Origin: an uncultured archaeon
GTDB lineage: Archaea > Iainarchaeota > Iainarchaeia > Iainarchaeales > VGJJ01
Length of the DNA stretch: 64,000 nt
Assembly: GCA_964427715.1 (NCBI GenBank)
Contig: CAYRUV010000002.1
Span: 85,663 to 149,662 of the forward strand
Direction: 5' to 3'
In this document: piece after piece, positions 1 to 64,000 of the stretch
How the letters are laid out: every line of letters begins with the position of its first letter
How positions within the stretch are numbered: the stretch's first letter is position 1
Translations under genes and position numbers: made by a program
Notes under the pieces: model-generated
Told to the model about the DNA's origin: nothing
What the model saw: the letters and a program-made list of their open reading frames with translations, nothing else
The model's database searches: none

Positions 1-14
1 TAATAGAATGTGTT

Positions 15-743
15 TCATTTGTAGTCCTCCCGTGCTTTACCCCGTCCTTTATGGAGGGATTGCGAGCGTATGATTTGGCCGTCCTTGATGTGGATAATGC
101 GCTCTGCGCGCTCGGCCACGTATTTCTCGTGCGTCACCATTAAAATGGTCTTCCCGCGCTTCTGGTGTAATTCGTCGAGCATGTTGAGAATGGTCGAACC
201 GGACACCGAATCTAAATTACCCGTGGGCTCATCCGCCACAATCACGTCCGGATCCGCAGCCAACGCACGCGCAATGGCCACCCGCTGACGCTGTCCCCCG
301 GAGAGCTCATTGGGACGGTGATCCAAACGGTCCCCCAACCCCACATCTCGCAGAACCTTCGAAGCCTTTTCCTTCCGTTCCTCGGGCGAAACACCCTGAA
401 ACCACAAGGGAAGCATCACGTTCTCCAATGCAGTAAGGCGATTGATGAGATTGAAAGACTGAAAAACAAACCCAATCGTTTTTCCCCGCACTTGAGCGAG
501 CTCATCATCCTCCATCTTGGAGGCGGAAGAACCGTTGATGAGTATATCCCCTGACGTGGGACGCAACAAGCCGGAAAGAACATCCAATAGAGTAGTTTTA
601 CCCGAACCCGAGGGACCGGTAATCGAAACATACTCCCCGGGAAGGATTTGAACGTCGACTCCGCGCAACACGTGAACGGGAACATCCCCTAATTGGTACG
701 TCTTCGTCACATTCTTGGCTTCGATGATGGGCTTCGGAGACAT
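15..743 (-). CDS. ABC transporter ATP-binding protein (MacB/LolD/FtsE-like)
   Basis: 242-aa ORF with Walker A GPSGSGKTT, ABC signature LSGGQRQRVAIARAL, Walker B DVIVADEPTGNLD and H-loop MVTHE. Any partner permease would lie left of the window. Confidence 0.95.
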   Translation of the reverse strand: MSPKPIIEAKNVTKTYQLGDVPVHVLRGVDVQILPGEYVSITGPSGSGKTTLLDVLSGLLRPTSGDILINGSSASKMEDDELAQVRGKTIGFVFQSFNLINRLTALENVMLPLWFQGVSPEERKEKASKVLRDVGLGDRLDHRPNELSGGQRQRVAIARALAADPDVIVADEPTGNLDSVSGSTILNMLDELHQKRGKTILMVTHEKYVAERAERIIHIKDGQIIRSQSLHKGRGKAREDYK

Positions 744-804
744 ACGTAATCAATCCACTATCTATCGGGAGTCCGATATATTAAAAGGGTGCGTAAAAAC
801 GACC

Positions 805-1008
805 CTATTTCTTGACCGGCATGATGAGCCATGCAATGATGTACAGTAAAATTCCCACTCCCCAAATCAGAGAGAGAACAATCCAACCCAAACGAACGAG
901 CGTGGGATCCCACCCATAGTGTTCGGCGATACCCCCGCACACCCCGCCCAAAATCTTATCCTTCGTGGAACGCATCAAGCGCTTCGTTGTAGCCATAGAC
1001 GAAAACAA
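805..1008 (-). CDS. PspC-domain membrane protein
   Basis: 67-aa ORF with PspC-like core KDKILGGVCGGIAEHYGWDPTLVRLGWIV followed by one TM helix. The start could instead be ATG 996 (MATTK). Confidence 0.75.
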   Translation of the reverse strand: MFSSMATTKRLMRSTKDKILGGVCGGIAEHYGWDPTLVRLGWIVLSLIWGVGILLYIIAWLIMPVKK

Positions 1009-1065
1009 CGAGTAGAAGTATAAAAAAGAGAAGGGCGGAACACCGCCCCCACACTGATTTCGACG

Positions 1066-1629
1066 TCAATCGATACGAATACTCTTGGATGGAGGAGAGG
1101 ATTTGGAGGACTTGGGAATTCGCAACTTCAACACCCCATCCTTGAACGAAGCCGAAATCTTAGACGCGTCCACGTGCGAAGGCAACACGAATGAGCGGAA
1201 GAAACCCGAATATGAACGCTCCATGCGAAACGCCCCCTTCTTCTCTTCCTTTTTTTCGTGCTTCTTTTCCGCACGAATCTCAATCCGGTCGTTGGCCACG
1301 TTCAACGAGATATCCTTCTTCTCTATCCCCGGAAGGTCGACATCCGCACAGATGTGCGACTTCGTTTCGTAAAAATCCGACAACGGACGCACCCACGCGT
1401 CCTTCTCCACCAAATCACGCGTGGGGAGATTCAACGGCAACGAGAGACGCGCGCCCGTGATGGGATCCGTGGACCACACGGAATTGAACATCCGATCCAT
1501 GCGTTCCTGCATCCGACGCATATCATCAAACATCGAATCCATTCCCGCAGAGTCGGCCAAACGCTTTGGAGAAATAACCTCCGGATGCTTCACTAAAACT
1601 TTCTTCGACGACTTCTTTTTGGACACCAT
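1066..1629 (-). CDS. small heat-shock protein, Hsp20/alpha-crystallin family
   Basis: Alpha-crystallin domain (DISLNVANDRIEIRAEKK...FRSFVLPSHVDASKISASFKDGVLKLRIPK). I place the start at ATG 1629 (MVSKKK) rather than ORF-track 1704, whose extra 25 aa look non-coding. Confidence 0.85.
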   Translation of the reverse strand: MVSKKKSSKKVLVKHPEVISPKRLADSAGMDSMFDDMRRMQERMDRMFNSVWSTDPITGARLSLPLNLPTRDLVEKDAWVRPLSDFYETKSHICADVDLPGIEKKDISLNVANDRIEIRAEKKHEKKEEKKGAFRMERSYSGFFRSFVLPSHVDASKISASFKDGVLKLRIPKSSKSSPPSKSIRID

Positions 1630-1747
1630 GAGAAAACACCCTCCCAACACACCCAACAAACCATTGGAGAAGAAAAAGATTACGAGGCTAGTGGAGATGT
1701 GCACCGACCTTTTCTAAGAGAAAAAGCTCGACCAAAAGGGAAACGAA

Positions 1748-1821
1748 CGAGGCCGGTGGGATTTGAACCCACGGCACGCGGATTAAAAGTCCGCTGCTCT
1801 ACCAGGCTGAGCTACGGCCCC
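1748..1821 (-). tRNA. tRNA-Lys (anticodon UUU)
   Basis: 74-nt cloverleaf read by eye on the minus strand: acceptor GGGGCCG/CGGCCTC, D arm GCTC-AGCCTGGTA-GAGC, anticodon arm GCGGA-CTTTTAA-TCCGC, T arm GTGGG-TTCAAAT-CCCAC. No CCA is encoded. Confidence 0.9.
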
Positions 1822-1932
1822 GTACAAGAGGAAAAACCCCAAATAACCGTTATAAAACAACCTTTTTGACCCCACATCCAAAAGGCACCTTTTTAGGAAA
1901 ATAGGACGAAAACAAGCTAAGGAGTTGGGAAA

Positions 1933-2688
1933 ATGGCCGTATTCGAGACAATCGGAATAGTTGTGATAGTGGGAATCATCATTGCTTGGAGTTTGAGACT
2001 CATCCAACAGTACGAGACGGCCATCGTATTCCGACTCGGAAAAATGCACCGCACATTGGGACCGGGGCTCAATTTTATCGTCCCCATCATCGACCGCAGC
2101 GTAACGGTAGACATGCGCGTGTTGACGATTGACATCCCTCGACAGCAAGCCATTACGAAAGATAACGTACCGGTCTCCATCAACGGCGTCGTATATTTCA
2201 AAGTGAATGATGCCAGCAAAGCCATCATCAACGTCCAAGACTACGTGTACGCTGTCTCACAGTATGCCCAAACCGCCCTGCGCGACGTGGTGGGAGGAAT
2301 GACCCTCGACGAAGTATTGGCCGAACGACAAAAAATCGGCGAACAAATACTCGAAATTGTAGAAAAAGAAAGCACCCAGTGGGGACTCGACATTACGGCC
2401 ATCAAAATGCAAGACATTGAACTCCCAGAAGACATGAAGAAGATCATGGGACGACAAGCAACCGCCGAACGAGAAAAACGAGCCAACATCACCAAGAGTG
2501 AAGGAGACAAACTCGCCGCCAAGAACCTCGCCGACGCCGCCAAAATCATGGAAGCCACGAATGGAGCGATGCAACTCCGAACGTTGCAAACCATTGATGG
2601 ACTGGGACCCACCCCCTCCAACACAGTCATCTTGGTCCCCGTTGAGTTGTTCTCGGGAATCCAGCAATTCCTCAAAAAGAAGAAGTAA
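1933..2688 (+). CDS. SPFH/band-7 (stomatin/prohibitin-like) membrane protein
   Basis: 251-aa ORF with an N-terminal TM helix and a typical SPFH core (YETAIVFRLGKMHRTLGPGLNFIVPIIDR...TKDNVPVSINGVVYFKV...ALRDVVG). Confidence 0.9.
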   Translation: MAVFETIGIVVIVGIIIAWSLRLIQQYETAIVFRLGKMHRTLGPGLNFIVPIIDRSVTVDMRVLTIDIPRQQAITKDNVPVSINGVVYFKVNDASKAIINVQDYVYAVSQYAQTALRDVVGGMTLDEVLAERQKIGEQILEIVEKESTQWGLDITAIKMQDIELPEDMKKIMGRQATAEREKRANITKSEGDKLAAKNLADAAKIMEATNGAMQLRTLQTIDGLGPTPSNTVILVPVELFSGIQQFLKKKK

Positions 2689-2764
2689 ACCAGACTAGGA
2701 AAAATGGACACCACCCCTAAGTCGGGTGCTGATCGAACGAGGGGTGAAAACACCCCTCTAAAAG

Positions 2765-2838
2765 CGAGGCCAGTGGGATTTGAACCCACGGCACGCGGAT
2801 TAAGAGTCCGCTGCTCTACCAGGCTGAGCTATGGCCCC
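2765..2838 (-). tRNA. tRNA-Lys (anticodon CUU)
   Basis: 74-nt cloverleaf that differs from the 1748-1821 tRNA at only three positions: anticodon loop CTCTTAA and one compensated acceptor pair (GGGGCCA/TGGCCTC). Confidence 0.9.
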
Positions 2839-2951
2839 AAAAAGGGTATACTCGCTATACCAAGGAAATGCCCGAGAAAGCATTAAAAAAGACCTTCCTG
2901 AAGACCCACCGAACACGGCATCCGGAGCCATTAAACCCCCTAAAACAACCC

Positions 2952-3752
2952 TCAGGAAGGAACCACCGTCAACGTGTTGAGGGTCCGCGACCCCACGTAG
3001 GTAGTGGCATCGTAATAGAGACTGGTTCCAGTAGGAGTGTGAGACGTGAAAAAATCATCCGACACGGGAACCGTCTTCAGGTGGATTCGATACTCCGTAT
3101 AGGGCGCCTGCGCATCCATCCTCACCGTTAGCACCACCGGATGCACCCACTCGGAAGAAAAAAGAGGAAACGTCGGACCCAAAATGAAACCCGACGAGGA
3201 CTCAGGATCTAAGGACAACGAGACATACGGTGCATCCGAAGAATCCTCCAACACGGCCTCCAAACGCACCGCCTGCATGGAACGAACCCCATACCCGGAA
3301 TGAATGAAAAAACGAAACGACTTTTCGCCCCCCTTCAATACGCCCGAACGCGACTCAAAGGGATACAAGGAAACCCCCACCAACCCAAAGTGCGAAGCTA
3401 AAGGAGACGTCCACTGACGCAGACCCTCGGACTCAAAATTAGGATAAAACTCAGGCTGAAGAAAATACTCCGGAGTAAAAAAGAACGCATCCGAAAACTT
3501 CCCCGATTCAAACGCGGAGGAAATAGAAACCAAACACGCAGGGGGGGAAGGTAATTGGCCAAAAATGGACGAACTAACCCCATACGCCGAACGATTCACA
3601 TCCACACACCCGGAATAATCCCCCGGGGATAAAGGAGAAGAGAAAATCCCACCCAGAAGAACAACACCAACCACCCCCACCAGCACTAGACCCCCCACTA
3701 AAGGAACAACCCAGGAAGGAATGGAATGCGAACGAGAATGATGAAGACGCAT
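2952..3752 (-). CDS. B-family protein (membrane-anchored, QPEFYP / LGPTFP motifs), copy B1
   Basis: ATG 3752 (MRLHHSRS) lies 4 nt after the giant gene's TAG stop. It has an N-terminal TM helix (VVPLVGGLVLVGVVGVVLLGGI) and shares EYFLQPEFYPNF and ILGPTFPLFSSEW with 12883-13704 and 44644-45705. Confidence 0.7.
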   Translation of the reverse strand: MRLHHSRSHSIPSWVVPLVGGLVLVGVVGVVLLGGIFSSPLSPGDYSGCVDVNRSAYGVSSSIFGQLPSPPACLVSISSAFESGKFSDAFFFTPEYFLQPEFYPNFESEGLRQWTSPLASHFGLVGVSLYPFESRSGVLKGGEKSFRFFIHSGYGVRSMQAVRLEAVLEDSSDAPYVSLSLDPESSSGFILGPTFPLFSSEWVHPVVLTVRMDAQAPYTEYRIHLKTVPVSDDFFTSHTPTGTSLYYDATTYVGSRTLNTLTVVPS

Positions 3753-3756
3753 AACG

Positions 3757-6700
3757 CTAAGCCACCGTATTCGAATCCACATTCCGATCCTCGTTTCCTA
3801 CTGCTGCTGCGATGAAATCCGCCCAGAAGAAGATGTTCAAATCAAACGTTCCCGCAGTATAGGACGCACGACCCACACTCTGCGTGGAAGGCGCCGCCGG
3901 AATCGCCACACAACCTGACGCTGGATTGCCCCCGCAGCCCGCCTCATACCCGCCCACAATGTTACTCGCCTTCAACACTAAGGAAGAGGGAAGCGACTCA
4001 TTCAGGTCTAAAATAATATTGAAATCCGTCGCGGACGAAGACTGATTGTCATACACAAAGAACGGCTGCGAGGCAGACTGACCCTCCGGAGCAATCTGAT
4101 TGGAATCCGCCACCCCCGTGGTATCGGTCGCCTCAAAATAGGCCCGCTGGCAGGAAGTACCGCCAGTGAGATTTCCCTTATTTGATGTACAACCCGAAGA
4201 AGGCAGGAAAAGAACAAAGGAATAATCCAAGGACCCTGACGTCACCACGTCCGGAACATAATACACCGCCCCATTGTTCGTGCGGAAGAAGAAATTCACA
4301 TCCGCCGCGGAAGCCGTGATCAACAAATCATTCGCGTAGGAATCATTATCCGCATTGATGACCTGAACCCCTTCTCCGGAATAGAAGGAGGCCCCTAATT
4401 GATTCCCTGAACGACTCCCGCGCCAACGCTTGTCGTAATTGGAAGCATTGAGAAGATCCTTGAAACCCGAATCAAAATCAATATTCTTATCCAAGTAAAT
4501 CGACCCATTCTGCACCAAATAGGCCGTGTTCGCCGTGGTGGATGTAATCAACAAATCATTCGCATACGACTCATTATCTAGATTTTCGACCTGAACCCCC
4601 GAACCCGACGCACCGGACGCACCCAGGAAGCCTGAAGGCGTGTCGCCAACCCAACGCACATCAAACCGCGCCGGCGCATTCAAGTCGTATCGACCCCCAT
4701 TCGCATCTGAGGAAATATCCTTAATCAGATACACCGCCCCTGCGTCCGTACGACCATTCACATCCGCACGAACGGTAGATAATAACAAGTCGTTCGACCA
4801 GGCATTATTGTCGATATTCACCAACTGCACCCCAATACCCGAACGATTGGTGTCACCTAAATTATCCGTGGTCGCACCACCATTCACGGTGAAACTCACT
4901 GTATAGGGAACGGCAATGTTGTAGATCCCTGAATAGGTGTTCGCATCCTTAATTCCAAACACCGCCCCCACGTCCACCTTCCCATTGTAATCAAACCCGG
5001 ACGCCGTGATAAGCAGATCATTCGTCACGGAATTCCCATCCATATTCACCACTTGGACCCCACGACCCGTGTCTAAGACAAGGCCCGCTGTCCCCGTCAT
5101 CTCGAAGTCACCCAACTGATCATTGGCCGTCTGACCTCTCCACTGCGCATTCGCATTGGCGGCCACATTCAAGTCAAATCGACCAATCTTGCTCTGGACA
5201 TCTAGAATCATGTAGACCGAACCAATGTTCGTCTTCCCATTCGTATCTGCCAAGGGAACATTCAGAATAATATCATTCGCATTCGTATTCCCATCCAAAT
5301 TAACCACCTGCAACGCACGACCCGACTGACTCGTGTCCCCTAAGGAATCCGTGGTCGCCCCACCCTCCCAGTATGCCGTAAAACTCGCCGGCGCCGCGAT
5401 GTTAAGATCATATCGACCCGGCGCAATCGTGTTGATGTCCTTAATCAAATAAATAATTCCAGTATCGGCCTTATTCCCATCCGCCGCCGAACCCGTAATG
5501 AACAGGTCGTTCGACGTCCCGTTCCCATCTAGATTCACGATTTGCAGCCCGGGACCCGAACCATTGTTGAACCCCATTGTATCACTCGTACGGCCCCCAT
5601 TCCACTGCACCATTCCAGGAGCATTGAAAACCTGATTCAAATCAATCGAACCCGTCTTTCGATGCGCATCCTTAATCAAGGTGACAAGACCCACATTCAA
5701 CTTAGAATTTACATCTGCCATGGGAGCCATAATCAGCAAATCATTCGAATACCCATTCCCATCCACATCAATCACATACAACCCATCCTCCTGATGGCTC
5801 GAAGTGGTTGTGTTGCTAGAGCTCAGCTGATCATCATTCGTCGTCCCATTCCAGGCCGCATTATACCCCGTGGGGAGATTCATGTCCTTAATCCCTGACA
5901 ACTTGTCGATGTCTAGAATCATGTAAACACGACCCCCGTCCCTCTTGGAATTCGCATCCGCATAGGCGGCTGAGATTAACAAATCATTCGTGTAGCCATT
6001 CCCATCCATATCTACTAACTTGAGCGGATTATCCGTACGATTCGCATTTGCCAGCATCTCCCCTGCCGCCCCACCCGTGAAGCGCACCGAGGAACTCGCG
6101 ACAAAATTCAAATCAAAATTACCATCCCATCGATCGATATCCTTGATGAGATACACTGCCCCATTATTCACTTTCGCATTCGCATCTGCCATCGGCGCCA
6201 CGATAATCATGTCATTCGAATACGAATTCCCATCCACATTCACAATCTGAAACCCGCGACCATTGAAATTAGTGTCCCCAATAATGTCCCCCGCGACACC
6301 ACCCCACCAGCGCGCACTGTAACTATTGATGTGCTTGTTCAAATCAATATTACCCGAATTCATATCAAAATTCTTGAACAAATACACCGCCCCCGCATCC
6401 GCCTTCCCATTCACATCCGCACGAGGAGCCGAGAGGATGAGATCGTTGTTGTAGGACCCATTATCGATATTCACGAAATAAACCCCTGAATCATTCGACG
6501 CCGTCATCCCCAAAAAGTCATTCGATGAGGCTCCCTCGAAACGAATCTGGTAATTGTACCCTTGGAGCAAATCATACGAATTGTCCGGATCCACGTGGAA
6601 ATACCACTGCGGCTCCGGAGGAATACTTGGACCTGCCGAGGTACCCACCCCGTAGAAACGAAATGTGTAAGCGCGATTGGCATCATTCGACTTCAACGTC

Positions 6701-9700
6701 CAATTGGCATCAAAACCCGTATTCAAGAGAAGAACAGGAACCTCTTCCTCACTCTGAGACTCACTCACAATGTAGAGCGGCGAAGAAGTGTCTGTGTTTG
6801 CATCCACAAAGTTCGTACACCCCACCCCAATACAATATTGGAAGTTGACATCCACCCCTCCGCAGGAAGCAATCCTACACGTCACGCGCGTGGAAACATT
6901 GATGTTCATGGAAACTTGGTATGAATTCCCATCATACGCGGGATTGTCAATACGATACGTCAAAATCCCATTCGGCGTGGGATTCGAATTGATATCCTTG
7001 ATGAGGAACAACGCCCCATTATTCACGAACTTATTCATGTCCTTCTGAGACGAAAGAATCAGCAAATCGTTGGCCAACGCGTTCCCGTCCGTGTTGTACA
7101 CTCCGACTGTGAACCCGGAGCGATTGTTATCCCCCAGTGTGTCATTGTTATTATCGCCCTGCCACAAGTGAGTGTAGTTGGTATTCAAATCCAAATTACG
7201 ATTCCCATCCGTATTCACACCAACATTCCGAATGTAGTACACTCCACCCTGATTCGTCTTATTATTATCCAACCGAGGAACCACGATGAAGAAATCATCC
7301 ACATTGATATCCCCATCCATATTCGCCAAATAAACTCCCGGATCGGACCCATTTGCGTCCCCAATCATATCCCACGCATTCGCCCCGGACCAGCGAATAT
7401 TGTATGGACGATAAGCCGCCGCCGTCGAATTCAAATCAATCGCACCAGAAGTGGAATACCCCGCATCCCGAATTAAGTAAATCGCCCCATTATCCAGCTT
7501 CCCATTCACATCCGCATAGGGTGAAATGAAGAGCAAATCGTCACCCGCCGCATTACCGTCCACGTTCAACTGATAGAATGGAGGACCGGAAAAATTATTA
7601 TCCGACAAACGATCCCCCGCACCACCATTCAAACGGAAAGAAAAATTAGGGATTTGACCAAGATAGCGGCGAGCCGCCGACTGCCGGATGGTGGAAACGT
7701 CACGAATCACATACCAGACCCCAGGATCCGTCTTCCCATTCACATCCGCCACGCCCGAACCAATAATCACATCGTTCGGACCCGCGTTCCCATCCAGATT
7801 CAACACATCAAAACCCCACCCCTCACTTTGGGAACGAGTAATCTCCTCATTCGATGCAGAACCATACCACGAGACGTTAAATGAAGGAAATCCCTGATAC
7901 GGCGTCGTATTCAAATCGAAACGACCACTGCGAGTGTTTAGGTCAGTAATAAAGTACAACATTCCATTGTTCGAGAACAAATTAAAATCCGCTAAACTCG
8001 CCGCCACAAACAAATCATTAGCCGTCTTGTTCCCATCAGTATTGTACATACGAGCATAGGGCCGAACGAACTCATTTGAAAGAATGTACGGAGACGCGGT
8101 CCCGAGATTGTCGTTCGAACGACCCCCACTCCACATCGCCGTGAAATTATTAACCGTGGAATTCAAATCAATGGTCCCAGAACGCGTGTTGATATCCCCA
8201 ATGTAAAACACGGCCCCATTGTCCGTGAGATTATTGACATCAAACAGCGGAGCCGTGAGAATCAAATCATTCGTGAATCCATCCCCATTCAAATCGAACA
8301 ATTGAGTCCCCGAACCATACCCGCGCGTATTCCCCAATCCCGCTAAAGTAGCCCCACCCACCCACTGCACCGAATACAACGCCACATCCGACAACCCGCG
8401 AATCCCATTCGGAATGTTCACGACGTCCTTAATCACTGTCACCGCCCCACAATCCACACGCAGAGTGTTACAATCATACCCGGTGCTAGTAATCAACAAA
8501 TCATTCGCCTGCGCATTATTATCCAAATTCACTACCTGCGTACAATTCCCACTCCCCCCACACCCGCCCAACAAATTTGACGTGGCCAACCCATTCCCAT
8601 CAAAGCGAATATTGTATGACGTGGTGAGATTCAAATCCTTATATCCAACCATGGTATTGATGTCGCGAATGATGTAAATACTCCCCGAATCCGTACGATT
8701 GAAATCCGCCAACGTATTTGTGATAATCAAATCGTTCGCCGTGAGATTTCCATCCAAATTAACCACTTGAACACCCTGGCCCCCGAAGTTGGTATCCCCA
8801 ATAAACAAGGACGCCATTGAACCCCCCCACGCGACCGAATACCCTAACGGACTATTGAAATCATACAAACCCGACTTGGTATCAATATCCTTGATGAGAT
8901 AAACACCACCCGAATCCGTCTTGTTGTTCACATCCGCGTTCACGGCCGTCAAGAGCAAATCGTTCGTGTAGCCATTCCCATCCACATCCAGCAGCTGCAC
9001 CCCAATACCCGAACCCACCGCCAAACGACCCGTACGACCCAAAAAATCATTCGGACGACCCCCATTCCAACGCACCGAAAAATTGGCCGGATTTATCAGA
9101 CTGTACGCCCCACTATACGTGTTGATGTCCCGAACCAGATACACGGCCCCGGCATTCTGCTTCGCATTTGCATCCACTAATGGGGCCGTGAACAGCAAAT
9201 CATTCGCAAACGCCCCATCATCCACATTCACGACTTGAACACCCGTATTCGAATCGAAAGTACCCCCAACCGCCCCAAACATGTTCCCATCCCACACCGC
9301 CGAAAAATTAGGCGGAGAATTCAACTCGTACGTGGGATCAATAACCACCGAATCGCGCGCCGGAACATCCACCGAGATAATCGTGTCAATAATAGGAGCG
9401 TCCCCCCGCGAATGAACCAAACCTATTGGAGAAACCCCGCTCCGCCAATAATCCGACCAATCATACCGACCCACCGGAACATTCTCACGCGAACGAAATT
9501 CAACATACTCATTAATGAGCAATGGAACCGGCAACACCGGAGAATTTTCCACCGACAACGAAAAGGGATCCTCCCGCGTGTGAACCACCTGATACCGAGA
9601 AGACTCGGGAAGAAGACGCTCCTCCGTCAACACCGTAAACGGACGCGCCCACAAACGAATATTCACCAACCGACGCACCGGAACATCCGAGGAATTAGAG

Positions 9701-11604
9701 AGAACCAACGACTGCTTGACCTGCGGAAGGGAATCCCCCAAAATCGTCGTCTTAGGATCCGGAGAACGAGGATCAAACTCATTGAAGACATTCTGCAACG
9801 ACACCGAATCACACGAAAGGAAACCATCCCGCGACTCCCCTAATCCACGATTATCCAAAACAGACTCATCCAAGTCAACGATCCTCTCATCCGACGAAAC
9901 AACCCCAGCTTGAACGAGCGAAGGCGATTCATCCGAAAGAACGGAAACCACACCAGAAACGGCAGCAGTATTCGCCCCCGCGGGAAGTTGACCCCGATCA
10001 TCCACCCGACGCTGAGGACCACACTCCAATGAGATCTCCATCCGAGTGAACAACGAAGACAAAATCAACGAATCGCTCTCTGAAAAACGAGTCGTGGAAA
10101 ATGCGCGATTCTCAAACAATGACTTCAAATCCTTCAGCGCTTTAGCCAACGCCTCCGCATCCGAAAGGGGAAGATCATCCAACACCGACTCGGGAGAGGG
10201 AAGCAAATAGAAACGATACGCGGACGAAGAAGAAACGAGCCGAGTATCAGAACGAGGAGACCATTCCCCCAAACACGAGGACGAAGAAGCATCCCAGCGC
10301 GCACACACTTCCCCCTTCGACCCATCCACGGAGGGAGAAAGCGAATACGACCCACTCTCAAAAGGAACATTCGTCCGGATGAAAATGATCTGAGAACCAT
10401 CCTCCGAAGGAGGATAATTCGTGATCTCCGTCAGAATACCCTCTTTGGAAACCGAAACCCCACTCCAAATAACCCCCGCGAGAGGAGACGTCAACAAGGA
10501 AGAGACCAACGAATACGACCCTGGAAGAACCGGAACCGGATGCTCACCCCCCTCAATCCGAGAACCATCCGCCGAAATCAAAACGTGAGAACCAGGATGA
10601 TTCGAAAAAGTCACCGAAACAGGAACCCCCTCAAACGGACGATTGCGACCCAGGGGAACCACGCGAAACAAAGACCCCTCCGAATCCCGACCGATGAAAA
10701 AAGAATCATCCGACGAAAGAGAGATGCGAAGAGGAGACGGACACGACCCGGAAGTCGACGTGGAACCAGGACACCAGACCAACCCCTCCTTCTCCCCGAG
10801 AGGATACGACAACACCAATTTTTTACGCGGAGAATCCACCCCAAAAAACAAATGAACACCCACCGAAGGAGAAAACAACTCATCCCCGACACGAACAACA
10901 TCCGGAAGAACCGCTGAATCCAACAACACCCCCGTAGAATCCGACCGCAAATCAAACGAATCTAAGTCCACACGTGAAAAAGGCTGATCCCAAAACGTGA
11001 AACGAGCCGAGTACGAACCCGCAGGAACCCGCATGACCCCGCCGGATGAAACGGACATGACGTCGCCCGAACCATCCACTAATTCGAAAGCCCCCGAATG
11101 ATTCGAAGGAGTGAAAAGAACCGGCAGTGAAACAGAAGAACCACCAGAAGAATCAACCCCACCCGAAGACGAAGACGAATCATCCCCTCGATCCCCCCGA
11201 GAACCGGAAGGAGAAACGACTCCATCATCGGAAGAATTACGAACCTCCACACTCACTGATTTTTCCGAACACGCGAAACCCGAACACACCTCAATCACAA
11301 ACGAATGAGACCCATTCTCCACCGACGAAGAATCCCACTCCACCAACCACCCCTCACGAGCCGAAAAAGAAGACTCAAACGAAAACGAATCATCCGCGGA
11401 ACGAATCACCGCACGATCCACACGCGAAGGATCTGAAATGGAAAGCAAAAAACCCACCGGACCCGACACGACCTCACGATCCAGCGGAGAAACCACCCCA
11501 AAATCCGGAGCCCCCTCCCGCAACAACTCCTGCGCCGCGGTGAAGAATGGAAAAAGTACCAGCACAAGGACAAGGAGACACGACCCTACGAACATTGTAC
11601 GCAT
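3757..11604 (-). CDS. giant secreted surface protein (2,615 aa) with 20 FG-GAP/VCBS-like repeats
   Basis: Single open frame. I place the start at ATG 11604 (MRTMFVGSCLLVLVLVLFPFFTAAQ, a signal peptide), because the ORF-track extension to 11907 overlaps the divergent gene and promoter. It has a Ser/Gly-rich linker, 20 tandem 75-85-aa units (G.GVQVVNLDGN...NDLLITA..AD.NGK.D.GAVYLIKDI....G..DLN) and a C-terminal Cys-containing domain of about 160 aa. Confidence 0.9.
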   Translation of the reverse strand: MRTMFVGSCLLVLVLVLFPFFTAAQELLREGAPDFGVVSPLDREVVSGPVGFLLSISDPSRVDRAVIRSADDSFSFESSFSAREGWLVEWDSSSVENGSHSFVIEVCSGFACSEKSVSVEVRNSSDDGVVSPSGSRGDRGDDSSSSSGGVDSSGGSSVSLPVLFTPSNHSGAFELVDGSGDVMSVSSGGVMRVPAGSYSARFTFWDQPFSRVDLDSFDLRSDSTGVLLDSAVLPDVVRVGDELFSPSVGVHLFFGVDSPRKKLVLSYPLGEKEGLVWCPGSTSTSGSCPSPLRISLSSDDSFFIGRDSEGSLFRVVPLGRNRPFEGVPVSVTFSNHPGSHVLISADGSRIEGGEHPVPVLPGSYSLVSSLLTSPLAGVIWSGVSVSKEGILTEITNYPPSEDGSQIIFIRTNVPFESGSYSLSPSVDGSKGEVCARWDASSSSCLGEWSPRSDTRLVSSSSAYRFYLLPSPESVLDDLPLSDAEALAKALKDLKSLFENRAFSTTRFSESDSLILSSLFTRMEISLECGPQRRVDDRGQLPAGANTAAVSGVVSVLSDESPSLVQAGVVSSDERIVDLDESVLDNRGLGESRDGFLSCDSVSLQNVFNEFDPRSPDPKTTILGDSLPQVKQSLVLSNSSDVPVRRLVNIRLWARPFTVLTEERLLPESSRYQVVHTREDPFSLSVENSPVLPVPLLINEYVEFRSRENVPVGRYDWSDYWRSGVSPIGLVHSRGDAPIIDTIISVDVPARDSVVIDPTYELNSPPNFSAVWDGNMFGAVGGTFDSNTGVQVVNVDDGAFANDLLFTAPLVDANAKQNAGAVYLVRDINTYSGAYSLINPANFSVRWNGGRPNDFLGRTGRLAVGSGIGVQLLDVDGNGYTNDLLLTAVNADVNNKTDSGGVYLIKDIDTKSGLYDFNSPLGYSVAWGGSMASLFIGDTNFGGQGVQVVNLDGNLTANDLIITNTLADFNRTDSGSIYIIRDINTMVGYKDLNLTTSYNIRFDGNGLATSNLLGGCGGSGNCTQVVNLDNNAQANDLLITSTGYDCNTLRVDCGAVTVIKDVVNIPNGIRGLSDVALYSVQWVGGATLAGLGNTRGYGSGTQLFDLNGDGFTNDLILTAPLFDVNNLTDNGAVFYIGDINTRSGTIDLNSTVNNFTAMWSGGRSNDNLGTASPYILSNEFVRPYARMYNTDGNKTANDLFVAASLADFNLFSNNGMLYFITDLNTRSGRFDLNTTPYQGFPSFNVSWYGSASNEEITRSQSEGWGFDVLNLDGNAGPNDVIIGSGVADVNGKTDPGVWYVIRDVSTIRQSAARRYLGQIPNFSFRLNGGAGDRLSDNNFSGPPFYQLNVDGNAAGDDLLFISPYADVNGKLDNGAIYLIRDAGYSTSGAIDLNSTAAAYRPYNIRWSGANAWDMIGDANGSDPGVYLANMDGDINVDDFFIVVPRLDNNKTNQGGVYYIRNVGVNTDGNRNLDLNTNYTHLWQGDNNNDTLGDNNRSGFTVGVYNTDGNALANDLLILSSQKDMNKFVNNGALFLIKDINSNPTPNGILTYRIDNPAYDGNSYQVSMNINVSTRVTCRIASCGGVDVNFQYCIGVGCTNFVDANTDTSSPLYIVSESQSEEEVPVLLLNTGFDANWTLKSNDANRAYTFRFYGVGTSAGPSIPPEPQWYFHVDPDNSYDLLQGYNYQIRFEGASSNDFLGMTASNDSGVYFVNIDNGSYNNDLILSAPRADVNGKADAGAVYLFKNFDMNSGNIDLNKHINSYSARWWGGVAGDIIGDTNFNGRGFQIVNVDGNSYSNDMIIVAPMADANAKVNNGAVYLIKDIDRWDGNFDLNFVASSSVRFTGGAAGEMLANANRTDNPLKLVDMDGNGYTNDLLISAAYADANSKRDGGRVYMILDIDKLSGIKDMNLPTGYNAAWNGTTNDDQLSSSNTTTSSHQEDGLYVIDVDGNGYSNDLLIMAPMADVNSKLNVGLVTLIKDAHRKTGSIDLNQVFNAPGMVQWNGGRTSDTMGFNNGSGPGLQIVNLDGNGTSNDLFITGSAADGNKADTGIIYLIKDINTIAPGRYDLNIAAPASFTAYWEGGATTDSLGDTSQSGRALQVVNLDGNTNANDIILNVPLADTNGKTNIGSVYMILDVQSKIGRFDLNVAANANAQWRGQTANDQLGDFEMTGTAGLVLDTGRGVQVVNMDGNSVTNDLLITASGFDYNGKVDVGAVFGIKDANTYSGIYNIAVPYTVSFTVNGGATTDNLGDTNRSGIGVQLVNIDNNAWSNDLLLSTVRADVNGRTDAGAVYLIKDISSDANGGRYDLNAPARFDVRWVGDTPSGFLGASGASGSGVQVENLDNESYANDLLITSTTANTAYLVQNGSIYLDKNIDFDSGFKDLLNASNYDKRWRGSRSGNQLGASFYSGEGVQVINADNDSYANDLLITASAADVNFFFRTNNGAVYYVPDVVTSGSLDYSFVLFLPSSGCTSNKGNLTGGTSCQRAYFEATDTTGVADSNQIAPEGQSASQPFFVYDNQSSSATDFNIILDLNESLPSSLVLKASNIVGGYEAGCGGNPASGCVAIPAAPSTQSVGRASYTAGTFDLNIFFWADFIAAAVGNEDRNVDSNTVA
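4240..9312 (-). repeat. array of 20 protein-level FG-GAP-like repeat units, interrupted by a roughly 140-aa insert at about 6553-6975
   Basis: I counted the units by eye in the translation (ORF-track aa 866-2556). The nucleotide copies are diverged and no long identical DNA repeats were seen. Confidence 0.8.
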
Positions 11605-11665
11605 GCCGGGAAGAACTTGATTAGGATTATTAACCCTTATATTGGAAGCCACACTACCTCGCCCC
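11605..11665. promoter_or_regulatory. 61-bp divergent promoter region
   Basis: TTATATT at 11637-11643 is centred about 26 nt upstream of ATG 11666. TTAATAAT (minus-strand reading of 11623-11630) lies about 20-26 nt upstream of ATG 11604. Both genes would be leaderless or have very short leaders. Confidence 0.5.
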
Positions 11666-12886
11666 ATGACACACTCATGGGCGGGAATCGCCTTCCTGGC
11701 ACTCCTCCTCCTTGCACCGATTGCCCATGCCGCCAGCACGGCCACCACCCTCTTCACCTTCCGAGTACCCGCCACGAGAAGCCTATCCGTCGCGTATGGA
11801 GGATCCTGCTCAGCCAGCGCCTTCTTCTTCAATGAAATCGACGCCAACTTTGACCCCGACGTGGACGGAAACGCGGCCAAAGTCAAACCCTCTGCCGTGC
11901 GAAACACCGCCGCCTACACCACCACCGACTACAACTTTGTGGGAGTCATCGGCCCCAGCGATCGAAACCGAGCATACTTCGGCAACTTATTGGAAGAACC
12001 ATCCACATCTATCTCACAACCAGCAGGAGAAATTGATGACGTGAACTACCACCGCCTAACCGTCGAAGATTTTAATTATTACTTTGCAGGAAACACCACC
12101 ACCCGCTGGCCCAGCCTGAGACTCGCATTCAAAGCCAACCCCCATGAACTGACCATTCGCGACCTCAACCTCACCTATGTGGGAGCAGCCACGAGAGGAA
12201 CCGATTGCGCATTCGAAGGAGGATTCGTAAATGACTCGGACCTCAACGGATGGATATGGAACTTCCGAACGGGAGCATACGAACGGGTATTCACCCATGA
12301 CGGAGACAATGGATTGACCTCAGACAGCGTCCTAGCGCTCCGATACGACGCCTACATTGACTATAACATCACCGACTACGTCGACCACGACCAAAACATC
12401 GTATTCCTCATCCAAGGACAACGAAAAGCAGGAGGCGCCACGGAATGCCTCGTCACCGACTTCGCGGAACTCAAAATCACCCACTACCCCCTCCAAACCC
12501 AATACTGCCAGAGTGAGACGGTTGCCCCGTTTACAATAACCAACAATGGAAACGTCGACGTGAACGTGGACGGAAACTTCGCCAGCGCATTCGCCGGAAG
12601 CGACGTGAATGTGGTGTTGAAAGTCTGGATGGGCACTGGAACCGGATGCGGAAACACCGGATATGGAGGATGGGAGGACACGTGCAGCGTGACATCCACC
12701 ACCAGCCCCGTCACCCCGACGCAGTGCAAGAACTACAACGAACACAACGAGACTACTGCCTCCCGACTCGTCACCAAACTTCTCGTTGGAGACACCAACC
12801 AACTATGCTTCTCCGGAGACTTCAACGTATTCGTATCGGGCGGAGACCACAACCAAAACTTCCAAGCCGGAGCCCTGTACTCATGA
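11666..12886 (+). CDS. A-family secreted six-Cys protein, copy A2 (406 aa, with a roughly 200-aa insertion)
   Basis: Signal peptide MTHSWAGIAFLALLLLAPIAHA. It shares ordered motifs with 43919-44578 (SLSVAYGGSCSASAFFFNE; ITNNGNVDVNVDGNF; LKVWMGTGTGCG; DTNQLCFSGDFN; GDHNQNFQAGALYS). ORF-track start 11642 is a TTG inside the TATA box. Confidence 0.75.
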   Translation: MTHSWAGIAFLALLLLAPIAHAASTATTLFTFRVPATRSLSVAYGGSCSASAFFFNEIDANFDPDVDGNAAKVKPSAVRNTAAYTTTDYNFVGVIGPSDRNRAYFGNLLEEPSTSISQPAGEIDDVNYHRLTVEDFNYYFAGNTTTRWPSLRLAFKANPHELTIRDLNLTYVGAATRGTDCAFEGGFVNDSDLNGWIWNFRTGAYERVFTHDGDNGLTSDSVLALRYDAYIDYNITDYVDHDQNIVFLIQGQRKAGGATECLVTDFAELKITHYPLQTQYCQSETVAPFTITNNGNVDVNVDGNFASAFAGSDVNVVLKVWMGTGTGCGNTGYGGWEDTCSVTSTTSPVTPTQCKNYNEHNETTASRLVTKLLVGDTNQLCFSGDFNVFVSGGDHNQNFQAGALYS

Positions 12887-13704
12887 ATCGAATCACGTAT
12901 AGCCTCATCCTACTTCCCATCCTCCTACTCGCAGGATGCACCACCCCCCAAACCAACGAACCAACACCATTCACCCAGACCGCAGAAGATATCCACCACC
13001 ACGACCTATTTCTCCTCCACGCCCAAAAAAATAACCAGACCCTGGAAGAAACCCGTGCGTTCTTTCAACAAACGTATGAAATCCAAAACGAAAACACCAT
13101 TTTCCAAAACCTCCCCACCCCCCCAACCACATTCAATGAACACCTCCAAGTCTGGAAGGGAGGAGACACCAACGCCCTCCTTCAAGTACCCCCCGAAACC
13201 TACCTCCAACCTGAATTCTACCCCACATTCCAAGAAACGGGACTAAATGCATGGATAAACGCCCCCAACCCCCCGGCCGCCGCCATGGGAATCATGAGCA
13301 TCCCCGCGGAACAAGAAACAACGATCCCCCCTGAAGAGACCACCATCGAAGCCGCCCTATACATCGGAAGCGCGTGGGGAACTACCTACTACCAGGGAAT
13401 GGGACTCCGATACACCCTCGAACCCAAAACCCCCCACACCCTCACCATCACCCCCGCAAACATTCTCGTCGGACCCACATTCCCACTCTTTTCCAAAAAT
13501 TGGATGAAACGCATCCAAATCCAAGGAACCATCACCCCCACCCCCGGAGTAAAAACATACACCCTCCGCCTATTTCCCGCAACACCCACGGTTGACCTGG
13601 AAAACCAATGGGCCTACACGCAAACACCCTACGTGAGAGCCGACACCACCCTCATCAACCCGGAAGGATTGGCCACCCTCACGATCCACGTCCAAGAGGA
13701 ATAG
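12883..13704 (+). CDS. B-family protein, copy B2 (lipoprotein-like)
   Basis: ATG 12883 overlaps the A2 stop (ATGA). The N-terminus MNRITYSLILLPILLLAGC is lipobox-like. Motifs ETYLQPEFYPTF and LVGPTFPLFSKNW are present. The ORF-track extension to 12646 lies inside A2. Confidence 0.75.
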   Translation: MNRITYSLILLPILLLAGCTTPQTNEPTPFTQTAEDIHHHDLFLLHAQKNNQTLEETRAFFQQTYEIQNENTIFQNLPTPPTTFNEHLQVWKGGDTNALLQVPPETYLQPEFYPTFQETGLNAWINAPNPPAAAMGIMSIPAEQETTIPPEETTIEAALYIGSAWGTTYYQGMGLRYTLEPKTPHTLTITPANILVGPTFPLFSKNWMKRIQIQGTITPTPGVKTYTLRLFPATPTVDLENQWAYTQTPYVRADTTLINPEGLATLTIHVQEE

Positions 13705-13735
13705 CGATAAAAGGGAACCCAACCCCAAGTAGACC

Positions 13736-14269
13736 ATGAAAATAGACATCATCCGACTATCCGAACGAGGATACCGCGACCTGAGAATCACCACCCACTG
13801 CGCCCTGGTGGCACGCGCGTGGGGCGCTGAACGCATCATCCTCTCGGATGACACCGACCCCCAAATAGGAAAGAGCGTGGACGCGATATCCACCCAGTTT
13901 GGAGGAACATTCAAGGTCGAATATGAGAAAAAACTCCTCCACCGAATCAAAACCATGAAGAAAGAAGGGTATACGATTGTCCACCTCACCATGTACGGAG
14001 AAAAACCCGGAAAACAAATTCCCCTCATCCGAAAAAACAAGAAAATTGCCGTGGTCATTGGATCCGAAAAAGTGGAAGGAGACGTGTATCGACTCGCCGA
14101 CTATAACATCGGAATTACCCGACAACCCCACAGCGAAGTCGCCGCCCTAGCCGTGTTTCTACATTACTTGCAGGAAGGAAAAGAAGAAGAATTGATTTTC
14201 AAAAACGCCAAAAAAATTGTCGAACCCAACCCCCGAGGAAAAACCATCCGATCCACGCGCGACATTTAA
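13736..14269 (+). CDS. trm56: tRNA (cytidine56-2'-O)-methyltransferase aTrm56 (SPOUT)
   Basis: 177 aa. The N-terminus IIRLSERGYRDLRITTHCALVARAWGA matches my recollection of the aTrm56 RLGHR..RD.R.TTHV.L.ARA.GA pattern. Size and the C-terminal knot region (IGITRQPHSEVAALAVFL) fit. Confidence 0.75.
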   Translation: MKIDIIRLSERGYRDLRITTHCALVARAWGAERIILSDDTDPQIGKSVDAISTQFGGTFKVEYEKKLLHRIKTMKKEGYTIVHLTMYGEKPGKQIPLIRKNKKIAVVIGSEKVEGDVYRLADYNIGITRQPHSEVAALAVFLHYLQEGKEEELIFKNAKKIVEPNPRGKTIRSTRDI

Positions 14270-14278
14270 ACAGAATGG

Positions 14279-14833
14279 ATGAAGAAAGAATGTATGGCCA
14301 AAGAACCCGACATCCTCGCTTTCAAACTCACCCAAGAATTCCTCAAAAATGTTGGAGGAGACGAAGCCCCCCAAGTGGTTCGGATCTGCCTCGACAAAAA
14401 TGGAAAATGCCTAGACGAAGACATCGAAGTCAAGATGAAACACTTGAAAATTACTGAAATTCGCAGCATACTGAACCGCCTACACTATCGCGGAATTGCC
14501 TGCTATAACAAAACCAAAAATAAGAATTCGGGATGGTACACCTACACGTGGGAAATCAAACAACGACGCATCGTCGAATTGATTCTGGAACAACAATCTG
14601 AAATGCTCCAAAAACTGGAAACAAAAGCGCAGTTTGAAAGCAACCACGAACTATTTGTTTGCAAGAAAAACTGCGAAGAAACACCCTTTGAAATTGCCGC
14701 CCAATACGAATTCCGATGCCCGGAATGTGGCGACATGATGAATCCAGTGGATGGAAAAAAGAAACAAAAAGAAGTCAACCAGCAGATCGGATTGTTGAAA
14801 ACCGAACTGACGGAACTCCAAAAAATCATCTAA
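14279..14833 (+). CDS. tfe: transcription factor E (TFE-alpha, TFIIE-alpha homologue)
   Basis: N-terminal winged helix (ITEIRSILNRLHYRGIACYNKTKNKNSGWYTYTWEI) followed by a Cys4 ribbon (VCKKNC...FRCPECG). Confidence 0.8.
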   Translation: MKKECMAKEPDILAFKLTQEFLKNVGGDEAPQVVRICLDKNGKCLDEDIEVKMKHLKITEIRSILNRLHYRGIACYNKTKNKNSGWYTYTWEIKQRRIVELILEQQSEMLQKLETKAQFESNHELFVCKKNCEETPFEIAAQYEFRCPECGDMMNPVDGKKKQKEVNQQIGLLKTELTELQKII

Positions 14834-14948
14834 AAAACGCACAATCTTGGACAAGTGAGTATAATAAAAGGAGATGCCAATTAAAAGTCAAATAGCCTAG
14901 AAATAGTAAATACTACCCAAATAGACAGTCATTAATTAACGTGAAACT

Positions 14949-15023
14949 AGCGGGGCGGGGCAGTCTGGAGTGCCCGTCGGGCTCATAACCCGAAGATCGA
15001 AGGTTCAAATCCTTCCCCCGCTA
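14949..15023 (+). tRNA. initiator tRNA-Met (CAU)
   Basis: 75-nt cloverleaf: acceptor AGCGGGG/CCCCGCT (A1:U72), anticodon arm TCGGG-CTCATAA-CCCGA with three G:C pairs (an archaeal initiator hallmark), T arm GAAGG-TTCAAAT-CCTTC. Confidence 0.9.
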
Positions 15024-15303
15024 CTATTACTCTTTTTTTAGCGGAATTGGATACTTCTTCTAATTCCCTGTTTTTTGAACCCTCAAATCGTCCGAATTAT
15101 TGCTTTTTGTACTCAGGAACTGAAAAACAGTGTCTCAGTTCGTGATTTTTGACCCGAAAATCGTGAAAAATTAACAATTTCTAGTTTTCTTTGTCTTAGT
15201 TGCATTTTGTCTTTCAAACCAACCACCCTCATTTGTGTTTTTTCATCAATTTTGTTAACATTCTTCGTATTTACCAGATTTGTTTCGATTCTGAATTGAC
15301 TTT

Positions 15304-15367
15304 TGGTAATTACTAGTAATTACCATACAGTTTTTAAGTAATTACTATCATTACTATCATTACTATG
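15304..15367. promoter_or_regulatory. operator-like array: 22-bp perfect palindrome plus three tandem 9-mers overlapping a start codon
   Basis: TGGTAATTACTAGTAATTACCA (15304-15325) is a perfect palindrome. GTAATTAC occurs at 15306, 15316 and 15338. ATTACTATC, ATTACTATC and ATTACTATG run from 15341 to 15367, and the last contains ATG 15365. Confidence 0.6.
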
Positions 15368-15841
15368 ATCAAGATGATCCTTCGCCGAGTGTTTAGGGCC
15401 ATGAATAGCCTCCAGAAGTGGGTAGATGATGACCCTAGAAATGAGACAGTATTACAGAACATGCGAAATGGAACAGTATTAACGAGTGAGCACGTTAACA
15501 AAATCCCTTCCCAGAAGAGATACCAAATAGTGAATATGTGGGACCACCTATCCTTCAAGGAAGGAACCCAGGCCCACCACATCACCAAGGTGCTTGATTA
15601 TGAAGAGTGGATTAGCATGGAAGAGATATTACGTCGCGTGAATGAGTTATTTGGAATACTCTATCAGAATGAACGATCCCTTTACCCCTACCTCAAGACC
15701 CTGGTTGATTCAGGGCTGTTGGAAGCCAATATGGTGGGCGGCAAAATGAAGTGGAGAAAAAAGAACTTGATTATTACGGTCGGAGAGGAAGTAGAAAATG
15801 AAGAGGTTGTGAATAGACCGGTTTCACAACCCTTTAATTGA
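15365..15841 (+). CDS. hypothetical protein with C-terminal winged-helix-like region
   Basis: 158-aa ORF. A wHTH-like stretch (ISMEEILRRVNELFGILYQNERSLYPYLKTLVDSGLLEANMVGGKMKWRKK) is present. No family recognised. Confidence 0.5.
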   Translation: MIKMILRRVFRAMNSLQKWVDDDPRNETVLQNMRNGTVLTSEHVNKIPSQKRYQIVNMWDHLSFKEGTQAHHITKVLDYEEWISMEEILRRVNELFGILYQNERSLYPYLKTLVDSGLLEANMVGGKMKWRKKNLIITVGEEVENEEVVNRPVSQPFN

Positions 15842-16432
15842 TTTTATTCGTTCATTAAATTCAGTTAATTTGGGAGAATTGGAGTAGTGGGTGCGAAACC
15901 ATTCGTGAGAAAGGACGGATTGAGCCTCATTCAAAACGGCTTGCTTGTGGCTTTCCTCGACCTTTTCGGATAGTTTATGCTTGTCCAAGATTGTGCCCAA
16001 TTCGTCGTGGAGTTTCTGGGGAACCTTCTCATTGTGGGTGATATATGTTCGATCCAGAAGCTCTTCCAGGGCATTTACGACCTTTGAATCCTCGATTTCC
16101 TTCTCATCCATGTAATAGACGGCTTTCCAATCTCCTTTGGATCGCCAATTATGGGATGGGTTCTGGCCCGTGGCACAAAACTGTTTGAATTTGGCAAATG
16201 CCGCAGGGTGGATAATCACTGAATTCTTACCCGGGCGAATGTAAGGGGTATCGGAAAGGACTCCCTTTCGATGATAATGGTAGACTTTCCCGTTCGACTT
16301 GGTGACATTTTGCGTGTATCCGTAGATCGCTCGGAAGAGCTTCTGATACGTATACGTCGAATGTTTGATCGATTCAGGTAGAATGAATTTGTATTGGATG
16401 AAATAAGCTTTAACCATGACGACACCCCCCAT
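15824..16432 (-). CDS. hypothetical protein
   Basis: 202-aa ORF with coding-like composition. Its 3' end overlaps the previous gene convergently by 18 nt. No family recognised. Confidence 0.5.
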   Translation of the reverse strand: MGGVVMVKAYFIQYKFILPESIKHSTYTYQKLFRAIYGYTQNVTKSNGKVYHYHRKGVLSDTPYIRPGKNSVIIHPAAFAKFKQFCATGQNPSHNWRSKGDWKAVYYMDEKEIEDSKVVNALEELLDRTYITHNEKVPQKLHDELGTILDKHKLSEKVEESHKQAVLNEAQSVLSHEWFRTHYSNSPKLTEFNERIKSIKGL

Positions 16433-16543
16433 ACTTCCGGTAATATAGTATATATGAAAACTAAAATCGAGTTTATGTTGTCTTATGAAACATAAGAACT
16501 ATTTAAAGTTAGAGCTTGTCTGAAAAAAAATAATCAGACAAGT

Positions 16544-16864
16544 CTATCGGCGTCGAACGTACGGCGTGTAAGAAGGGCGTCGTGCAGCGGGTGCAGGGGC
16601 TTCTTCTTCCTCAACAGGTTGAGGTCGTGATCGCGTTCCAACCAACAAAATATCCTTGGCGGACAAAATGTTTTGGTACGGAATGCTTTTCTCGGCAATA
16701 ATCTTTCGAGCTTCAACTTTCGTTCGAACCTTCAAAGGCTCTGTGGTCATCGTTTCAATCTTACCTTTCTCAAGGTTAATGACTAAATCGAAGACTTTCC
16801 CCTTGTACTCTGCGTTATCTGTATAGATGTCCATTCCAAATAGCTTGGAGATGCGTACTGTCAT
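16544..16864 (-). CDS. PRC-barrel domain protein
   Basis: 106 aa with a PRC-barrel-like N-terminus (ISKLFGMDIYTDNAEYKGKVFDLVINLEKGKI) and a basic tail. Confidence 0.6.
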   Translation of the reverse strand: MTVRISKLFGMDIYTDNAEYKGKVFDLVINLEKGKIETMTTEPLKVRTKVEARKIIAEKSIPYQNILSAKDILLVGTRSRPQPVEEEEAPAPAARRPSYTPYVRRR

Positions 16865-17074
16865 AGATTTTTCCCCCTGATTTCATCCAAAATCAAGTAA
16901 GCAGTAGAACCCGAACATTGTATTTAAACTTTTGGACCAATTTCGCCGTAATTCCTTTTCACGCTTTGATTTCACAAAACTCCGTGAGTAGTGGAAGTGT
17001 GGGGGGTCGGCTTTCGTTCACATAACCCAAAAAGGAATTGATTGTTATGTATTTTTCTTATAGATAACTTTCAA

Positions 17075-18010
17075 TCATAATTTGTCCAACGGACTTTGAA
17101 CTTTCTTGATCTCTTCCTTGGAAACATGGGTGTAGATGGATGTAGTGGAGAGGTTGGCATGTCCTAGGAGGAGTTGGATCTTCCGAATGTTTTCCCCGCT
17201 ATCTAGCAGGTGAGTGGCGAATGAGTGTCTGAGCACGTGGGGGGTGACTCTCTTCATAATTTGTCCTTCTTTGGCTGCGTGACGGATGATTCGTTCCACG
17301 GTGTCGGTGGAAATAGGTTTTCCATTTTTTTTGGAAAACAAGTATTCGGATTTCACTTTTTTTCTATTCAAATATTTTTTGATTTCGCCCGACCATTTTT
17401 GTGAGAGCACTACCATACGATCTTTGTTTCCTTTTCCCCCTCTCACTTGGGCGGTGCCATTATCCCAATCAATGTCGACTAGTTTCATTTTCACGGCTTC
17501 ACTCACGCGTACGCCTGTGGAGTAGATGAATTGCAAGAGCAATCGATTTCTTCCATGTTTTGTATTCGTAAAAATGGTCTTGAGTTCGTTGAGTGTGAGT
17601 ACGCTAGGGAGTTTTTTCGCTTTCTTTGGAATTTTCACGTCTTCCACCACTCCTAATTTCAGGTGCTGCTCGAGGAAGAAGCGCAATGCTGAATGCATGA
17701 GTGAAAGGGTGGCATTGGACACATTTTGTTCGCGCGCCTGGGCGAGAAAAGAGATGACGTCTTGTTTGGTCATTGTTTCAGGTGTCTTGCGTGTGTGTTC
17801 CAAGAATTTTTGGGCGTAGATCAAATACATTTTGATTGTTTTGGGAGAGTATCCCGTGACTAACAATTCTTGTCGGAATGCGGTGAGTGTTTGTTGGGCC
17901 GCAGGGGAAAGGGGTTCCTTTCCATCGGTTTTTAGTTCGACCACCGAAAGAGTGGGGGTGATTTGGGTGTTGTCGTTTCCAGGTGAGAGGGGTTCCATTA
18001 CCCAGTACAC
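17075..18010 (-). CDS. tyrosine recombinase (XerA/XerC/D-like integrase)
   Basis: N-terminal SAM-like core-binding domain (GYSPKTIKMYLIYAQKFLEH). The catalytic region has R (STGVRVSE), HVLRHSFATHLL and LLGHANLSTTSIYTHV (catalytic Tyr). Confidence 0.9.
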   Translation of the reverse strand: MYWVMEPLSPGNDNTQITPTLSVVELKTDGKEPLSPAAQQTLTAFRQELLVTGYSPKTIKMYLIYAQKFLEHTRKTPETMTKQDVISFLAQAREQNVSNATLSLMHSALRFFLEQHLKLGVVEDVKIPKKAKKLPSVLTLNELKTIFTNTKHGRNRLLLQFIYSTGVRVSEAVKMKLVDIDWDNGTAQVRGGKGNKDRMVVLSQKWSGEIKKYLNRKKVKSEYLFSKKNGKPISTDTVERIIRHAAKEGQIMKRVTPHVLRHSFATHLLDSGENIRKIQLLLGHANLSTTSIYTHVSKEEIKKVQSPLDKL

Positions 18011-18034
18011 TGCTTTGCAGGATAAAATGCTGCC

Positions 18035-18304
18035 CTATTCTTCGTCGGAGTTGGTCTTTTTCTCGTCTTTGGGGGCGTCGGCGACTTCTTCTTCCCATTC
18101 TTGGAGGACTTTGCCCTTTTTGCCTTTCTTGACTTCTTCAAAGTCTTCAACGAGTTCTTCGGTTTCCTCATCGTCTAAGCCGAGCATATGGAGCTTTTCC
18201 TTATGATCATCCTTCGTGAGCTTGTCAAACTGCTCTTTCCAGATGCGGTCTTCCGGCTTGACGATTTTCCCTTCCGGGTGCTTTCGGTTCTTCAATGAAG
18301 GCAT
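18035..18304 (-). CDS. small acidic Lys/Glu-rich hypothetical protein
   Basis: 89-aa ORF located 24 nt upstream of the recombinase on the same strand. Confidence 0.45.
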   Translation of the reverse strand: MPSLKNRKHPEGKIVKPEDRIWKEQFDKLTKDDHKEKLHMLGLDDEETEELVEDFEEVKKGKKGKVLQEWEEEVADAPKDEKKTNSDEE

Positions 18305-18725
18305 ACTATTTTCTTCTTTCCACGGTCTTTATAAGCGCGCCATTCTTCTTTATGTGGAACGCTAACCCGTAATGTTTATATACAACGTAAGACCCATTCT
18401 CTATTCCCTAGCATTTTTCCAGCACCATCATTGAGCCGGTGGGGTTGGTTCAGTCATTAACACACCAAAGGAAGGGGTCCCAGATGAAAGTTGAAGTATC
18501 CGAGGAACTGCGCCTGAAACTGTTGGAAGAGGAGTTCAAACTCCGCTCTAAGCAGCCGACTGCGTGGACGAAGACGAAATTTCGCCCCTACGCGAATTTT
18601 CGCCGACCGAAGACTGAACAAGTGATGCAGTAAGCACACTGTTCTTTCTCATCTTTTTTTCTCTTTGTTTTTTCAGTTTCACTTCTTTCATCACCCTTAA
18701 ATAGCGGGTTTCCGTTTCCATTTGC

Positions 18726-19178
18726 ATGGACTTCAACACGCCCACTATTCTCATTGGAATTCTTCTCGTTGCAGGAATCGCAGCATTGTATCTTTTCGCG
18801 CCCGATTTTTCTCCTACTGCACTTGTAACCACGGCTATTCCTCCTTCCAACCCTTTTGTGGGTAAGGTCACGCACAATATTGATCAAATATTTCGCGACA
18901 GTCCGCAAGCGGTAATTGAGCAGGATGGTCGCACCGGATTATTGTTGCCGGGCGGGAATTCCGTTCAGTTTGCGAATGATCCATCCACGACTGACAAAGA
19001 TGTAGTATTCATTCTCAACGCGACGCATCATTCGATTGCACAGTTTCATTCGTATCCTGAATTTGTTTCGAATGAGTTTACCTATATTTCTCCCGAACAG
19101 CTCGCAGGGGAAAACCCCTACGTTCGAGCGCAATATCCGGACGGATTATATTTGATGCCTGTGGATATCGAAGGATAA
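18726..19178 (+). CDS. membrane-anchored hypothetical protein
   Basis: 150 aa with an N-terminal TM helix (ILIGILLVAGIAALYLF) and an extracytoplasmic remainder. Confidence 0.55.
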   Translation: MDFNTPTILIGILLVAGIAALYLFAPDFSPTALVTTAIPPSNPFVGKVTHNIDQIFRDSPQAVIEQDGRTGLLLPGGNSVQFANDPSTTDKDVVFILNATHHSIAQFHSYPEFVSNEFTYISPEQLAGENPYVRAQYPDGLYLMPVDIEG

Positions 19179-19181
19179 CGT

Positions 19182-19559
19182 ATGCGTTCAACGGACTGGC
19201 TCATCTCAGTCGGCTTCACCATTTTTGCTTATCTCTTCTTTGTCAATTTTGAATCGCTTCGTTTAGGTGGGTTGGTTGTATTTTCATTTTTGTTCGCATA
19301 CTACATTTCCACGGATGAATGGCGTTTAGGTCGGGCCGTGTTGCTTTCTATCCTTCCCATCTTGTTGTCGGTGGCATTGTTGTTCATCGCGCCCCTATTT
19401 TGGACAACGGTCATTGAACAATCCGCGCGCGGTCCGGCATTGACGGCGGCGGCGTATGGTTTTTTGGTGATGCTCGTCCTTTCCATTCTCATTGGAATTC
19501 CCCTCGCGTGCGCGGGAGCGATGATTCGTCATTATCGCGTGGTGCGCGTGGCGGATTAG
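19182..19559 (+). CDS. polytopic membrane protein (about 4 TM)
   Basis: 125 aa, starting 3 nt after the previous gene, with four hydrophobic segments. Confidence 0.55.
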   Translation: MRSTDWLISVGFTIFAYLFFVNFESLRLGGLVVFSFLFAYYISTDEWRLGRAVLLSILPILLSVALLFIAPLFWTTVIEQSARGPALTAAAYGFLVMLVLSILIGIPLACAGAMIRHYRVVRVAD

Positions 19560-22500
19560 TTTTTCTTTCGACTTCCGGTAATGGTTTCAGTTCAATTGGT
19601 TCGATTTTTTTCTTCTTCCATTCTTTCCGAATGAAGAATCCTCCCACAATCACAATTATTCCAATCAGCGGCCATCCAATGGGTGGAACAGATACGAGTC
19701 CGCTTAGTCGGTTTTCAGATGAATAATAATGATGGAGATTTTTTCCGACGAAAATAGCCTTTCCAAATTCCTCCTTTTGAATGGCTTGTTCTAATTTCTC
19801 CCACGCCTCTTTGACGTCCTCTCGACTGTCGTGTTGTGCACGGTCTCTCAGGCTCGTTTCAAGTCCGCGGGCGGTTTTTTCTACTTCCTCAATGGCATCA
19901 TTGGTGTTTTGGGCGCGCTGTTTCCACTTGTCTATGTTTTTTTCAGCCTCCTCCTCATCGAGAATTTTTTGTTCATTGGTGGTTTTTTCTGATCCATTTC
20001 TTTTTCTCATTTGTTCTTCTTTCTTGGTGTCGGCATCCCATTCTTTGTTCCACTCTTTCAGTGTTTTTTCATCAATGGGGCAATAGTATCCAACTTCGGA
20101 GAGTTTGGCACAGGTAATTCCCAGACTCTTCTGGTATTTTTCCATTTTTTCTTTGGCATTGGACATGCTTTCGTGCATTTCCTCTAGGTGTTTGCTGAAA
20201 CGTTCTTCCTGAATCGGTTTTTGTATACCTGTTTGAGTTGGTTGAGGAATTTCCTCTCCTTTCTCTCCTTTTTCCTTGAGTTGCATTACCTCCTGGGCTA
20301 GTGCCGGCCATTTTTCAGGATTGGTGTTTGAATGAATTTTGTTCCAAAGCTTCTGGGCCTCGGCGGAAATCAATGCGTTTTCGTTTTCCAACCATTGGTA
20401 AATTTCGTCTTCCAGTACTTCTTGAATGAATGGGGTTTCTTCGTTTTCTTTGGAAAGTAGAATTGATACTGTTCGATGGCCGCTTTGGGGGATGGCTACG
20501 TCTTGAAGGATGATGTCGCCGAGCACGCCGATGGAGTAGGGGATCGTGTGTCCGCTCTCATCTAGTGCCAGAATAGTAATCGTTCCCGAGAAAGGTGAGA
20601 TGATTCCCGTCTTGATGGATGTCGAGTAGGGGTGTTCGGTGGTGTTGGTAATAGTAACGTCATACCATTCATTCACACTCTCTTCATCTTTTTCCTGTTT
20701 TAGAAGGGTTGTTTTCACGGTCATGATTCCTTTCTGGACGAATTGGAGTGTAATTTCCTCGTCTGATTCATCGATTGAAATAATCCCTCCCAATTCGTTG
20801 CTGGACGGATCTACTTGAATTATTTTTCCATCCATTTTGCCTTGAATAGGGGGGATAATGTTTCCTCCTATAACTTTCCAATTCCACTGTGCGGAATCAC
20901 TGTTGGCCTTTGCGTGAATCGAGAGGGTGGTTTCTATTGTCGCTTCGTCTCCAATGATTTGTTTAACGTTTGTTAGTACTGTGAGGGCGTTCCATTCTCC
21001 TTTTCCTTTTCCGCTAATGGTTAGCCCTGTTTTTGGGAGGGAAATATTTTCGATTTCTATTTTTTTGTTCACACTGTTTGTCCATTCATCGTCGGGGAGG
21101 AAGTTTGATATTGGTTCCTGGATGTAAAGGGTTCCGTTTAACGTGATGCTCTGGCCAAACGGGTTGGGGATGTGTATTTCTGCTTCGGCTTCTACTTCTC
21201 CCAGTCCTATCGGCTGAGGTTTCATTACTTTCCACTTGCTTTCATTCACTTGAATTTGCAGTCCAGTCATCAATGTGTTTTCGACGGCGCTTACTATTTC
21301 CTCAAGTATTTCGGCATACTCTTCGGCTTCTTCGGGGAGTAAAATGGGTGGATCCTTTCCTATTTTTTCCAGTTCAATTTTCCATTTTTCTTCAAGTGTA
21401 TAGTATTTTGGGGCTGAATGGGTGGCGTGGTAAATCGTCTCTTTTAATATTTTGAGTTTTTCCCAATTTTCCATCCATGTTTGTGTGAGTGAGTCCTTCG
21501 CGTACTGGTTTTCAAGTGCCATTTTCATACTTTCACATCCCGGTAGTGCGGCTTCCACTCCGTATTCAGCGATAAACGGTTCCAATTCAATCGGGTTTCC
21601 TCCCAGCGCGGATTGGAGAAGATTCACTTTTTCCAAACATGCGGTCATTTGGATGGTCCAGTTTGGTTTTTCCCATTCAAACGTGCTTGTTTCGACTGTC
21701 CATTGAATGGTGTCGCAAGGGTCTTCGTTTTTGACCTTTCCCACTTCCATTTTTTCTTGAAGGGTCATGCACGCATTCTCGAGCGAGTTGTTAGTTTCTG
21801 TTTGTAGGGCAATGCGATTTTCCCAATCGTTCATCAATTTTTCTACTTTTCGTATTCGCTCTATGCGTTGGCCGAGGGGTTGATTTTTTTCAATGGCACT
21901 GTCTTTGGCTTTTTTCATTTCGGTGTCAATTATTTGATTGCTCATTCCCGTTTCTTCTTTCCATGTGGCTTGAACATGGTGGGCGTGGAAGAATGGTTGC
22001 AGTTCATTCCACTGGTTTTGTTTTTTCTCCGTTTCAATCTCCAATTGATTTTGTTTTTCTACTAATTCGTGGGCGCGCATTTCCAATTCGGCCACTTTCT
22101 CGCTTTCCATTTTTTCAAGAGTCTGCCATTCCTTTTCCATTCCTATGACGAGTGAAATCGCTTGAATGGCCAATCCATTGGTGGGGGCGGTGGTAATTTC
22201 GACGCTCTGGATCATCTCTTCGGCTTGGATGGATTGCATGAGCGTGATGGCGCTGTTTTTGGTTTTTCCTTTCGTTAAGGAGGATATTGCACTTTTCCAT
22301 ATCGTGGAGAACCAGATGATGGTCTTTTTCTTTTCCGGGTACGCAATTCCAACTCCTGTATCATACCATGAAAATGCGTCTTTCCAGTCGAATGAAGCAG
22401 ATGGTAAGGGTTGGTTGGAGAGCTTTTGGCCTATTTCCGAATAGTATTCTTGATTTTTTCCCCACTCTTTTCCCCATTCGTTGGTTTCATTTCCAGTGGC

Positions 22501-23010
22501 TACGTTGTGGAGAATTTCAAGGGCGCGGGCGTATTGGTCATACAGTTGGGTGTCCTTGATTCGTTCTAATTCCTCCTGAGCGGCTCTTTCCGTCGCGGCA
22601 TGCAGGGCGGTGAGTGCGGTCCAGTTTGATTTCTCCGCGGATTGGAGGGCGGTTTGGAGTGCCCCGGCTGCGGGCAGGCCATTCTGGATGACGTTTGTTA
22701 TGTTCCCTTTTTCACAGGCGGAATTGGCTTTCTCCAAGAGCGTTTGAGCATTGCGCAGGGCATTCCACGCTTGGATAATGTGGTGTTGGACTTCCACCAT
22801 TTCTTTTTTCACAGGAAGATGCTGGAATGGGGGGACTTCCATCATTTTTTTCCACTCGACGGAGCATTCTTCGTTCGTCTTGCAGTTAGGAACATCCACT
22901 ACTTGCGTCTGGGTGGTATGGATGCACGCGGCTATCTCGGCCGCATTCATGCTGGTATTGACACATCCACTCACGAAGACGATGAGAATAATTCCGAGCG
23001 CAATCTTCAT
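19489..23010 (-). CDS. large envelope protein (1,173 aa): lipobox-like N-terminus, helical and beta-rich ectodomain, C-terminal TM anchor
   Basis: MKIALGIILIVFVSGC at the N-terminus, and PLIGIIVIVGGFFIRKEWKKKK near the C-terminus. Long Glu/Lys/Trp-rich helical regions flank a beta-rich middle. No family recognised. Confidence 0.8.
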   Translation of the reverse strand: MKIALGIILIVFVSGCVNTSMNAAEIAACIHTTQTQVVDVPNCKTNEECSVEWKKMMEVPPFQHLPVKKEMVEVQHHIIQAWNALRNAQTLLEKANSACEKGNITNVIQNGLPAAGALQTALQSAEKSNWTALTALHAATERAAQEELERIKDTQLYDQYARALEILHNVATGNETNEWGKEWGKNQEYYSEIGQKLSNQPLPSASFDWKDAFSWYDTGVGIAYPEKKKTIIWFSTIWKSAISSLTKGKTKNSAITLMQSIQAEEMIQSVEITTAPTNGLAIQAISLVIGMEKEWQTLEKMESEKVAELEMRAHELVEKQNQLEIETEKKQNQWNELQPFFHAHHVQATWKEETGMSNQIIDTEMKKAKDSAIEKNQPLGQRIERIRKVEKLMNDWENRIALQTETNNSLENACMTLQEKMEVGKVKNEDPCDTIQWTVETSTFEWEKPNWTIQMTACLEKVNLLQSALGGNPIELEPFIAEYGVEAALPGCESMKMALENQYAKDSLTQTWMENWEKLKILKETIYHATHSAPKYYTLEEKWKIELEKIGKDPPILLPEEAEEYAEILEEIVSAVENTLMTGLQIQVNESKWKVMKPQPIGLGEVEAEAEIHIPNPFGQSITLNGTLYIQEPISNFLPDDEWTNSVNKKIEIENISLPKTGLTISGKGKGEWNALTVLTNVKQIIGDEATIETTLSIHAKANSDSAQWNWKVIGGNIIPPIQGKMDGKIIQVDPSSNELGGIISIDESDEEITLQFVQKGIMTVKTTLLKQEKDEESVNEWYDVTITNTTEHPYSTSIKTGIISPFSGTITILALDESGHTIPYSIGVLGDIILQDVAIPQSGHRTVSILLSKENEETPFIQEVLEDEIYQWLENENALISAEAQKLWNKIHSNTNPEKWPALAQEVMQLKEKGEKGEEIPQPTQTGIQKPIQEERFSKHLEEMHESMSNAKEKMEKYQKSLGITCAKLSEVGYYCPIDEKTLKEWNKEWDADTKKEEQMRKRNGSEKTTNEQKILDEEEAEKNIDKWKQRAQNTNDAIEEVEKTARGLETSLRDRAQHDSREDVKEAWEKLEQAIQKEEFGKAIFVGKNLHHYYSSENRLSGLVSVPPIGWPLIGIIVIVGGFFIRKEWKKKKIEPIELKPLPEVERKTNPPRAPRDNDESSLPRTRGEFQ

Positions 23011-23058
23011 GCGCTTTTTCTCGCCGCGTGCGAGTTAAAAGCCTAGGGGAAATTTTTC

Positions 23059-23316
23059 TCACGCGCACTCAGTAATAGTTGCCTTGCCGTGGTTGAGTTG
23101 GATTCCATTCACAAGGCAGTCGACTTGTTCTTTGAGGAGTGTATTTTGGGTGGTGAGGGCTTCTTGTTGATCAATCGAGGCAGCTCGGGCAGGGTTGGTG
23201 AAGGGTTCCACATACGTGGCGAGTGATACGCCGATTATGACTCCCACCAGTAGCAAAATAATTCCCATCCACGCAGTGGGGGATAATCCTTTGGGGTGAT
23301 GTCCTTTGTCGTCCAT
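23059..23316 (-). CDS. small single-TM protein
   Basis: 85 aa with TM helix WMGIILLLVGVIIGVSLATYV followed by a short coiled-coil-like tail. It lies directly upstream of the 1,173-aa gene on the same strand. Confidence 0.5.
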   Translation of the reverse strand: MDDKGHHPKGLSPTAWMGIILLLVGVIIGVSLATYVEPFTNPARAASIDQQEALTTQNTLLKEQVDCLVNGIQLNHGKATITECA

Positions 23317-23350
23317 GCATGCTATGCAGCCCGGTTTCGTTTTTTAACGT

Positions 23351-23761
23351 TTGGTTGGTTTCTTAGTGATGCGTGCCTCTTCTCGATGGTTTTCTCCCTT
23401 ACTTCAGCGTTCGATTGGGACGACCAATCTAGTGCAGGAGAAGTACCCGGGTTGTGTCTTCCGTCTCGATAAGAGGGAGATACAGAAAGGAAAGATGATT
23501 CGTCAGATACGTTTCGAGATTCAGGGAAAGCGTCTGGTTCAAGCCCGGGCGGAGGTGGACCTTGTTAATTCGTCTCCCGCGGTGGTCAAGCTGTTGAAAG
23601 AGACGAATACTCCGATTGGGGAGATTGTCCGAAACTACAAGGTGCGCCGGACTCGTTTGCGTTCTACCACCCGCACGAGGGAGTTTCATTTCATTGGGGA
23701 TTTGCGTGCGAAAGTCTGGGAGCGATTCTACGCGCCCAAATTGAAGGCCACCCTCGTCTGA
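23351..23761 (+). CDS. hypothetical protein, tandem paralogue 1 (possibly chorismate-lyase/UTRA-like fold)
   Basis: It shares GKMIR....(I/V).G......(R/A).E(V/I)DL..S.P..V..L......P(I/L)G..V.....RRTR.R.T.RTRE(F/Y)HFIGDL.AKVW(E/D)RF with 23799-24185. The fold assignment is a guess. Confidence 0.5.
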   Translation: MVGFLVMRASSRWFSPLLQRSIGTTNLVQEKYPGCVFRLDKREIQKGKMIRQIRFEIQGKRLVQARAEVDLVNSSPAVVKLLKETNTPIGEIVRNYKVRRTRLRSTTRTREFHFIGDLRAKVWERFYAPKLKATLV

Positions 23762-23798
23762 GCGGGCTCGTTTATTAAGTCCCCCGTCCGCATTTCGT

Positions 23799-24185
23799 AT
23801 GCGCAATACCAATCGCCGCTGGTTCACGGAATTGTTGAAGCATCCAGAGTCCACGGCTTTTTTTGCCCATTCCCTCTTTCCCGATGCTAAGCTGAAGCTG
23901 ACCAAAAAAGAGACTCCAAATGGAAAGATGATTCGCCACTTCGAGATGCGTGTGAAGGGGCAGCTCATTCTCAAGGGGAGGTCGGAAATCGACTTGTCGG
24001 CCTCTAATCCTAAACTCGTGGAACGATTACGTTCCACGGATCAACCCCTAGGGTTGTTAGTGAAGGATTTCAATGTTCGCCGGACGCGAGTGCGTGCAAC
24101 TTCGCGCACGCGTGAATACCACTTCATTGGGGACCTGCACGCGAAGGTGTGGGATCGTTTTTTCGTGCTGCGTGACAGTGAGTAA
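23799..24185 (+). CDS. hypothetical protein, tandem paralogue 2
   Basis: See 23351-23761. 128 aa. Confidence 0.5.
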   Translation: MRNTNRRWFTELLKHPESTAFFAHSLFPDAKLKLTKKETPNGKMIRHFEMRVKGQLILKGRSEIDLSASNPKLVERLRSTDQPLGLLVKDFNVRRTRVRATSRTREYHFIGDLHAKVWDRFFVLRDSE

Positions 24186-25388
24186 TTATTGAATGACGCC
24201 AAAATCATTGGGGCTTTCTTTGACTTCTTGGGTGGCAACAGAATATTCCATGGCGTCCAAATTGACTGGGGCATTTTCGACATTTATTTTTTCGAAGAAT
24301 TTATCGTAATCAATCCACGTTTTCTTGTGGTATTTTTTCTTGGCGAGAAGGATGACGTCGCTTGGGGCGTGTTCTCCGGCATATTCATAGTCGGTTGAGA
24401 GGTATTCGAGGACTTTCATTCCGAATGTTTTAACTTCCTCGAAGGTGGGCATCTTGTCTCGGGTGAGTCGCTTCTGACTCTCGCCCACGTGCATGTATCC
24501 TTTGATCTCTACAAAGTCGAAATCGCCCATTCGAAGTAGTTCGGCGTATTTTTCGGGCTGAACGTCATTGATTCCCTTTACTACTGTTAATCGTGCGGTG
24601 GTGCGGTATTTTTTCTTCGCCACTTCGCGAATGGATTGGATGTATCTCTCCCAAAAATCAGGGAAGAGGGGTTTGTCAAGTTCTTTCAACACGTCTTCAT
24701 TGGGGGCGTCCAGGCTCAAGTAGAGTTGGGTGATGGTGTTCAAGTTTTTGATGGCCTCGGGGTATTGGGCGTTGGTCACGAGGAATGTGGAGATTCTTTT
24801 AGCGTGGAACTTTTTGCAAAGTTCGTTGATTTTTGGATAGGCGATGGGTTCTCCCGTCAGGCTAAGCGCGACGTGTCCGACGAATTTGCTCTGATCGAAC
24901 GCCGCTTTGGATACTTTTTCGTTTCCTCCAAACCCATTCAACAGGGTCTTATGGGCTTGCAGGCTTTCTTCGATGATGAAGTCTGGATCATCCACTTCCC
25001 AGTTCCATTCCTTTGTTACCGGTGCTTTGGTTCCTCTCCAGCAGAATGTGCAGCGGTTGGCGCAGCTCAAGTTGACGGTCATCTGCATGCACTGATGTGA
25101 TCGGATTCCGTAGAATTTGAATTTGTAGCAGCCCCCTTCTCCGCGAAGCATGTTTTTGGTCCACCCGCAGACTTTGACGGCGGAATGGTTTCCCACAATT
25201 CGATATTGTTGTTTTTCGAGTTCGGTCCGGTAGGTGGGTGGAAACTGGTTTTTGGTTTCCGCGTTCAATGTGTCGGTGAGGGTTTCCTGACCCAATACGG
25301 GCAACATAACGAGTTTGGGTGGAAATACGGTTAAAAAATGGCCCTTTAAAAGGTCGAAAACCCCCATTACATGAATGGTCTCTCCCAA
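24186..25388 (-). CDS. taw1: tRNA 4-demethylwyosine synthase Taw1/TYW1 (radical SAM)
   Basis: Radical-SAM motif CANRCTFCWR, upstream KVCGWTK and FYGIRSHQCMQMT. The true start may be ATG 25304 (MLPVLGQ). Confidence 0.85.
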   Translation of the reverse strand: MGETIHVMGVFDLLKGHFLTVFPPKLVMLPVLGQETLTDTLNAETKNQFPPTYRTELEKQQYRIVGNHSAVKVCGWTKNMLRGEGGCYKFKFYGIRSHQCMQMTVNLSCANRCTFCWRGTKAPVTKEWNWEVDDPDFIIEESLQAHKTLLNGFGGNEKVSKAAFDQSKFVGHVALSLTGEPIAYPKINELCKKFHAKRISTFLVTNAQYPEAIKNLNTITQLYLSLDAPNEDVLKELDKPLFPDFWERYIQSIREVAKKKYRTTARLTVVKGINDVQPEKYAELLRMGDFDFVEIKGYMHVGESQKRLTRDKMPTFEEVKTFGMKVLEYLSTDYEYAGEHAPSDVILLAKKKYHKKTWIDYDKFFEKINVENAPVNLDAMEYSVATQEVKESPNDFGVIQ

Positions 25389-25602
25389 TCCACGAAAAAA
25401 GAAGCATCAGTCTCCTTCTGCGCTCCGTTCGCGTATTGAAAAGGATGCGCTGCGGGATATGTACCCTCCGCGCAAGAAAAAGTTCATTCGAGAGGGGTAA
25501 AGGGAAGGGTTCCCTCCCTCCTTGAGTCCTTTTGGCTGCCCTTTCGGAAAACGTTTTTATATCCCCTAATCGTTCATGCACCATTGAGGGGGAATGTAAA
25601 CC

Positions 25603-25872
25603 ATGTACAAATACGCAATTGCTCGCCAATTGGCGACGAAAAGAGTCATTACGAACAGGGGAGACGAGGTAGGTCGCTTATCCGACTTGCTCGTGGACGA
25701 GAACTCAGGGAACATTGAGGCTTTGATCGTGGAAGTCGATCCCGAATCCAAGGTCATCAAGCGAGTGAACCTGCAGGACCGAGTCATTCAGATTCCGTAT
25801 GCAGCTGTTACCGCCGTTTCGGATGTTTTTATCGTGGACGAACGAGAAATTCAGTCCATGGAAGAGAAGTAA
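25603..25872 (+). CDS. PRC-barrel domain protein
   Basis: 89 aa; VITNRGDEVGRLSDLLVDENSGNIEALIVEV...IQIPYAAVTAVSDVFIV is typical of a PRC barrel. Confidence 0.65.
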   Translation: MYKYAIARQLATKRVITNRGDEVGRLSDLLVDENSGNIEALIVEVDPESKVIKRVNLQDRVIQIPYAAVTAVSDVFIVDEREIQSMEEK

Positions 25873-25920
25873 GGGGAAATAATCCATTTCCCCCCTCATT
25901 TTCCATTTTCTTTGTTGATA

Positions 25921-26985
25921 CTACTCTACTTCTAGTTCTACTTGTCCTTTCTTCAGATCCACTTTTTTGACGTGTTTAATTTTGCTTTGGATTTTTTCAA
26001 GTGTTTCTTCGTCGCTCATTTTTTTCTTTCTCGCCTGGTTGGCGGCGTCTAGTAGTTTTTGGATCATTTCATAGTGTTCGTAAATCCATTCTCCGGCGCG
26101 CTGTTTCTGTTTGGCTTCCTCTTCCCATTCTTTTTTCTGTTTCTCTTGTCGGTCGCGGTTGATTTGCAGCGCGTTGCGTTCTTTGTCTTGCTTCTCGTCG
26201 GCTTCTTCATACACGATGGGTTCTTTCGTCAACATTTCTTCGAGTTGGTTCTGGATTTCGTTCATTTTTCCACTCACAACGAGGTTTTCGGCTTCTTTCG
26301 CGTGGGGGAGAATCCAATTTTTTCCTTTTGTGTCTATCCAGTCAAATGTGGTGGGGTTCTCGTTGTATTTTTTCTTGAGCGTCTCGCGGATTGTTTTCCA
26401 ATCATTTTCGGCGAGGGTTTCACTCCAGATGGCGGGAACGCCCACTTGTGTCACGAGCATTCCGGCGATGTTTTTTGATTTTCCAATGGCTGGTATTTCG
26501 GGTGAAAGGGCGTCCCACGAAGGGGGTCCAGGAGGAAACACGTAGGTTTCTCCCCTCTTGAGGGTGCGTGTTTTCCATTCCTTGGGGTTGAGTACGTCTA
26601 GGATTTTGTCTTCGACATCTACGATGACGAGGTTTCCTTCTCCAAATAGTTCGATGATGAGTCGGATGTCTTTGCATTTCATATCGACGATTCGGTCCAT
26701 TCCGTGTTGGGTAATCTTGACTATTTTTTGGTTGTCAAGGAGGTGTTTGGTTCGCTTCACGAATCCCGGTTGGTCTTCGAGCGTGTTCCATTTGTGTCCG
26801 CTTTCAATTAGTATGGATGGGAATTGGATCAACCATTCCATGGTTTGCGTGCGAGATTTCGTTTTAAGTACGAACTTTTCGTCTCCCACGCTTCGTAGGG
26901 ATTGGATGAATGCCCCCGTGGCGCGTTCGTTCCACTCACGTATGAAATAGTGGAGGGTAATGCCGGGGATTTCGACGGGTTTCAT
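25921..26985 (-). CDS. NFACT-N domain protein (Rqc2/FbpA-like, short form)
   Basis: N-terminal pattern ...FVKRTKHLLDNQKIVKITQHGMDRIVDMKCKDIRLIIELFGEGNLVIVD...RTLKRGETYVFPP matches the NFACT-N layout. The C-terminus is coiled-coil, and no DUF814-like end was seen. Confidence 0.6.
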   Translation of the reverse strand: MKPVEIPGITLHYFIREWNERATGAFIQSLRSVGDEKFVLKTKSRTQTMEWLIQFPSILIESGHKWNTLEDQPGFVKRTKHLLDNQKIVKITQHGMDRIVDMKCKDIRLIIELFGEGNLVIVDVEDKILDVLNPKEWKTRTLKRGETYVFPPGPPSWDALSPEIPAIGKSKNIAGMLVTQVGVPAIWSETLAENDWKTIRETLKKKYNENPTTFDWIDTKGKNWILPHAKEAENLVVSGKMNEIQNQLEEMLTKEPIVYEEADEKQDKERNALQINRDRQEKQKKEWEEEAKQKQRAGEWIYEHYEMIQKLLDAANQARKKKMSDEETLEKIQSKIKHVKKVDLKKGQVELEVE

Positions 26986-27001
26986 ACGTGTTCTTTCCTA
27001 C

Positions 27002-27583
27002 TCAGATGAACTGCTCATACGTCTCGGCATTAAAACGATAGAGGGCTCTCTTGAGTTTCTTTCCATCGAAGCGGTATTTCTTGAATACGCTGGATTTGTC
27101 TCCGTAATATTTGAAGAATCCATGTCCTACACTCGGGTCGAGCAAGAGTGTCTTCTCGTTGATTTCCGACATGACCACGGCGTGCGTGCGTAAATCTTCA
27201 AGCTCCATCACATAGACGGCTGCTTTCGCGTCTCCCAATGCACGCAAGGCGGTGCAGAGGAGTACGGCTAGGTCTTCGTCGTCGGATACTTTGTGGGTAA
27301 GGATGTCTTTGGGGGTGAGCCAGATGTTCATGCTCAAATCATTCGGGACATATTTGATTTCACGCGCAATGAATTCAAACACTTGCTGGGCGGCGAAGAG
27401 GTAGTCTCGTTCAAACGTGTAGGGTTCGGGCTTGTATTGAAGTAGTAATGTCTGTATGCTCAGGTCGTCCGGGTTGATGAGTCCCTTTATCTGCTCGATG
27501 CTCCGCTGTTCTTTCTCATTGATGAGCGGGGTGTACTTGTCGAGGATCATCTTGTAAAATGTTAATCGTGAATCCGAGACCAT
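27002..27583 (-). CDS. hypothetical protein (possible transglutaminase-like fold)
   Basis: 193-aa ORF. DDEDLAVLLCTALRALG...THAVVMSE...LLLDPS loosely resembles a Cys-His-Asp transglutaminase-like core. The function call is weak. Confidence 0.4.
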   Translation of the reverse strand: MVSDSRLTFYKMILDKYTPLINEKEQRSIEQIKGLINPDDLSIQTLLLQYKPEPYTFERDYLFAAQQVFEFIAREIKYVPNDLSMNIWLTPKDILTHKVSDDEDLAVLLCTALRALGDAKAAVYVMELEDLRTHAVVMSEINEKTLLLDPSVGHGFFKYYGDKSSVFKKYRFDGKKLKRALYRFNAETYEQFI

Positions 27584-27631
27584 GCATATACATAAGTCGT
27601 TTGGGTCTTTTAACGCTCTCCCTTGGGGGGG

Positions 27632-27640
27632 TTTTTATTT
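27632..27640 (+). promoter_or_regulatory. TATA-like box of the filament operon
   Basis: TTTTTATTT is centred 26 nt upstream of ATG 27662, consistent with a leaderless first gene. Confidence 0.45.
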
Positions 27641-27661
27641 GGGGTTTCGGTGTGTGGGGTC

Positions 27662-28066
27662 ATGAATGCCCGTGCACAGGTGGGGTTGGAATACCTCGTC
27701 TTCACTTCTTTCCTCTTGCTGGTCTCGGCAATCCTCTTCGGGTATTCATTTGTATCCTACTCCACCTCCGTGCAGACCATCCAGACGCAGAAGGCGGTGG
27801 ATGATGTGGCGGCGGCGGTGGATTTTGTGTATGCGAAGGGTCCTGGAAACACGGTCCTTTTGGACGTGCAATTGCCTTCCGGCCTTTCTGAGTTTAGGGT
27901 GGATCAGAATGTGGTCCGAGCTAATTTGGGGCAGGTGGGCGGGACCAGTACTTTTTTTGCATTCACGAAGGTGAAGATGGATCCAACCTATCTCTACTTC
28001 CAAGGGGGCATCTACACGCTGCGTGTGTCCATGGGGGATGTGAATGCGAGCGTGACCAACACATGA
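27662..28066 (+). CDS. pilin-like protein with class III (type IV prepilin-like) signal
   Basis: MNARAQVGLEYLVFTSFLLLVSAILFGY has the (K/R)(G/A)Q...EYL motif plus a hydrophobic helix. 134 aa. ORF-track start 27623 is a TTG. Confidence 0.7.
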   Translation: MNARAQVGLEYLVFTSFLLLVSAILFGYSFVSYSTSVQTIQTQKAVDDVAAAVDFVYAKGPGNTVLLDVQLPSGLSEFRVDQNVVRANLGQVGGTSTFFAFTKVKMDPTYLYFQGGIYTLRVSMGDVNASVTNT

Positions 28067-29667
28067 TTCAGGGTTCCCCCTCTTCGTCTCGGGGGCAGGT
28101 CTCGGCGGAGTATCTCACGGCGGCCATCATTGTACTTTCACTATTTCTGATCGTTTTTCTCTTCACGGAGCAAGTTCGTCTTCAATCATCCACGGCGCAG
28201 GATAATACGTTGGAGTTGGAGGTTTGTACAAAGGTCTCTTCGATCATCACGTACATGAGTTCAAATCCTCCCTATTCGGAGACGCAGTTTGAAGTATCGA
28301 AGGATTTGAATGTGGTGAATGGGAATATTTTTGTCGGGGATATTTTTTGTCCATTCTTGGGGTCGGCATCGAATACCGAGTTGTATGCGGGTATCATTCG
28401 TGCTTTTGATATCAATGGGACGGTCTTGTTCACGAATGATCTGAACTATTCTCCCTTCACTCCCACCGCAGGGGCGCCGGATGCGAATACGGATCAGTCC
28501 GAAGGGCTGATTCTCCTGCTGGATGATCAGGGGGACACGTGGTATTCGGAGGTGCTGGCGGATGATGTTTCGTATGCGGTGTCCACCGACAACTCGACGG
28601 TCGATCCGGACTGGGTGGAGTTCCGCTTCGCCAATGCAGGATTGACGAGCGCGAATCAGCCGACGAGCGTGGAGGTGTTAATCAAGCATTTTGAGTCCTA
28701 TCACGTGGGGTTGGGTGGAAGCAAGTCGATGGTGCAGTGCTACAATGGCGGGTCGTGGGTGGATATCAACGCCTACAGTCCGAGCTTCACGGAGGATTTT
28801 TACACGTCCCCCAATCTCGCGTGGTGCATTTCGGATTGGAATCTCGTGAATAATGCACGTGTTCGTATGACGTATGAGCCGACGGGGGCCAATCATACTA
28901 TTTCGATTGACTATGCGCGGTTAGACGTGGACTACACGCAGGATGGAATACTGCTCAATCTGTGGGATCATTCTCTGGATGTTCCACAGCCGGTGGATTT
29001 CTCAACGGATGTGAATAGTTCCGCCAACACGTTCGGGCCCGGTGCGGGGAATGATGGGTGGGACTGGAACAAGAATTCGTTTGGGGGAAGTCTTTCCTCA
29101 TCGGTTCAGTTCAATTCGGATCCCAATTACGATGGGAGTATTTTGGATAGCAATGTGGACGTGTCGAATCGTCTCGAGATTAAACTGGGGGGAAATATCG
29201 CCGGTTCTCCTTCCGACCCCGATGATAATTCTTCTGTAGGTCCGGTCGTGAGTGGGGCCTATGGTATTCAATTTGACGTGAATGCGGATGTGTACACCGC
29301 GCTCCAATCGCCGGGGGCGCAGCTCTTGTTGAGTTTTACCTATTACACGGACGCGGATGCGGCGTGGGGCAATGCATTGGATGCGGGGGAGGAGGCGTGG
29401 GTGAAGGCGCGCTTTGGGAATTCCTCCACGATGTCCTACTTAGGGAGTGCGCTCGATGCCAGTGACAACGATGGGGATTCCACGAATGAAATCTGGTGGA
29501 TGGATGAGCCTGCTGATGATGTCGAGTTTTTCTTGCAGGATGTGTCAGGGTACGTCACGGGCCCTGGCGCGTATTATTTGGAGATCGGGGTTGCTCTTTC
29601 TGATTGGGATGTGTCGACGGAGGGGTTCGGCATGTATTTAGATAACATCAACCTGGTGGTGGTCTGA
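28063..29667 (+). CDS. large pilin-like protein (534 aa) with class III signal
   Basis: SSRGQVSAEYLTAAIIVLSLFLIVFLF at the N-terminus, with an ATGA overlap onto the previous gene. The large beta-rich C-terminal region belongs to no family I recognise. Confidence 0.7.
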   Translation: MIQGSPSSSRGQVSAEYLTAAIIVLSLFLIVFLFTEQVRLQSSTAQDNTLELEVCTKVSSIITYMSSNPPYSETQFEVSKDLNVVNGNIFVGDIFCPFLGSASNTELYAGIIRAFDINGTVLFTNDLNYSPFTPTAGAPDANTDQSEGLILLLDDQGDTWYSEVLADDVSYAVSTDNSTVDPDWVEFRFANAGLTSANQPTSVEVLIKHFESYHVGLGGSKSMVQCYNGGSWVDINAYSPSFTEDFYTSPNLAWCISDWNLVNNARVRMTYEPTGANHTISIDYARLDVDYTQDGILLNLWDHSLDVPQPVDFSTDVNSSANTFGPGAGNDGWDWNKNSFGGSLSSSVQFNSDPNYDGSILDSNVDVSNRLEIKLGGNIAGSPSDPDDNSSVGPVVSGAYGIQFDVNADVYTALQSPGAQLLLSFTYYTDADAAWGNALDAGEEAWVKARFGNSSTMSYLGSALDASDNDGDSTNEIWWMDEPADDVEFFLQDVSGYVTGPGAYYLEIGVALSDWDVSTEGFGMYLDNINLVVV

Positions 29668-30824
29668 TGCCGGGCGACGAAAATACGCTTCCATTTCGTT
29701 TTGACTTGAAATGGCTCATCGGTCCGTTTGCGATTATTGGGGTGGCGGCGTTTCTGATTCTTTTTTTCCCTGTTCCTGAGATTACGTCTCCATCGGTGGT
29801 TGAAACGCCTCCTCAACCGATTCTTGTCACTCCTCTCGTGGATGTAGCGGCGGCCAAGGAGGCGGCGCTGCTGCAGTGTACGCATGAATATGTATGTTCT
29901 GCGTCGGATTGTCTCGAGAAAGTGTTGACGCATGTGGATTCGGCCTCGGTTCGCATCGATGCGGTGCTTCGTACGCCGGCGCCGAAGGAGTTTCGAGATC
30001 GCTTACGCATGGCGATTAAGCGCGGGGTGGTGGTCAATCTGGTGCTGGATTCGACGCTCAATCCTAAGTTTTTCTTGGAGGGGGCGAATATTCGCGTGAA
30101 GAAGATATCTCAGTTTGTGGCGACCAACTATTTGATTGTGGATCGTTCCGTGGTCGTGTATGGGAGCGATTCTAAAGTCTACGCGCAGCCTCCTGATGTG
30201 CTGCGGGTCGTGTGTGAGGAGCACGAGACGGAGCCCTACGTCTCATTGTTTGATCGCATCTGGGAAAAGGAATCGTCCTCTTTCACCTCCGAGACGGAGG
30301 AGGAAGAGGTTCTCGACGATAGTGAGCTCACGATTCCTTCGGAGGCATCTTCGTGTCAAGAAAGTGCATGCGGTCCGGACACATTTACGTGTGATGGTAC
30401 AACAAAGGTGTGGCAGGATTACCATTGCGATGGTTCCTGCGTCTACACGATTCTCCCTCTCTATTTCAGCCAGGAGTGTGGGTACACGAATCCGGGATTC
30501 GGTCCGGATGGGGAGCCGTTGATTGTTATTACGGAGACGGAGGTCGACGAGGGGCAGGTCGCGCAGGAGTTCATTGAGTTTACTTCCCTTCAATCGCTCG
30601 AGTTGTCGAATTTTACGTTGTTGAAGGACGGAGAATTGCTCATCACGTTTCCTTCTCCGTACATCCTGGACGGGTCTGCTAAGGTGTACACGGGTCCAGG
30701 CATCTCCACGACGAGTATCATTTACTTGAGTCAATCGGCCGCGTTGTGGAAAACGCCTGGCACCACTGCAACGTTGTTGAATCCCGATGGTGTGGTCGTG
30801 GTCACGCAGACGTTTGAGGGATGA
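29667..30824 (+). CDS. membrane-anchored protein with a degenerate PLD-like domain and a C-terminal lamin-tail-like domain (LTD)
   Basis: TM helix LIGPFAIIGVAAFLILFF. The PLD-like region (about 29889-30266: VRIDAVL...AIKRGVVVNLVLD...ATNYLIVDRSVVVYGSDS) lacks the H and K of HxK. A Cys-rich linker follows. The LTD-like end (about 30516-30821) reads EFIEFTSLQSLELSNFTLLKDGELLITFP...LWKTPGTTATLLNPDGVVV. Confidence 0.55.
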   Translation: MPGDENTLPFRFDLKWLIGPFAIIGVAAFLILFFPVPEITSPSVVETPPQPILVTPLVDVAAAKEAALLQCTHEYVCSASDCLEKVLTHVDSASVRIDAVLRTPAPKEFRDRLRMAIKRGVVVNLVLDSTLNPKFFLEGANIRVKKISQFVATNYLIVDRSVVVYGSDSKVYAQPPDVLRVVCEEHETEPYVSLFDRIWEKESSSFTSETEEEEVLDDSELTIPSEASSCQESACGPDTFTCDGTTKVWQDYHCDGSCVYTILPLYFSQECGYTNPGFGPDGEPLIVITETEVDEGQVAQEFIEFTSLQSLELSNFTLLKDGELLITFPSPYILDGSAKVYTGPGISTTSIIYLSQSAALWKTPGTTATLLNPDGVVVVTQTFEG

Positions 30825-30827
30825 ATC

Positions 30828-31316
30828 ATGCGCAATGCTCAGGCTAGTTTACCGGATCTCCTTTTCGCGACGTTCCTTTTCTTCATTCTTCTCGCGGGTC
30901 TGTATTACTACACGCAGTCTTTACAGTCCGAGGCGCAGGAGCGGTTGGATCGTCGCACGTTGGATGTCCTTTCTTCGAATCTTGCCGAGTTCATCATCAA
31001 GAACCCCGGGACGCCGGTCAATTGGCACGAATTGTCGGATCAGAATCAGATTGTGCAGATCGGTCTTGCGCAAAAGGATCGAGTGTTGAATCCTGAAAAG
31101 GTGGTGGCGCTCGTGAACATGGGAAATTTGGATTATGCGAACACGAAGACGAGGCTGCACCTGCCCTATTACGAGTTCTATATGACTTTTTCCGGGGGGG
31201 TTGACCTCGAGACGGGAATCGAACCCTCTGCCAATAAGAACGCGAGCGTGGTGCAACGATTGGTTACCATTGATGGGGTGGAAACGACCTTCACGCTGAC
31301 CCTGTATGAGCCCTAA
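30828..31316 (+). CDS. pilin-like protein (162 aa)
   Basis: MRNAQASLPDLLFATFLFFILLAGLYYY has a class-III-signal-like N-terminus. Confidence 0.6.
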   Translation: MRNAQASLPDLLFATFLFFILLAGLYYYTQSLQSEAQERLDRRTLDVLSSNLAEFIIKNPGTPVNWHELSDQNQIVQIGLAQKDRVLNPEKVVALVNMGNLDYANTKTRLHLPYYEFYMTFSGGVDLETGIEPSANKNASVVQRLVTIDGVETTFTLTLYEP

Positions 31317-34300
31317 TGTCTCTCCTCATTCCCGCCGCGGTTTCGCGTTCAGTGCGGATATCATCTTAGCCCTGGTTCTCGTGATTGGAATTCTCGTCTT
31401 CATTAGTGATTTCAATCCCCAATCGACGGATTTGGAGGAGCGTCGCATCACGGATCAGTATGTGGATGATTTGTTCGTTTCGCTGGACCACTCTGGGTAT
31501 GTGGCAAAGGAAATCGACACGAATGGGTTTTCGGGGGTGACGCTCCAGAATATTTACGGCAAGGCTCAATCCCTGCTGCCGGGTTCGTATGATTTTTACT
31601 TGCAAATGAAGAGTTATCCGGTGGATATCAATGCATGCCGCAATAGTGCGGATTTTGATTCGTGTTTTCCGGATGCGAATGTACAGTCTCTCTCACTTGG
31701 GACTCCTCTTCCGACGAATGCGCCTTTCATTCATGGGCGAAGGGTTTTTCTGAAGCAGCAGCCGGCGTCGCAGTGCACGGGTGCGTTGTCGGGTCCTTCG
31801 AATCCGAATCCATTTGATCTCTTTTCTAATTCCCCGTATGCCGCGTTGCAGTCGACGGATTTGAATATTCAGTTCGATGTAAACGTGTCTCCAGCCGGTC
31901 CATGGACGTGCGATCAGAACATCACGGTGTCGTTGTCCGTGGTGTCAAATACCGGGGCGAGGAAGGCCGTGGATATGGTTCTCGTTTTCGATCGTTCCGG
32001 TAGTATGAGCTATGATTACCTCCTCGACACGACGGATGCTCAGGCATTGGACTTGGATGGGAACAATGTCTTCGTGGCGGATGCCGGTTCGGGTTTGCGT
32101 GATATTAATGCGATTGATCCTGCTCTCACCACCTTGTTGGGAACGTACAACTCTCCCGGCACGGCTCGTGATGTGGATGTGGCGAGCGGGTATGCGTTTC
32201 TCGCAGATGGAACGTCCGGTTTGCGTGTCGTGAATGTAAACACCCCTGCGTCTCCCTCTTCCGTGGCTCAATTGCTCGTAGGGGGGGATGCCTATGGGGT
32301 GGCGTCCAATGGGAATGACACGTTTGTGGCCACGTATGGGACGGACACGAGCGATATTACTAACACGGGGACGGGAAACAACGAGCTGTATATCGGTCGG
32401 ACTGCCTCTCAATTGACGGGGGCTCAGTCCTTTCAGCCGACGGTGGCGATGATATCCGGGGTGGCGGTCACCGTGTTGAAGACGGGAAGTCCAAGCGGAA
32501 ATCTGACGGTGAGTATTCGCAGTTCCATCTCGGGGAGTGATCTTGCTTCGGCCACCATTGCATCCTCCAGTGTCACATCCTCTTATCAAACGCTCACGGC
32601 CACATTCACGAATGCATTGGGTGTGACGCCGGGTTCGACGTATTATATTGTTCTCTCCACCTCCGCGACGAGCAGTTCTAATTATTACGAATGGAGGGGG
32701 AGCAATAGCAGTTCGTATTCTGGGGGACAGGCCTACCAAAACACTACCAGTCAGAATTGGGATGCACGGTTCGAGACCTATCTCATTAATGGTCTGGTCA
32801 AGGTCAATACAACTACCAAATCCTCTCCCGTGGTGGTGGGGGCCTACGCGCTGTCGGATCCCTGGAGGATTCATCTCGTGGGAACTACTGCCTACGTGTC
32901 GGACGGTTCATCGGGGTTGAAAATATTTGATGTGAGTGGGAACACGCCTTCCTTGACGGGGACGTATAATACGTCCGGAAACGCCTATGATGCGGTGGTC
33001 TCGGGCTCGTATGCGTATGTGTCGGATGGTTCCGCGGGGTTGCGGGTGGTGAACATTTCCACTCCCTCGTCTCCCACGCTGAGTGCGACCTACAACACGC
33101 CAGGTACAGCGTACGCGACGCGACTGAATGGGGGTTATGCGTACGTGGCGGATGGGAGTTCGATACAGGTCATCAACATCTCAACTCCCACTTCTCCAGT
33201 GTTCGTTAAAAGCTACTCCACTCCTTGGAATTATCGCGACATGGAAGTTCGAGTTGTGGATGGGGTGACGTGGGGGTATTTGGCGATTGATAATTCTCTT
33301 GAAGGGTTGGCCACGGTGAATTTGGACACGGGGCCCAAAATCAATCAGGCACAGGTGGCGGCGACGTCATTTGTAGACTTCAATGGATGGGATTCGAATA
33401 ATGATCAGATGGGGTTTGTGAGTTATTCGAGCTCGGCGACCACGGACCAGCAGTTGACGAAGACGTATTCTCTTGTCAAGAGTGACATCAACGCCACCGT
33501 GGCCACGGGTGGAACGGCCACGGGTGATGGGATCAATGCGGCCTCGTCTGAATTGAATAGTGTTCGTCACAATCCGGCCGCGCTCAAGTTTCAAATTCTC
33601 ATGTCGGATGGTCTGACGAATGCCGGGGCCAATTCCTCGACGGCGGCCATCAACGCCGACAACAATGGGATTGTTATCTACACGATTGGGTTTGGTAAGG
33701 ATGCGGATGCCTCCGAGTTGTCGAACATCGCGACCATCACGGGGGGAAAATACTACCAGGCTAGTGATCAGGATGCGTTGATTGATGTCTACAGTCTGAT
33801 TGCCCAGGACATCCAGCTCATCGCGACGGATGCGAACATCGTAGCAGGGTTAGAGGATGGAATTACAATTGTGAGTGACGGAAACGGATTTCTCGTGGGG
33901 GGCGATATCCAGTTCGACATCAACACGCAAACGCCTCCTCCGTGGGTGGCGACGTACACGTTCAATATTCCGTGTACGGAAACGTTAGCCTGTTCCTCTA
34001 CTCTTCTTTCGGTGCCGAGTCCCGGGACGCATTTCGAATATGTGGATGTGAATGGGGTCACGCAGGAGCAGTCGTGGGACATCTTCTCGACGCAGTCATT
34101 CAATTATCGCGATCTCAACATCAGTATTCTATCTGGTGACTTAGTGGGTCCCTCGAACACGGACTTAACGGTTCTCGTGCAGAGTTTAGGGACGCTGGAC
34201 ACGAACTCCTCGTCGGTTTCGTTCTATCAAGGGGCGCCTCCCACGAATCTCCTCTCGACGGTGTCCATTCCCTCGTTGTGTGGTCAGTTGAATCCGGGGT

Positions 34301-34482
34301 GCGTGTCGTATTCGTACCAGTTCACGCAGAATGTGCAGGCGGAGGGGGAGTTGTATGCCGTGGTGAACCCGGATGGGGACATTCCTGAGTGTACGTACAA
34401 CGACCAGGATCTCATCTTTTGTTACTATACGCCCTCCACGCAGTTTTTCGCGTTGGAATACTGGGCGTGGCAGCGGGGGTGA
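31306..34482 (+). CDS. giant pilin-like adhesin (1,058 aa): prepilin-like N-terminus, VWA domain interrupted by an LVIVD-type beta-propeller
   Basis: HSRRGFAFSADIILALVLVIGILVFI at the N-terminus. MIDAS DRSGSMS is at 31990-32010. Seven LVIVD-like blades (for example GNAYDAVVSGSYAYVSDGSAGLRVVNISTPSSP) follow. The rest of the VWA lies at about 33340-33813 (MGFVSYSS...GGTATGDGI...ILMSDGLTN...IYTIGFG). Confidence 0.8.
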   Translation: MSPNVSPHSRRGFAFSADIILALVLVIGILVFISDFNPQSTDLEERRITDQYVDDLFVSLDHSGYVAKEIDTNGFSGVTLQNIYGKAQSLLPGSYDFYLQMKSYPVDINACRNSADFDSCFPDANVQSLSLGTPLPTNAPFIHGRRVFLKQQPASQCTGALSGPSNPNPFDLFSNSPYAALQSTDLNIQFDVNVSPAGPWTCDQNITVSLSVVSNTGARKAVDMVLVFDRSGSMSYDYLLDTTDAQALDLDGNNVFVADAGSGLRDINAIDPALTTLLGTYNSPGTARDVDVASGYAFLADGTSGLRVVNVNTPASPSSVAQLLVGGDAYGVASNGNDTFVATYGTDTSDITNTGTGNNELYIGRTASQLTGAQSFQPTVAMISGVAVTVLKTGSPSGNLTVSIRSSISGSDLASATIASSSVTSSYQTLTATFTNALGVTPGSTYYIVLSTSATSSSNYYEWRGSNSSSYSGGQAYQNTTSQNWDARFETYLINGLVKVNTTTKSSPVVVGAYALSDPWRIHLVGTTAYVSDGSSGLKIFDVSGNTPSLTGTYNTSGNAYDAVVSGSYAYVSDGSAGLRVVNISTPSSPTLSATYNTPGTAYATRLNGGYAYVADGSSIQVINISTPTSPVFVKSYSTPWNYRDMEVRVVDGVTWGYLAIDNSLEGLATVNLDTGPKINQAQVAATSFVDFNGWDSNNDQMGFVSYSSSATTDQQLTKTYSLVKSDINATVATGGTATGDGINAASSELNSVRHNPAALKFQILMSDGLTNAGANSSTAAINADNNGIVIYTIGFGKDADASELSNIATITGGKYYQASDQDALIDVYSLIAQDIQLIATDANIVAGLEDGITIVSDGNGFLVGGDIQFDINTQTPPPWVATYTFNIPCTETLACSSTLLSVPSPGTHFEYVDVNGVTQEQSWDIFSTQSFNYRDLNISILSGDLVGPSNTDLTVLVQSLGTLDTNSSSVSFYQGAPPTNLLSTVSIPSLCGQLNPGCVSYSYQFTQNVQAEGELYAVVNPDGDIPECTYNDQDLIFCYYTPSTQFFALEYWAWQRG

Positions 34483-35469
34483 ATGGGTATGAATTGTCGC
34501 GGGGTATTTTTCACGTTTCTCTCGTTCATTTTGATTGGGGTAATCCTCTCCCTCTTGTTGTTTTCCTCCTCGTCCAATCAGCGGTTTTCGGAGACCACCA
34601 TCGAGGTTTCGGTGTTGAATGCCATTAATGCAAAATACGACGATATCACGGACGACATCATCACGCTGGATCCCACCATCGGTCTTCCAGGGATTCAGCA
34701 GAGAATTCTCCCGTTCACGTATGAGGAGGATGGCAACACCCTTTCCATTTCCCAGACACTTCCCATTTCCAGTGGAAAATTAGCGTTGTATTTTGACCTA
34801 ATTAACGCGTATCGGGTGTTTGTGGAGGACCTGAACACCCAGCAGACTTTTGATGGGGTGACCGTGGACTTGAATGTGCCCACTCCTGCCTCCTGGGGTG
34901 GGACGTCTTCTTTGTCGGCGGGGTTCAATATTCTCCCGCAGTGTCTTCAGTATCGGATTGAGGACACGAACAACGTGTCGTTTTCTTCCGAATCATTCAT
35001 CGGCTGTGCGAATGACTTCTCGTTGTCTTCTATTCGGCGGATTGACATCAATGTTTCGCTTCCCACGGGGACGGATGACTACAACAGTGTCTCGTGTTCG
35101 TTCTCCGGGGGGTGTCCGCATCAGGATTACAATGCAGATTTAGGTCCCTATTTCACGTTGCGCTTCTTGGATTCGAACTGCACTTCTTGTGTGGTGTCGG
35201 CGTCGGATCAATTCATCTATGGTCACTTTGACTCGGATCCACAGACGATTGTGTTTGCGTGCACGGGCGGAAGTTGTGAGTCGTTGCCCATTACGCTTCT
35301 GTTTGGGAATGCTCTCCACGTCTCGCACGGGGGTTCTCCGGTGGTGATTGAGGCGGCGGTGACGTTCAATGAGGACATCTCCACATTCTACTATCAGGAT
35401 GCGAACTACACGGCGCGCAAGACGGGTTTCAACACGTATAAAAGCAATGTCGTGGTGTTTCCCACATGA
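34483..35469 (+). CDS. pilin-like protein (328 aa)
   Basis: MGMNCRGVFFTFLSFILIGVILSLLLF. The start abuts the previous stop (TGAATG). Confidence 0.6.
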   Translation: MGMNCRGVFFTFLSFILIGVILSLLLFSSSSNQRFSETTIEVSVLNAINAKYDDITDDIITLDPTIGLPGIQQRILPFTYEEDGNTLSISQTLPISSGKLALYFDLINAYRVFVEDLNTQQTFDGVTVDLNVPTPASWGGTSSLSAGFNILPQCLQYRIEDTNNVSFSSESFIGCANDFSLSSIRRIDINVSLPTGTDDYNSVSCSFSGGCPHQDYNADLGPYFTLRFLDSNCTSCVVSASDQFIYGHFDSDPQTIVFACTGGSCESLPITLLFGNALHVSHGGSPVVIEAAVTFNEDISTFYYQDANYTARKTGFNTYKSNVVVFPT

Positions 35470-36599
35470 GCGCCATGGATTGGGCAATGGGTCTATTTGC
35501 TCTGGTGGTGGGAGTGGGGGTTCTCTATTTCATCTTCACGCAGCCTCCCTCGGTGTCCACGGTCACGGGTCCTCCCACATTAACGATTCAAGGTCTTCCC
35601 ACCGCCTACGTGGGGGCGTCGCACACGGTCACGGTTCGGGTGACGGGGCACGGGAAGGAGGATATTCTTGTTCGGGGCGGGGGAGTTGAGCAGGTGCTTC
35701 CATGTTCCGAGTCCATTTGTTCGTATTCGCTGCCCTTCACGTTCACGGAGGAGGGTCCTCAGATTATTCACGCTGAATCGGGTTATTTGTCGGTGGATTG
35801 GAAATTGGATGTGAAGACGAAGACATCTATTTGTCTGGATGGCACCCCTGAGGGGGTGTGCAGTTCTCCTCCTCTGCGCTGCGTGAATCAATCATTGATT
35901 TCCGATTGTTCTTCCTGTGGGTGTCCGAGTGGTGAATCGTGTGTCGAGCATGCGTGCACGAAGGAACCTTTTTCATTCGCGCTCGATTTAGGGGTCCTGC
36001 CGACTCTCTACACCAGCGTCGCAGTTCCTATTCCTCTCGTCGTGACAAACACGTCGCCCGTGTCGGCGAGTGGATTATTTGTGGGTCGCGTGCAGTGGTA
36101 TGATTCCAGTTCCATCCTTTTAGGGGAGCAGTCGCTGCAGTTCCTGCTAGATGATTTTTCTTCTGGCGTGTCGGAAACATATTTCATTCCTGTCTTGCTG
36201 CCCAAGTCGGCGTCCTTTCTGAATGTCCAGTGGTTTCCTTCTGGGGGGGTGTATGATTCATCCACGCTCCTCGCCGCATTGTCTTCGTTCGAAAAAATCT
36301 CCGTGGTTGAGGACCAGAGTCCTCCTTCTCCTCCTGTGGGGTTGGATTATTCCATTGACGGATCCACGTTGATTCTCTCATGGAGCGCGAGCGTGTCGTC
36401 GGATGTGAAGGAGTACATTGTTCATCAGCAGAACGCGGCGACGGGAGGATTCACTACGTATTCGACGGTGGCCATCACACCGAACACTTCATACTCACTT
36501 ATCCTTCCGCCCGATGGAACTGCCTTCGTGTTGACGTCGCGGGATGAGGCAGGGAATGAAAGTGCTCCCACGTCGCCGATCGTCGTGAACGCCTCCTAA
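35466..36599 (+). CDS. membrane-anchored protein with Cys-rich segment and C-terminal fibronectin-III-like domain
   Basis: TM helix MGLFALVVGVGVLYFIF. A Cys cluster (CLDGTPEGVCSSPPLRCVNQSLISDCSSCGCPSGESCVEHAC) and an FN3-like end (PPSPPVGLDYSIDGSTLILSWSASVSSDVKEYIVHQQ) are present. ATGA overlap. Confidence 0.65.
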   Translation: MSAMDWAMGLFALVVGVGVLYFIFTQPPSVSTVTGPPTLTIQGLPTAYVGASHTVTVRVTGHGKEDILVRGGGVEQVLPCSESICSYSLPFTFTEEGPQIIHAESGYLSVDWKLDVKTKTSICLDGTPEGVCSSPPLRCVNQSLISDCSSCGCPSGESCVEHACTKEPFSFALDLGVLPTLYTSVAVPIPLVVTNTSPVSASGLFVGRVQWYDSSSILLGEQSLQFLLDDFSSGVSETYFIPVLLPKSASFLNVQWFPSGGVYDSSTLLAALSSFEKISVVEDQSPPSPPVGLDYSIDGSTLILSWSASVSSDVKEYIVHQQNAATGGFTTYSTVAITPNTSYSLILPPDGTAFVLTSRDEAGNESAPTSPIVVNAS

Positions 36600-36628
36600 C
36601 TTAAATAGTCGAACCCGGTGGGGGGTGC

Positions 36629-37129
36629 ATGGACTCCCGAAGCGATGCTCCCTCCCGGGGCTTTTGGAAAGGCTTGGCCCACATCCTCCATTTGCCTCCA
36701 GCCAAGGCGCCGTATTCCACGAAGGAAGTGGGGCCGGCGACCGGGTTTCGTCCCACTCCTGCGGCTCAATCACCTGTATCTTCTCCTCCGGTCGTGCGTG
36801 CGGCTCCCACTCCTGTTCCCATCTCAAAACCGGTGTCAGTTTCGAAGGCGCCGACAAAAGTAGCGTCTCCTCCCGCGACCATCTGGAAGGAGGAGCCGGC
36901 GACTCCCAACAGATTGGGTGAGGTGCCCATCATCACGGATTATGATCGCATTTTTGAATTGGTCAAGCGTCGACAGTCCATGAAATTGGATGAGATTGCG
37001 CGCGTGTTAGCCTTGAAAGAGGAGCAGGTCGCGCAGGAACTGCAGACGTTGGAAGACAATGGTCTGGTCGAGGTCAAGTATCCCGCGTTCGGGGAACCAC
37101 TAATCGTATACAAGAGGCCGGATGAGTGA
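36629..37129 (+). CDS. Pro-rich protein with C-terminal winged-helix domain
   Basis: 166 aa with a low-complexity Pro/Ala/Ser N-half and C-terminal YDRIFELVKRRQSMKLDEIARVLALKEEQVAQELQTLEDNGLVEVKY. It overlaps the ATPase gene by 8 nt. Confidence 0.6.
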   Translation: MDSRSDAPSRGFWKGLAHILHLPPAKAPYSTKEVGPATGFRPTPAAQSPVSSPPVVRAAPTPVPISKPVSVSKAPTKVASPPATIWKEEPATPNRLGEVPIITDYDRIFELVKRRQSMKLDEIARVLALKEEQVAQELQTLEDNGLVEVKYPAFGEPLIVYKRPDE

Positions 37130-38624
37130 TCGTATGGCGTTCAAGAAAGATGAATCGTATACCGTCCAATCGGACATTGCCGTAACCGTGGATATCGGGA
37201 AGGATGACGAGCAGTATGTCAAGCAGTACCTCCTGCATCTTCCCGAGTTCGGTCCGGGTACGCGAGCCATGTTGAATGATCTCAAGTCAAAGATCGTGAC
37301 GGAAGTGAACATTTCTTCCGAGAAGATGCTCGACACCAAGTTCGTGAATGATTTGAAACGAACATTTCGAGAGAAGGCGGATTCCCTCCTCACGCATTCG
37401 CTTCCTACTCTCACGAAGGAAAATCGGGACAAGCTAGTCACGGTCATGCTGAATGAGATGGCGGGACTTGGACCAATCGAATTCCTGTTGTCGGATGGAA
37501 ACCTGGAAGAAATTGTGGTGAATTCGGCCCAGGAACCCGTGTGGGTGTATCACAAGAAGCACGGGTGGTTGAAGTCCAATATTTTCATTTCACCGGAAGC
37601 CGATATTCAAAACTACGCAAGTATTATCGCGCGACGTGTGGGAAAGCAAGTCACCGTGTTGAATCCATTATTGGATGCGCACTTGGTGACGGGGGATCGT
37701 GCGAATGCCTCTTTATTTCCGATTTCATCTCGAGGAAACACCATCACTATTCGTCGTTTCCGCCGCGATCCATGGACCGTTACGGATTTCATCAACGCGG
37801 GAACATCCTCGGCTCCCCTGAGTGCGATGCTCTGGCTGGCGATGGAGTACGAATTGAACATCATGGTGTCGGGTGGAACCGGATCAGGAAAGACGACCTT
37901 GTTGAATGTCATGCTGCCCTTCATCCAGCCCAACCAGCGTGTGTTGACCATTGAAGACACGCGCGAATTGACGCTGCCGGACTTCCTGCACTGGGTCCCC
38001 ATGACGACGCGTGAACCTAACGCAGAAGGAAAGGGTGCAGTAGGGATGCTCGATTTGTTGGTGAACGCGCTCCGAATGCGACCAGACCGAATCATTGTGG
38101 GGGAAGTTCGTCGGCAGAAGGAAGCCGAAGTGATGTTTGAAGCGATGCACACGGGACATAGTGTGTATGCTACCGTGCACGCCAACACGGCCGAAGAAAC
38201 CATTCAGCGTTTGACGAGTCCGCCGATTGAAATCGCTCCTTCTTTGCTTGAAGCGGTGCACTTGAATGTGGTGATGTTTCGTAACCGTCGTTTAGGTGTG
38301 CGTCGTATTCTCCAGTTGGCCGAGTTCGTTCCTCAGAAGGCGGGGAATGAAGGAAAGATTCAGTTGAAGGCGAATATTCTTTTCCGCTGGAGGGCCCAGA
38401 CGGATTCCATCGAGAAGTACTCGGAATCCATTCGCTTGTTCGATGAGTTGGCCTTGCATACAGGATATACGGCTGGGGAATTGACGCAGAACTTATCCGA
38501 AAAAGAAAAGGTGCTCAATTGGATGGTCAAGGAGAAGCTCCGGGACATCAATCAGGTGGGGGCGGTCATGGCTGCCTACTATTCGGAGCCCGAATCCATC
38601 CTCAAGCGGGCTGGGGTCCGCTGA
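37122..38624 (+). CDS. type II/IV secretion-family ATPase (FlaI/ArlI / TadA/CpaF-like)
   Basis: Walker A SGGTGSGKTT, Asp box LTIEDTREL, Walker B PDRIIVGEVR, His box MHTGHSVYATVHA. Confidence 0.92.
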   Translation: MSDRMAFKKDESYTVQSDIAVTVDIGKDDEQYVKQYLLHLPEFGPGTRAMLNDLKSKIVTEVNISSEKMLDTKFVNDLKRTFREKADSLLTHSLPTLTKENRDKLVTVMLNEMAGLGPIEFLLSDGNLEEIVVNSAQEPVWVYHKKHGWLKSNIFISPEADIQNYASIIARRVGKQVTVLNPLLDAHLVTGDRANASLFPISSRGNTITIRRFRRDPWTVTDFINAGTSSAPLSAMLWLAMEYELNIMVSGGTGSGKTTLLNVMLPFIQPNQRVLTIEDTRELTLPDFLHWVPMTTREPNAEGKGAVGMLDLLVNALRMRPDRIIVGEVRRQKEAEVMFEAMHTGHSVYATVHANTAEETIQRLTSPPIEIAPSLLEAVHLNVVMFRNRRLGVRRILQLAEFVPQKAGNEGKIQLKANILFRWRAQTDSIEKYSESIRLFDELALHTGYTAGELTQNLSEKEKVLNWMVKEKLRDINQVGAVMAAYYSEPESILKRAGVR

Positions 38625-38639
38625 CGTGAGGCGCTCTCC

Positions 38640-39530
38640 ATGATTGCACGATTCAGCATGCCCTTGAACGTGCTGCCCATGCCGTTGCTGCGCTGGGCCA
38701 GCAAGCATTTGTTGGGATACGGGACGCAATTTGGAAAATTCATGCCACTCAAGGACATTGACATGAAGCGCGCCGAGTTGCCCGTGACGGTCAAAGAGTA
38801 TGCGACGATGAGTCTTGTTATTGTTCTCTTCTATTTTCTCTTCTTTTCACTAATTTTCTTCGTGATGGCGTTCCGTTTATTCAACCAGCTTAGTATTTTC
38901 CCCCTCGTCTTGAGTGGGATATTTTCTATTCTTGTTTTCGTGCAGCTCATCGCTTTCCCGATTATTCGTGTCAAGAAGAAGGTCCGCGAGTTGGATCGGA
39001 ATCTCGTATTCGCGCTGCGTACCATTCTGGTGCAGCTCCGCTCGGGTGTGAGTTTGTTCGAATCCATGAAGGTGGTGGCGGAAGGGAACTATGGGGCGGT
39101 GTCGCGGGAGTTCAAGAAAGCCGTGGATCAGATTTCCACGGGGACTATTCAAGAGGATGCTCTTGAACGAATCGCGGAGTACAATCCTAGCATTTATTTC
39201 CGTCGCGCATTGTGGCAAATTGTGAATGGTATGCGCGCCGGGGCGGATATTTCATTGGTGTTATCGGAGAGTGTGGACACGCTCACGGAGGCGCAATCTA
39301 TACAGATTCGAAACTATGAATCACAGATGAAAATCCTCTCACTGGTGTACATGATGTTGGGTGTAATCGTTCCGGCGTTAGGCATTACATTCCTGATTGT
39401 TTTGTCGTCGTTTCCGCAGATTAAAATCACCGACATGTACTTCTGGGTCTTGTTGGCGTTCTGTGGAGTCGCACAGTTCATGTACATGGGAATCATCAAG
39501 AGCAAGCGTCCGTCGCTGCTGGGGGATTAA
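38640..39530 (+). CDS. filament platform protein, single T2SSF domain (TadB-like half)
   Basis: Polytopic, with T2SSF-like cytoplasmic domain LRTILVQLRSGVSLFESMKVVAEGNYGAVSREFKKAVDQISTGTIQEDAL. Confidence 0.8.
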   Translation: MIARFSMPLNVLPMPLLRWASKHLLGYGTQFGKFMPLKDIDMKRAELPVTVKEYATMSLVIVLFYFLFFSLIFFVMAFRLFNQLSIFPLVLSGIFSILVFVQLIAFPIIRVKKKVRELDRNLVFALRTILVQLRSGVSLFESMKVVAEGNYGAVSREFKKAVDQISTGTIQEDALERIAEYNPSIYFRRALWQIVNGMRAGADISLVLSESVDTLTEAQSIQIRNYESQMKILSLVYMMLGVIVPALGITFLIVLSSFPQIKITDMYFWVLLAFCGVAQFMYMGIIKSKRPSLLGD

Positions 39531-39533
39531 ATT

Positions 39534-40547
39534 ATGCCCGCCCGCTCGTCTCTCCGCGCCTTGCAGGGGATTATGGATGCCTTCGAACAGCAGTTCGCCT
39601 ACCTAGGTATACGTGTGGCGTCGCGGAAGTTTTTCATCAACATGCTGATGTTCGCCCTGGTCGTGGGGGTCGTGTCCACGGTCTTCACCAGTGTAGTGCT
39701 GGGGTGGCCGTATTTTTTGGTGATGTTTGGTTTCGTGTTTGCCTTTGTGGGGACTATTGCTGGGGTGTATCTCTTTCTCGATCTGCAAGCGGAAGGGAGG
39801 GGAAAGCAGGTGGAGCGCGTGTTGCCCGATGCCTTACAATTGATTGCCAGCAACATCAAAGCCGGCCTCACCACGGAGCGTGCCATGTTGGTGAGCGCGC
39901 GTCCCGAATTTGGTCCGTTGGAAGTGGAGATGAAGCGGGTCTCGACGCGCATTCTGGCAGGTGTTCCCGTGGAGAAGGCCATCATGGAGATTCCCAAGCA
40001 CATCAAATCCACTCTTGTTGAACGGACCACATGGTTGTTGGCGCGCGGAATAAGTTCGGGCGGAGAGATTGCGGACTTGCTGATGCAATTGTCTCGAAAC
40101 CTGCGTACGCAGATTGCCTTGCAGAGCGAAGCGCACGCGTCGATTTCCATTTACGTGATTTTGATTTTCTTCTCGGCGGCGTTTGGGGGTCCGGCGCTCT
40201 ATGCGGTGTCGAGTTTCATTGTCGCCGTGATGTCGGCGCAAACGGCAGCGCAGCCTCACGTGGATTCCGCTGCTCTCGCGGGGGCGGGTTCTCGTTTTGG
40301 GGGTTTGGGTTCGTTCATCGGGGGAGAAAGTTCAATCATTTCGCCTGACTTCGTGGTGTTCTTCGCGCAGATCATGTTATTCGTAGGAGGAGTATTCGCC
40401 TCACTCATCTTAGGGGCGATTTCCACCGGAAAGGAGAAGGATGGGGTAAAGTACATCCCCGTCGTGATGCTCTGTTCGTTCGGATTATTCTATTTGATTC
40501 GTTTCGTTCTCGTCACGGCATTCGGTCCGTTGCTATTAGGGAAGTAG
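39534..40547 (+). CDS. filament platform protein, single T2SSF domain (TadC-like half)
   Basis: LPDALQLIASNIKAGLTTERAMLVSARPEFGPLEVEMKRVSTRILAGVPVEKAI plus TM segments, starting 3 nt after the previous gene. Confidence 0.8.
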   Translation: MPARSSLRALQGIMDAFEQQFAYLGIRVASRKFFINMLMFALVVGVVSTVFTSVVLGWPYFLVMFGFVFAFVGTIAGVYLFLDLQAEGRGKQVERVLPDALQLIASNIKAGLTTERAMLVSARPEFGPLEVEMKRVSTRILAGVPVEKAIMEIPKHIKSTLVERTTWLLARGISSGGEIADLLMQLSRNLRTQIALQSEAHASISIYVILIFFSAAFGGPALYAVSSFIVAVMSAQTAAQPHVDSAALAGAGSRFGGLGSFIGGESSIISPDFVVFFAQIMLFVGGVFASLILGAISTGKEKDGVKYIPVVMLCSFGLFYLIRFVLVTAFGPLLLGK

Positions 40548-40553
40548 CTCGAC

Positions 40554-40573
40554 TTTTTTTTTTAGAAAAAAAA
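40554..40573. terminator. bidirectional oligo-T terminator between convergent genes
   Basis: T10 (40554-40563), AG, then A8 (40566-73). This gives an oligo-T tract on each strand right after both convergent stops, the archaeal oligo-T termination signal. Confidence 0.6.
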
Positions 40574-40600
40574 GTTCGATCAAAAAGATTTTGTGGGTGG

Positions 40601-41323
40601 TTATACTTCAGAAAATAGTTCTTCTTTCGGCAGTACTTCCACACCTTGTGGAGTGATGCGTACGGGCCGGAGCTTGTCGCTTATTTTCGTGTCGCGCATC
40701 TTCAGTATTCCAATGGATCGGACGAATCGATTTTCGACGCGGGTGTGATAGAGTAGTACCACTCCATCTGCCACGTATTCTTCCAGCCCGTACAGTCCTT
40801 CGTGTTGTCCAGTCGAGGACTCATTGGTGATGACGGTGGTCACGTTGAGTTTTTTGAGCATCTTCCCCAAACTCAATATTCGTTTACGCGCATCGAGTTC
40901 GCGTTCAAAGTACAGGTGAAAGATAACGCCTGGGTCGATGACGAGTCTCGTGGCTTTGTTTTTGGTGACGAGATCTTCAATGCTGTCTCGGAGTTTGTCG
41001 AAATCATAGAGCTCAACGGTTTGGATAATGACTTTCCCCTTCCTCACGAGGGGTTCCAAGTCCCATCCAAAAATAGCGGCGGTTTCCATGAGCTCTTCGG
41101 GTTTTTCTTCGAGTGAGATGAAGACGCCTGTTTCATTGTGTTTCACGGCGCCGTGATAAAGGTATTGGAGGCAGAAGATGGTTTTTCCGCTTCCCGGATC
41201 GCCAGTCAGTACGACCAGGTTTCCTTTGGGGATTCCTCCCTCGATGAGTTCGTCTAGTCCAGTAATTTCCGTGGGGGTGCGTTCCACAATGGCTTGTGGG
41301 GGGAGTGGCATGATGTTCCTCAT
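40601..41323 (-). CDS. KaiC/RecA-like ATPase (ArlH/FlaH-like)
   Basis: 240 aa with GLDELIEGGIPKGNLVVLTGDPGSGKTIFCLQ (Walker A) and RLVIDPGV (Walker B-like). The start is at ATG 41323 or 41311. The ORF-track extension to 41923 overlaps the pilin gene. Confidence 0.85.
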   Translation of the reverse strand: MRNIMPLPPQAIVERTPTEITGLDELIEGGIPKGNLVVLTGDPGSGKTIFCLQYLYHGAVKHNETGVFISLEEKPEELMETAAIFGWDLEPLVRKGKVIIQTVELYDFDKLRDSIEDLVTKNKATRLVIDPGVIFHLYFERELDARKRILSLGKMLKKLNVTTVITNESSTGQHEGLYGLEEYVADGVVLLYHTRVENRFVRSIGILKMRDTKISDKLRPVRITPQGVEVLPKEELFSEV

Positions 41324-41452
41324 GCGATGCCGGGATTTATATGTGCGTATTGGGGGTGTGTCAATTGCGGATTCAAGAGGCACGTTTATATATGAAGCCA
41401 CCATTTCTGGGAAAGCCAATTGCCTTTCTTTGCAAAGGAGGAGAGCATACAT
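41324..41452. promoter_or_regulatory. divergent promoter region (KaiC-like gene / major pilin gene)
   Basis: ATTTATAT at 41335-41342 and TTTATATA at 41385-41392. An SD-like AGGAGG at 41436-41441 lies 11 nt before ATG 41453. Confidence 0.5.
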
Positions 41453-41917
41453 ATGAATTACGGAAAACGAGGACAATCGGCACTGGAATACTTGATGACT
41501 TACGGCTGGGCCTTGGTCGTTATTGTGATTGCGGTTGCTGCATTGGTTGTATTGATTAATCCGTCCACGATCCAAGGGGATCAGTGCGATGCTAAGTTCG
41601 GACCGTTCACGGTCAGTCAAAGCGATGTTAACGCGAGCGCCACTACGCTTGTGTTGGTGAATCAGACGGGACAAGCTGTCAACTTCACGTCGGCTTCGGT
41701 CGCTGGAACTACTGGTGGTAACACCACATTCGTTCCTGGCGCCACCACGGCGGGCGGTACGGGTTCGTCCATGATCGCCAACGAAACGGACAGTTTGATT
41801 GTCGACTGGGCCAACGATTTGAACTCGGGAGCCTACAGCTTGACGTACACGTTGGTGTACACGGCTGGACAGTTGTCCGGAGTCACCGCTACAGGAAGCT
41901 GCCGCGGAACGATCTAA
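41453..41917 (+). CDS. candidate major pilin with class III signal peptide
   Basis: MNYGKRGQSALEYLMTYGWALVVIVIAVAALVVL has the canonical archaeal prepilin motif KRG/QSALEYL. It is 154 aa and monocistronic, with its own TATA, SD and terminator. Confidence 0.85.
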   Translation: MNYGKRGQSALEYLMTYGWALVVIVIAVAALVVLINPSTIQGDQCDAKFGPFTVSQSDVNASATTLVLVNQTGQAVNFTSASVAGTTGGNTTFVPGATTAGGTGSSMIANETDSLIVDWANDLNSGAYSLTYTLVYTAGQLSGVTATGSCRGTI

Positions 41918-41935
41918 ATACAATAATCACGTCTG

Positions 41936-41973
41936 GGGATGCGGCGAGAGCCGCCCCCATACGCTCTTTTTTT
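41936..41973 (+). terminator. hairpin plus T7 terminator after the pilin gene
   Basis: GCGGC-GAGA-GCCGC stem-loop (41941-41954), flanked by GGGG and CCCC, then a TTTTTTT run at 41967-41973. Confidence 0.55.
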
Positions 41974-42007
41974 AACGCGAACAATCTTTCTCCACGTGGA
42001 CATTCGC

Positions 42008-42637
42008 ATGGCGGACATGAATATCGCAAAGGGCCCAGGATCCATGCTCTCGGACGAGCAGCTCCAGGAACTCCTGCGTCCGGGTAAAGAGTTTGAGGGC
42101 AAGCTTCAGGGATACCTCTCCACGTTTTCTCCCGGTACCTCCAATCTCATCATTGTGCGGGTGGGGGACTACAACGCGGCGTCTCGCGCGATTCTGAATT
42201 ATTTTCAGCGGGTCAAAACCCCCGGGGTGTATGTGACCATCAACAAGCCCTATTCGGATCTCATCAAGGGACTTTCCATTGTGCCTGAGAACGTGTGGTA
42301 TGTGGACAGCATCACTGCGCTGACTGGAAGGGGGACGCCAGACTTGCCTCGCGTGACGTATCTCGATTCTCCCCTCGCGCTAGTGGAGATGAATCTGGCC
42401 ATCGCGGATGAGTTGAAGAAGGTAGTGAGCAATGTAAAGTTTCTCGTGGTGGATTCCATCTCCACGCTGCTCGTGTATAATTCTTCTCAGTCCGTGGAAA
42501 AGTTCTGTCACACTGTTATTTCGAAGAATCGCAGCGACAGTGTGGTGGGGGTGTTTCTCATGATTGAGTCCGAGGAACATCGGGCGGTGGTGGACACGCT
42601 GGCGCAGTTCGTCGATAATGTCGTGTTCATCCGCTAA
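42008..42637 (+). CDS. degenerate KaiC/RecA-like protein lacking a P-loop
   Basis: RecA-like strand order (NLIIVRVGDYNAASRAIL...GVYVTINKPYSDL...FLVVDSISTLL...VGVFLMIESEEH...DNVVFI), but with no GxxGxGK(S/T). The start is uncertain (42008 or 42017; ORF track gives 41939). Confidence 0.5.
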   Translation: MADMNIAKGPGSMLSDEQLQELLRPGKEFEGKLQGYLSTFSPGTSNLIIVRVGDYNAASRAILNYFQRVKTPGVYVTINKPYSDLIKGLSIVPENVWYVDSITALTGRGTPDLPRVTYLDSPLALVEMNLAIADELKKVVSNVKFLVVDSISTLLVYNSSQSVEKFCHTVISKNRSDSVVGVFLMIESEEHRAVVDTLAQFVDNVVFIR

Positions 42638-42649
42638 CGTCAAATCATT

Positions 42650-43792
42650 TCATTCAGGCCGTCGGATTCGGATGCCTAAGTTGTTCTGGCATACCTCGTC
42701 GGTTTCTTTGGCCAGCCGTTCAACGAGGCGGCGTTTCTCTTCATATTGTTGATCCACCGTTTCGCCGAGCGTTTGCACTTCATTCATTTTGCGCTGAACG
42801 ACCCGTTCTTCGGTTTCAATTTGGGTGAGCAGATGGTGGAGGGGGTGGGCGTAGTATTCTCGCAGGTTGGCTTCGATGGCCTGGTCCAATTCGAATGTGC
42901 GTTCGAAGAATGCGGAGAAGGATGGATTTTGGATGGTTTCCAAGAGTTGTTCGCGGGCCATTTCTCGCTCTTCTTCGTGGAAGACTTTTTTCTCTTCAAT
43001 GGCATCCACGGAAAGGCGGAGGAGCATGAGGAATCCCGCTCCCCTCGGGTCTTTCATTCGCGCGGACACTGGATTCGCGAGGTACAATTGGAGCATGCGC
43101 AGCTGGGCGTTCTCTAATCGTTCGAATGTTTTGGATTTTTCCAACAGGCGATTGAAGATGGGTTCGACTTTCTGCCAGTTTGCTGTCCACTGCTCCAATA
43201 TCGCGCGCTTCTCGGCCATGAGTTCTTCTCTCGACTCTTCCAGTCGCGTCAGGGTCGCGAATCCTGGTTGCGATTGAGCATCGGCTTTCTCCAGGTGGAT
43301 GCGCTGGAGGTCGTGCTGGAGTCGCGTGTACTCTTTCACGCACTCCTCCCGTTCGTGCTGGACCGCGCGCACATTCGCATACTCTTCGATGAGCAGTCCG
43401 AGTGCTCGATATGGTTTCATCGCGGGGTGCTTCGAGAGATTTTGCACCACGATGCGTCTCACATCGGCGAGGGTGTCTTCAAGTTCGGCCATCCACTGCA
43501 TCACCGCGGGGTCGCGTGCACGCGGGGTGAATGGGGCGAGGTGTTGGGTAAAATACTCATGGGTGTTGAGGGCATATTCCAGAATCATCTCGTCCGACAT
43601 GGGTGGGGTCATTTGTTTCAGGTGGGCCATCCACTCGGGGGTGCGATGGATGGTGTCTTCTTTTTGGAGCTGATTCAGGACGTGGCGCACTTGGGAGAGG
43701 CGCATGCCCACAATCTTGATGACGCGTTCGCGGTCCTTGTCTAGTTTTTGTTCGGCGAGTGCGCGCGCCTCTGAAATATCAAGTGATTCCAT
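42650..43792 (-). CDS. helical/coiled-coil hypothetical protein (380 aa)
   Basis: Long ORF with Glu/Arg/Leu-rich heptad-like composition and no TM segment or recognisable motif. Confidence 0.6.
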   Translation of the reverse strand: MESLDISEARALAEQKLDKDRERVIKIVGMRLSQVRHVLNQLQKEDTIHRTPEWMAHLKQMTPPMSDEMILEYALNTHEYFTQHLAPFTPRARDPAVMQWMAELEDTLADVRRIVVQNLSKHPAMKPYRALGLLIEEYANVRAVQHEREECVKEYTRLQHDLQRIHLEKADAQSQPGFATLTRLEESREELMAEKRAILEQWTANWQKVEPIFNRLLEKSKTFERLENAQLRMLQLYLANPVSARMKDPRGAGFLMLLRLSVDAIEEKKVFHEEEREMAREQLLETIQNPSFSAFFERTFELDQAIEANLREYYAHPLHHLLTQIETEERVVQRKMNEVQTLGETVDQQYEEKRRLVERLAKETDEVCQNNLGIRIRRPE

Positions 43793-43882
43793 GGTCCAAA
43801 CCCGCTTGATTCTACTAATTCGGTCTTCTTAAATCAGACAAATATTCGTTTCCAGGTTGTAGGCGGGTCAAAAACCGTTTCA

Positions 43883-43890
43883 TTTATATA
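43883..43890 (+). promoter_or_regulatory. TATA box of module copy 3
   Basis: TTTATATA ends about 29 nt upstream of ATG 43919. Confidence 0.45.
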
Positions 43891-43918
43891 GGACGAATTG
43901 TTCCCAAAGTTGGTTGGT

Positions 43919-44578
43919 ATGAAAACACAAAACATTCTCTCGATTCTCGTATTAGGATTCCTTATTTTTGGCACGCTCGCGAGCGCGGCCGATCTATCCA
44001 CGACCACGATGACGTGGTTCGTGCCCACGATTAAGAGTTTTACCGTCTCATACGGTTCCCCTTGCTCTTCCACGGCCTTCTTCTTCGTGGAATCGAATGC
44101 GCAATACGACAATGATACAGATGCCAACTGGGCACGTGCCGTTCCTCAGTCCACGCGAACAGGGGCCGGGGACACCAACTGTCAAACCAGCTCACAAGCG
44201 GCGATTACTCTCACAAATAACGGAAACACCACGATTAACATCGATGGAAACTTCACTTCCGGACTTACGGGGTCGGATATCAACCTCGAATTGAAGGTCT
44301 GGATGGGCACCGGTTCCGGATGCGGAACGAATGGAATGGGCGGATGGCAGGAACCTTGCAGCGTAACAAATACCACCTCGGCTCCCACCTCTACTACCTG
44401 TAAGGAGTTTAGTAGCGGCACTGGCATCGACACGGAAGGAACGCGACTTGTAACGAGTTTGCCGGCTCTCGACACGAACCAATTGTGCTTCTCTGGAGAT
44501 TTGAACGGAATGTCCGGATACGGAGCCACTTCCGGGGATCACAATAAGACATTCCAGATTGGCGCTCTCTTCAGCTAG
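43919..44578 (+). CDS. A-family secreted six-Cys protein, copy A3 (minimal, 219 aa)
   Basis: Signal peptide MKTQNILSILVLGFLIFGTLASA. Motifs SFTVSYGSPCSSTAFFFVE, LTNNGNTTINIDGNF, LKVWMGTGSGCG, DTNQLCFSGDLN and GDHNKTFQIGALFS are shared with A2. Confidence 0.75.
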   Translation: MKTQNILSILVLGFLIFGTLASAADLSTTTMTWFVPTIKSFTVSYGSPCSSTAFFFVESNAQYDNDTDANWARAVPQSTRTGAGDTNCQTSSQAAITLTNNGNTTINIDGNFTSGLTGSDINLELKVWMGTGSGCGTNGMGGWQEPCSVTNTTSAPTSTTCKEFSSGTGIDTEGTRLVTSLPALDTNQLCFSGDLNGMSGYGATSGDHNKTFQIGALFS

Positions 44579-44643
44579 CGCCTTTTTGGAAGGTTTATTA
44601 ACGGCGGGGCCGTCTACTAGTGCCAATTAGGGGGCGCATTTCA

Positions 44644-45705
44644 ATGACCGAACACCATACTTCCACGCAAGAAAATCACGCTGGGGCTCACCATGCGGTA
44701 GGGTCCAAAGGAAAAGGGATTCCCACCTGGGCTCTTTTGGTTGGAGTGGTTCTCCTCATTGGGGGAGTATATTTGTTTGTTTTTTCTCCCGCTACGACGC
44801 TTTCTCCCACTGTTCCTTCATCCTCGGACGGGACTGAGGATTCGGTCATCGGATTTACGGGCGAGCCTTCTGTTGCGCCCATTGCGTCTAACGGTGCTCC
44901 GGACAGTACGGTTCTCTCCAAGGCTAAGTATCTGAAGGAACTGTACACGGTGGATCGGGATTCCTATCAACTTTTTGAAAAGGCCGCCGCCTATCGGGGA
45001 GAAACACTCGATGAGACGAAGAAGTTCTTCCTGAATTGCTGCGATTTGGGAAGTCAAGAGGAAATATTCGCTGAGCTTCCTCTCATCCCTTCTGATTTCT
45101 CAACGGTTGCATTCAATTTTGCAACGGGTCAGCTTTATCAGTTAGGTTCCATGTCGGAATCGTACTACAAGCAGCCTGAACTTTATTTCCACACCGATCA
45201 AACCGCGCTGGCGAATCGAAAGCTCGCCTTCTCGGCATGGTCGCAACCTCAGCTCAACTATTGGGGCGATTACGGTGCGAGTTCTACCCCGGCTGATCAA
45301 TATGGGGTGGTGAGCAAGAAGAATAACAAGACCTTCAAGGCCGCCGTCTTCGTGACGAATGGGTGGAATATCCAAAATTGGGTGGGTATGCACATGGTGA
45401 CCAACTTGAGTGCTTCTCAATTCTTTGATGTGAAGATTTCTGAAGAGAAGACCGGGCAACCTTACTTCTTGCTAGGTCCTACTTTTCCCACCTTCAGTAG
45501 AGATTGGGCGACCAAACTCACGATTGAGGGAACAGTGAAAGACTCTACTCCTCCTGGCGTCTATCAGGTGCGCGTGAATCCCATTCAGCCTCCTAAGGAA
45601 TTGAGTCAAAAATGGTCGGATGATCACTTGGGGATTTATGTTCCCTATGGCGGATTGGTCCCCGATACCGGGTTCATCACGCTGAATATCACCGTGACTG
45701 AATAG
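44644..45705 (+). CDS. B-family protein, copy B3 (TM-anchored)
   Basis: ATG 44644 is preceded by AGGGGG. It has TM helix WALLVGVVLLIGGVYLFVF and motifs SYYKQPELYF and LLGPTFPTFSRDW. ORF-track start 44620 is a GTG. Confidence 0.75.
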   Translation: MTEHHTSTQENHAGAHHAVGSKGKGIPTWALLVGVVLLIGGVYLFVFSPATTLSPTVPSSSDGTEDSVIGFTGEPSVAPIASNGAPDSTVLSKAKYLKELYTVDRDSYQLFEKAAAYRGETLDETKKFFLNCCDLGSQEEIFAELPLIPSDFSTVAFNFATGQLYQLGSMSESYYKQPELYFHTDQTALANRKLAFSAWSQPQLNYWGDYGASSTPADQYGVVSKKNNKTFKAAVFVTNGWNIQNWVGMHMVTNLSASQFFDVKISEEKTGQPYFLLGPTFPTFSRDWATKLTIEGTVKDSTPPGVYQVRVNPIQPPKELSQKWSDDHLGIYVPYGGLVPDTGFITLNITVTE

Positions 45706-45760
45706 GGTTAGGTGGGGTTCAAACCCCATCTAAAATAAACCCCAACTCCTCGTTCCATGC

Positions 45761-47743
45761 ATGATTTGCTCGCGCGGAGGGATTCTTCTCGCTCTGTCCT
45801 TCCTTTTCCTATTTTCCCTCGCCGCGCACGCCGATCCGACTCCCCTAGTGGGTAGCAATCCTACCTGGATAACTGGATTGGGCGGCACCTATTCGCTTGG
45901 TCTGTCGTATTCGCTCTGCCCCTCGACGACGGGCAATACCACGTTGCATGCGAACGTAGCCACTGTCCCACTCGGGGTCTCAACGGTGGATGCGAATGTT
46001 TTTGCAACTATTCGGAAGCCAGATTTATCCACCACGGATGTGAATTTCACGAATAACCTGAGTGGGGATTACACCTACACTTATAATTTTGATCAGAATG
46101 GGACCTACTTCATTCAAGCCCATGTGTATCACCCTGTCACACTAGGGGTTGGAGATGCGAATGGCTATGTGTATTTGGGCGATTTAAACTGGACTGTGGC
46201 GTTTCTCAACAATGATTTCGAGATTGAGATTGGTGAAACAGGGACAATTCGAAATACGGTGACGAATTCAGATGGGAATCTGGTTTATGACATCAATGCA
46301 AATACTACCCTCTATTATCCTAGTGGGAGCGTCGCGGATGCAAATGCAATAATGACTCAGACTTCCGATGGCGAATTCATCAAAGCTTTCTTCGGCCCGT
46401 CTCCTGCGGGAGACTACACGGTGTCTTCCATCTTCAAATGTGGGGGCAAGTATGTCGCGAATGGTTCCGGAGCATTCACGGTAACTGCTCCCGACACGAA
46501 TGGGGGAACCAGTAGCGGGGGCAGCAGCAGTGGTGGTGGCGGCGGTGGTGGTGGTGGCGGTGGCGGTGGTGGTGGATCCAAAACGGCTCAAATAATTGGA
46601 TTCGATTTCGATCCGGCTCTATCAAAGAACGCCTCTTCAGTCTTCAGTGTGACCGTCCAGAATCTCACGGGCACTGTCAAGGACTATCTGCTAGAGTACG
46701 CCATCACTCATCCATCGGGAGAATTGACGACGGGTGAAAAATTAATTCTGGCTGTGGCACCCTATCAACCCACCTCAGTGGTTTTGAATTCCGGGTTCAC
46801 TCCCCAGTATACGGGAACGTATACCTTCACTGGGTATCTGCGCACGCCCAACAAAATTGGATTATATGACATGAAGACCACCGTTTTGGATGTTCAGGGA
46901 GAACACCTCCTGAACGTCACATTAGACACGCCCTCCCCCAAGACCGCATCAGGCCTCACATTCCCATTCACGCTCGTCCTTCATAATGCAGGGGATTTTC
47001 CCGAGGAGAACGTCTTGATTCAGTGGTCGCTCACGGATGCAGAGGGAGACGAATACTTCAATTCTTCTTTCACCGCCATTCTTCCAGTGGCCGGGATTCA
47101 ATCATTTGCCCTTTCGCCGTTTATTCCAATCGATGTCGCTTTGGGGTCGCACACCCTTCTGGTGAAGGTCACTTCATCCGGCATCATGCAGGAAAAATCA
47201 CTCATGTTCGATGTCGCATCGCCGAACGACTATTATGCACAGTTCATCTCTGATCTTGAAGTGCGCATCGACCAATTGGAAGACAAGATTGACGAGCTTC
47301 AATCAAAAGGATTTGATGTGGACGCGGAATCACTGATCTTATTGGATCTCAAACAAGAGTTAGGGGACTCAAAAGGAATGTTGTTGTCCGGAAACTTCGC
47401 GCAACTCAATACTCAACTGTTAGAATTGTCGGAAAAAGTGACAAAACTGGCCGCCATTCTCGACAACATTGAGCAACAGGCACCTTTACTCTCCCGAGAG
47501 GGATTGACCATTATCCTCTACGTGGGGGTTGGCCTCATGCTTGCCACATTCCTATGGTTCCTCTTCGCACGTCGACGGAAGAAAGAAGAGGGCCCTAAAT
47601 CTCCGCCCGTGCGTCCCCTAGCGCCCAAACACATGGATAAGATGCTCGGAATTGATGTGACTTACTATCCCTCTCTCAAGCGCGAGGGCCTCAAACATAA
47701 GCCTTTAATATCCGACCTTCTTGGGTTGAAGGAGAGGAAATGA
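45761..47743 (+). CDS. surface protein (660 aa): signal peptide, beta-rich domains, Gly15 linker, coiled coil, C-terminal TM anchor
   Basis: ILLALSFLFLFSLAAHA signal, Gly/Ser tract, coiled-coil region (LEVRIDQLEDKIDELQSKG...), and TM plus basic stop-transfer LTIILYVGVGLMLATFLWFLFARRRKKEE. Confidence 0.8.
   Translation: MICSRGGILLALSFLFLFSLAAHADPTPLVGSNPTWITGLGGTYSLGLSYSLCPSTTGNTTLHANVATVPLGVSTVDANVFATIRKPDLSTTDVNFTNNLSGDYTYTYNFDQNGTYFIQAHVYHPVTLGVGDANGYVYLGDLNWTVAFLNNDFEIEIGETGTIRNTVTNSDGNLVYDINANTTLYYPSGSVADANAIMTQTSDGEFIKAFFGPSPAGDYTVSSIFKCGGKYVANGSGAFTVTAPDTNGGTSSGGSSSGGGGGGGGGGGGGGGSKTAQIIGFDFDPALSKNASSVFSVTVQNLTGTVKDYLLEYAITHPSGELTTGEKLILAVAPYQPTSVVLNSGFTPQYTGTYTFTGYLRTPNKIGLYDMKTTVLDVQGEHLLNVTLDTPSPKTASGLTFPFTLVLHNAGDFPEENVLIQWSLTDAEGDEYFNSSFTAILPVAGIQSFALSPFIPIDVALGSHTLLVKVTSSGIMQEKSLMFDVASPNDYYAQFISDLEVRIDQLEDKIDELQSKGFDVDAESLILLDLKQELGDSKGMLLSGNFAQLNTQLLELSEKVTKLAAILDNIEQQAPLLSREGLTIILYVGVGLMLATFLWFLFARRRKKEEGPKSPPVRPLAPKHMDKMLGIDVTYYPSLKREGLKHKPLISDLLGLKERK
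46532..46576 (+). repeat. 15 consecutive Gly codons (GGT/GGC/GGA simple-sequence tract)
   Basis: ggt ggt ggc ggc ggt ggt ggt ggt ggc ggt ggc ggt ggt ggt gga, read in frame and preceded by Ser/Gly codons. Confidence 0.95.
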
Positions 47744-48018
47744 CTATGCTGACCACCGAACTCATCGTATCATTGGGACTATTTGTCGTACAAATGGTGA
47801 TTGCCGTGTACTTGATTCGCTACTCCAATCAGCAGCTCATGAAGAGCATCTCAGGGTTGCGAGACAAGAACCTTGAGCTCATGAAACTCAACGCACGCTT
47901 AACTAAAACAGTTATCATGAATGAGGAAAATTTCAAGAAAGAAATTGAAGGATTTAAAGTCGGCAAGCACAAGGCCGAGCGCGAGGAAGTGCAGGTCGCT
48001 TCCTCTCGATCCAAGTAA
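47740..48018 (+). CDS. small TM plus coiled-coil protein, tandem paralogue 1
   Basis: 92 aa; ELIVSLGLFVVQMVIAVYLIRYSNQQL is shared with the next gene. ATGA overlap with the 660-aa gene, and a GGAGAGG SD. Confidence 0.6.
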   Translation: MTMLTTELIVSLGLFVVQMVIAVYLIRYSNQQLMKSISGLRDKNLELMKLNARLTKTVIMNEENFKKEIEGFKVGKHKAEREEVQVASSRSK

Positions 48019-48039
48019 TCGTTCAAGGGAGGAAACACC

Positions 48040-48285
48040 ATGGCATTCTCTGAAATCATCGTGTCGGTCGGATTATTTGTCATTTCGATGATGGTCGCTC
48101 TCTACTTGATTCGTTATTCCAACCAACAGCTCACGAAGTGTGTCACTGCATTGGAAGAGAAGCACAATGAACTCGTTGATTTGAACGGGAAACTCGCCAA
48201 GCAAATCCTCCAATCGGACAAGGAACTCCGTGCTCACTTTCACGCTGTTAAATCCCAGCACGCTAAAAAAGGCTCTGCACAGTAA
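48040..48285 (+). CDS. small TM plus coiled-coil protein, tandem paralogue 2
   Basis: 81 aa; EIIVSVGLFVISMMVALYLIRYSNQQL, with an AAGGGAGG SD upstream. Confidence 0.6.
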   Translation: MAFSEIIVSVGLFVISMMVALYLIRYSNQQLTKCVTALEEKHNELVDLNGKLAKQILQSDKELRAHFHAVKSQHAKKGSAQ

Positions 48286-48292
48286 ATAGTGC

Positions 48293-48766
48293 ATGGGCCA
48301 CGCCGAGCGAGATCGAATACTTTCTTTGTTGAAAGAGCAGAATATCCCCTTTCATCATTTCATCCACGAACCTGTTTTTACCTCCGAGCAGGCTGCGGCG
48401 GCGCGGCAGGGCGAACTCCACAATGGGGTGAAGGCGATGGTCTGCGAGACGGAGCGAGGGATTATTCTTGCTTTGCTTGCGGCGGACCGGAAATTAGACT
48501 TAGAGAAGCTCGCGGAGCTGATCAAGTTCAAGAAAATCAAGCTCGCGTCCAAAGAGAAAGTATTGGCGAACACGGGATGTGAAGTGGGGAGTGTTCCGCC
48601 CTTTGGTTTTCCTCACCCTTTGCCCACCTACATCGATGAGACGGTTTTCGACCACGAGAACGCGGAGTTTAACATCGGGCTGCTCACGGAGAGCGTGCGA
48701 TTGAAGACGTCTGACTTGCGTAAAATCCTCCCGCAGAAGCTGCTGAGTTTTGCGCAAACTAATTAA
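48293..48766 (+). CDS. YbaK/ProX-type aminoacyl-tRNA editing (deacylase) domain protein
   Basis: 157 aa; FTSEQAA...VKAMVCE...ILALLAADRKLDLEKLAELI...GCEVGSVPPFG is typical of the YbaK/ProRS-associated domain. Confidence 0.7.
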   Translation: MGHAERDRILSLLKEQNIPFHHFIHEPVFTSEQAAAARQGELHNGVKAMVCETERGIILALLAADRKLDLEKLAELIKFKKIKLASKEKVLANTGCEVGSVPPFGFPHPLPTYIDETVFDHENAEFNIGLLTESVRLKTSDLRKILPQKLLSFAQTN

Positions 48767-48788
48767 ACGTGAATACGCGTCATCAATC

Positions 48789-49661
48789 ATGCGTCGTACT
48801 CGTATAGGGATTCCTGCACTAGTTCGTAGCGCAAGGGTTTATCTCTCTACTCCCCGTGCTGCGAAAAAATTGCCACCGCGTCTTTCTGGGAAAAAGAGGA
48901 AACCATTCCAATTCGTTACTGCCATGAATCAGGTGCGCGAATACTGGACAAAAAGTCGATCGGACGCCAAATCATTACTCGCAACAGAAGCATTCGGCGA
49001 GTACGTTAGCCGCGTTGATGATCTGTTTGATCAACTAAACAGCCCGCCCGCCGAAAATCGCCTATTCTATAAATCCGATCCCGAGGCAAGAAAACATATT
49101 ACCCATTTTGTTAAGGCTGTGAAAGGAGCTCCATTGACGACCGAACAGCGGAGAGAGATATTCAAAATTGCCGGTAATTTCCGTCGCTACTCATTTATGA
49201 AAATGGGGGAATATCAAAAGAAACCTCCCACACTTGAAAATGTCATCCAAGAAAAGGAAGATACGACGGGAGCATACGCGCGAATGGTTGTGGCCGTACT
49301 CAATGTTGCCTCCCGCGTCCCCAAAGCTGAACGCGAAAAGGTGGAGAAGGCATTCTTTGATGCGGGTATGGCTATCCAGGTTTCGGACGATTTGTTAGAC
49401 ATGCATGCCGATCGCCGAGCAGGGGTGAACAATGTTGTTTTTTCAGTCCTCAAAGAGCAACCCATTGAACTTGCTCGTGCCATGCGGCAAAAGCGACTCA
49501 CTCCCCTTTGGTTGCGGATACACTGTCCTCGGACCTACTCCCAAATTCAGTCTATTATGAACACCTATTTGGACCGTCTTCCCAAAGGGACAGCTTCTGA
49601 TAGGGTATTTCGGGCTTTTCCCAAAATAATTTGGTATGTTTCTCAGTTTAACCGATCCTAG
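48789..49661 (+). CDS. divergent isoprenoid-synthase-fold protein (polyprenyl synthase-like)
   Basis: Two Asp-rich motifs: VSRVDDLFDQL and GMAIQVSDDLLDMHAD (resembling FQ..DD..D). Start taken at ATG 48789. The function call is tentative. Confidence 0.4.
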   Translation: MRRTRIGIPALVRSARVYLSTPRAAKKLPPRLSGKKRKPFQFVTAMNQVREYWTKSRSDAKSLLATEAFGEYVSRVDDLFDQLNSPPAENRLFYKSDPEARKHITHFVKAVKGAPLTTEQRREIFKIAGNFRRYSFMKMGEYQKKPPTLENVIQEKEDTTGAYARMVVAVLNVASRVPKAEREKVEKAFFDAGMAIQVSDDLLDMHADRRAGVNNVVFSVLKEQPIELARAMRQKRLTPLWLRIHCPRTYSQIQSIMNTYLDRLPKGTASDRVFRAFPKIIWYVSQFNRS

Positions 49662-49777
49662 GTTTCCACACTCCATTTATAAGCCTTTTACCGGGCTTTA
49701 CGAGTATGGAGCCCCCCAAAGAGGGGGCAACCCATGATAACCCGCCCCCAAAGGGTGGTTTTGAGGTGAAAAAACAC

Positions 49778-50140
49778 ATGTCTACCACATTCAACGTCCC
49801 TGCCGAGCTCAAGGAGAAGCAGAACGAATTCTTGTCGGAATTGGGCAAGAAGAAAGGAAAGGCCCGCATTGGGGTCAACGAGGTCACGAAGGCCATCGAG
49901 CGAGATCAAGCCAAATTGGTCATCATCGCGAAGGATGTCTCTCCGCCTGAATTGACGATGCACATTCCCTTGCTCTGCAAAGAGAAGAAGGTCCCCTACT
50001 CGTTCTCGGACACCAAGAAAGAATTGGGTGAGAAGATTGGTATCGCCGTGGGAACCGCTGCGATTGCCATTGTGGAAGCCGGAGACGGCGCCGCGCAGTT
50101 GGAATCGATCGTGAAGACGGTTCAGGGACTCTCGAAGTAG
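49778..50140 (+). CDS. rpl7ae: ribosomal protein L7Ae
   Basis: KARIGVNEVTKAIERDQAKLVIIAKDVSPPELTMHIPLLCKEKKVPY. Start ATG 49778 (MSTTFNVPAEL) aligns with the usual L7Ae N-terminus and is preceded by a GAGGTGA SD. The ORF track extends to 49706. Confidence 0.9.
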   Translation: MSTTFNVPAELKEKQNEFLSELGKKKGKARIGVNEVTKAIERDQAKLVIIAKDVSPPELTMHIPLLCKEKKVPYSFSDTKKELGEKIGIAVGTAAIAIVEAGDGAAQLESIVKTVQGLSK

Positions 50141-50150
50141 GTGACTGAAC

Positions 50151-50360
50151 ATGGCTGAACTCGGTACCCCTGCAGAAGTGGTCGAAGTCGTGAAGCGAAC
50201 CGGAGTGCACGGAGAAATCTCCCAAGTGCTCTGCCGCATTCTCGACGGACCCGAAAAAGGACGCGTCAAGCGACGCAACGTCAAAGGCTTGTTGAGAGCC
50301 GGAGACAAATTGATTTTGTTGAACACGGAGCGCGAAGCCAAAGAAATTCGCGCCCACTAA
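50151..50360 (+). CDS. rps28e: ribosomal protein S28e
   Basis: 69 aa; [40 protein letters not shown]. Confidence 0.9.
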
Positions 50361-50369
50361 TGGATGTGA

Positions 50370-50633
50370 ATGGCTATGGATTGTTCATTTTGCGGAAAAA
50401 ACATCCCCAAGGGGACTGGTTTCTTGTTCGCCAAGAAAACCGGACAGGTGTATTCATTCTGCTCTCGCAAATGCGAGCACAACATGCTGCACTTAGGACG
50501 ACAGTCGCGCGACACGCGATGGACGAAGGATTTCGCTAAGACGAAGGCGAGTAACTTGGCCATCCGCGCCCACGAGCAGTCGAAGAAAACTCCTGGAAAG
50601 GAAGAGACCAAGACGAAGGTCAAGGCCGAATAA
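50370..50633 (+). CDS. rpl24e: ribosomal protein L24e
   Basis: CSFCGKNIPKGTGFLFAKKTGQVYSFCSRKC zinc-ribbon N-terminus. Confidence 0.9.
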   Translation: MAMDCSFCGKNIPKGTGFLFAKKTGQVYSFCSRKCEHNMLHLGRQSRDTRWTKDFAKTKASNLAIRAHEQSKKTPGKEETKTKVKAE

Positions 50634-50635
50634 GG

Positions 50636-51142
50636 ATGGATGTCCCGATGATGGAACGAACCCTCGTTTTGATCAAGCCGGATGGAGTCCAACGACAACT
50701 CGTTGGGCGAATCCTCCAGCGATTTGAGGATGTGGGGTTGAAGATCGTCGGGATGAAACTCATCCAGCCGACTAAGGAACACTCCGCGACTCACTACGCC
50801 GATGTCGGCGTGCGACGCGGACAGAAAGTGTTGGATCAGAACGTGAACTTCCTCGCGGAAGGGCCCGTTATCGCGATGGTGCTGGAAGGAATTCAGTCCA
50901 TTGAATTGGTTCGGAAGATGGTGGGTTCCACCGAGCCCAAAGCATCTCCTCCTGGAACGATTCGAGGGGATTTTTCTCACCAATCGTACGCCTGGGCGGA
51001 CGCCAAGAACCAAGTGGTTCGAAACTTGATTCACGCTTCTTCTTCCAAGGAAGACGCGGAGAAGGAAATTGCCTTGTGGTTCAAGAAAGACGAATTGTAC
51101 AACTACAAGACGATGCACGAACCTCATACGTTTGGTCAGTAA
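50636..51142 (+). CDS. ndk: nucleoside diphosphate kinase
   Basis: ERTLVLIKPDGVQRQLVGRILQRFE...GPVIAMVLEG...GTIRGDF...NLIHAS (active-site His). Confidence 0.92.
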   Translation: MDVPMMERTLVLIKPDGVQRQLVGRILQRFEDVGLKIVGMKLIQPTKEHSATHYADVGVRRGQKVLDQNVNFLAEGPVIAMVLEGIQSIELVRKMVGSTEPKASPPGTIRGDFSHQSYAWADAKNQVVRNLIHASSSKEDAEKEIALWFKKDELYNYKTMHEPHTFGQ

Positions 51143-51189
51143 TTTCTATTTTTTCAATCGGCAGTATTTTATCTCTCTAATTCGTAAGA

Positions 51190-51621
51190 GTGCTCATGCA
51201 CCTGCTCATCAAGAAACTCCACCCAGACGCCATTATTCCCAAGTATGCCCTTCCCGGGGATGCGGGGATGGATTTGTATGCAGTTGAGACGGTTGTTCTC
51301 GCGCCCAACCAGAAAACCATCATCCCCACCGGCATCGCAATGGCGATTCCAAAGGGCCACGTGGGGTTAGTATGGGATAAATCCGGGATTGCGAGTAAAC
51401 ACCATTTACACACGCTCGCCGGGGTCATTGATGAGAATTATCGCGGGGAAATACGCGTTGTCATTGGTAATTTTGGAGATCAACCGTACACAATTGAGAA
51501 GGGTAAGAAGTTTGCCCAATTGTTGATTCAGCCGGTTGTTCAACCCGAAATGAGAGAAGTGGATTCGTTAGACGAAACCAATCGCGGGGCTGGCGGATTT
51601 GGCAGCACGGGTTTGAACTAA
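51190..51621 (+). CDS. dut: dUTP diphosphatase (trimeric dUTPase)
   Basis: Motifs GDAGMDLYA, GLVWDKSG, GVIDENYRGEI and RGAGGFGSTG. Confidence 0.92.
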   Translation: MLMHLLIKKLHPDAIIPKYALPGDAGMDLYAVETVVLAPNQKTIIPTGIAMAIPKGHVGLVWDKSGIASKHHLHTLAGVIDENYRGEIRVVIGNFGDQPYTIEKGKKFAQLLIQPVVQPEMREVDSLDETNRGAGGFGSTGLN

Positions 51622-51622
51622 T

Positions 51623-53047
51623 TCAAATCAGCGGCTTGTCTTGCTTGTATTCTTTATTATTTTTCATCGCTTCAAATGCTTTCTGAAGTTCGGCTCCCAA
51701 ATAGAATGCGTGATCGGGGCGTGATACCAGGTTGGAGTGAACGAGTTTGGTGAATAATTCCTCCAATGCGCGCTTCTCGTCTTTTTCCACGTTCTCCACC
51801 GTGAATTGGGTCTTTTCTCCAATGGGGGTGAAGTGTTGAAGGGTGATTTTTCGTGAAGGGTGATCTAACAGGATCACGAAGTTTCCTCGCGGGTCCACAT
51901 CAAAGCGATAGTCTGAGGAAGTGTAATGGTCGGTGAGAATTTTCGTCGCCTCCTTCCATTTCCCTTCATAGATATGGGCGCTGGTAGAGAGCACCATGAG
52001 GGAACCAATCGGAATACCCACTTCGCGTGCGACCTTCTGCTGAAGCTCTCTCCATGAAAAGAGGTTGAGGGGCCACCCCTCAAACATATCATGCGAGCGC
52101 ACATAGCAGGTTTGTTCGAGTTTTCCATGAGAAACGGACCACACCACGGAAACCAGGCACGGGGGATTTTTGTCGCGCATGTCTTTTTCCACATGCCACG
52201 TCAATCCAATAGCACGGCGCGTGTAGGGGGTTTTTTTCAGGTGCTCAATGGCATTCTCTACCTGGTTGAACTCCGTGCTTCCCGGCCATGCATGGAGGCG
52301 CGAACCATAGGTGTAAACCACTCCTTCCGTTTTCTTTCCCGTGAGGGTTTTGTCTCTATAATTATCCACGTCCTTTTGAGTAAATGGAAGAAATTCATGA
52401 ACTCCGGAGTCGTCTCCTTCAATGATGCAAAAAAGGTTGAGTAATTCTTTTTGCTTTGCACCATATTCCGTGGGTTTCTCTTCTCCAAATTTCATGATTA
52501 AGTCCAATACCTTCAGCCAACCCTGGGATATGGTGGGTGCGCGGATGAGGAATCCTTGTTTTTCTGAAGGGAATGTTTGGAACGCAGGGGGTTTGGGTTC
52601 GGGGAATGATTGAGGGGGTGCAAATGGGGGAAGAATTTCAAGTGAATCGATTTTGGCCGCTATCTCCTCGAGGGGCTTTCCTCTAAAATCGTGTACGGTC
52701 ACATTTTCGCGTATTTTTTGGAGTGCGTCGCGGGGAATTTCAGATTGGAAGGTGAAATTGGTTCCTTTGACTTTCCCATTCTCTTCGATTCCCTCCTTGA
52801 AGAAGGCGGTCCAGATATCCCCTGCATGGGTGAGATCGGCGCCCATGAGAATGAGGTGCCTCCAATGGGGGTTGGTCCAAATAGCTCTCACAATCGTGTT
52901 GAGGGCATCGTAGGAGTACTGGTTGGCACAAATGGCAAATTTTTGGGAATTAAGCCTTTGAGCGACGGGCTGGGCGAGGGTCCAAAAGGTACAGATGACT
53001 GTTGAGGACCCGCTCAGGTTCCCCTCCACAAAGTGCTCGTTTCCCAT
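51623..53047 (-). CDS. thyA: thymidylate synthase (archaeal ThyA type) with a roughly 190-aa N-terminal extra domain
   Basis: C-terminal region YTRRAIGLTWH...NPPCLVSVVW...YVRSHDMFEGWPLNLFSW...LSTSAHIYE contains the ThyA catalytic Cys and RS.D motifs. The N-terminal 190 aa (NPHWRHLILMGADLTHAGD...) is not part of classical ThyA. Confidence 0.8.
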   Translation of the reverse strand: MGNEHFVEGNLSGSSTVICTFWTLAQPVAQRLNSQKFAICANQYSYDALNTIVRAIWTNPHWRHLILMGADLTHAGDIWTAFFKEGIEENGKVKGTNFTFQSEIPRDALQKIRENVTVHDFRGKPLEEIAAKIDSLEILPPFAPPQSFPEPKPPAFQTFPSEKQGFLIRAPTISQGWLKVLDLIMKFGEEKPTEYGAKQKELLNLFCIIEGDDSGVHEFLPFTQKDVDNYRDKTLTGKKTEGVVYTYGSRLHAWPGSTEFNQVENAIEHLKKTPYTRRAIGLTWHVEKDMRDKNPPCLVSVVWSVSHGKLEQTCYVRSHDMFEGWPLNLFSWRELQQKVAREVGIPIGSLMVLSTSAHIYEGKWKEATKILTDHYTSSDYRFDVDPRGNFVILLDHPSRKITLQHFTPIGEKTQFTVENVEKDEKRALEELFTKLVHSNLVSRPDHAFYLGAELQKAFEAMKNNKEYKQDKPLI

Positions 53048-53155
53048 TCATTTCTCAGTACGGACCCGGACCCATAAAAGGATTGCTCGTTTTTTCCTGG
53101 AAATAAAAAGGGTCGCGTGAGCGGGTTATATTCTCTACGGCCATTCTCTATTCCT

Positions 53156-53761
53156 ATGATTTTGAGTGATGGGGAAATCAAGGAGTTGCTGGAGCAGGGG
53201 AACGTATACGTCCCCACGGACAACAATCCCATCGACCTCGCCCTACAATTGGGCCCCTCTTCCCTGGACTTGCGTTTGGGTCCTGAGATTCTATTGTTTG
53301 ACAATCATGCCATGCGCCTGATTGACTTGAGTGAAAAACAGCCTCCTCGCATGAGAAGGGTGCAGATGGATGAGAAGGAAGGATTTGTTTTACACCCCGG
53401 GGAGTTTGTTTTAGGCACCACCATTGAGGCCGTGAAGATTCCAGACGATTTAGTCGGGCGACTGGAGGGGCGAAGCTCCTTGGGACGATTAGGGCTGGTT
53501 ATTCACGCCACGGCCGGGTTCATCGACCCCGGTTTTGAGGGACAAATCACCCTCGAAATGCAGAATATAGGGAATCAACCCCTATTATTGAGGCCCAACC
53601 AGCGGATTTGCCAGCTGTGCTTCATGCGCATGTCTAAACCCGCTGAGACCCCTTACCACAAGAAGCAGGATTCCAAATACCATGGGCAGTTTGGTCCGGT
53701 GGCCTCTCGTATATCCAAGGAACAGCGCAAATCGCCCCCTTCGAACGAAAGCGAATTATAA
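53156..53761 (+). CDS. dcd: dCTP deaminase
   Basis: MILSDGEIKELL start, then LEGRSSLGRLGLVIHATAGFIDPGFEGQITLEMQN. Confidence 0.9.
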   Translation: MILSDGEIKELLEQGNVYVPTDNNPIDLALQLGPSSLDLRLGPEILLFDNHAMRLIDLSEKQPPRMRRVQMDEKEGFVLHPGEFVLGTTIEAVKIPDDLVGRLEGRSSLGRLGLVIHATAGFIDPGFEGQITLEMQNIGNQPLLLRPNQRICQLCFMRMSKPAETPYHKKQDSKYHGQFGPVASRISKEQRKSPPSNESEL

Positions 53762-53856
53762 ACCCTTCCGAGGCACCTTTCCTTATTGTGCCGCCGGGCC
53801 CATGTCAGGAATAGACCCCTGATTCTGGCTGCATGCTGTATTCCGGGAGATAAACC

Positions 53857-55635
53857 ATGTCCGAAAACTCGTCTACGAAGCTGCGTACGCCCATCATTGC
53901 AGTCCTCGGACACGTGGACGCGGGGAAGACGTCTTTTCTCGATAAGATTCGCTCGACTAATTTGGCGGCCAAAGAACCTGGACTCATTACTCAACACATC
54001 GGGGCCACCGAAATTCCCCTCCCTCTCGTGGAGCAGATTGCTGGGAACCTGGTTCAAAAATTTGGATTCAAACTTTCCATTCCTGGGTTGCTTTTCATCG
54101 ACACGCCCGGACACGAAGCGTTCACCAACTTACGCGAGCGCGGGTCGAGCATTGCCGATCTAGCCGTGTTGATTATCGACATCAACAAGGGATTGCAGCC
54201 TCAAACAAAAGAAGCCATAACCATTTTGCGCAACTACAAGGTTCCCTTCGTCGTGTGCCTGACAAAAATTGACATGGTAGAGGGATACGAATCCGCTCCG
54301 GGGAGTTTCTTGGCCAATCAAACTAACCAAGATGCGGCAACACTCAAACGAATGGATGAGAAGCTCTACACGATCGTGGGGCACTTGTTCGAGCACGGAT
54401 TCAACGCCGAACGATTCGATCGCGTGCGCGACACGACGAAAGAATTGGCGATGATTCCGGTTTCTTCCATCACCGGAGAAGGATTGCCCGAAACATTAGT
54501 GTTTCTCGCCGGACTCGCGCAGCGATTCTTGGAGTCCAACCTCAAGATGCAGGAAAACTCCCCTGGAAAAGGAACATTGTTGGAGGTTCGCGAGGAGAAA
54601 GGCCTCGGAACAACCATCGATGTCATTCTGTATGAGGGAGTTTTGCGCGTCGGGGATTCATTTGTTATTGCGGGAAAGAATGGGGTCATCTCCACAAAGG
54701 TTCGCGCATTGTTACGACCCAACACGATTACCGACATCCGCATGAATGACAAGTGGGTGCAAGTGAAGGAGATTCACGCCGCGGCCGGAATCAAAGTCTC
54801 GGCTCCCAATTTGGAGCAAGCACTCGCCGGAAGCCCTTTCCTGGTCGCCAAGACCGGATTAGAAGCCGCCACGATTGAGAAAGAAGTGAATCAGCTGAAG
54901 ATCGATTCTCAACAAATTGGAATCATCCTCAAGACGGACACCTTAGGCAGTCTCGAAGCCTTAGTGAAGCTCTTCCACTCGCACAATATCCCCATCAAGT
55001 CCGCGAATGTGGGAGAAATCACCAAACGAGATATTATGGAAGCCGCCGCCGTGAAGGGAAAGGATCCTTACTTGGGTGTGTTGTTTGCATTCTCAACTCA
55101 TTTCCCGGATGCCTTGCGCAAGGACGCAGAAATTTCGGGTGTGAAGGTGTTTGAGAGCAACATTGTTTACTCGCTCACCGAAGATTATGCTAAGTGGGTC
55201 GAATCCGAAAAGGCGCAGCGCCAGAAGGAATTCTTGGAGAAGGCCATCCTTCCGTGCGAGTTCAAAGTTCTCCCTGGATTCGTTTTTCGCAACTCTAAGC
55301 CTGCCGTCGTGGGCGTGCGAATCATAGAAGGTCGCTTGAAGACGAACGCGGAAGTGATGAATGACAAGGGAGAAATCATCGGTCGCGTGCTCAACATCCA
55401 AGAGGATAAAGAAACGGTCACGGAAGTGAAGCGCGACCAAGAAGTCGCCGTGTCTATTTCCGAAGCCGTGATTGGCCGAAGCCTCTTTGAGGGGGACACG
55501 CTTTACACCAAAATCACTCCAGGGATGCAAGCCCTGTTGAAGAAAGTGAATCTCAGCGAGGAGGAGCAATCACTGCTCGAAAAGATCCTCGCCTTACAGT
55601 CTACACCAGACACTCAATCCAATGAGGAGGAATGA
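53857..55635 (+). CDS. infB: translation initiation factor aIF5B (IF-2 family GTPase)
   Basis: G1 GHVDAGKT, G3 DTPGHEAF, G4 LTKID. 592 aa with the typical four-domain length. Confidence 0.95.
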   Translation: MSENSSTKLRTPIIAVLGHVDAGKTSFLDKIRSTNLAAKEPGLITQHIGATEIPLPLVEQIAGNLVQKFGFKLSIPGLLFIDTPGHEAFTNLRERGSSIADLAVLIIDINKGLQPQTKEAITILRNYKVPFVVCLTKIDMVEGYESAPGSFLANQTNQDAATLKRMDEKLYTIVGHLFEHGFNAERFDRVRDTTKELAMIPVSSITGEGLPETLVFLAGLAQRFLESNLKMQENSPGKGTLLEVREEKGLGTTIDVILYEGVLRVGDSFVIAGKNGVISTKVRALLRPNTITDIRMNDKWVQVKEIHAAAGIKVSAPNLEQALAGSPFLVAKTGLEAATIEKEVNQLKIDSQQIGIILKTDTLGSLEALVKLFHSHNIPIKSANVGEITKRDIMEAAAVKGKDPYLGVLFAFSTHFPDALRKDAEISGVKVFESNIVYSLTEDYAKWVESEKAQRQKEFLEKAILPCEFKVLPGFVFRNSKPAVVGVRIIEGRLKTNAEVMNDKGEIIGRVLNIQEDKETVTEVKRDQEVAVSISEAVIGRSLFEGDTLYTKITPGMQALLKKVNLSEEEQSLLEKILALQSTPDTQSNEEE

Positions 55636-56036
55636 ACAACATGAACATCGTGGTCTCAGACCCCAAAACACGTAAGGCGTACACCAAGAAATTGGAAGCC
55701 ACTCCTTTCGTGGGAAAGAAAATAGGACAAGAAGTCGACCTGGCCGACATCGGCTTGGCCGGATACAAGGGAATCATCACGGGAGGATCCGACAAGACGG
55801 GAACACCCATGAGAAGTAACTTCCCTGGAACCGGACGCAAGAAGCTGCTCATCTACCCGGGTGTGGGATTCCGCACGGGAGAGAAAGGAGAGCGACGTAA
55901 ACGCCCTTTGCGAGGCAACACGATCGCGCAGGATATTCACCAGGTGAATATCAAGCTGACGCATCACGGAACCACGCCCGTCGAAGAGACCTGGCCTCAG
56001 GTCAAGAAGGAGAAGAAGGCGGCCGACAAGAAGTAA
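55632..56036 (+). CDS. rps6e: ribosomal protein S6e
   Basis: NIVVSDPKTRKAYTKKLE...GYKGIITGGSDKTGTPMR. ATGA overlap with infB. Confidence 0.9.
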   Translation: MNNMNIVVSDPKTRKAYTKKLEATPFVGKKIGQEVDLADIGLAGYKGIITGGSDKTGTPMRSNFPGTGRKKLLIYPGVGFRTGEKGERRKRPLRGNTIAQDIHQVNIKLTHHGTTPVEETWPQVKKEKKAADKK

Positions 56037-56067
56037 GCCGCAGGTCTTCGGGTTGAGAATGGTGGAC

Positions 56068-56104
56068 GGAGGGGTGGATTACCACTCCTCCCTTTCCCTT
56101 TTCC
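56068..56104 (+). terminator. 10-bp hairpin plus pyrimidine/T-rich tail after rps6e
   Basis: GGAGGGGTGG-ATTA-CCACTCCTCC (one G-U pair) followed by CTTTCCCTTTTCC. Confidence 0.45.
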
Positions 56105-56166
56105 ACATCCATTTTGGAGTCGATCCGAAGGTTGGTTTAAAGAGGCTTCCCGCTACACCCCCTAGT

Positions 56167-57546
56167 ATGCCCCGTGCCAAAAAGACTGTTGAAACACCCG
56201 TGGAAGGCGAAGGAACAGTGGCACCTGTCAAGAAAGAGACGAAAACACGGGCAAAGAAGAGCATGCTCTCCGCGGCGGGAGAAGCACTCGCGGCCTCCCA
56301 TGAGGAAAAGAAAGCGCCTGTTCACATGGAAAAACACGCTCCTGCGCACGCAGCGCACGGTCACGTGCTCCAAGCCGAAGTCAACATCGGAACCGCGGGT
56401 CACGTGGATCACGGCAAGACATCACTGACGAAAGCCTTGAGTGGGAAGTGGACCGACACTCATTCGGAGGAACTCAAGCGAGGAATTTCCATCCGATTAG
56501 GGTATGCGGATGCGACGTTTTACGAATACGCCGGAAAAGATGGAGCCGAGAAGTTTGGCGCCACTCCTGAGAAGGATGGAGTAAAAGGAAAACTCTTGCG
56601 AAAAGTTTCATTCATCGACGCCCCCGGACACGAGACACTCATGACAACGATGTTGTCGGGTGCCACGTTGTTGAACGGTGCCTTGTTAGTCATCGCGGCG
56701 AATGAGCCTTGTCCTCAGCCGCGCACGGCGGAACACTTAATGGCGTTGCAGATCGCCGGGATTCAGAATTTGATTGTGGTGCAGAACAAAGTAGATTTGG
56801 TTGACAAGAAGCGCGCCATGGAATCCCACGCGGAGATTGTAAAATTCTTGAAGGATTACGGGTACGAAAAGTCTCCCGTCGTTCCGGTATCGGCGAACTT
56901 CAATGCCAACACGGATTTGTTGATTCAGTTAATTGAGGAAATCATTCCCACGCCCAAGCACGACTTGACGAAGCCCTTGAAGATGTACATCTCTCGCTCA
57001 TTTGATGTGAATAAGCCGGGAACGCCCATTGAGCAGTTGAAGGGTGGCGTGTTGGGCGGAAGTATCATTCAAGGATCTCTTTCTCCCGGACAAAAAGTCG
57101 AAGTCACTCCTGGTTTTGATGGGAAACCCTTCGTGATTGAAGTTCAAAATCTCAACATCTCGGAAGGAAACCTCACGAAAGCGCATCCGGGTGGATTGAT
57201 TGCGGTGGGAACGAAGATGGATCCCGGAATTACATCGATGGATAAGTTCAAGGGGCAGATTTTGTGCGAGCCTTCTTCCTTGCCCAAGCCCACGGATCGC
57301 TTCTTCATGGAGTGGCACGAGCTTCCTCGCCTGCTGGATGGACGATTGCCCGCTCCCCACTTGAGGGAATTAATGGTCTTGACGCTGGGAACCAATACCT
57401 TGGTTGGAGAGGTCATGTCCATCAAGAAGAACACGCTGGATATCTTGCTGAAAGGAAAGATGACCATCGAAAAAGGACAGAAGGTCGCCATTTCTCGTCG
57501 CGATAAAGCGGCGTGGCGACTCTCTGGGTATGGCGTTATTCACTAA
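56167..57546 (+). CDS. eif2g: translation initiation factor aIF2 gamma subunit
   Basis: GHVDHGKTS, DAPGHE, QNKVD, then domains II and III. Start taken at ATG 56167 (MPRAKK), which has TTTAAAG about 28 nt upstream. This leaves a Lys-rich N-terminal extension of about 60 aa. Confidence 0.9.
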   Translation: MPRAKKTVETPVEGEGTVAPVKKETKTRAKKSMLSAAGEALAASHEEKKAPVHMEKHAPAHAAHGHVLQAEVNIGTAGHVDHGKTSLTKALSGKWTDTHSEELKRGISIRLGYADATFYEYAGKDGAEKFGATPEKDGVKGKLLRKVSFIDAPGHETLMTTMLSGATLLNGALLVIAANEPCPQPRTAEHLMALQIAGIQNLIVVQNKVDLVDKKRAMESHAEIVKFLKDYGYEKSPVVPVSANFNANTDLLIQLIEEIIPTPKHDLTKPLKMYISRSFDVNKPGTPIEQLKGGVLGGSIIQGSLSPGQKVEVTPGFDGKPFVIEVQNLNISEGNLTKAHPGGLIAVGTKMDPGITSMDKFKGQILCEPSSLPKPTDRFFMEWHELPRLLDGRLPAPHLRELMVLTLGTNTLVGEVMSIKKNTLDILLKGKMTIEKGQKVAISRRDKAAWRLSGYGVIH

Positions 57547-58160
57547 TTAGCCATTAGTGCTCCCGCACCTACTAATCCTGCAATCATCGAGGCCGCGAAA
57601 ATCATGGCAAGGATGAATACGAGGATGAGGGGGACGAGCATGATGACTAATCCTTTCATCTTACTCACCTTGTGCACGACCGAAATCAGCACGACTTGAA
57701 GGTAGAGCGAATAAAGGTTCCACACGAAGCTAATCATAACTCCAACGAATGGAATGAGGGTCAAGAAAAATATCCCAATCGTGGCGAAGAACGCCGGCCA
57801 AACAAGTCGGGAGGATACATAGAATTGTTGATCAAACGTCCCGGTGCCTCCTAATGCTTTGGCGATGAGATACATGATTCCCGTGCCAATCAGACTTCCA
57901 ATCACGGTCAAAATAGCCAGTAGAATGGGGAAAACAATAATCGCAAGGACTCCGAGGCCGGCAAATAATGCTCCCGCACTCCCGCCGAGCGTACTCAATA
58001 ATCCTCCTAACGTAGCAAAGCCCAATCCCAGGATGAGTCCGAACACGGCACCGACTAGGGCGTATGATTTCATGGCCTCTCTTCGGTCCACCAATTTCAG
58101 GTCTCCCTGCATGGTGGGTTCCGGTTTGATGATGATATTGAAGTACTCCACAACCGACAT
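57543..58160 (-). CDS. polytopic membrane protein (Yip1-like, 5 TM)
   Basis: 205 aa with five hydrophobic segments after a short soluble N-terminus. The family call is tentative. Its stop codon overlaps the eif2g stop. Confidence 0.5.
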   Translation of the reverse strand: MSVVEYFNIIIKPEPTMQGDLKLVDRREAMKSYALVGAVFGLILGLGFATLGGLLSTLGGSAGALFAGLGVLAIIVFPILLAILTVIGSLIGTGIMYLIAKALGGTGTFDQQFYVSSRLVWPAFFATIGIFFLTLIPFVGVMISFVWNLYSLYLQVVLISVVHKVSKMKGLVIMLVPLILVFILAMIFAASMIAGLVGAGALMAN

Positions 58161-58244
58161 ACACGTAGTCTCCTCCGAAAATCATTCGGCTCCTCTCGAG
58201 AAGGGAAAGTCCCCTATTCTATATAAACAACAGGGACTCATTCC

Positions 58245-58652
58245 ATGCGAGGCGATGCCATTAGTCCCAAAACCACTCTCGTGAAGGTTGCGCTAGACAC
58301 GAATATTTTGCTGGATATGACCCGGCTGAAAATCGATGTGTTTGACCAACTCCACGGATTAGTGGGAGGAGCCCTTCTAGTGGTTCCCATTCAAGTGAAG
58401 CAGGAACTCCAAACCCTGTCTGTTGAGCGGGGGAAAGACGGGATGGCCGCGCGGTTTGCGTTGGAATCCCTCCCTAAACATGGGGTGAAGGTTGTTCCCG
58501 CCACCGGGGAGCGGGGGGATGATGCGTTGGTCGATTTGGCCCAGAAAGGCTATATAATAGCCACAAACGACAAGGCCCTCAGACAAAGCCTTAAAAACAA
58601 TCCCCAGCGGGCTATTGTGGTACGCCAATCCAAATATTTGGCTTGGAACTAG
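58245..58652 (+). CDS. PIN-domain protein (Fcf1/Utp24-like)
   Basis: VALDTNILLDM...LVVPIQVKQEL...IIATNDKALRQ. It sits in the conserved position upstream of rpo7. Confidence 0.75.
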   Translation: MRGDAISPKTTLVKVALDTNILLDMTRLKIDVFDQLHGLVGGALLVVPIQVKQELQTLSVERGKDGMAARFALESLPKHGVKVVPATGERGDDALVDLAQKGYIIATNDKALRQSLKNNPQRAIVVRQSKYLAWN

Positions 58653-58687
58653 ACATTTTTCATACGCCCCCACAGGAGACTCACCGC

Positions 58688-59281
58688 ATGTATTCGCTGG
58701 CTAAAATCCGAGACACTATCCGTGTGCCTCCCGCTAAATTCTCAAGCGACTTGAACCAATCTATTTTGGGCATTGTGCGCGGGGACATGGAAGGACTTGT
58801 GGATTCCGAATTGGGTGTTATCATCGCCGTCATGGAAGCCAAGAAGAAAGCTGAAGGAAAAATTGTTCCTGGAGATCCTTCTGCGTATTTCGATTCCGAA
58901 CTTACTCTTTTAGTCTACAAGCCTCAGGTCAACGAAGTCGTTGAGGGTGTTGTGTCCGAAGCCACCGAATTCGGTGCCTTCGTGAAGACCGGACCCATTG
59001 AAGGACTTGTTCACGTTTCCCAGATTGCGGATGACTTCATCACGTATGATGCGAATGTCCCCGGATTCACCGGACGAGATAGTAAGCGCACGCTCAAGAT
59101 TGGAGATTTGATCACCGCGAAGGTTGTGTCCGTTTCCATGAAGGGAACGATTCCCGATTCTAAGATTGGACTTACCATGCGACAGCCCGGACTCGGAAAG
59201 AAAGAGTGGGCGAAGATCAAGAAACAAGTCCGCGTGGAAAAGAAAGGAAAAGCACCCCCTAAGGGAGGTGACACGGAATGA
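58688..59281 (+). CDS. rpo7: RNA polymerase subunit Rpo7 (E')
   Basis: MYSLAKIRDTIRVPP start and S1 domain GVVSEATEFGAFVKTGPIEGLVHVSQI. Confidence 0.9.
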   Translation: MYSLAKIRDTIRVPPAKFSSDLNQSILGIVRGDMEGLVDSELGVIIAVMEAKKKAEGKIVPGDPSAYFDSELTLLVYKPQVNEVVEGVVSEATEFGAFVKTGPIEGLVHVSQIADDFITYDANVPGFTGRDSKRTLKIGDLITAKVVSVSMKGTIPDSKIGLTMRQPGLGKKEWAKIKKQVRVEKKGKAPPKGGDTE

Positions 59282-59472
59282 GCAAAGAAAAAGCCTGCCG
59301 ATCGTGCCACAAGCTCTCCGAGGACATGAAAGAGTGTCCCGTCTGCAAGGGAACCGACCTGACCACGTTCTGGTCGGGATTTGTTGAGATCGTGAACACT
59401 GAAAAGAGTGAGATCGCCAAGAAGATGGGCGCCACGACCGTTGGAAAATACGCTTTGCGGTTGAGCCGGTAA
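59278..59472 (+). CDS. spt4: transcription elongation factor Spt4 (RpoE'')
   Basis: 64 aa with zinc ribbon CRSC...CPVC, then WSGFVEIVN. ATGA overlap with rpo7. Confidence 0.85.
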   Translation: MSKEKACRSCHKLSEDMKECPVCKGTDLTTFWSGFVEIVNTEKSEIAKKMGATTVGKYALRLSR

Positions 59473-59480
59473 AGGGGGAA

Positions 59481-59801
59481 ATGGATATGCAAATTGAAAT
59501 CGAAGGACGACACAAGAACACTTTCTTCCATCGCGAAGAAGTCAATTTTGAGCTGTTGAACATCAAGAAAACTCCCTCCCGCGAGGAAGTCCGAAAGGCC
59601 TTAGCGGCCCAATTGGGGGCCAATGAGGAATTGGTCGTCATTGATGAGATTGACCACGAGTTCGGAAGCACCCGCGTGTATGGTTTCGCTAAGAAATACG
59701 ACACGGTTGAGGACATGAAGAAGACCGAACCCAAGTTCATGCGCAAGCGCCACGGCGAAAAAGACGAGCCGAAGGTCGCCGCAACCCCTAAGGAGGCATA
59801 A
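59481..59801 (+). CDS. rps24e: ribosomal protein S24e
   Basis: NTFFHREEVNFELLNIKKTPSREEVRKALAAQLG...VYGFAKKY. Confidence 0.9.
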   Translation: MDMQIEIEGRHKNTFFHREEVNFELLNIKKTPSREEVRKALAAQLGANEELVVIDEIDHEFGSTRVYGFAKKYDTVEDMKKTEPKFMRKRHGEKDEPKVAATPKEA

Positions 59802-59804
59802 AGT

Positions 59805-60008
59805 ATGGCAGCCGCACCCGCCCAGAAACAGAAAGGAAGCAATCCCAAGAAGACGAGCAAGTCATCCTTGTACGCCATTTCAGGGAATGACATTAAACGA
59901 AGCAAGAAAGCCTGCCCCAAGTGCGGACCCGGAGTATTCTTGGCCCAGCACGACAACCGCGAATCCTGCGGAAACTGCGGCTTTTTAGAGTGGAAGAAGA
60001 AAGCATAG
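59805..60008 (+). CDS. rps27ae: ribosomal protein S27ae
   Basis: 67 aa with zinc ribbon CPKCGPGVFLAQHDNRESCGNCG. Confidence 0.88.
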   Translation: MAAAPAQKQKGSNPKKTSKSSLYAISGNDIKRSKKACPKCGPGVFLAQHDNRESCGNCGFLEWKKKA

Positions 60009-60014
60009 TAGCGT

Positions 60015-60533
60015 ATGATCGCCTACTCCGCGCTCACCTTTCCACTGGCATTCATCCTCTTCTCCCTTGGAGTCATCATTCTCTCCAAGAAGAAACCCTC
60101 GGAGTGGTTAGGGAAACTTCCTTCATCTTTTCCACTCATTCCCATTCTCGCGATTTTCATTCAACTCCTACTCATCGGAGTGGGGATCGATTTTGTTTCT
60201 TCGTGGCTTAACGTCAACGACACGCAGAACGTAGGAATTGCTATTGAGGGGCTGAATCAAAATCCGGTGATGGGGGTAGCCTCTCTTTCATTGGGTGCGA
60301 TTGGAGAGGAATTGTTTTTTCGCGGAATCCTTCAGACAATCATTGGTCCATTCATCAGCTCATTTATTTTTGGATTATTTCACGCCGGGTATGATTCGAT
60401 TATTCAAATCCTCGGGTCATTTCTTGCCGGATTAGTATTGGCGCGCGCACGCGGAGTGAATGGGAGTGTGTATCCTGGGATTGGCGGGCACTTGCTCTAT
60501 AATCTCGTGATTGTTTTTGTGTGGGGAATCTAA
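60015..60533 (+). CDS. CPBP-family intramembrane glutamic endopeptidase (CAAX protease-like)
   Basis: Motifs EELFFRG, FGLFHAGY and HLLYNL in a polytopic protein. Confidence 0.8.
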   Translation: MIAYSALTFPLAFILFSLGVIILSKKKPSEWLGKLPSSFPLIPILAIFIQLLLIGVGIDFVSSWLNVNDTQNVGIAIEGLNQNPVMGVASLSLGAIGEELFFRGILQTIIGPFISSFIFGLFHAGYDSIIQILGSFLAGLVLARARGVNGSVYPGIGGHLLYNLVIVFVWGI

Positions 60534-60534
60534 G

Positions 60535-61515
60535 ATGTACGCACTCGGAATCGAATCCACCGCTCATACATTCGGAATAGGAATCGTGGATGAGAAATGC
60601 AACGTCCTCGCCAACGAGAAGGCCGCGTATACAAATCCGGATGCGGGAATTCACCCCCGTTTAGCCGCGGATTATCACCTCTCGAATGGGGGTCGTATTC
60701 TCAAGCAAGCATTAGAGAAAGCCAACCTGAAAATGTCGGATATGGATGTAATCTCCTTTGCTCAAGGGCCTGGATTGGGTCCCTGTTTGCGAGTGGGGGC
60801 GATTACCGCGCGCTACCTTTCGTCCAAATACAAGAAACCCCTGTTAGGGGTCAATCACTGCGTGGCGCACGTGGAAATAGGGAAAGTGAAGACGCACGCG
60901 AAGGATCCTGTGGTCGTGTACACGTCTGGGGCTAACACGCAAATCATCGCGTATGAGAATGGAAAGTACCGTGTGATGGGGGAAACGCTTGACATGGGGG
61001 TTGGAAATGTATTGGATCAGTTTGGTCGCGACATGGGATTGGGTTTTCCCGCTGGTCCGGTGATTGATCAGAAATACTTCAAGGGGAAAAAGCTCATTCC
61101 TCTTCCGTATTCCGTGAAGGGAATGGACTTAGTGTTCGCCGGACTGCTTACTGCAGCCACGCAGAAGATTGGAAAGGAAGACGAGGATGATTTGTGCTAC
61201 TCTCTCATGCACACGGCCTTCTCCATGGTCTCCGAAGTGGCCGAGCGCGCATTGGCGCACACGGAGAAGGATGAACTATTAGTCACGGGCGGAGTCGCGG
61301 CCTCGAAGGCATTATCGGAGATGCTCCACAAGCTCTGTGCGGATCGTGGAGCCAAATTACACGTGGTTCCTATTCCCTATGCCATGGACAATGGAGCCAT
61401 GATCGCGTGGCAGGGATTAATCGAGCATCGCGCGGGGAGAAAGCAGGTCTTGTCGGATACCCGGGTGAATCAGCGTTTCCGTACTGATCACGTGGATGTT
61501 TTCTGGAAGACCTGA
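60535..61515 (+). CDS. kae1: tRNA N6-adenosine threonylcarbamoyltransferase Kae1
   Basis: MYALGIESTAHTFGIGIV, metal-binding NHCVAHVE, and GGVAASKAL. 326 aa, with no fused Bud32 kinase. Confidence 0.92.
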   Translation: MYALGIESTAHTFGIGIVDEKCNVLANEKAAYTNPDAGIHPRLAADYHLSNGGRILKQALEKANLKMSDMDVISFAQGPGLGPCLRVGAITARYLSSKYKKPLLGVNHCVAHVEIGKVKTHAKDPVVVYTSGANTQIIAYENGKYRVMGETLDMGVGNVLDQFGRDMGLGFPAGPVIDQKYFKGKKLIPLPYSVKGMDLVFAGLLTAATQKIGKEDEDDLCYSLMHTAFSMVSEVAERALAHTEKDELLVTGGVAASKALSEMLHKLCADRGAKLHVVPIPYAMDNGAMIAWQGLIEHRAGRKQVLSDTRVNQRFRTDHVDVFWKT

Positions 61516-62000
61516 ACGATTTTCCTCTTGATGAGGGAGGATTTGTACGTCTTGGACTTGTAGGCTGGGGCCCGCATAATCTTGCACGTGAGACCGCGCG
61601 TCTTAAGCTTAGTTTCAATGCTTTTAGCATCGGCGGGCTGATCGTATCCGAGTACAATCACATCCGGTTTCAATTCCACCACTTTATCGAGGATGTTTCC
61701 TTTTCCACCAATCACCGCGCGATCCACTCCTTTCAATGCGCTTACCATTTGTACGCGCGTGCGTTCATCACATACGGGGTGTTTTCCCTTGAATCGCTTC
61801 ACGTTCTCATCGCGCGCCACGATCACCGTCAAGTGGGTTCCTTGTTTCTTGGCGTACGTGAGATAGTGTACGTGTCCGGGATGTAACACGTCAAATGTTC
61901 CTTGCGCAAGCACGCGGATGATTTTTTTATTCGTTGCGCGTATTTTTTTCGTTGATGCATGTATATTTTTCTGTGTTGCGTGCACTTTTCGTGTTTTCAT
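61488..62000 (-). CDS. ribL: FAD synthetase RibL (cytidylyltransferase-family FMN adenylyltransferase)
   Basis: VLAQGTFDVLHPGHVHYL (HxGH), ARDENV, and GYDQ. A Lys-rich N-terminal tail is present. It overlaps kae1 convergently by 28 nt. Confidence 0.8.
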   Translation of the reverse strand: MKTRKVHATQKNIHASTKKIRATNKKIIRVLAQGTFDVLHPGHVHYLTYAKKQGTHLTVIVARDENVKRFKGKHPVCDERTRVQMVSALKGVDRAVIGGKGNILDKVVELKPDVIVLGYDQPADAKSIETKLKTRGLTCKIMRAPAYKSKTYKSSLIKRKIVQVFQKTST

Positions 62001-62081
62001 TGCGAAAGATGATGTAGCAAACCTTTATATAGCACGGTTCATTCCTCCGACATAATAACTCCAACTGGAGGAACGATACAC

Positions 62082-62255
62082 ATGGCAGCTAAACGAAGAA
62101 CGGCCCGCCGATCCGCGCGAAAGACCGCCCGACGCACCACGCGACGAGCATCCACCGCACGACGAACGACCCGCCGCACCACTCGCGCCCGCCGAACGAC
62201 TCGATCTACCCGATCGACCGCCCGACGAAGCCGAGCACGACGATCCAGTCGATAA
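62082..62255 (+). CDS. 57-aa Arg/Thr-rich, protamine-like small basic protein (absent from the ORF track because it is under 60 aa)
   Basis: My translation is MAAKRRTARRSARKTARRTTRRASTARRTTRRTTRARRTTRSTRSTARRSRARRSSR. GGAGG at 62067-62071 lies 10 nt upstream, TTTATATA at about 62024-62031, and a T7 run at 62266-62272 after the stop. Confidence 0.55.
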   Translation: MAAKRRTARRSARKTARRTTRRASTARRTTRRTTRARRTTRSTRSTARRSRARRSSR

Positions 62256-62334
62256 AAAAACCCAATTTTTTTCAGCGACGGCCACTCAAAATGGCCGGTC
62301 TGCTGAGGGGATGAAAAAATACTCTTTTTTTGAA

Positions 62335-62598
62335 CTATTTTCTCTTCTTTAGCTTTTGCGCTATGCGGAAGGGGCGGGTTCTCCGGTGGATAAGAATGGC
62401 CACTCCCAAAAGGACGAGGAATGAAATCACGTTGTAGGGGAAAGGAACCACATTCCAGTCAGGGTCCAAATACAATGCAATGGCCAGTGCGATGCAGACG
62501 GCCAGCATCATTTCTCCGACGAATAACACGATGATCCGCGGGTCGTTTTTCATCTGGGTCCACTTGTATCCGAGGATTTCTCGCACGGAGACATCCAT
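62335..62598 (-). CDS. small two-TM membrane protein
   Basis: 87 aa from ATG 62598 (MDVSVREIL), with two hydrophobic helices and a basic tail. It lies 25 nt downstream of the Cys-repeat gene. Confidence 0.5.
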   Translation of the reverse strand: MDVSVREILGYKWTQMKNDPRIIVLFVGEMMLAVCIALAIALYLDPDWNVVPFPYNVISFLVLLGVAILIHRRTRPFRIAQKLKKRK

Positions 62599-62623
62599 CC
62601 ACGCATCCAGGGACTCCTTTTGC

Positions 62624-64000
62624 TTACGTGGCACTGAGACAATCCTCCATGGTGTTCTCATCAACAATGTTGTCGCACAAATCCTCGCTCTTGGCATCCA
62701 CGGCGATGGTGATCCAGCATGTGTCGCGGGCCAAGTAGGCTTGATAATCTTCCTTGACGGGCTTCAATGGTACATTTGAACAGGCAAGGAACTCGGAGAG
62801 CTTGACTCCTACTTTCGCGTAGCAGGTTCCCTTCATGATTTGATCTGCAATGTAGGTGCAGGGCGCATACGTGGCCACTTCCGGAGCTACTTCAAGGAGG
62901 CACTCGTATTGTTTCAGGGGATTTGTGGAGGAGATCTTGAGGCAATACATCCAGTCGTTCAATGCCATGGCTATGTCGGACACGCAGAGGTTCTTATCGG
63001 TCTTGTTTACTACCTTGTCGCACGAGGCTTTGTCGTCTAGGTCCATGGAAATAGTGGAGTAGCACGCATCCTTGGTGGAGACTCCTTGAATCTGCTCGCA
63101 CCACTCCGGGTGCTTGCTTGATTTGGCCGCAGCGTAGATACACTGGTCTTTTTCCGCAGGAACTGTGATGTTTTCGCATGGCGTCAAGTCCTTCGTGACG
63201 GCCGAGACGGCGGACAAACAACTATTGACTACATTTCCGTCTGCAATCAGCATACAGGGATCCGGGGATGGAATCTTCAGGGCGACCGACTTCAAGCAAT
63301 CATTCAATTCCGACTCCGTCGAGATGGGCTGGCACAGGGAGGAGTTGAGCTTGGTCACGGCCAACTCTCCATAACAGGCATCCCGATAGTTCTTCTCATC
63401 GGTGGCAACCACCAGCTGGGCACAGATGGTAGGATCCTTATTCTTGAGGGCGACTCCGAGGAGACATTCGTCTTTGGGCAATCCCTCCAGGATGCTGCAC
63501 GAATTCACGAGCCCTGTTCCCGCGACGAGCGAGAGGCAATTGGCCTTGGTGAGGGGCGTCACGATGCTGTCGCAGATGGCCGTGTCTCCCGTTGCTTGGG
63601 CGATGTCCGAGTAGCAGTCCTCGCGCGTTTCTTTTCCAATAATCTTGCCGCAGATTCCAGGTTGGCTGTTAGTGACGGCGTTCTGATGATAACACGTGTC
63701 CAATGATTCTACGGTGGAGGAACCCGTACACACGCTTGCCGTGGCGGCGGCCGTCTGCACTTGGCTCAAGCAGGAGGCCTTGAGGGCCGGAGTCTCGATT
63801 CCCCCACACGCGGGCTCACTGATTTGCGCCACGGCCACTTTCAATAGGCAGCTTTCGCGGGTGAATTGGTCGGTGATTTTGTTACAAGCCGAACTATCAT
63901 TCGCGAGGGGCGCCACGAGTGCGTAGCAGGATTGTCGTGCATCACTAGAGTCAATCATGTCACACGTCCCTGCTTTCTTGGTGGCCTCGGCCACGTCGGT
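62624..64000 (-). CDS. Cys-repeat protein, 17 tandem units of about 26 aa (C-x11-C-x13); the 5' end may lie beyond the window
   Basis: The open frame runs to the window edge. The two-Cys period is regular (for example CDMIDSSDARQSCYALVAPLANDSSA / CNKITDQFTRESCLLKVAVAQISEPA ...), giving 34 Cys in 456 aa. Confidence 0.75.
   Translation of the reverse strand, partial: TDVAEATKKAGTCDMIDSSDARQSCYALVAPLANDSSACNKITDQFTRESCLLKVAVAQISEPACGGIETPALKASCLSQVQTAAATASVCTGSSTVESLDTCYHQNAVTNSQPGICGKIIGKETREDCYSDIAQATGDTAICDSIVTPLTKANCLSLVAGTGLVNSCSILEGLPKDECLLGVALKNKDPTICAQLVVATDEKNYRDACYGELAVTKLNSSLCQPISTESELNDCLKSVALKIPSPDPCMLIADGNVVNSCLSAVSAVTKDLTPCENITVPAEKDQCIYAAAKSSKHPEWCEQIQGVSTKDACYSTISMDLDDKASCDKVVNKTDKNLCVSDIAMALNDWMYCLKISSTNPLKQYECLLEVAPEVATYAPCTYIADQIMKGTCYAKVGVKLSEFLACSNVPLKPVKEDYQAYLARDTCWITIAVDAKSEDLCDNIVDENTMEDCLSAT

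Follow-up and report, generated by a model that had tools for sequence, protein, structure and literature searches.

Paired A and B genes of Candidatus Iainarchaeum as a possible surface-display module

Two neighbouring genes, called A and B here, recur in a 64,000-nt stretch of DNA (the window) from Candidatus Iainarchaeum (Diapherotrites, DPANN). We tentatively propose, at somewhat less than an even chance, that A and B form a two-gene surface-display, or dock-and-anchor, module of the Iainarchaeia, possibly working by strand complementation. The A domain would leave the cell by the Sec pathway as a beta-sandwich that is held by disulfides and probably binds Ca and is glycosylated. It would serve on its own (A3), with a passenger of ~200 aa in one loop (A2), or as the divergent C-terminus of giant adhesin-like proteins. 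B, the cognate partner, would be tethered to the outer face of the membrane through an N-terminal TM helix or a lipid anchor, and its helical and Ig-like ectodomain would bind the A domain and in this way hold the A-bearing protein on a wall-less cell. The module probably holds adhesins on the cell surface. The proposal draws on copy homology, membrane topology, gene adjacency, the co-diversification of B with its partner, purifying selection and predicted folds; that A physically binds B, in which direction the anchoring runs and how the two make contact are what we infer. Neither A nor B had been characterised before, and the family is without annotation in the libraries searched.

Genes and proteins of the A-B pairs

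Table 1. Features of the A-B loci and their positions in the window.
Feature	Positions	Strand	Description
B1	2952-3752	-	266-aa TM-anchored short B3 paralogue
Giant	3757-11604	-	2615-aa exported protein with FG-GAP-like repeats and a C-terminal A-prime domain
A2	11666-12886	+	406-aa A3 paralogue; ~196-aa insert at 11912-12499
B2	12883-13704	+	273-aa B3 paralogue with predicted lipobox anchor; LLAGC, Cys19
TATA-box-like element TTTATATA	43883-43890	+	28 nt upstream of the A3 ATG; read in the sequence
A3	43919-44578	+	219-aa exported protein; stop 44576-78; predicted beta-sandwich fold
T5 run (44583-44587) and TTTATTAA box (44594-44601)	44583-44601	+	spacer elements
AGGGGG Shine-Dalgarno-like element	44629-44634	+	9 nt ahead of the B3 ATG
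B3	44644-45705	+	353-aa membrane-anchored protein
660-aa surface protein	45761-47743	+	probable third component

A3 has a Sec-type signal peptide at residues 1-23 (an MKTQN start, an h-region at 6-24 and predicted cleavage between ASA and AD). This cleavable-type N-terminal segment is its only hydrophobic one, and the mature protein of ~195 aa is without a membrane anchor of its own. A3 has exactly six Cys (49, 88, 135, 147, 161 and 190), and 6/6 are invariant across the 44 aligned sequences of the A family. A few residues past the predicted cleavage site, an alternating T-x-T-[WF]-x-[VI]-P strand is near-invariant even in the most distant A relatives; in A3 the near-invariant N-terminal strand motif is TTTMTW, at residues 27-33. 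A DxDxDGN loop at residues 64-70 is invariant in the family alignment, and A3 has five N-X-S/T sequons. The domain probably forms three putative disulfides, binds Ca and is glycosylated.

The A family is narrow, with 67 clusters at 50% identity among 1.84 billion representatives, and the member names of the clusters of distant relatives were uninformative. Its commonest form is a stand-alone protein of ~200-220 aa; in larger members it is always the same loop that takes up insertions, and an N-terminal extension is present in a few. In A2 the insert sits in the loop ahead of the second conserved Cys, between VRNTA and YCQSE, and A2 matches the A3-family HMM in two blocks on either side of it, at residues 4-82 (E 9e-27) and 279-405 (E 3.7e-59). 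The initial annotation had described A3 as a signal peptide plus a six-Cys domain without the A2 insert, and as the minimal core of A, and both descriptions are borne out. Like A3, A2 has an N-terminal cleavable-type hydrophobic segment only. The A2 insert had no match among PDB sequences. A2-type orthologues (403-405 aa, at loci L005 and L006) have a precomputed Pfam match to PF27237 (AF_1625_C); this match probably lies within the insert, because A3 orthologues have no precomputed Pfam match.

The predicted topology of B3 is a His-rich cytoplasmic N-terminal tail and one TM helix at ~28-48, after which residues 49-90 form a disordered Pro/Ser/Thr linker. Beyond it come a helical domain at 91-200, which contains QPELY (177-181), and an Ig-like beta-sandwich at 210-353, which contains GPTFP (278-282). 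QPE[FL]Y and GPTFP are common to B1, B2 and B3, and in the alignment of the three Q177, P178, E179, P279 and P282 are invariant. Q177 and E179 are the only invariant polar residues, and the alignment holds no invariant set of Cys, Ser, His, Asp or Lys. An enzymatic role for B (sortase, peptidase or transglutaminase-like) was rejected, as there is no invariant set of catalytic-type residues. Wherever the N-terminus of a B could be read, it carries a TM helix or a lipobox. B2, which begins MNRITYSLILLPILLLAGC, has the bacterial-type lipobox pattern [LVI][ASTVI][GAS]C at the end of its signal peptide and is predicted to be lipidated; the lipobox Cys is retained in B2-type orthologues, in LAGC, LGGC, LFGC or GLGC, and several short B have ASGC, LSGC or MAGC. 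The mode of anchoring thus varies around a conserved B core, TM helix in B3 and lipobox in B2, as had been suggested.

The giant matches Pfam FG-GAP at E 4e-6 and also has an N-terminal cleavable-type hydrophobic segment only. Its last ~155 aa (3763-4227), with 4 Cys, form the A-prime domain. Single-sequence hhalign and the A-family HMM both failed to link this C-terminus to A. An A-prime alignment was built from the C-termini of big B-adjacent proteins (18 aligned), in all of which the stop codon follows the domain after no more than a few residues. Profile-profile hhalign of A against A-prime gave a probability of 86.8%, a P of 4.3e-6 and a score of 43.1, against 20.5 for the best of 30 column-shuffled nulls. 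A-prime therefore appears to be a distant relative of A, at the profile-profile level only. B1 starts 4 nt past the giant's stop, is without the first helical hairpin of B3 and is identical to P0093; its orthologues likewise adjoin a large protein that ends in A-prime.

A TATA-like box that may be the A3 promoter stands ahead of the gene, and a TTTATATA/TTTAAAAA/TTTATAAA box precedes most A orthologues, typically ~25-50 nt from the ATG. The 65-nt spacer between A3 and B3 (B3 ATG at 44644) and its AGGGGG element were found where the initial annotation had placed them, and orthologues have GGGG, GGTG or GAGG at the AGGGGG position. The T5 run just past the A3 stop is a candidate terminator, and the TTTATTAA box, 42 nt ahead of the B3 ATG, is a candidate internal promoter. 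This box is kept in the A-B spacer of most orthologues of the A3-B3 clade, at 33-43 nt from the B ATG where the distance was measured (the window and three orthologues), and B3 probably has its own promoter inside the spacer. With a consensus TATA box ahead of A3, and a T-run and a separate B3 box in the spacer, A3 could exceed B3 in amount; the apparently separate promoters fit unequal stoichiometry better than a simple 1:1 dock.

Pairing, neighbourhood and age

BLASTP within the window joined A3 to A2 (2e-30) and B3 to both B2 (4e-20) and B1 (5e-13), values far beyond chance: the shared motifs reflect homology and not composition. The initial annotation had counted three A-B copies. The three B copies stand, as does the plain homology of A2 and A3, but the supposed A1 is only a divergent C-terminal domain of the giant.

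Adjacency was surveyed in 44 GTDB loci, further contigs and the window, for those B genes with enough flanking sequence. All of them adjoin a gene that encodes an A or A-prime domain, one apparent exception aside; the B2-type gene at 5821-6687 of L045 has no detectable insert-bearing A upstream. The A partner usually lies directly upstream on the same strand, and sometimes directly downstream or divergent. The A domain in these genes occurs alone, with an insert, or as A-prime at the extreme C-terminus of 600-2700-aa adhesin-like proteins. In an NJ tree of B cores the clades sort by partner type: B genes of the two long-B clades follow a stand-alone A (29/29), lipobox B of middle length mostly follow an insert-bearing A (5/6), and short B pair with big A-prime proteins. 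The coupling is tight in the window, where the A2 stop overlaps the B2 start (ATGA).

Because the B subfamilies track partner type, the duplications are ancient. B1, B2 and B3 are 23-27% identical to each other, and other Iainarchaeum genomes contain orthologues of each in matching synteny. Against the nearest relative, dN/dS is 0.063 for A3 and 0.104 for B3. Altogether this supports the earlier view of a functionally important envelope family that did not arise by recent duplication; the family is old and under purifying selection. ORFs on the antisense strand of A3 and B3 were judged spurious, as plus-strand conservation and dN/dS speak against them.

A homologue of the 660-aa protein (22-72% identity) follows the stand-alone-A/long-B pair in both locus clades, and no other arrangement is as well conserved as the trio that it forms with A3 and B3. 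The protein runs from a Sec signal peptide through beta-sandwich domains, a poly-Gly linker and a coiled coil to a TM helix (584-602) and a basic tail, and it is probably a third component of the A3-B3 module. It has weak YtkA and Filamin matches only in Pfam, and a PDB match to scFv constructs was dismissed as an artefact through the Gly linker only.

A3 and B3 lie just downstream of genes for T2SSE, two T2SSF, KaiC, a class III pilin, DUF7504 and a coiled-coil protein. The window has this order, as do those related loci whose upstream sequence extends far enough (about ten distinct loci); in that clade the whole region is syntenic, ribosomal and translation-factor genes included. In the second clade a big A-prime protein and a short B precede the A-B-660 genes, and these loci showed no pilus genes; the 660-aa neighbour is thus retained also where type IV pilus genes are missing upstream. 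The reading of A itself as a type IV pilin was rejected, as its signal peptide is of the wrong class: A3 lacks the class III pattern of a short basic N-terminus, a [KR]G cleavage site and a hydrophobic helix that stays in the mature protein, and the true class III pilin nearby (41453-41917) begins MNYGKRGQSALEYLMTYGWALVVIVIAVA.

Predicted folds and database searches

The AF2 model of A3 is a beta-sandwich (pLDDT 89) in which the N-terminal strand is not packed as a regular strand. Its best PDB fold match is AbpA (7ueg_A, E 4.7e-3, probability 0.97, TM 0.36/0.42, with the signal-peptide helix still in the query model). Of the top 27 PDB entries, 23 are donor-strand fibre subunits: AbpA, the type 1, CFA/I, Saf, CS17 and Csu pilins, TLP-1 and the cannulae (9h8b, E 0.51). 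No PDB fold matched the model at E<=1e-3, TM-scores were 0.36-0.42, and Foldseek found nothing in a viral fold library at E<=0.1. The A3 model thus weakly resembles donor-strand-complemented pilins such as the archaeal bundling pilus AbpA and the chaperone-usher pilins.

The B3 model has a pLDDT of 81 overall and >90 in the ectodomain. Foldseek matches were confined to its beta-sandwich and, at E ~1e-4, were to MSP/VAP domains, cohesins and further Ig-like domains, with no TapA-like match; these matches cover nothing more specific than a generic Ig-like sandwich. The MSP/VAP fold class also includes PapD-like pilus chaperones.

Sequence searches gave little. [quoted passage not shown] The B profile had four matches among PDB sequences, all at chance level. 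Against Pfam, NCBIfam and PHROGs, A3, B3, A2, B2 and B1 gave only weak TM or lipoprotein-signal matches, and A3 and B3 had no sequence similarity to the S-layer families of Pfam or NCBIfam. A literature search found no paper on the A/B family and no mention of AF_1625, and no link was established to the MoxR/vWA "secretion system" arCOGs or the NEQ255 cluster.

Known systems and alternative readings

A3-B3 resembles AbpA/AbpB (Pyrobaculum calidifontis, PDB 7UEG, PMC9245690) and the bacterial TasA/TapA in that the gene of a small, ~200-aa Sec-exported beta-sandwich is followed by that of a larger beta-rich partner thought to anchor or nucleate. [quoted passage not shown] As with AbpA/AbpB, no usher or classical chaperone is encoded near A-B. 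However, A-B has no detectable sequence or profile similarity to either system; B, unlike AbpB and TapA, is N-terminally membrane-anchored with a helical domain; and A, unlike AbpA and TasA, has three putative disulfides and also ends the giants, each with its own B. Chaperone-usher pili come to mind because their Ig-like pilin fold class dominates the A3 matches and the B sandwich lies in the MSP fold neighbourhood of PapD-like chaperones. In the manner of the two-domain tip adhesins FimH and PapG, the giant has a large binding region N-terminal to a pilin-like C-terminal domain. The fold-level likeness is weak, however, and B is a single sandwich with helices, tethered to the membrane. The window genes scanned hold no Pfam families of an usher or a two-domain PapD-like chaperone. 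Archaea have no outer membrane.

SlaA/SlaB of the Sulfolobales follow the same logic, an anchor-less exported protein encoded beside a membrane-anchored stalk on a wall-less cell, but no sequence similarity was found, and SlaA is a much larger protein than A3. SlaB has its membrane anchor in a C-terminal TM helix that follows a coiled coil, an architecture found here in the 660-aa neighbour and not in B. Cohesin-dockerin pairs offer an analogy only: a conserved terminal docking module on varied passengers, and beta-sandwich receptors on the cell that diversify in step with their partners. A dockerin is a small EF-hand-like module, whereas A is a ~150-190-aa beta-sandwich, and in contrast to cellulosomes each A gene has its own adjacent B and there is no multi-cohesin scaffold.

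It is possible, though unlikely, that A3 is instead a true donor-strand fibre subunit in the manner of TasA, AbpA and the cannulae. Once the signal peptide is cleaved, its N-terminal strand would then insert into the neighbouring subunit, perhaps with Ca2+ where the two meet, B3 would be a membrane-bound nucleator or anchor like TapA or AbpB, and A2 and the giant would be tip or variant subunits. The predominance of donor-strand subunits among the fold matches points this way, as do the conserved alternating strand left unpacked in the monomer model, the invariant DxDxDGN loop, the gene order shared with abpA and abpB, and the excess of A3 that its promoter-like elements would allow. The N-terminal strand of TLP-1 is likewise reported to be unpacked in the monomer (PMC11494351), cannulae use Ca2+ (PMC12518558), and abpA encodes 204 aa with a Sec signal and is followed by abpB (PMC9245690). 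What speaks against such a fibre is the missing sequence or profile link to TasA or any PDB chain, the low TM-scores, the missing TapA similarity of B, and the equivalent strand being internal in the giants and in four mid-size members (590-1025 aa). Each A-type also has a dedicated B, which a shared fibre would not need. B may otherwise be a dedicated membrane-tethered folding or export chaperone that binds A transiently after Sec, like PapD, and does not anchor it for good. We consider this quite unlikely, even though the best matches of the B sandwich are MSP/VAP domains, the one-to-one pairs co-diversify and a Cys-rich A would need oxidative folding outside the cell. PapD-like chaperones have two Ig-like domains, whereas B has one sandwich and a helical domain; the length and disorder of the B3 stalk are more in keeping with a spacer or anchor; and the loci would be left with no holder for the anchor-less A, except possibly the 660-aa protein.

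That A3, B3 and the 660-aa protein build a proteinaceous surface layer on membrane-anchored stalks, as SlaA and SlaB do, with the other modules plugging adhesins into it, seems very unlikely. The trio persists in the clade without upstream pilus genes, the 660-aa protein is stalk-like in architecture, and A3 combines a consensus TATA box with sequons of the kind usual in surface glycoproteins, but mature A3 is small for a lattice protein and resembles no S-layer family in Pfam or NCBIfam. It is highly improbable that A3 and B3 serve as accessories of the type IV pilus machine, whose genes they adjoin in the window and the related loci. With the whole region syntenic in that clade, this adjacency tells little there; the second clade has no detected pilus genes, the signal peptide of A is Sec-type, and A2-B2 and giant-B1 lie far from the pilus genes.

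For the dock-and-anchor reading count the tight coupling of the A2-B2 and giant-B1 genes, the resemblance of B to no enzyme, and the matches of its sandwich to MSP (major sperm protein) domains and cohesin-type binding modules. The weak fold matches of A, the generic sandwich of B, the apparently separate promoters of A3 and B3 and the B2-type gene of L045 count against it. The contact between A and B may be beta-strand complementation, because the A fold resembles donor-strand pilins. The bare A3, the best conserved member, has no obvious passenger, which suggests that it may do more, such as polymerise or form a lattice. It is conceivable, if doubtful, that DPANN of the Iainarchaeum lineage have an unrecognised donor-strand-type surface system in which the membrane-tethered B captures the pilin-like A by strand complementation. 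By the same chemistry A3 would polymerise into a fibre, and a universal C-terminal A-prime domain would fasten giant adhesins to the cell.

Three profile alignments (A, A-prime and B) now exist for families that are unannotated in the libraries searched. The module suggests a testable rule: a C-terminal or stand-alone A domain with its own anchor B would allow the surface proteins of this lineage to be identified from sequence. Should the pilin-like fold reflect real strand complementation, the known range of donor-strand assembly would grow by a new archaeal phylum and a new partner protein. DPANN archaea are tiny, mostly uncultured and thought to live attached to other cells. If the donor-strand reading is true, theirs would be the first archaeal donor-strand system assisted by a chaperone or an anchor, and it would explain in general terms how these episymbionts without a wall keep their host-attachment proteins in place.

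The A3-B3 gene pair and its relatives in the window

A3, an exported protein, and B3, its membrane-anchored partner, are largely as the initial annotation described them. A3 has the length, signal peptide and six Cys (exactly six) that were claimed, and its N-terminus reads MKTQNILSILVLGFLIFGTLASA up to the A-x-A site of a Sec-type signal and AD after it. A spacer of 65 nt separates A3 from B3; its AGGGGG (44629-44634) sits 9 nt upstream of the B3 ATG. B3 has a single TM helix and a His-rich tail. Antisense ORFs over this stretch were rejected as genes because dozens of relatives keep the plus-strand frames and a comparison with the nearest one (locus L009) gives a low dN/dS, 0.063 for A3 and 0.104 for B3.

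A BLASTP comparison with every ORF in the window found A2 and two further B proteins, B1 and B2. A2 matches A3 residues 88-219 (E 2e-30) and 27-86 (E 5.5e-11), and the A3-family HMM matches it in two blocks, 9e-27 and 3.7e-59, around an insert of ~196 aa which A3 indeed lacks. B3 matches B2 at E 4e-20 and B1 at E 5e-13. These values and the HMM match to A2 indicate that the shared motifs reflect homology rather than composition. All three B proteins keep the QPE[FL]Y and GPTFP core, with Q177, P178, E179, P279 and P282 invariant, and the anchor varies as had been noted, from the TM helix of B3 to the lipobox of B2.

Features of the A-B modules and the pilus-like locus, in window positions
Feature	Position	Strand	Description
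Giant exported FG-GAP-repeat protein	11604-3757	minus	corrected gene model
B1	3752-2952	minus	corrected gene model; 4 nt past giant's stop
A2	11666-12886		corrected gene model
B2	12883-13704		corrected gene model; start overlaps A2 stop; lipobox LLAGC
Type IV pilus-like locus, complete archaeal	37122-42637		T2SSE ATPase, two T2SSF platform genes, KaiC-like ATPase (minus), class III pilin, DUF7504 KaiC-like gene
Class III pilin (MNYGKRGQSALEYL...)	~41453-41917		in pilus-like locus
A3	43919-44578	plus	219 aa
B3	44644-45705	plus	353 aa

A3 has a TATA-like consensus box 28 nt ahead of its ATG, and most A orthologues have a similar box, typically ~25-50 nt before the ATG. In the A3-B3 spacer a T5 run directly follows the A3 stop, and a TTTATTAA box, with a G-rich SD after it, is kept in most orthologues of the window's clade; the box lies 33-43 nt before the B start in those orthologues where it was measured. 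Based on these elements, a putative terminator and promoter, B3 probably has its own promoter. A2/B2 and giant/B1, unlike A3/B3, are translationally coupled. Between the B3 stop and the next gene, a short G+C-rich inverted repeat (GGGGTTCAAACCCC, 45713-45726) is followed by A/T-rich TAAAATAAA; this may be a terminator or promoter region.

Partners of B in other genomes

All ORFs of the loci fetched from other genomes were scanned with A and B HMMs. Each B with a readable preceding gene has upstream, on the same strand, either an A-family protein (stand-alone, 200-290 aa, or with inserts, 380-630 aa) or a large protein of 600-2700 aa. In a few genomes B precedes the big protein or the two are divergent, with adjacency still kept, and one B2-type gene (L045 5821-6687) seems to break the pattern, as no insert-bearing A is detectable upstream of it.

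The large partners share a conserved 4-Cys domain of ~155 aa, A-prime, which starts DYSFxLxLPSSGC, contains PFFVYDNQS, and ends DLNIFIWxDF...DRN a few residues from the stop codon. In a profile-profile comparison, A matched the 28-sequence A-prime alignment with a probability of 86.8%, P 4.3e-6 and a score of 43.1 over 143 collinear columns; the best of 30 column-shuffled controls scored 20.5 and the reversed alignment 12.7. Some MAGs have stand-alone A-prime-like proteins of ~200 aa ahead of B; one such protein, L042 1709-2350, is matched by both HMMs. Together these results argue that A-prime is related to A. Of the three copies first reported, B1-B3 and A2/A3 stand as described, and the "first A" is therefore a true A domain, though a distant one, located at the giant protein's C-terminus.

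In a neighbour-joining tree of B cores, the branches follow the type of partner: long B goes with stand-alone A, lipobox mid-length B with insert-bearing A, and short B with big A-prime proteins. This split indicates that the three modules are ancient, specialised paralogues, which agrees with the earlier view that they are not a recent duplication.

The window is archaeal by its aTrm56, TFIIE-alpha, aIF5B, aIF2-gamma, Tyw1-like radical SAM protein and type IV pilus locus. The homologues of A3 (n=50) and B3 (n=40) are all "hypothetical" proteins of Diapherotrites/Iainarchaeum MAGs with adjacent locus tags. When the B alignment was run against a single genome for each GTDB species, it found 44 loci, up to three per genome; nearly all are in uncultured-archaeon or Candidatus Iainarchaeum MAGs, and a few carry Micrarchaeota or Pacearchaeota labels or are probably mis-binned. 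With the A profile, an exhaustive HMMER search of 1.84 billion representatives gave only 67 clusters, of ~200 aa, ~400 aa (insert-bearing) and 500-1025 aa. The family is thus real, selected and narrow.

Elsewhere in the window, G+C falls to 0.41-0.46 at 14001-22000 (~0.50-0.53 elsewhere), and GC and AT skew flip sign near 14-16 kb. This stretch holds a 1173-aa protein without a Pfam match (19489-23010, minus) and a tyrosine recombinase (17075-18010, minus), which could be XerA rather than a mobile element, since a recombinase lies near Trm56/TFIIE in L005 also. At 51623-53047 (minus), an unusual 474-aa fusion of an MtrA-like N-terminal region, a thymidylate-synthase domain and a DUF4346 pterin-binding domain adjoins a dCTP deaminase.

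Predicted folds and gene neighbours

The AF2 model of A3 (pLDDT 89) has a signal-peptide helix, an irregular segment at 22-40 containing a near-invariant TTTMTW motif, and otherwise a beta-sandwich; A also has an invariant DxDxDGN loop. The best PDB fold match is AbpA, the Pyrobaculum bundling-pilus subunit (7ueg_A; E 4.7e-3, prob 0.97, TM 0.36/0.42), and 23 of the 27 best matches are donor-strand-complemented fibre subunits (type 1, CFA/I, Saf, CS17 and Csu pilins, TLP-1 fibrils, cannulae). The predicted donor-strand-pilin signal is consistent but weak, because no single PDB match reaches E<=1e-3. The B3 model (pLDDT 81 overall, >90 in the ectodomain) has a TM helix, a disordered stalk of ~45 aa, a helical domain and an Ig-like sandwich resembling MSP/VAP domains, cohesins and other binding modules (E ~1e-4). 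Since Q177 and E179 are the only invariant polar residues across B1/B2/B3, B as an enzyme is disfavoured.

A type IV pilus locus (T2SSE, two T2SSF, KaiC, class III pilin, DUF7504 and a coiled-coil gene) is found upstream of A3-B3 in the window's clade. The fetched loci of a second clade lack the pilus genes, and there a big A-prime protein and a short B precede A-B. The constant downstream neighbour in both clades is a homologue of the 660-aa protein (45761-47743), a probable third component with a signal peptide, beta-sandwiches, a coiled coil and a C-terminal TM helix.

Two small paralogous proteins of 92 and 81 aa (47740-48018 and 48040-48285) are encoded immediately behind the 660-aa gene, each with an N-terminal TM helix and a coiled coil; they are 59-87% identical within the window's clade and only faintly conserved in the second. 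Within the pilus locus, the ORF at 40601-41923 (minus) was rejected as over-extended: it overlaps the pilin gene, and the real KaiC gene encodes ~233 aa, as in orthologues. The T2SSE ATPase has 500 aa and no intein here; in a related Iainarchaeum MAG (L002 839-3829) it has 996 aa, split by an intein that carries a LAGLIDADG endonuclease. The stretch 28063-36599 encodes a series of large exported proteins, one of 1058 aa with LVIVD-repeat and VWA, and includes three with class-III-like N-termini (28063, ...SSSRGQVSAEYL; 31306, ...RRGFAFSADIILA; 34483); these proteins are probably pilus-associated adhesins or minor pilins.

A proposed surface subunit and its anchor

No membership of A or B in a described family was found at the sequence level in Pfam, NCBIfam, PHROGs or PDB sequences. 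The only label on any relative is a precomputed Pfam match, PF27237 (AF_1625_C), on A2-type orthologues (L005 8493-9710, L006 889-2100); A3 orthologues have no such match, so it may concern the A2 insert (11912-12499). AF_1625 is mentioned nowhere in the literature searched. In logic, the A-B module is like AbpA/AbpB and TasA/TapA, FimH-type two-domain adhesins, SlaA/SlaB, and cohesin-dockerin display. The abpA gene codes for a 204-aa protein bearing a Sec signal, and next to it comes abpB, for a beta-rich putative anchor or nucleator (PMC9245690). As far as the literature searched shows, such a module was not previously described in this lineage or with this partner protein.

The main rival to an anchoring role is a donor-strand fibre built by polymerisation of A3 itself, with B3 as its nucleator. 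Such a fibre would fit the conserved N-terminal strand of A3, the Ca loop of A and the separate promoters, but leaves unexplained why each A type has its own B. The donor strand of TLP-1 fibrils is disordered when the monomer is modelled by AF2 (PMC11494351), and cannulae use Ca2+ (PMC12518558). Less likely are a transient chaperone role for B and a surface-layer role for A3-B3 with the 660-aa protein. An accessory role to the type IV pilus is also less likely; the adjacency carries little weight because the whole region from the pilus to the ribosomal-protein genes is syntenic in the window's clade.

The simplest account of these sequences and models is a dock-and-anchor module: A is exported without an anchor, B is always anchored, gene adjacency between them is strict, one B subfamily goes with each A type, and the giant adhesin-like proteins invariably end in A-prime. 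Given the pilin-like fold of A, the A-B contact could be strand complementation. In this account the module would be a surface subunit, possibly of donor-strand fold, with its cognate anchor, and B would tether proteins that bear A to the membrane of a cell without a wall.
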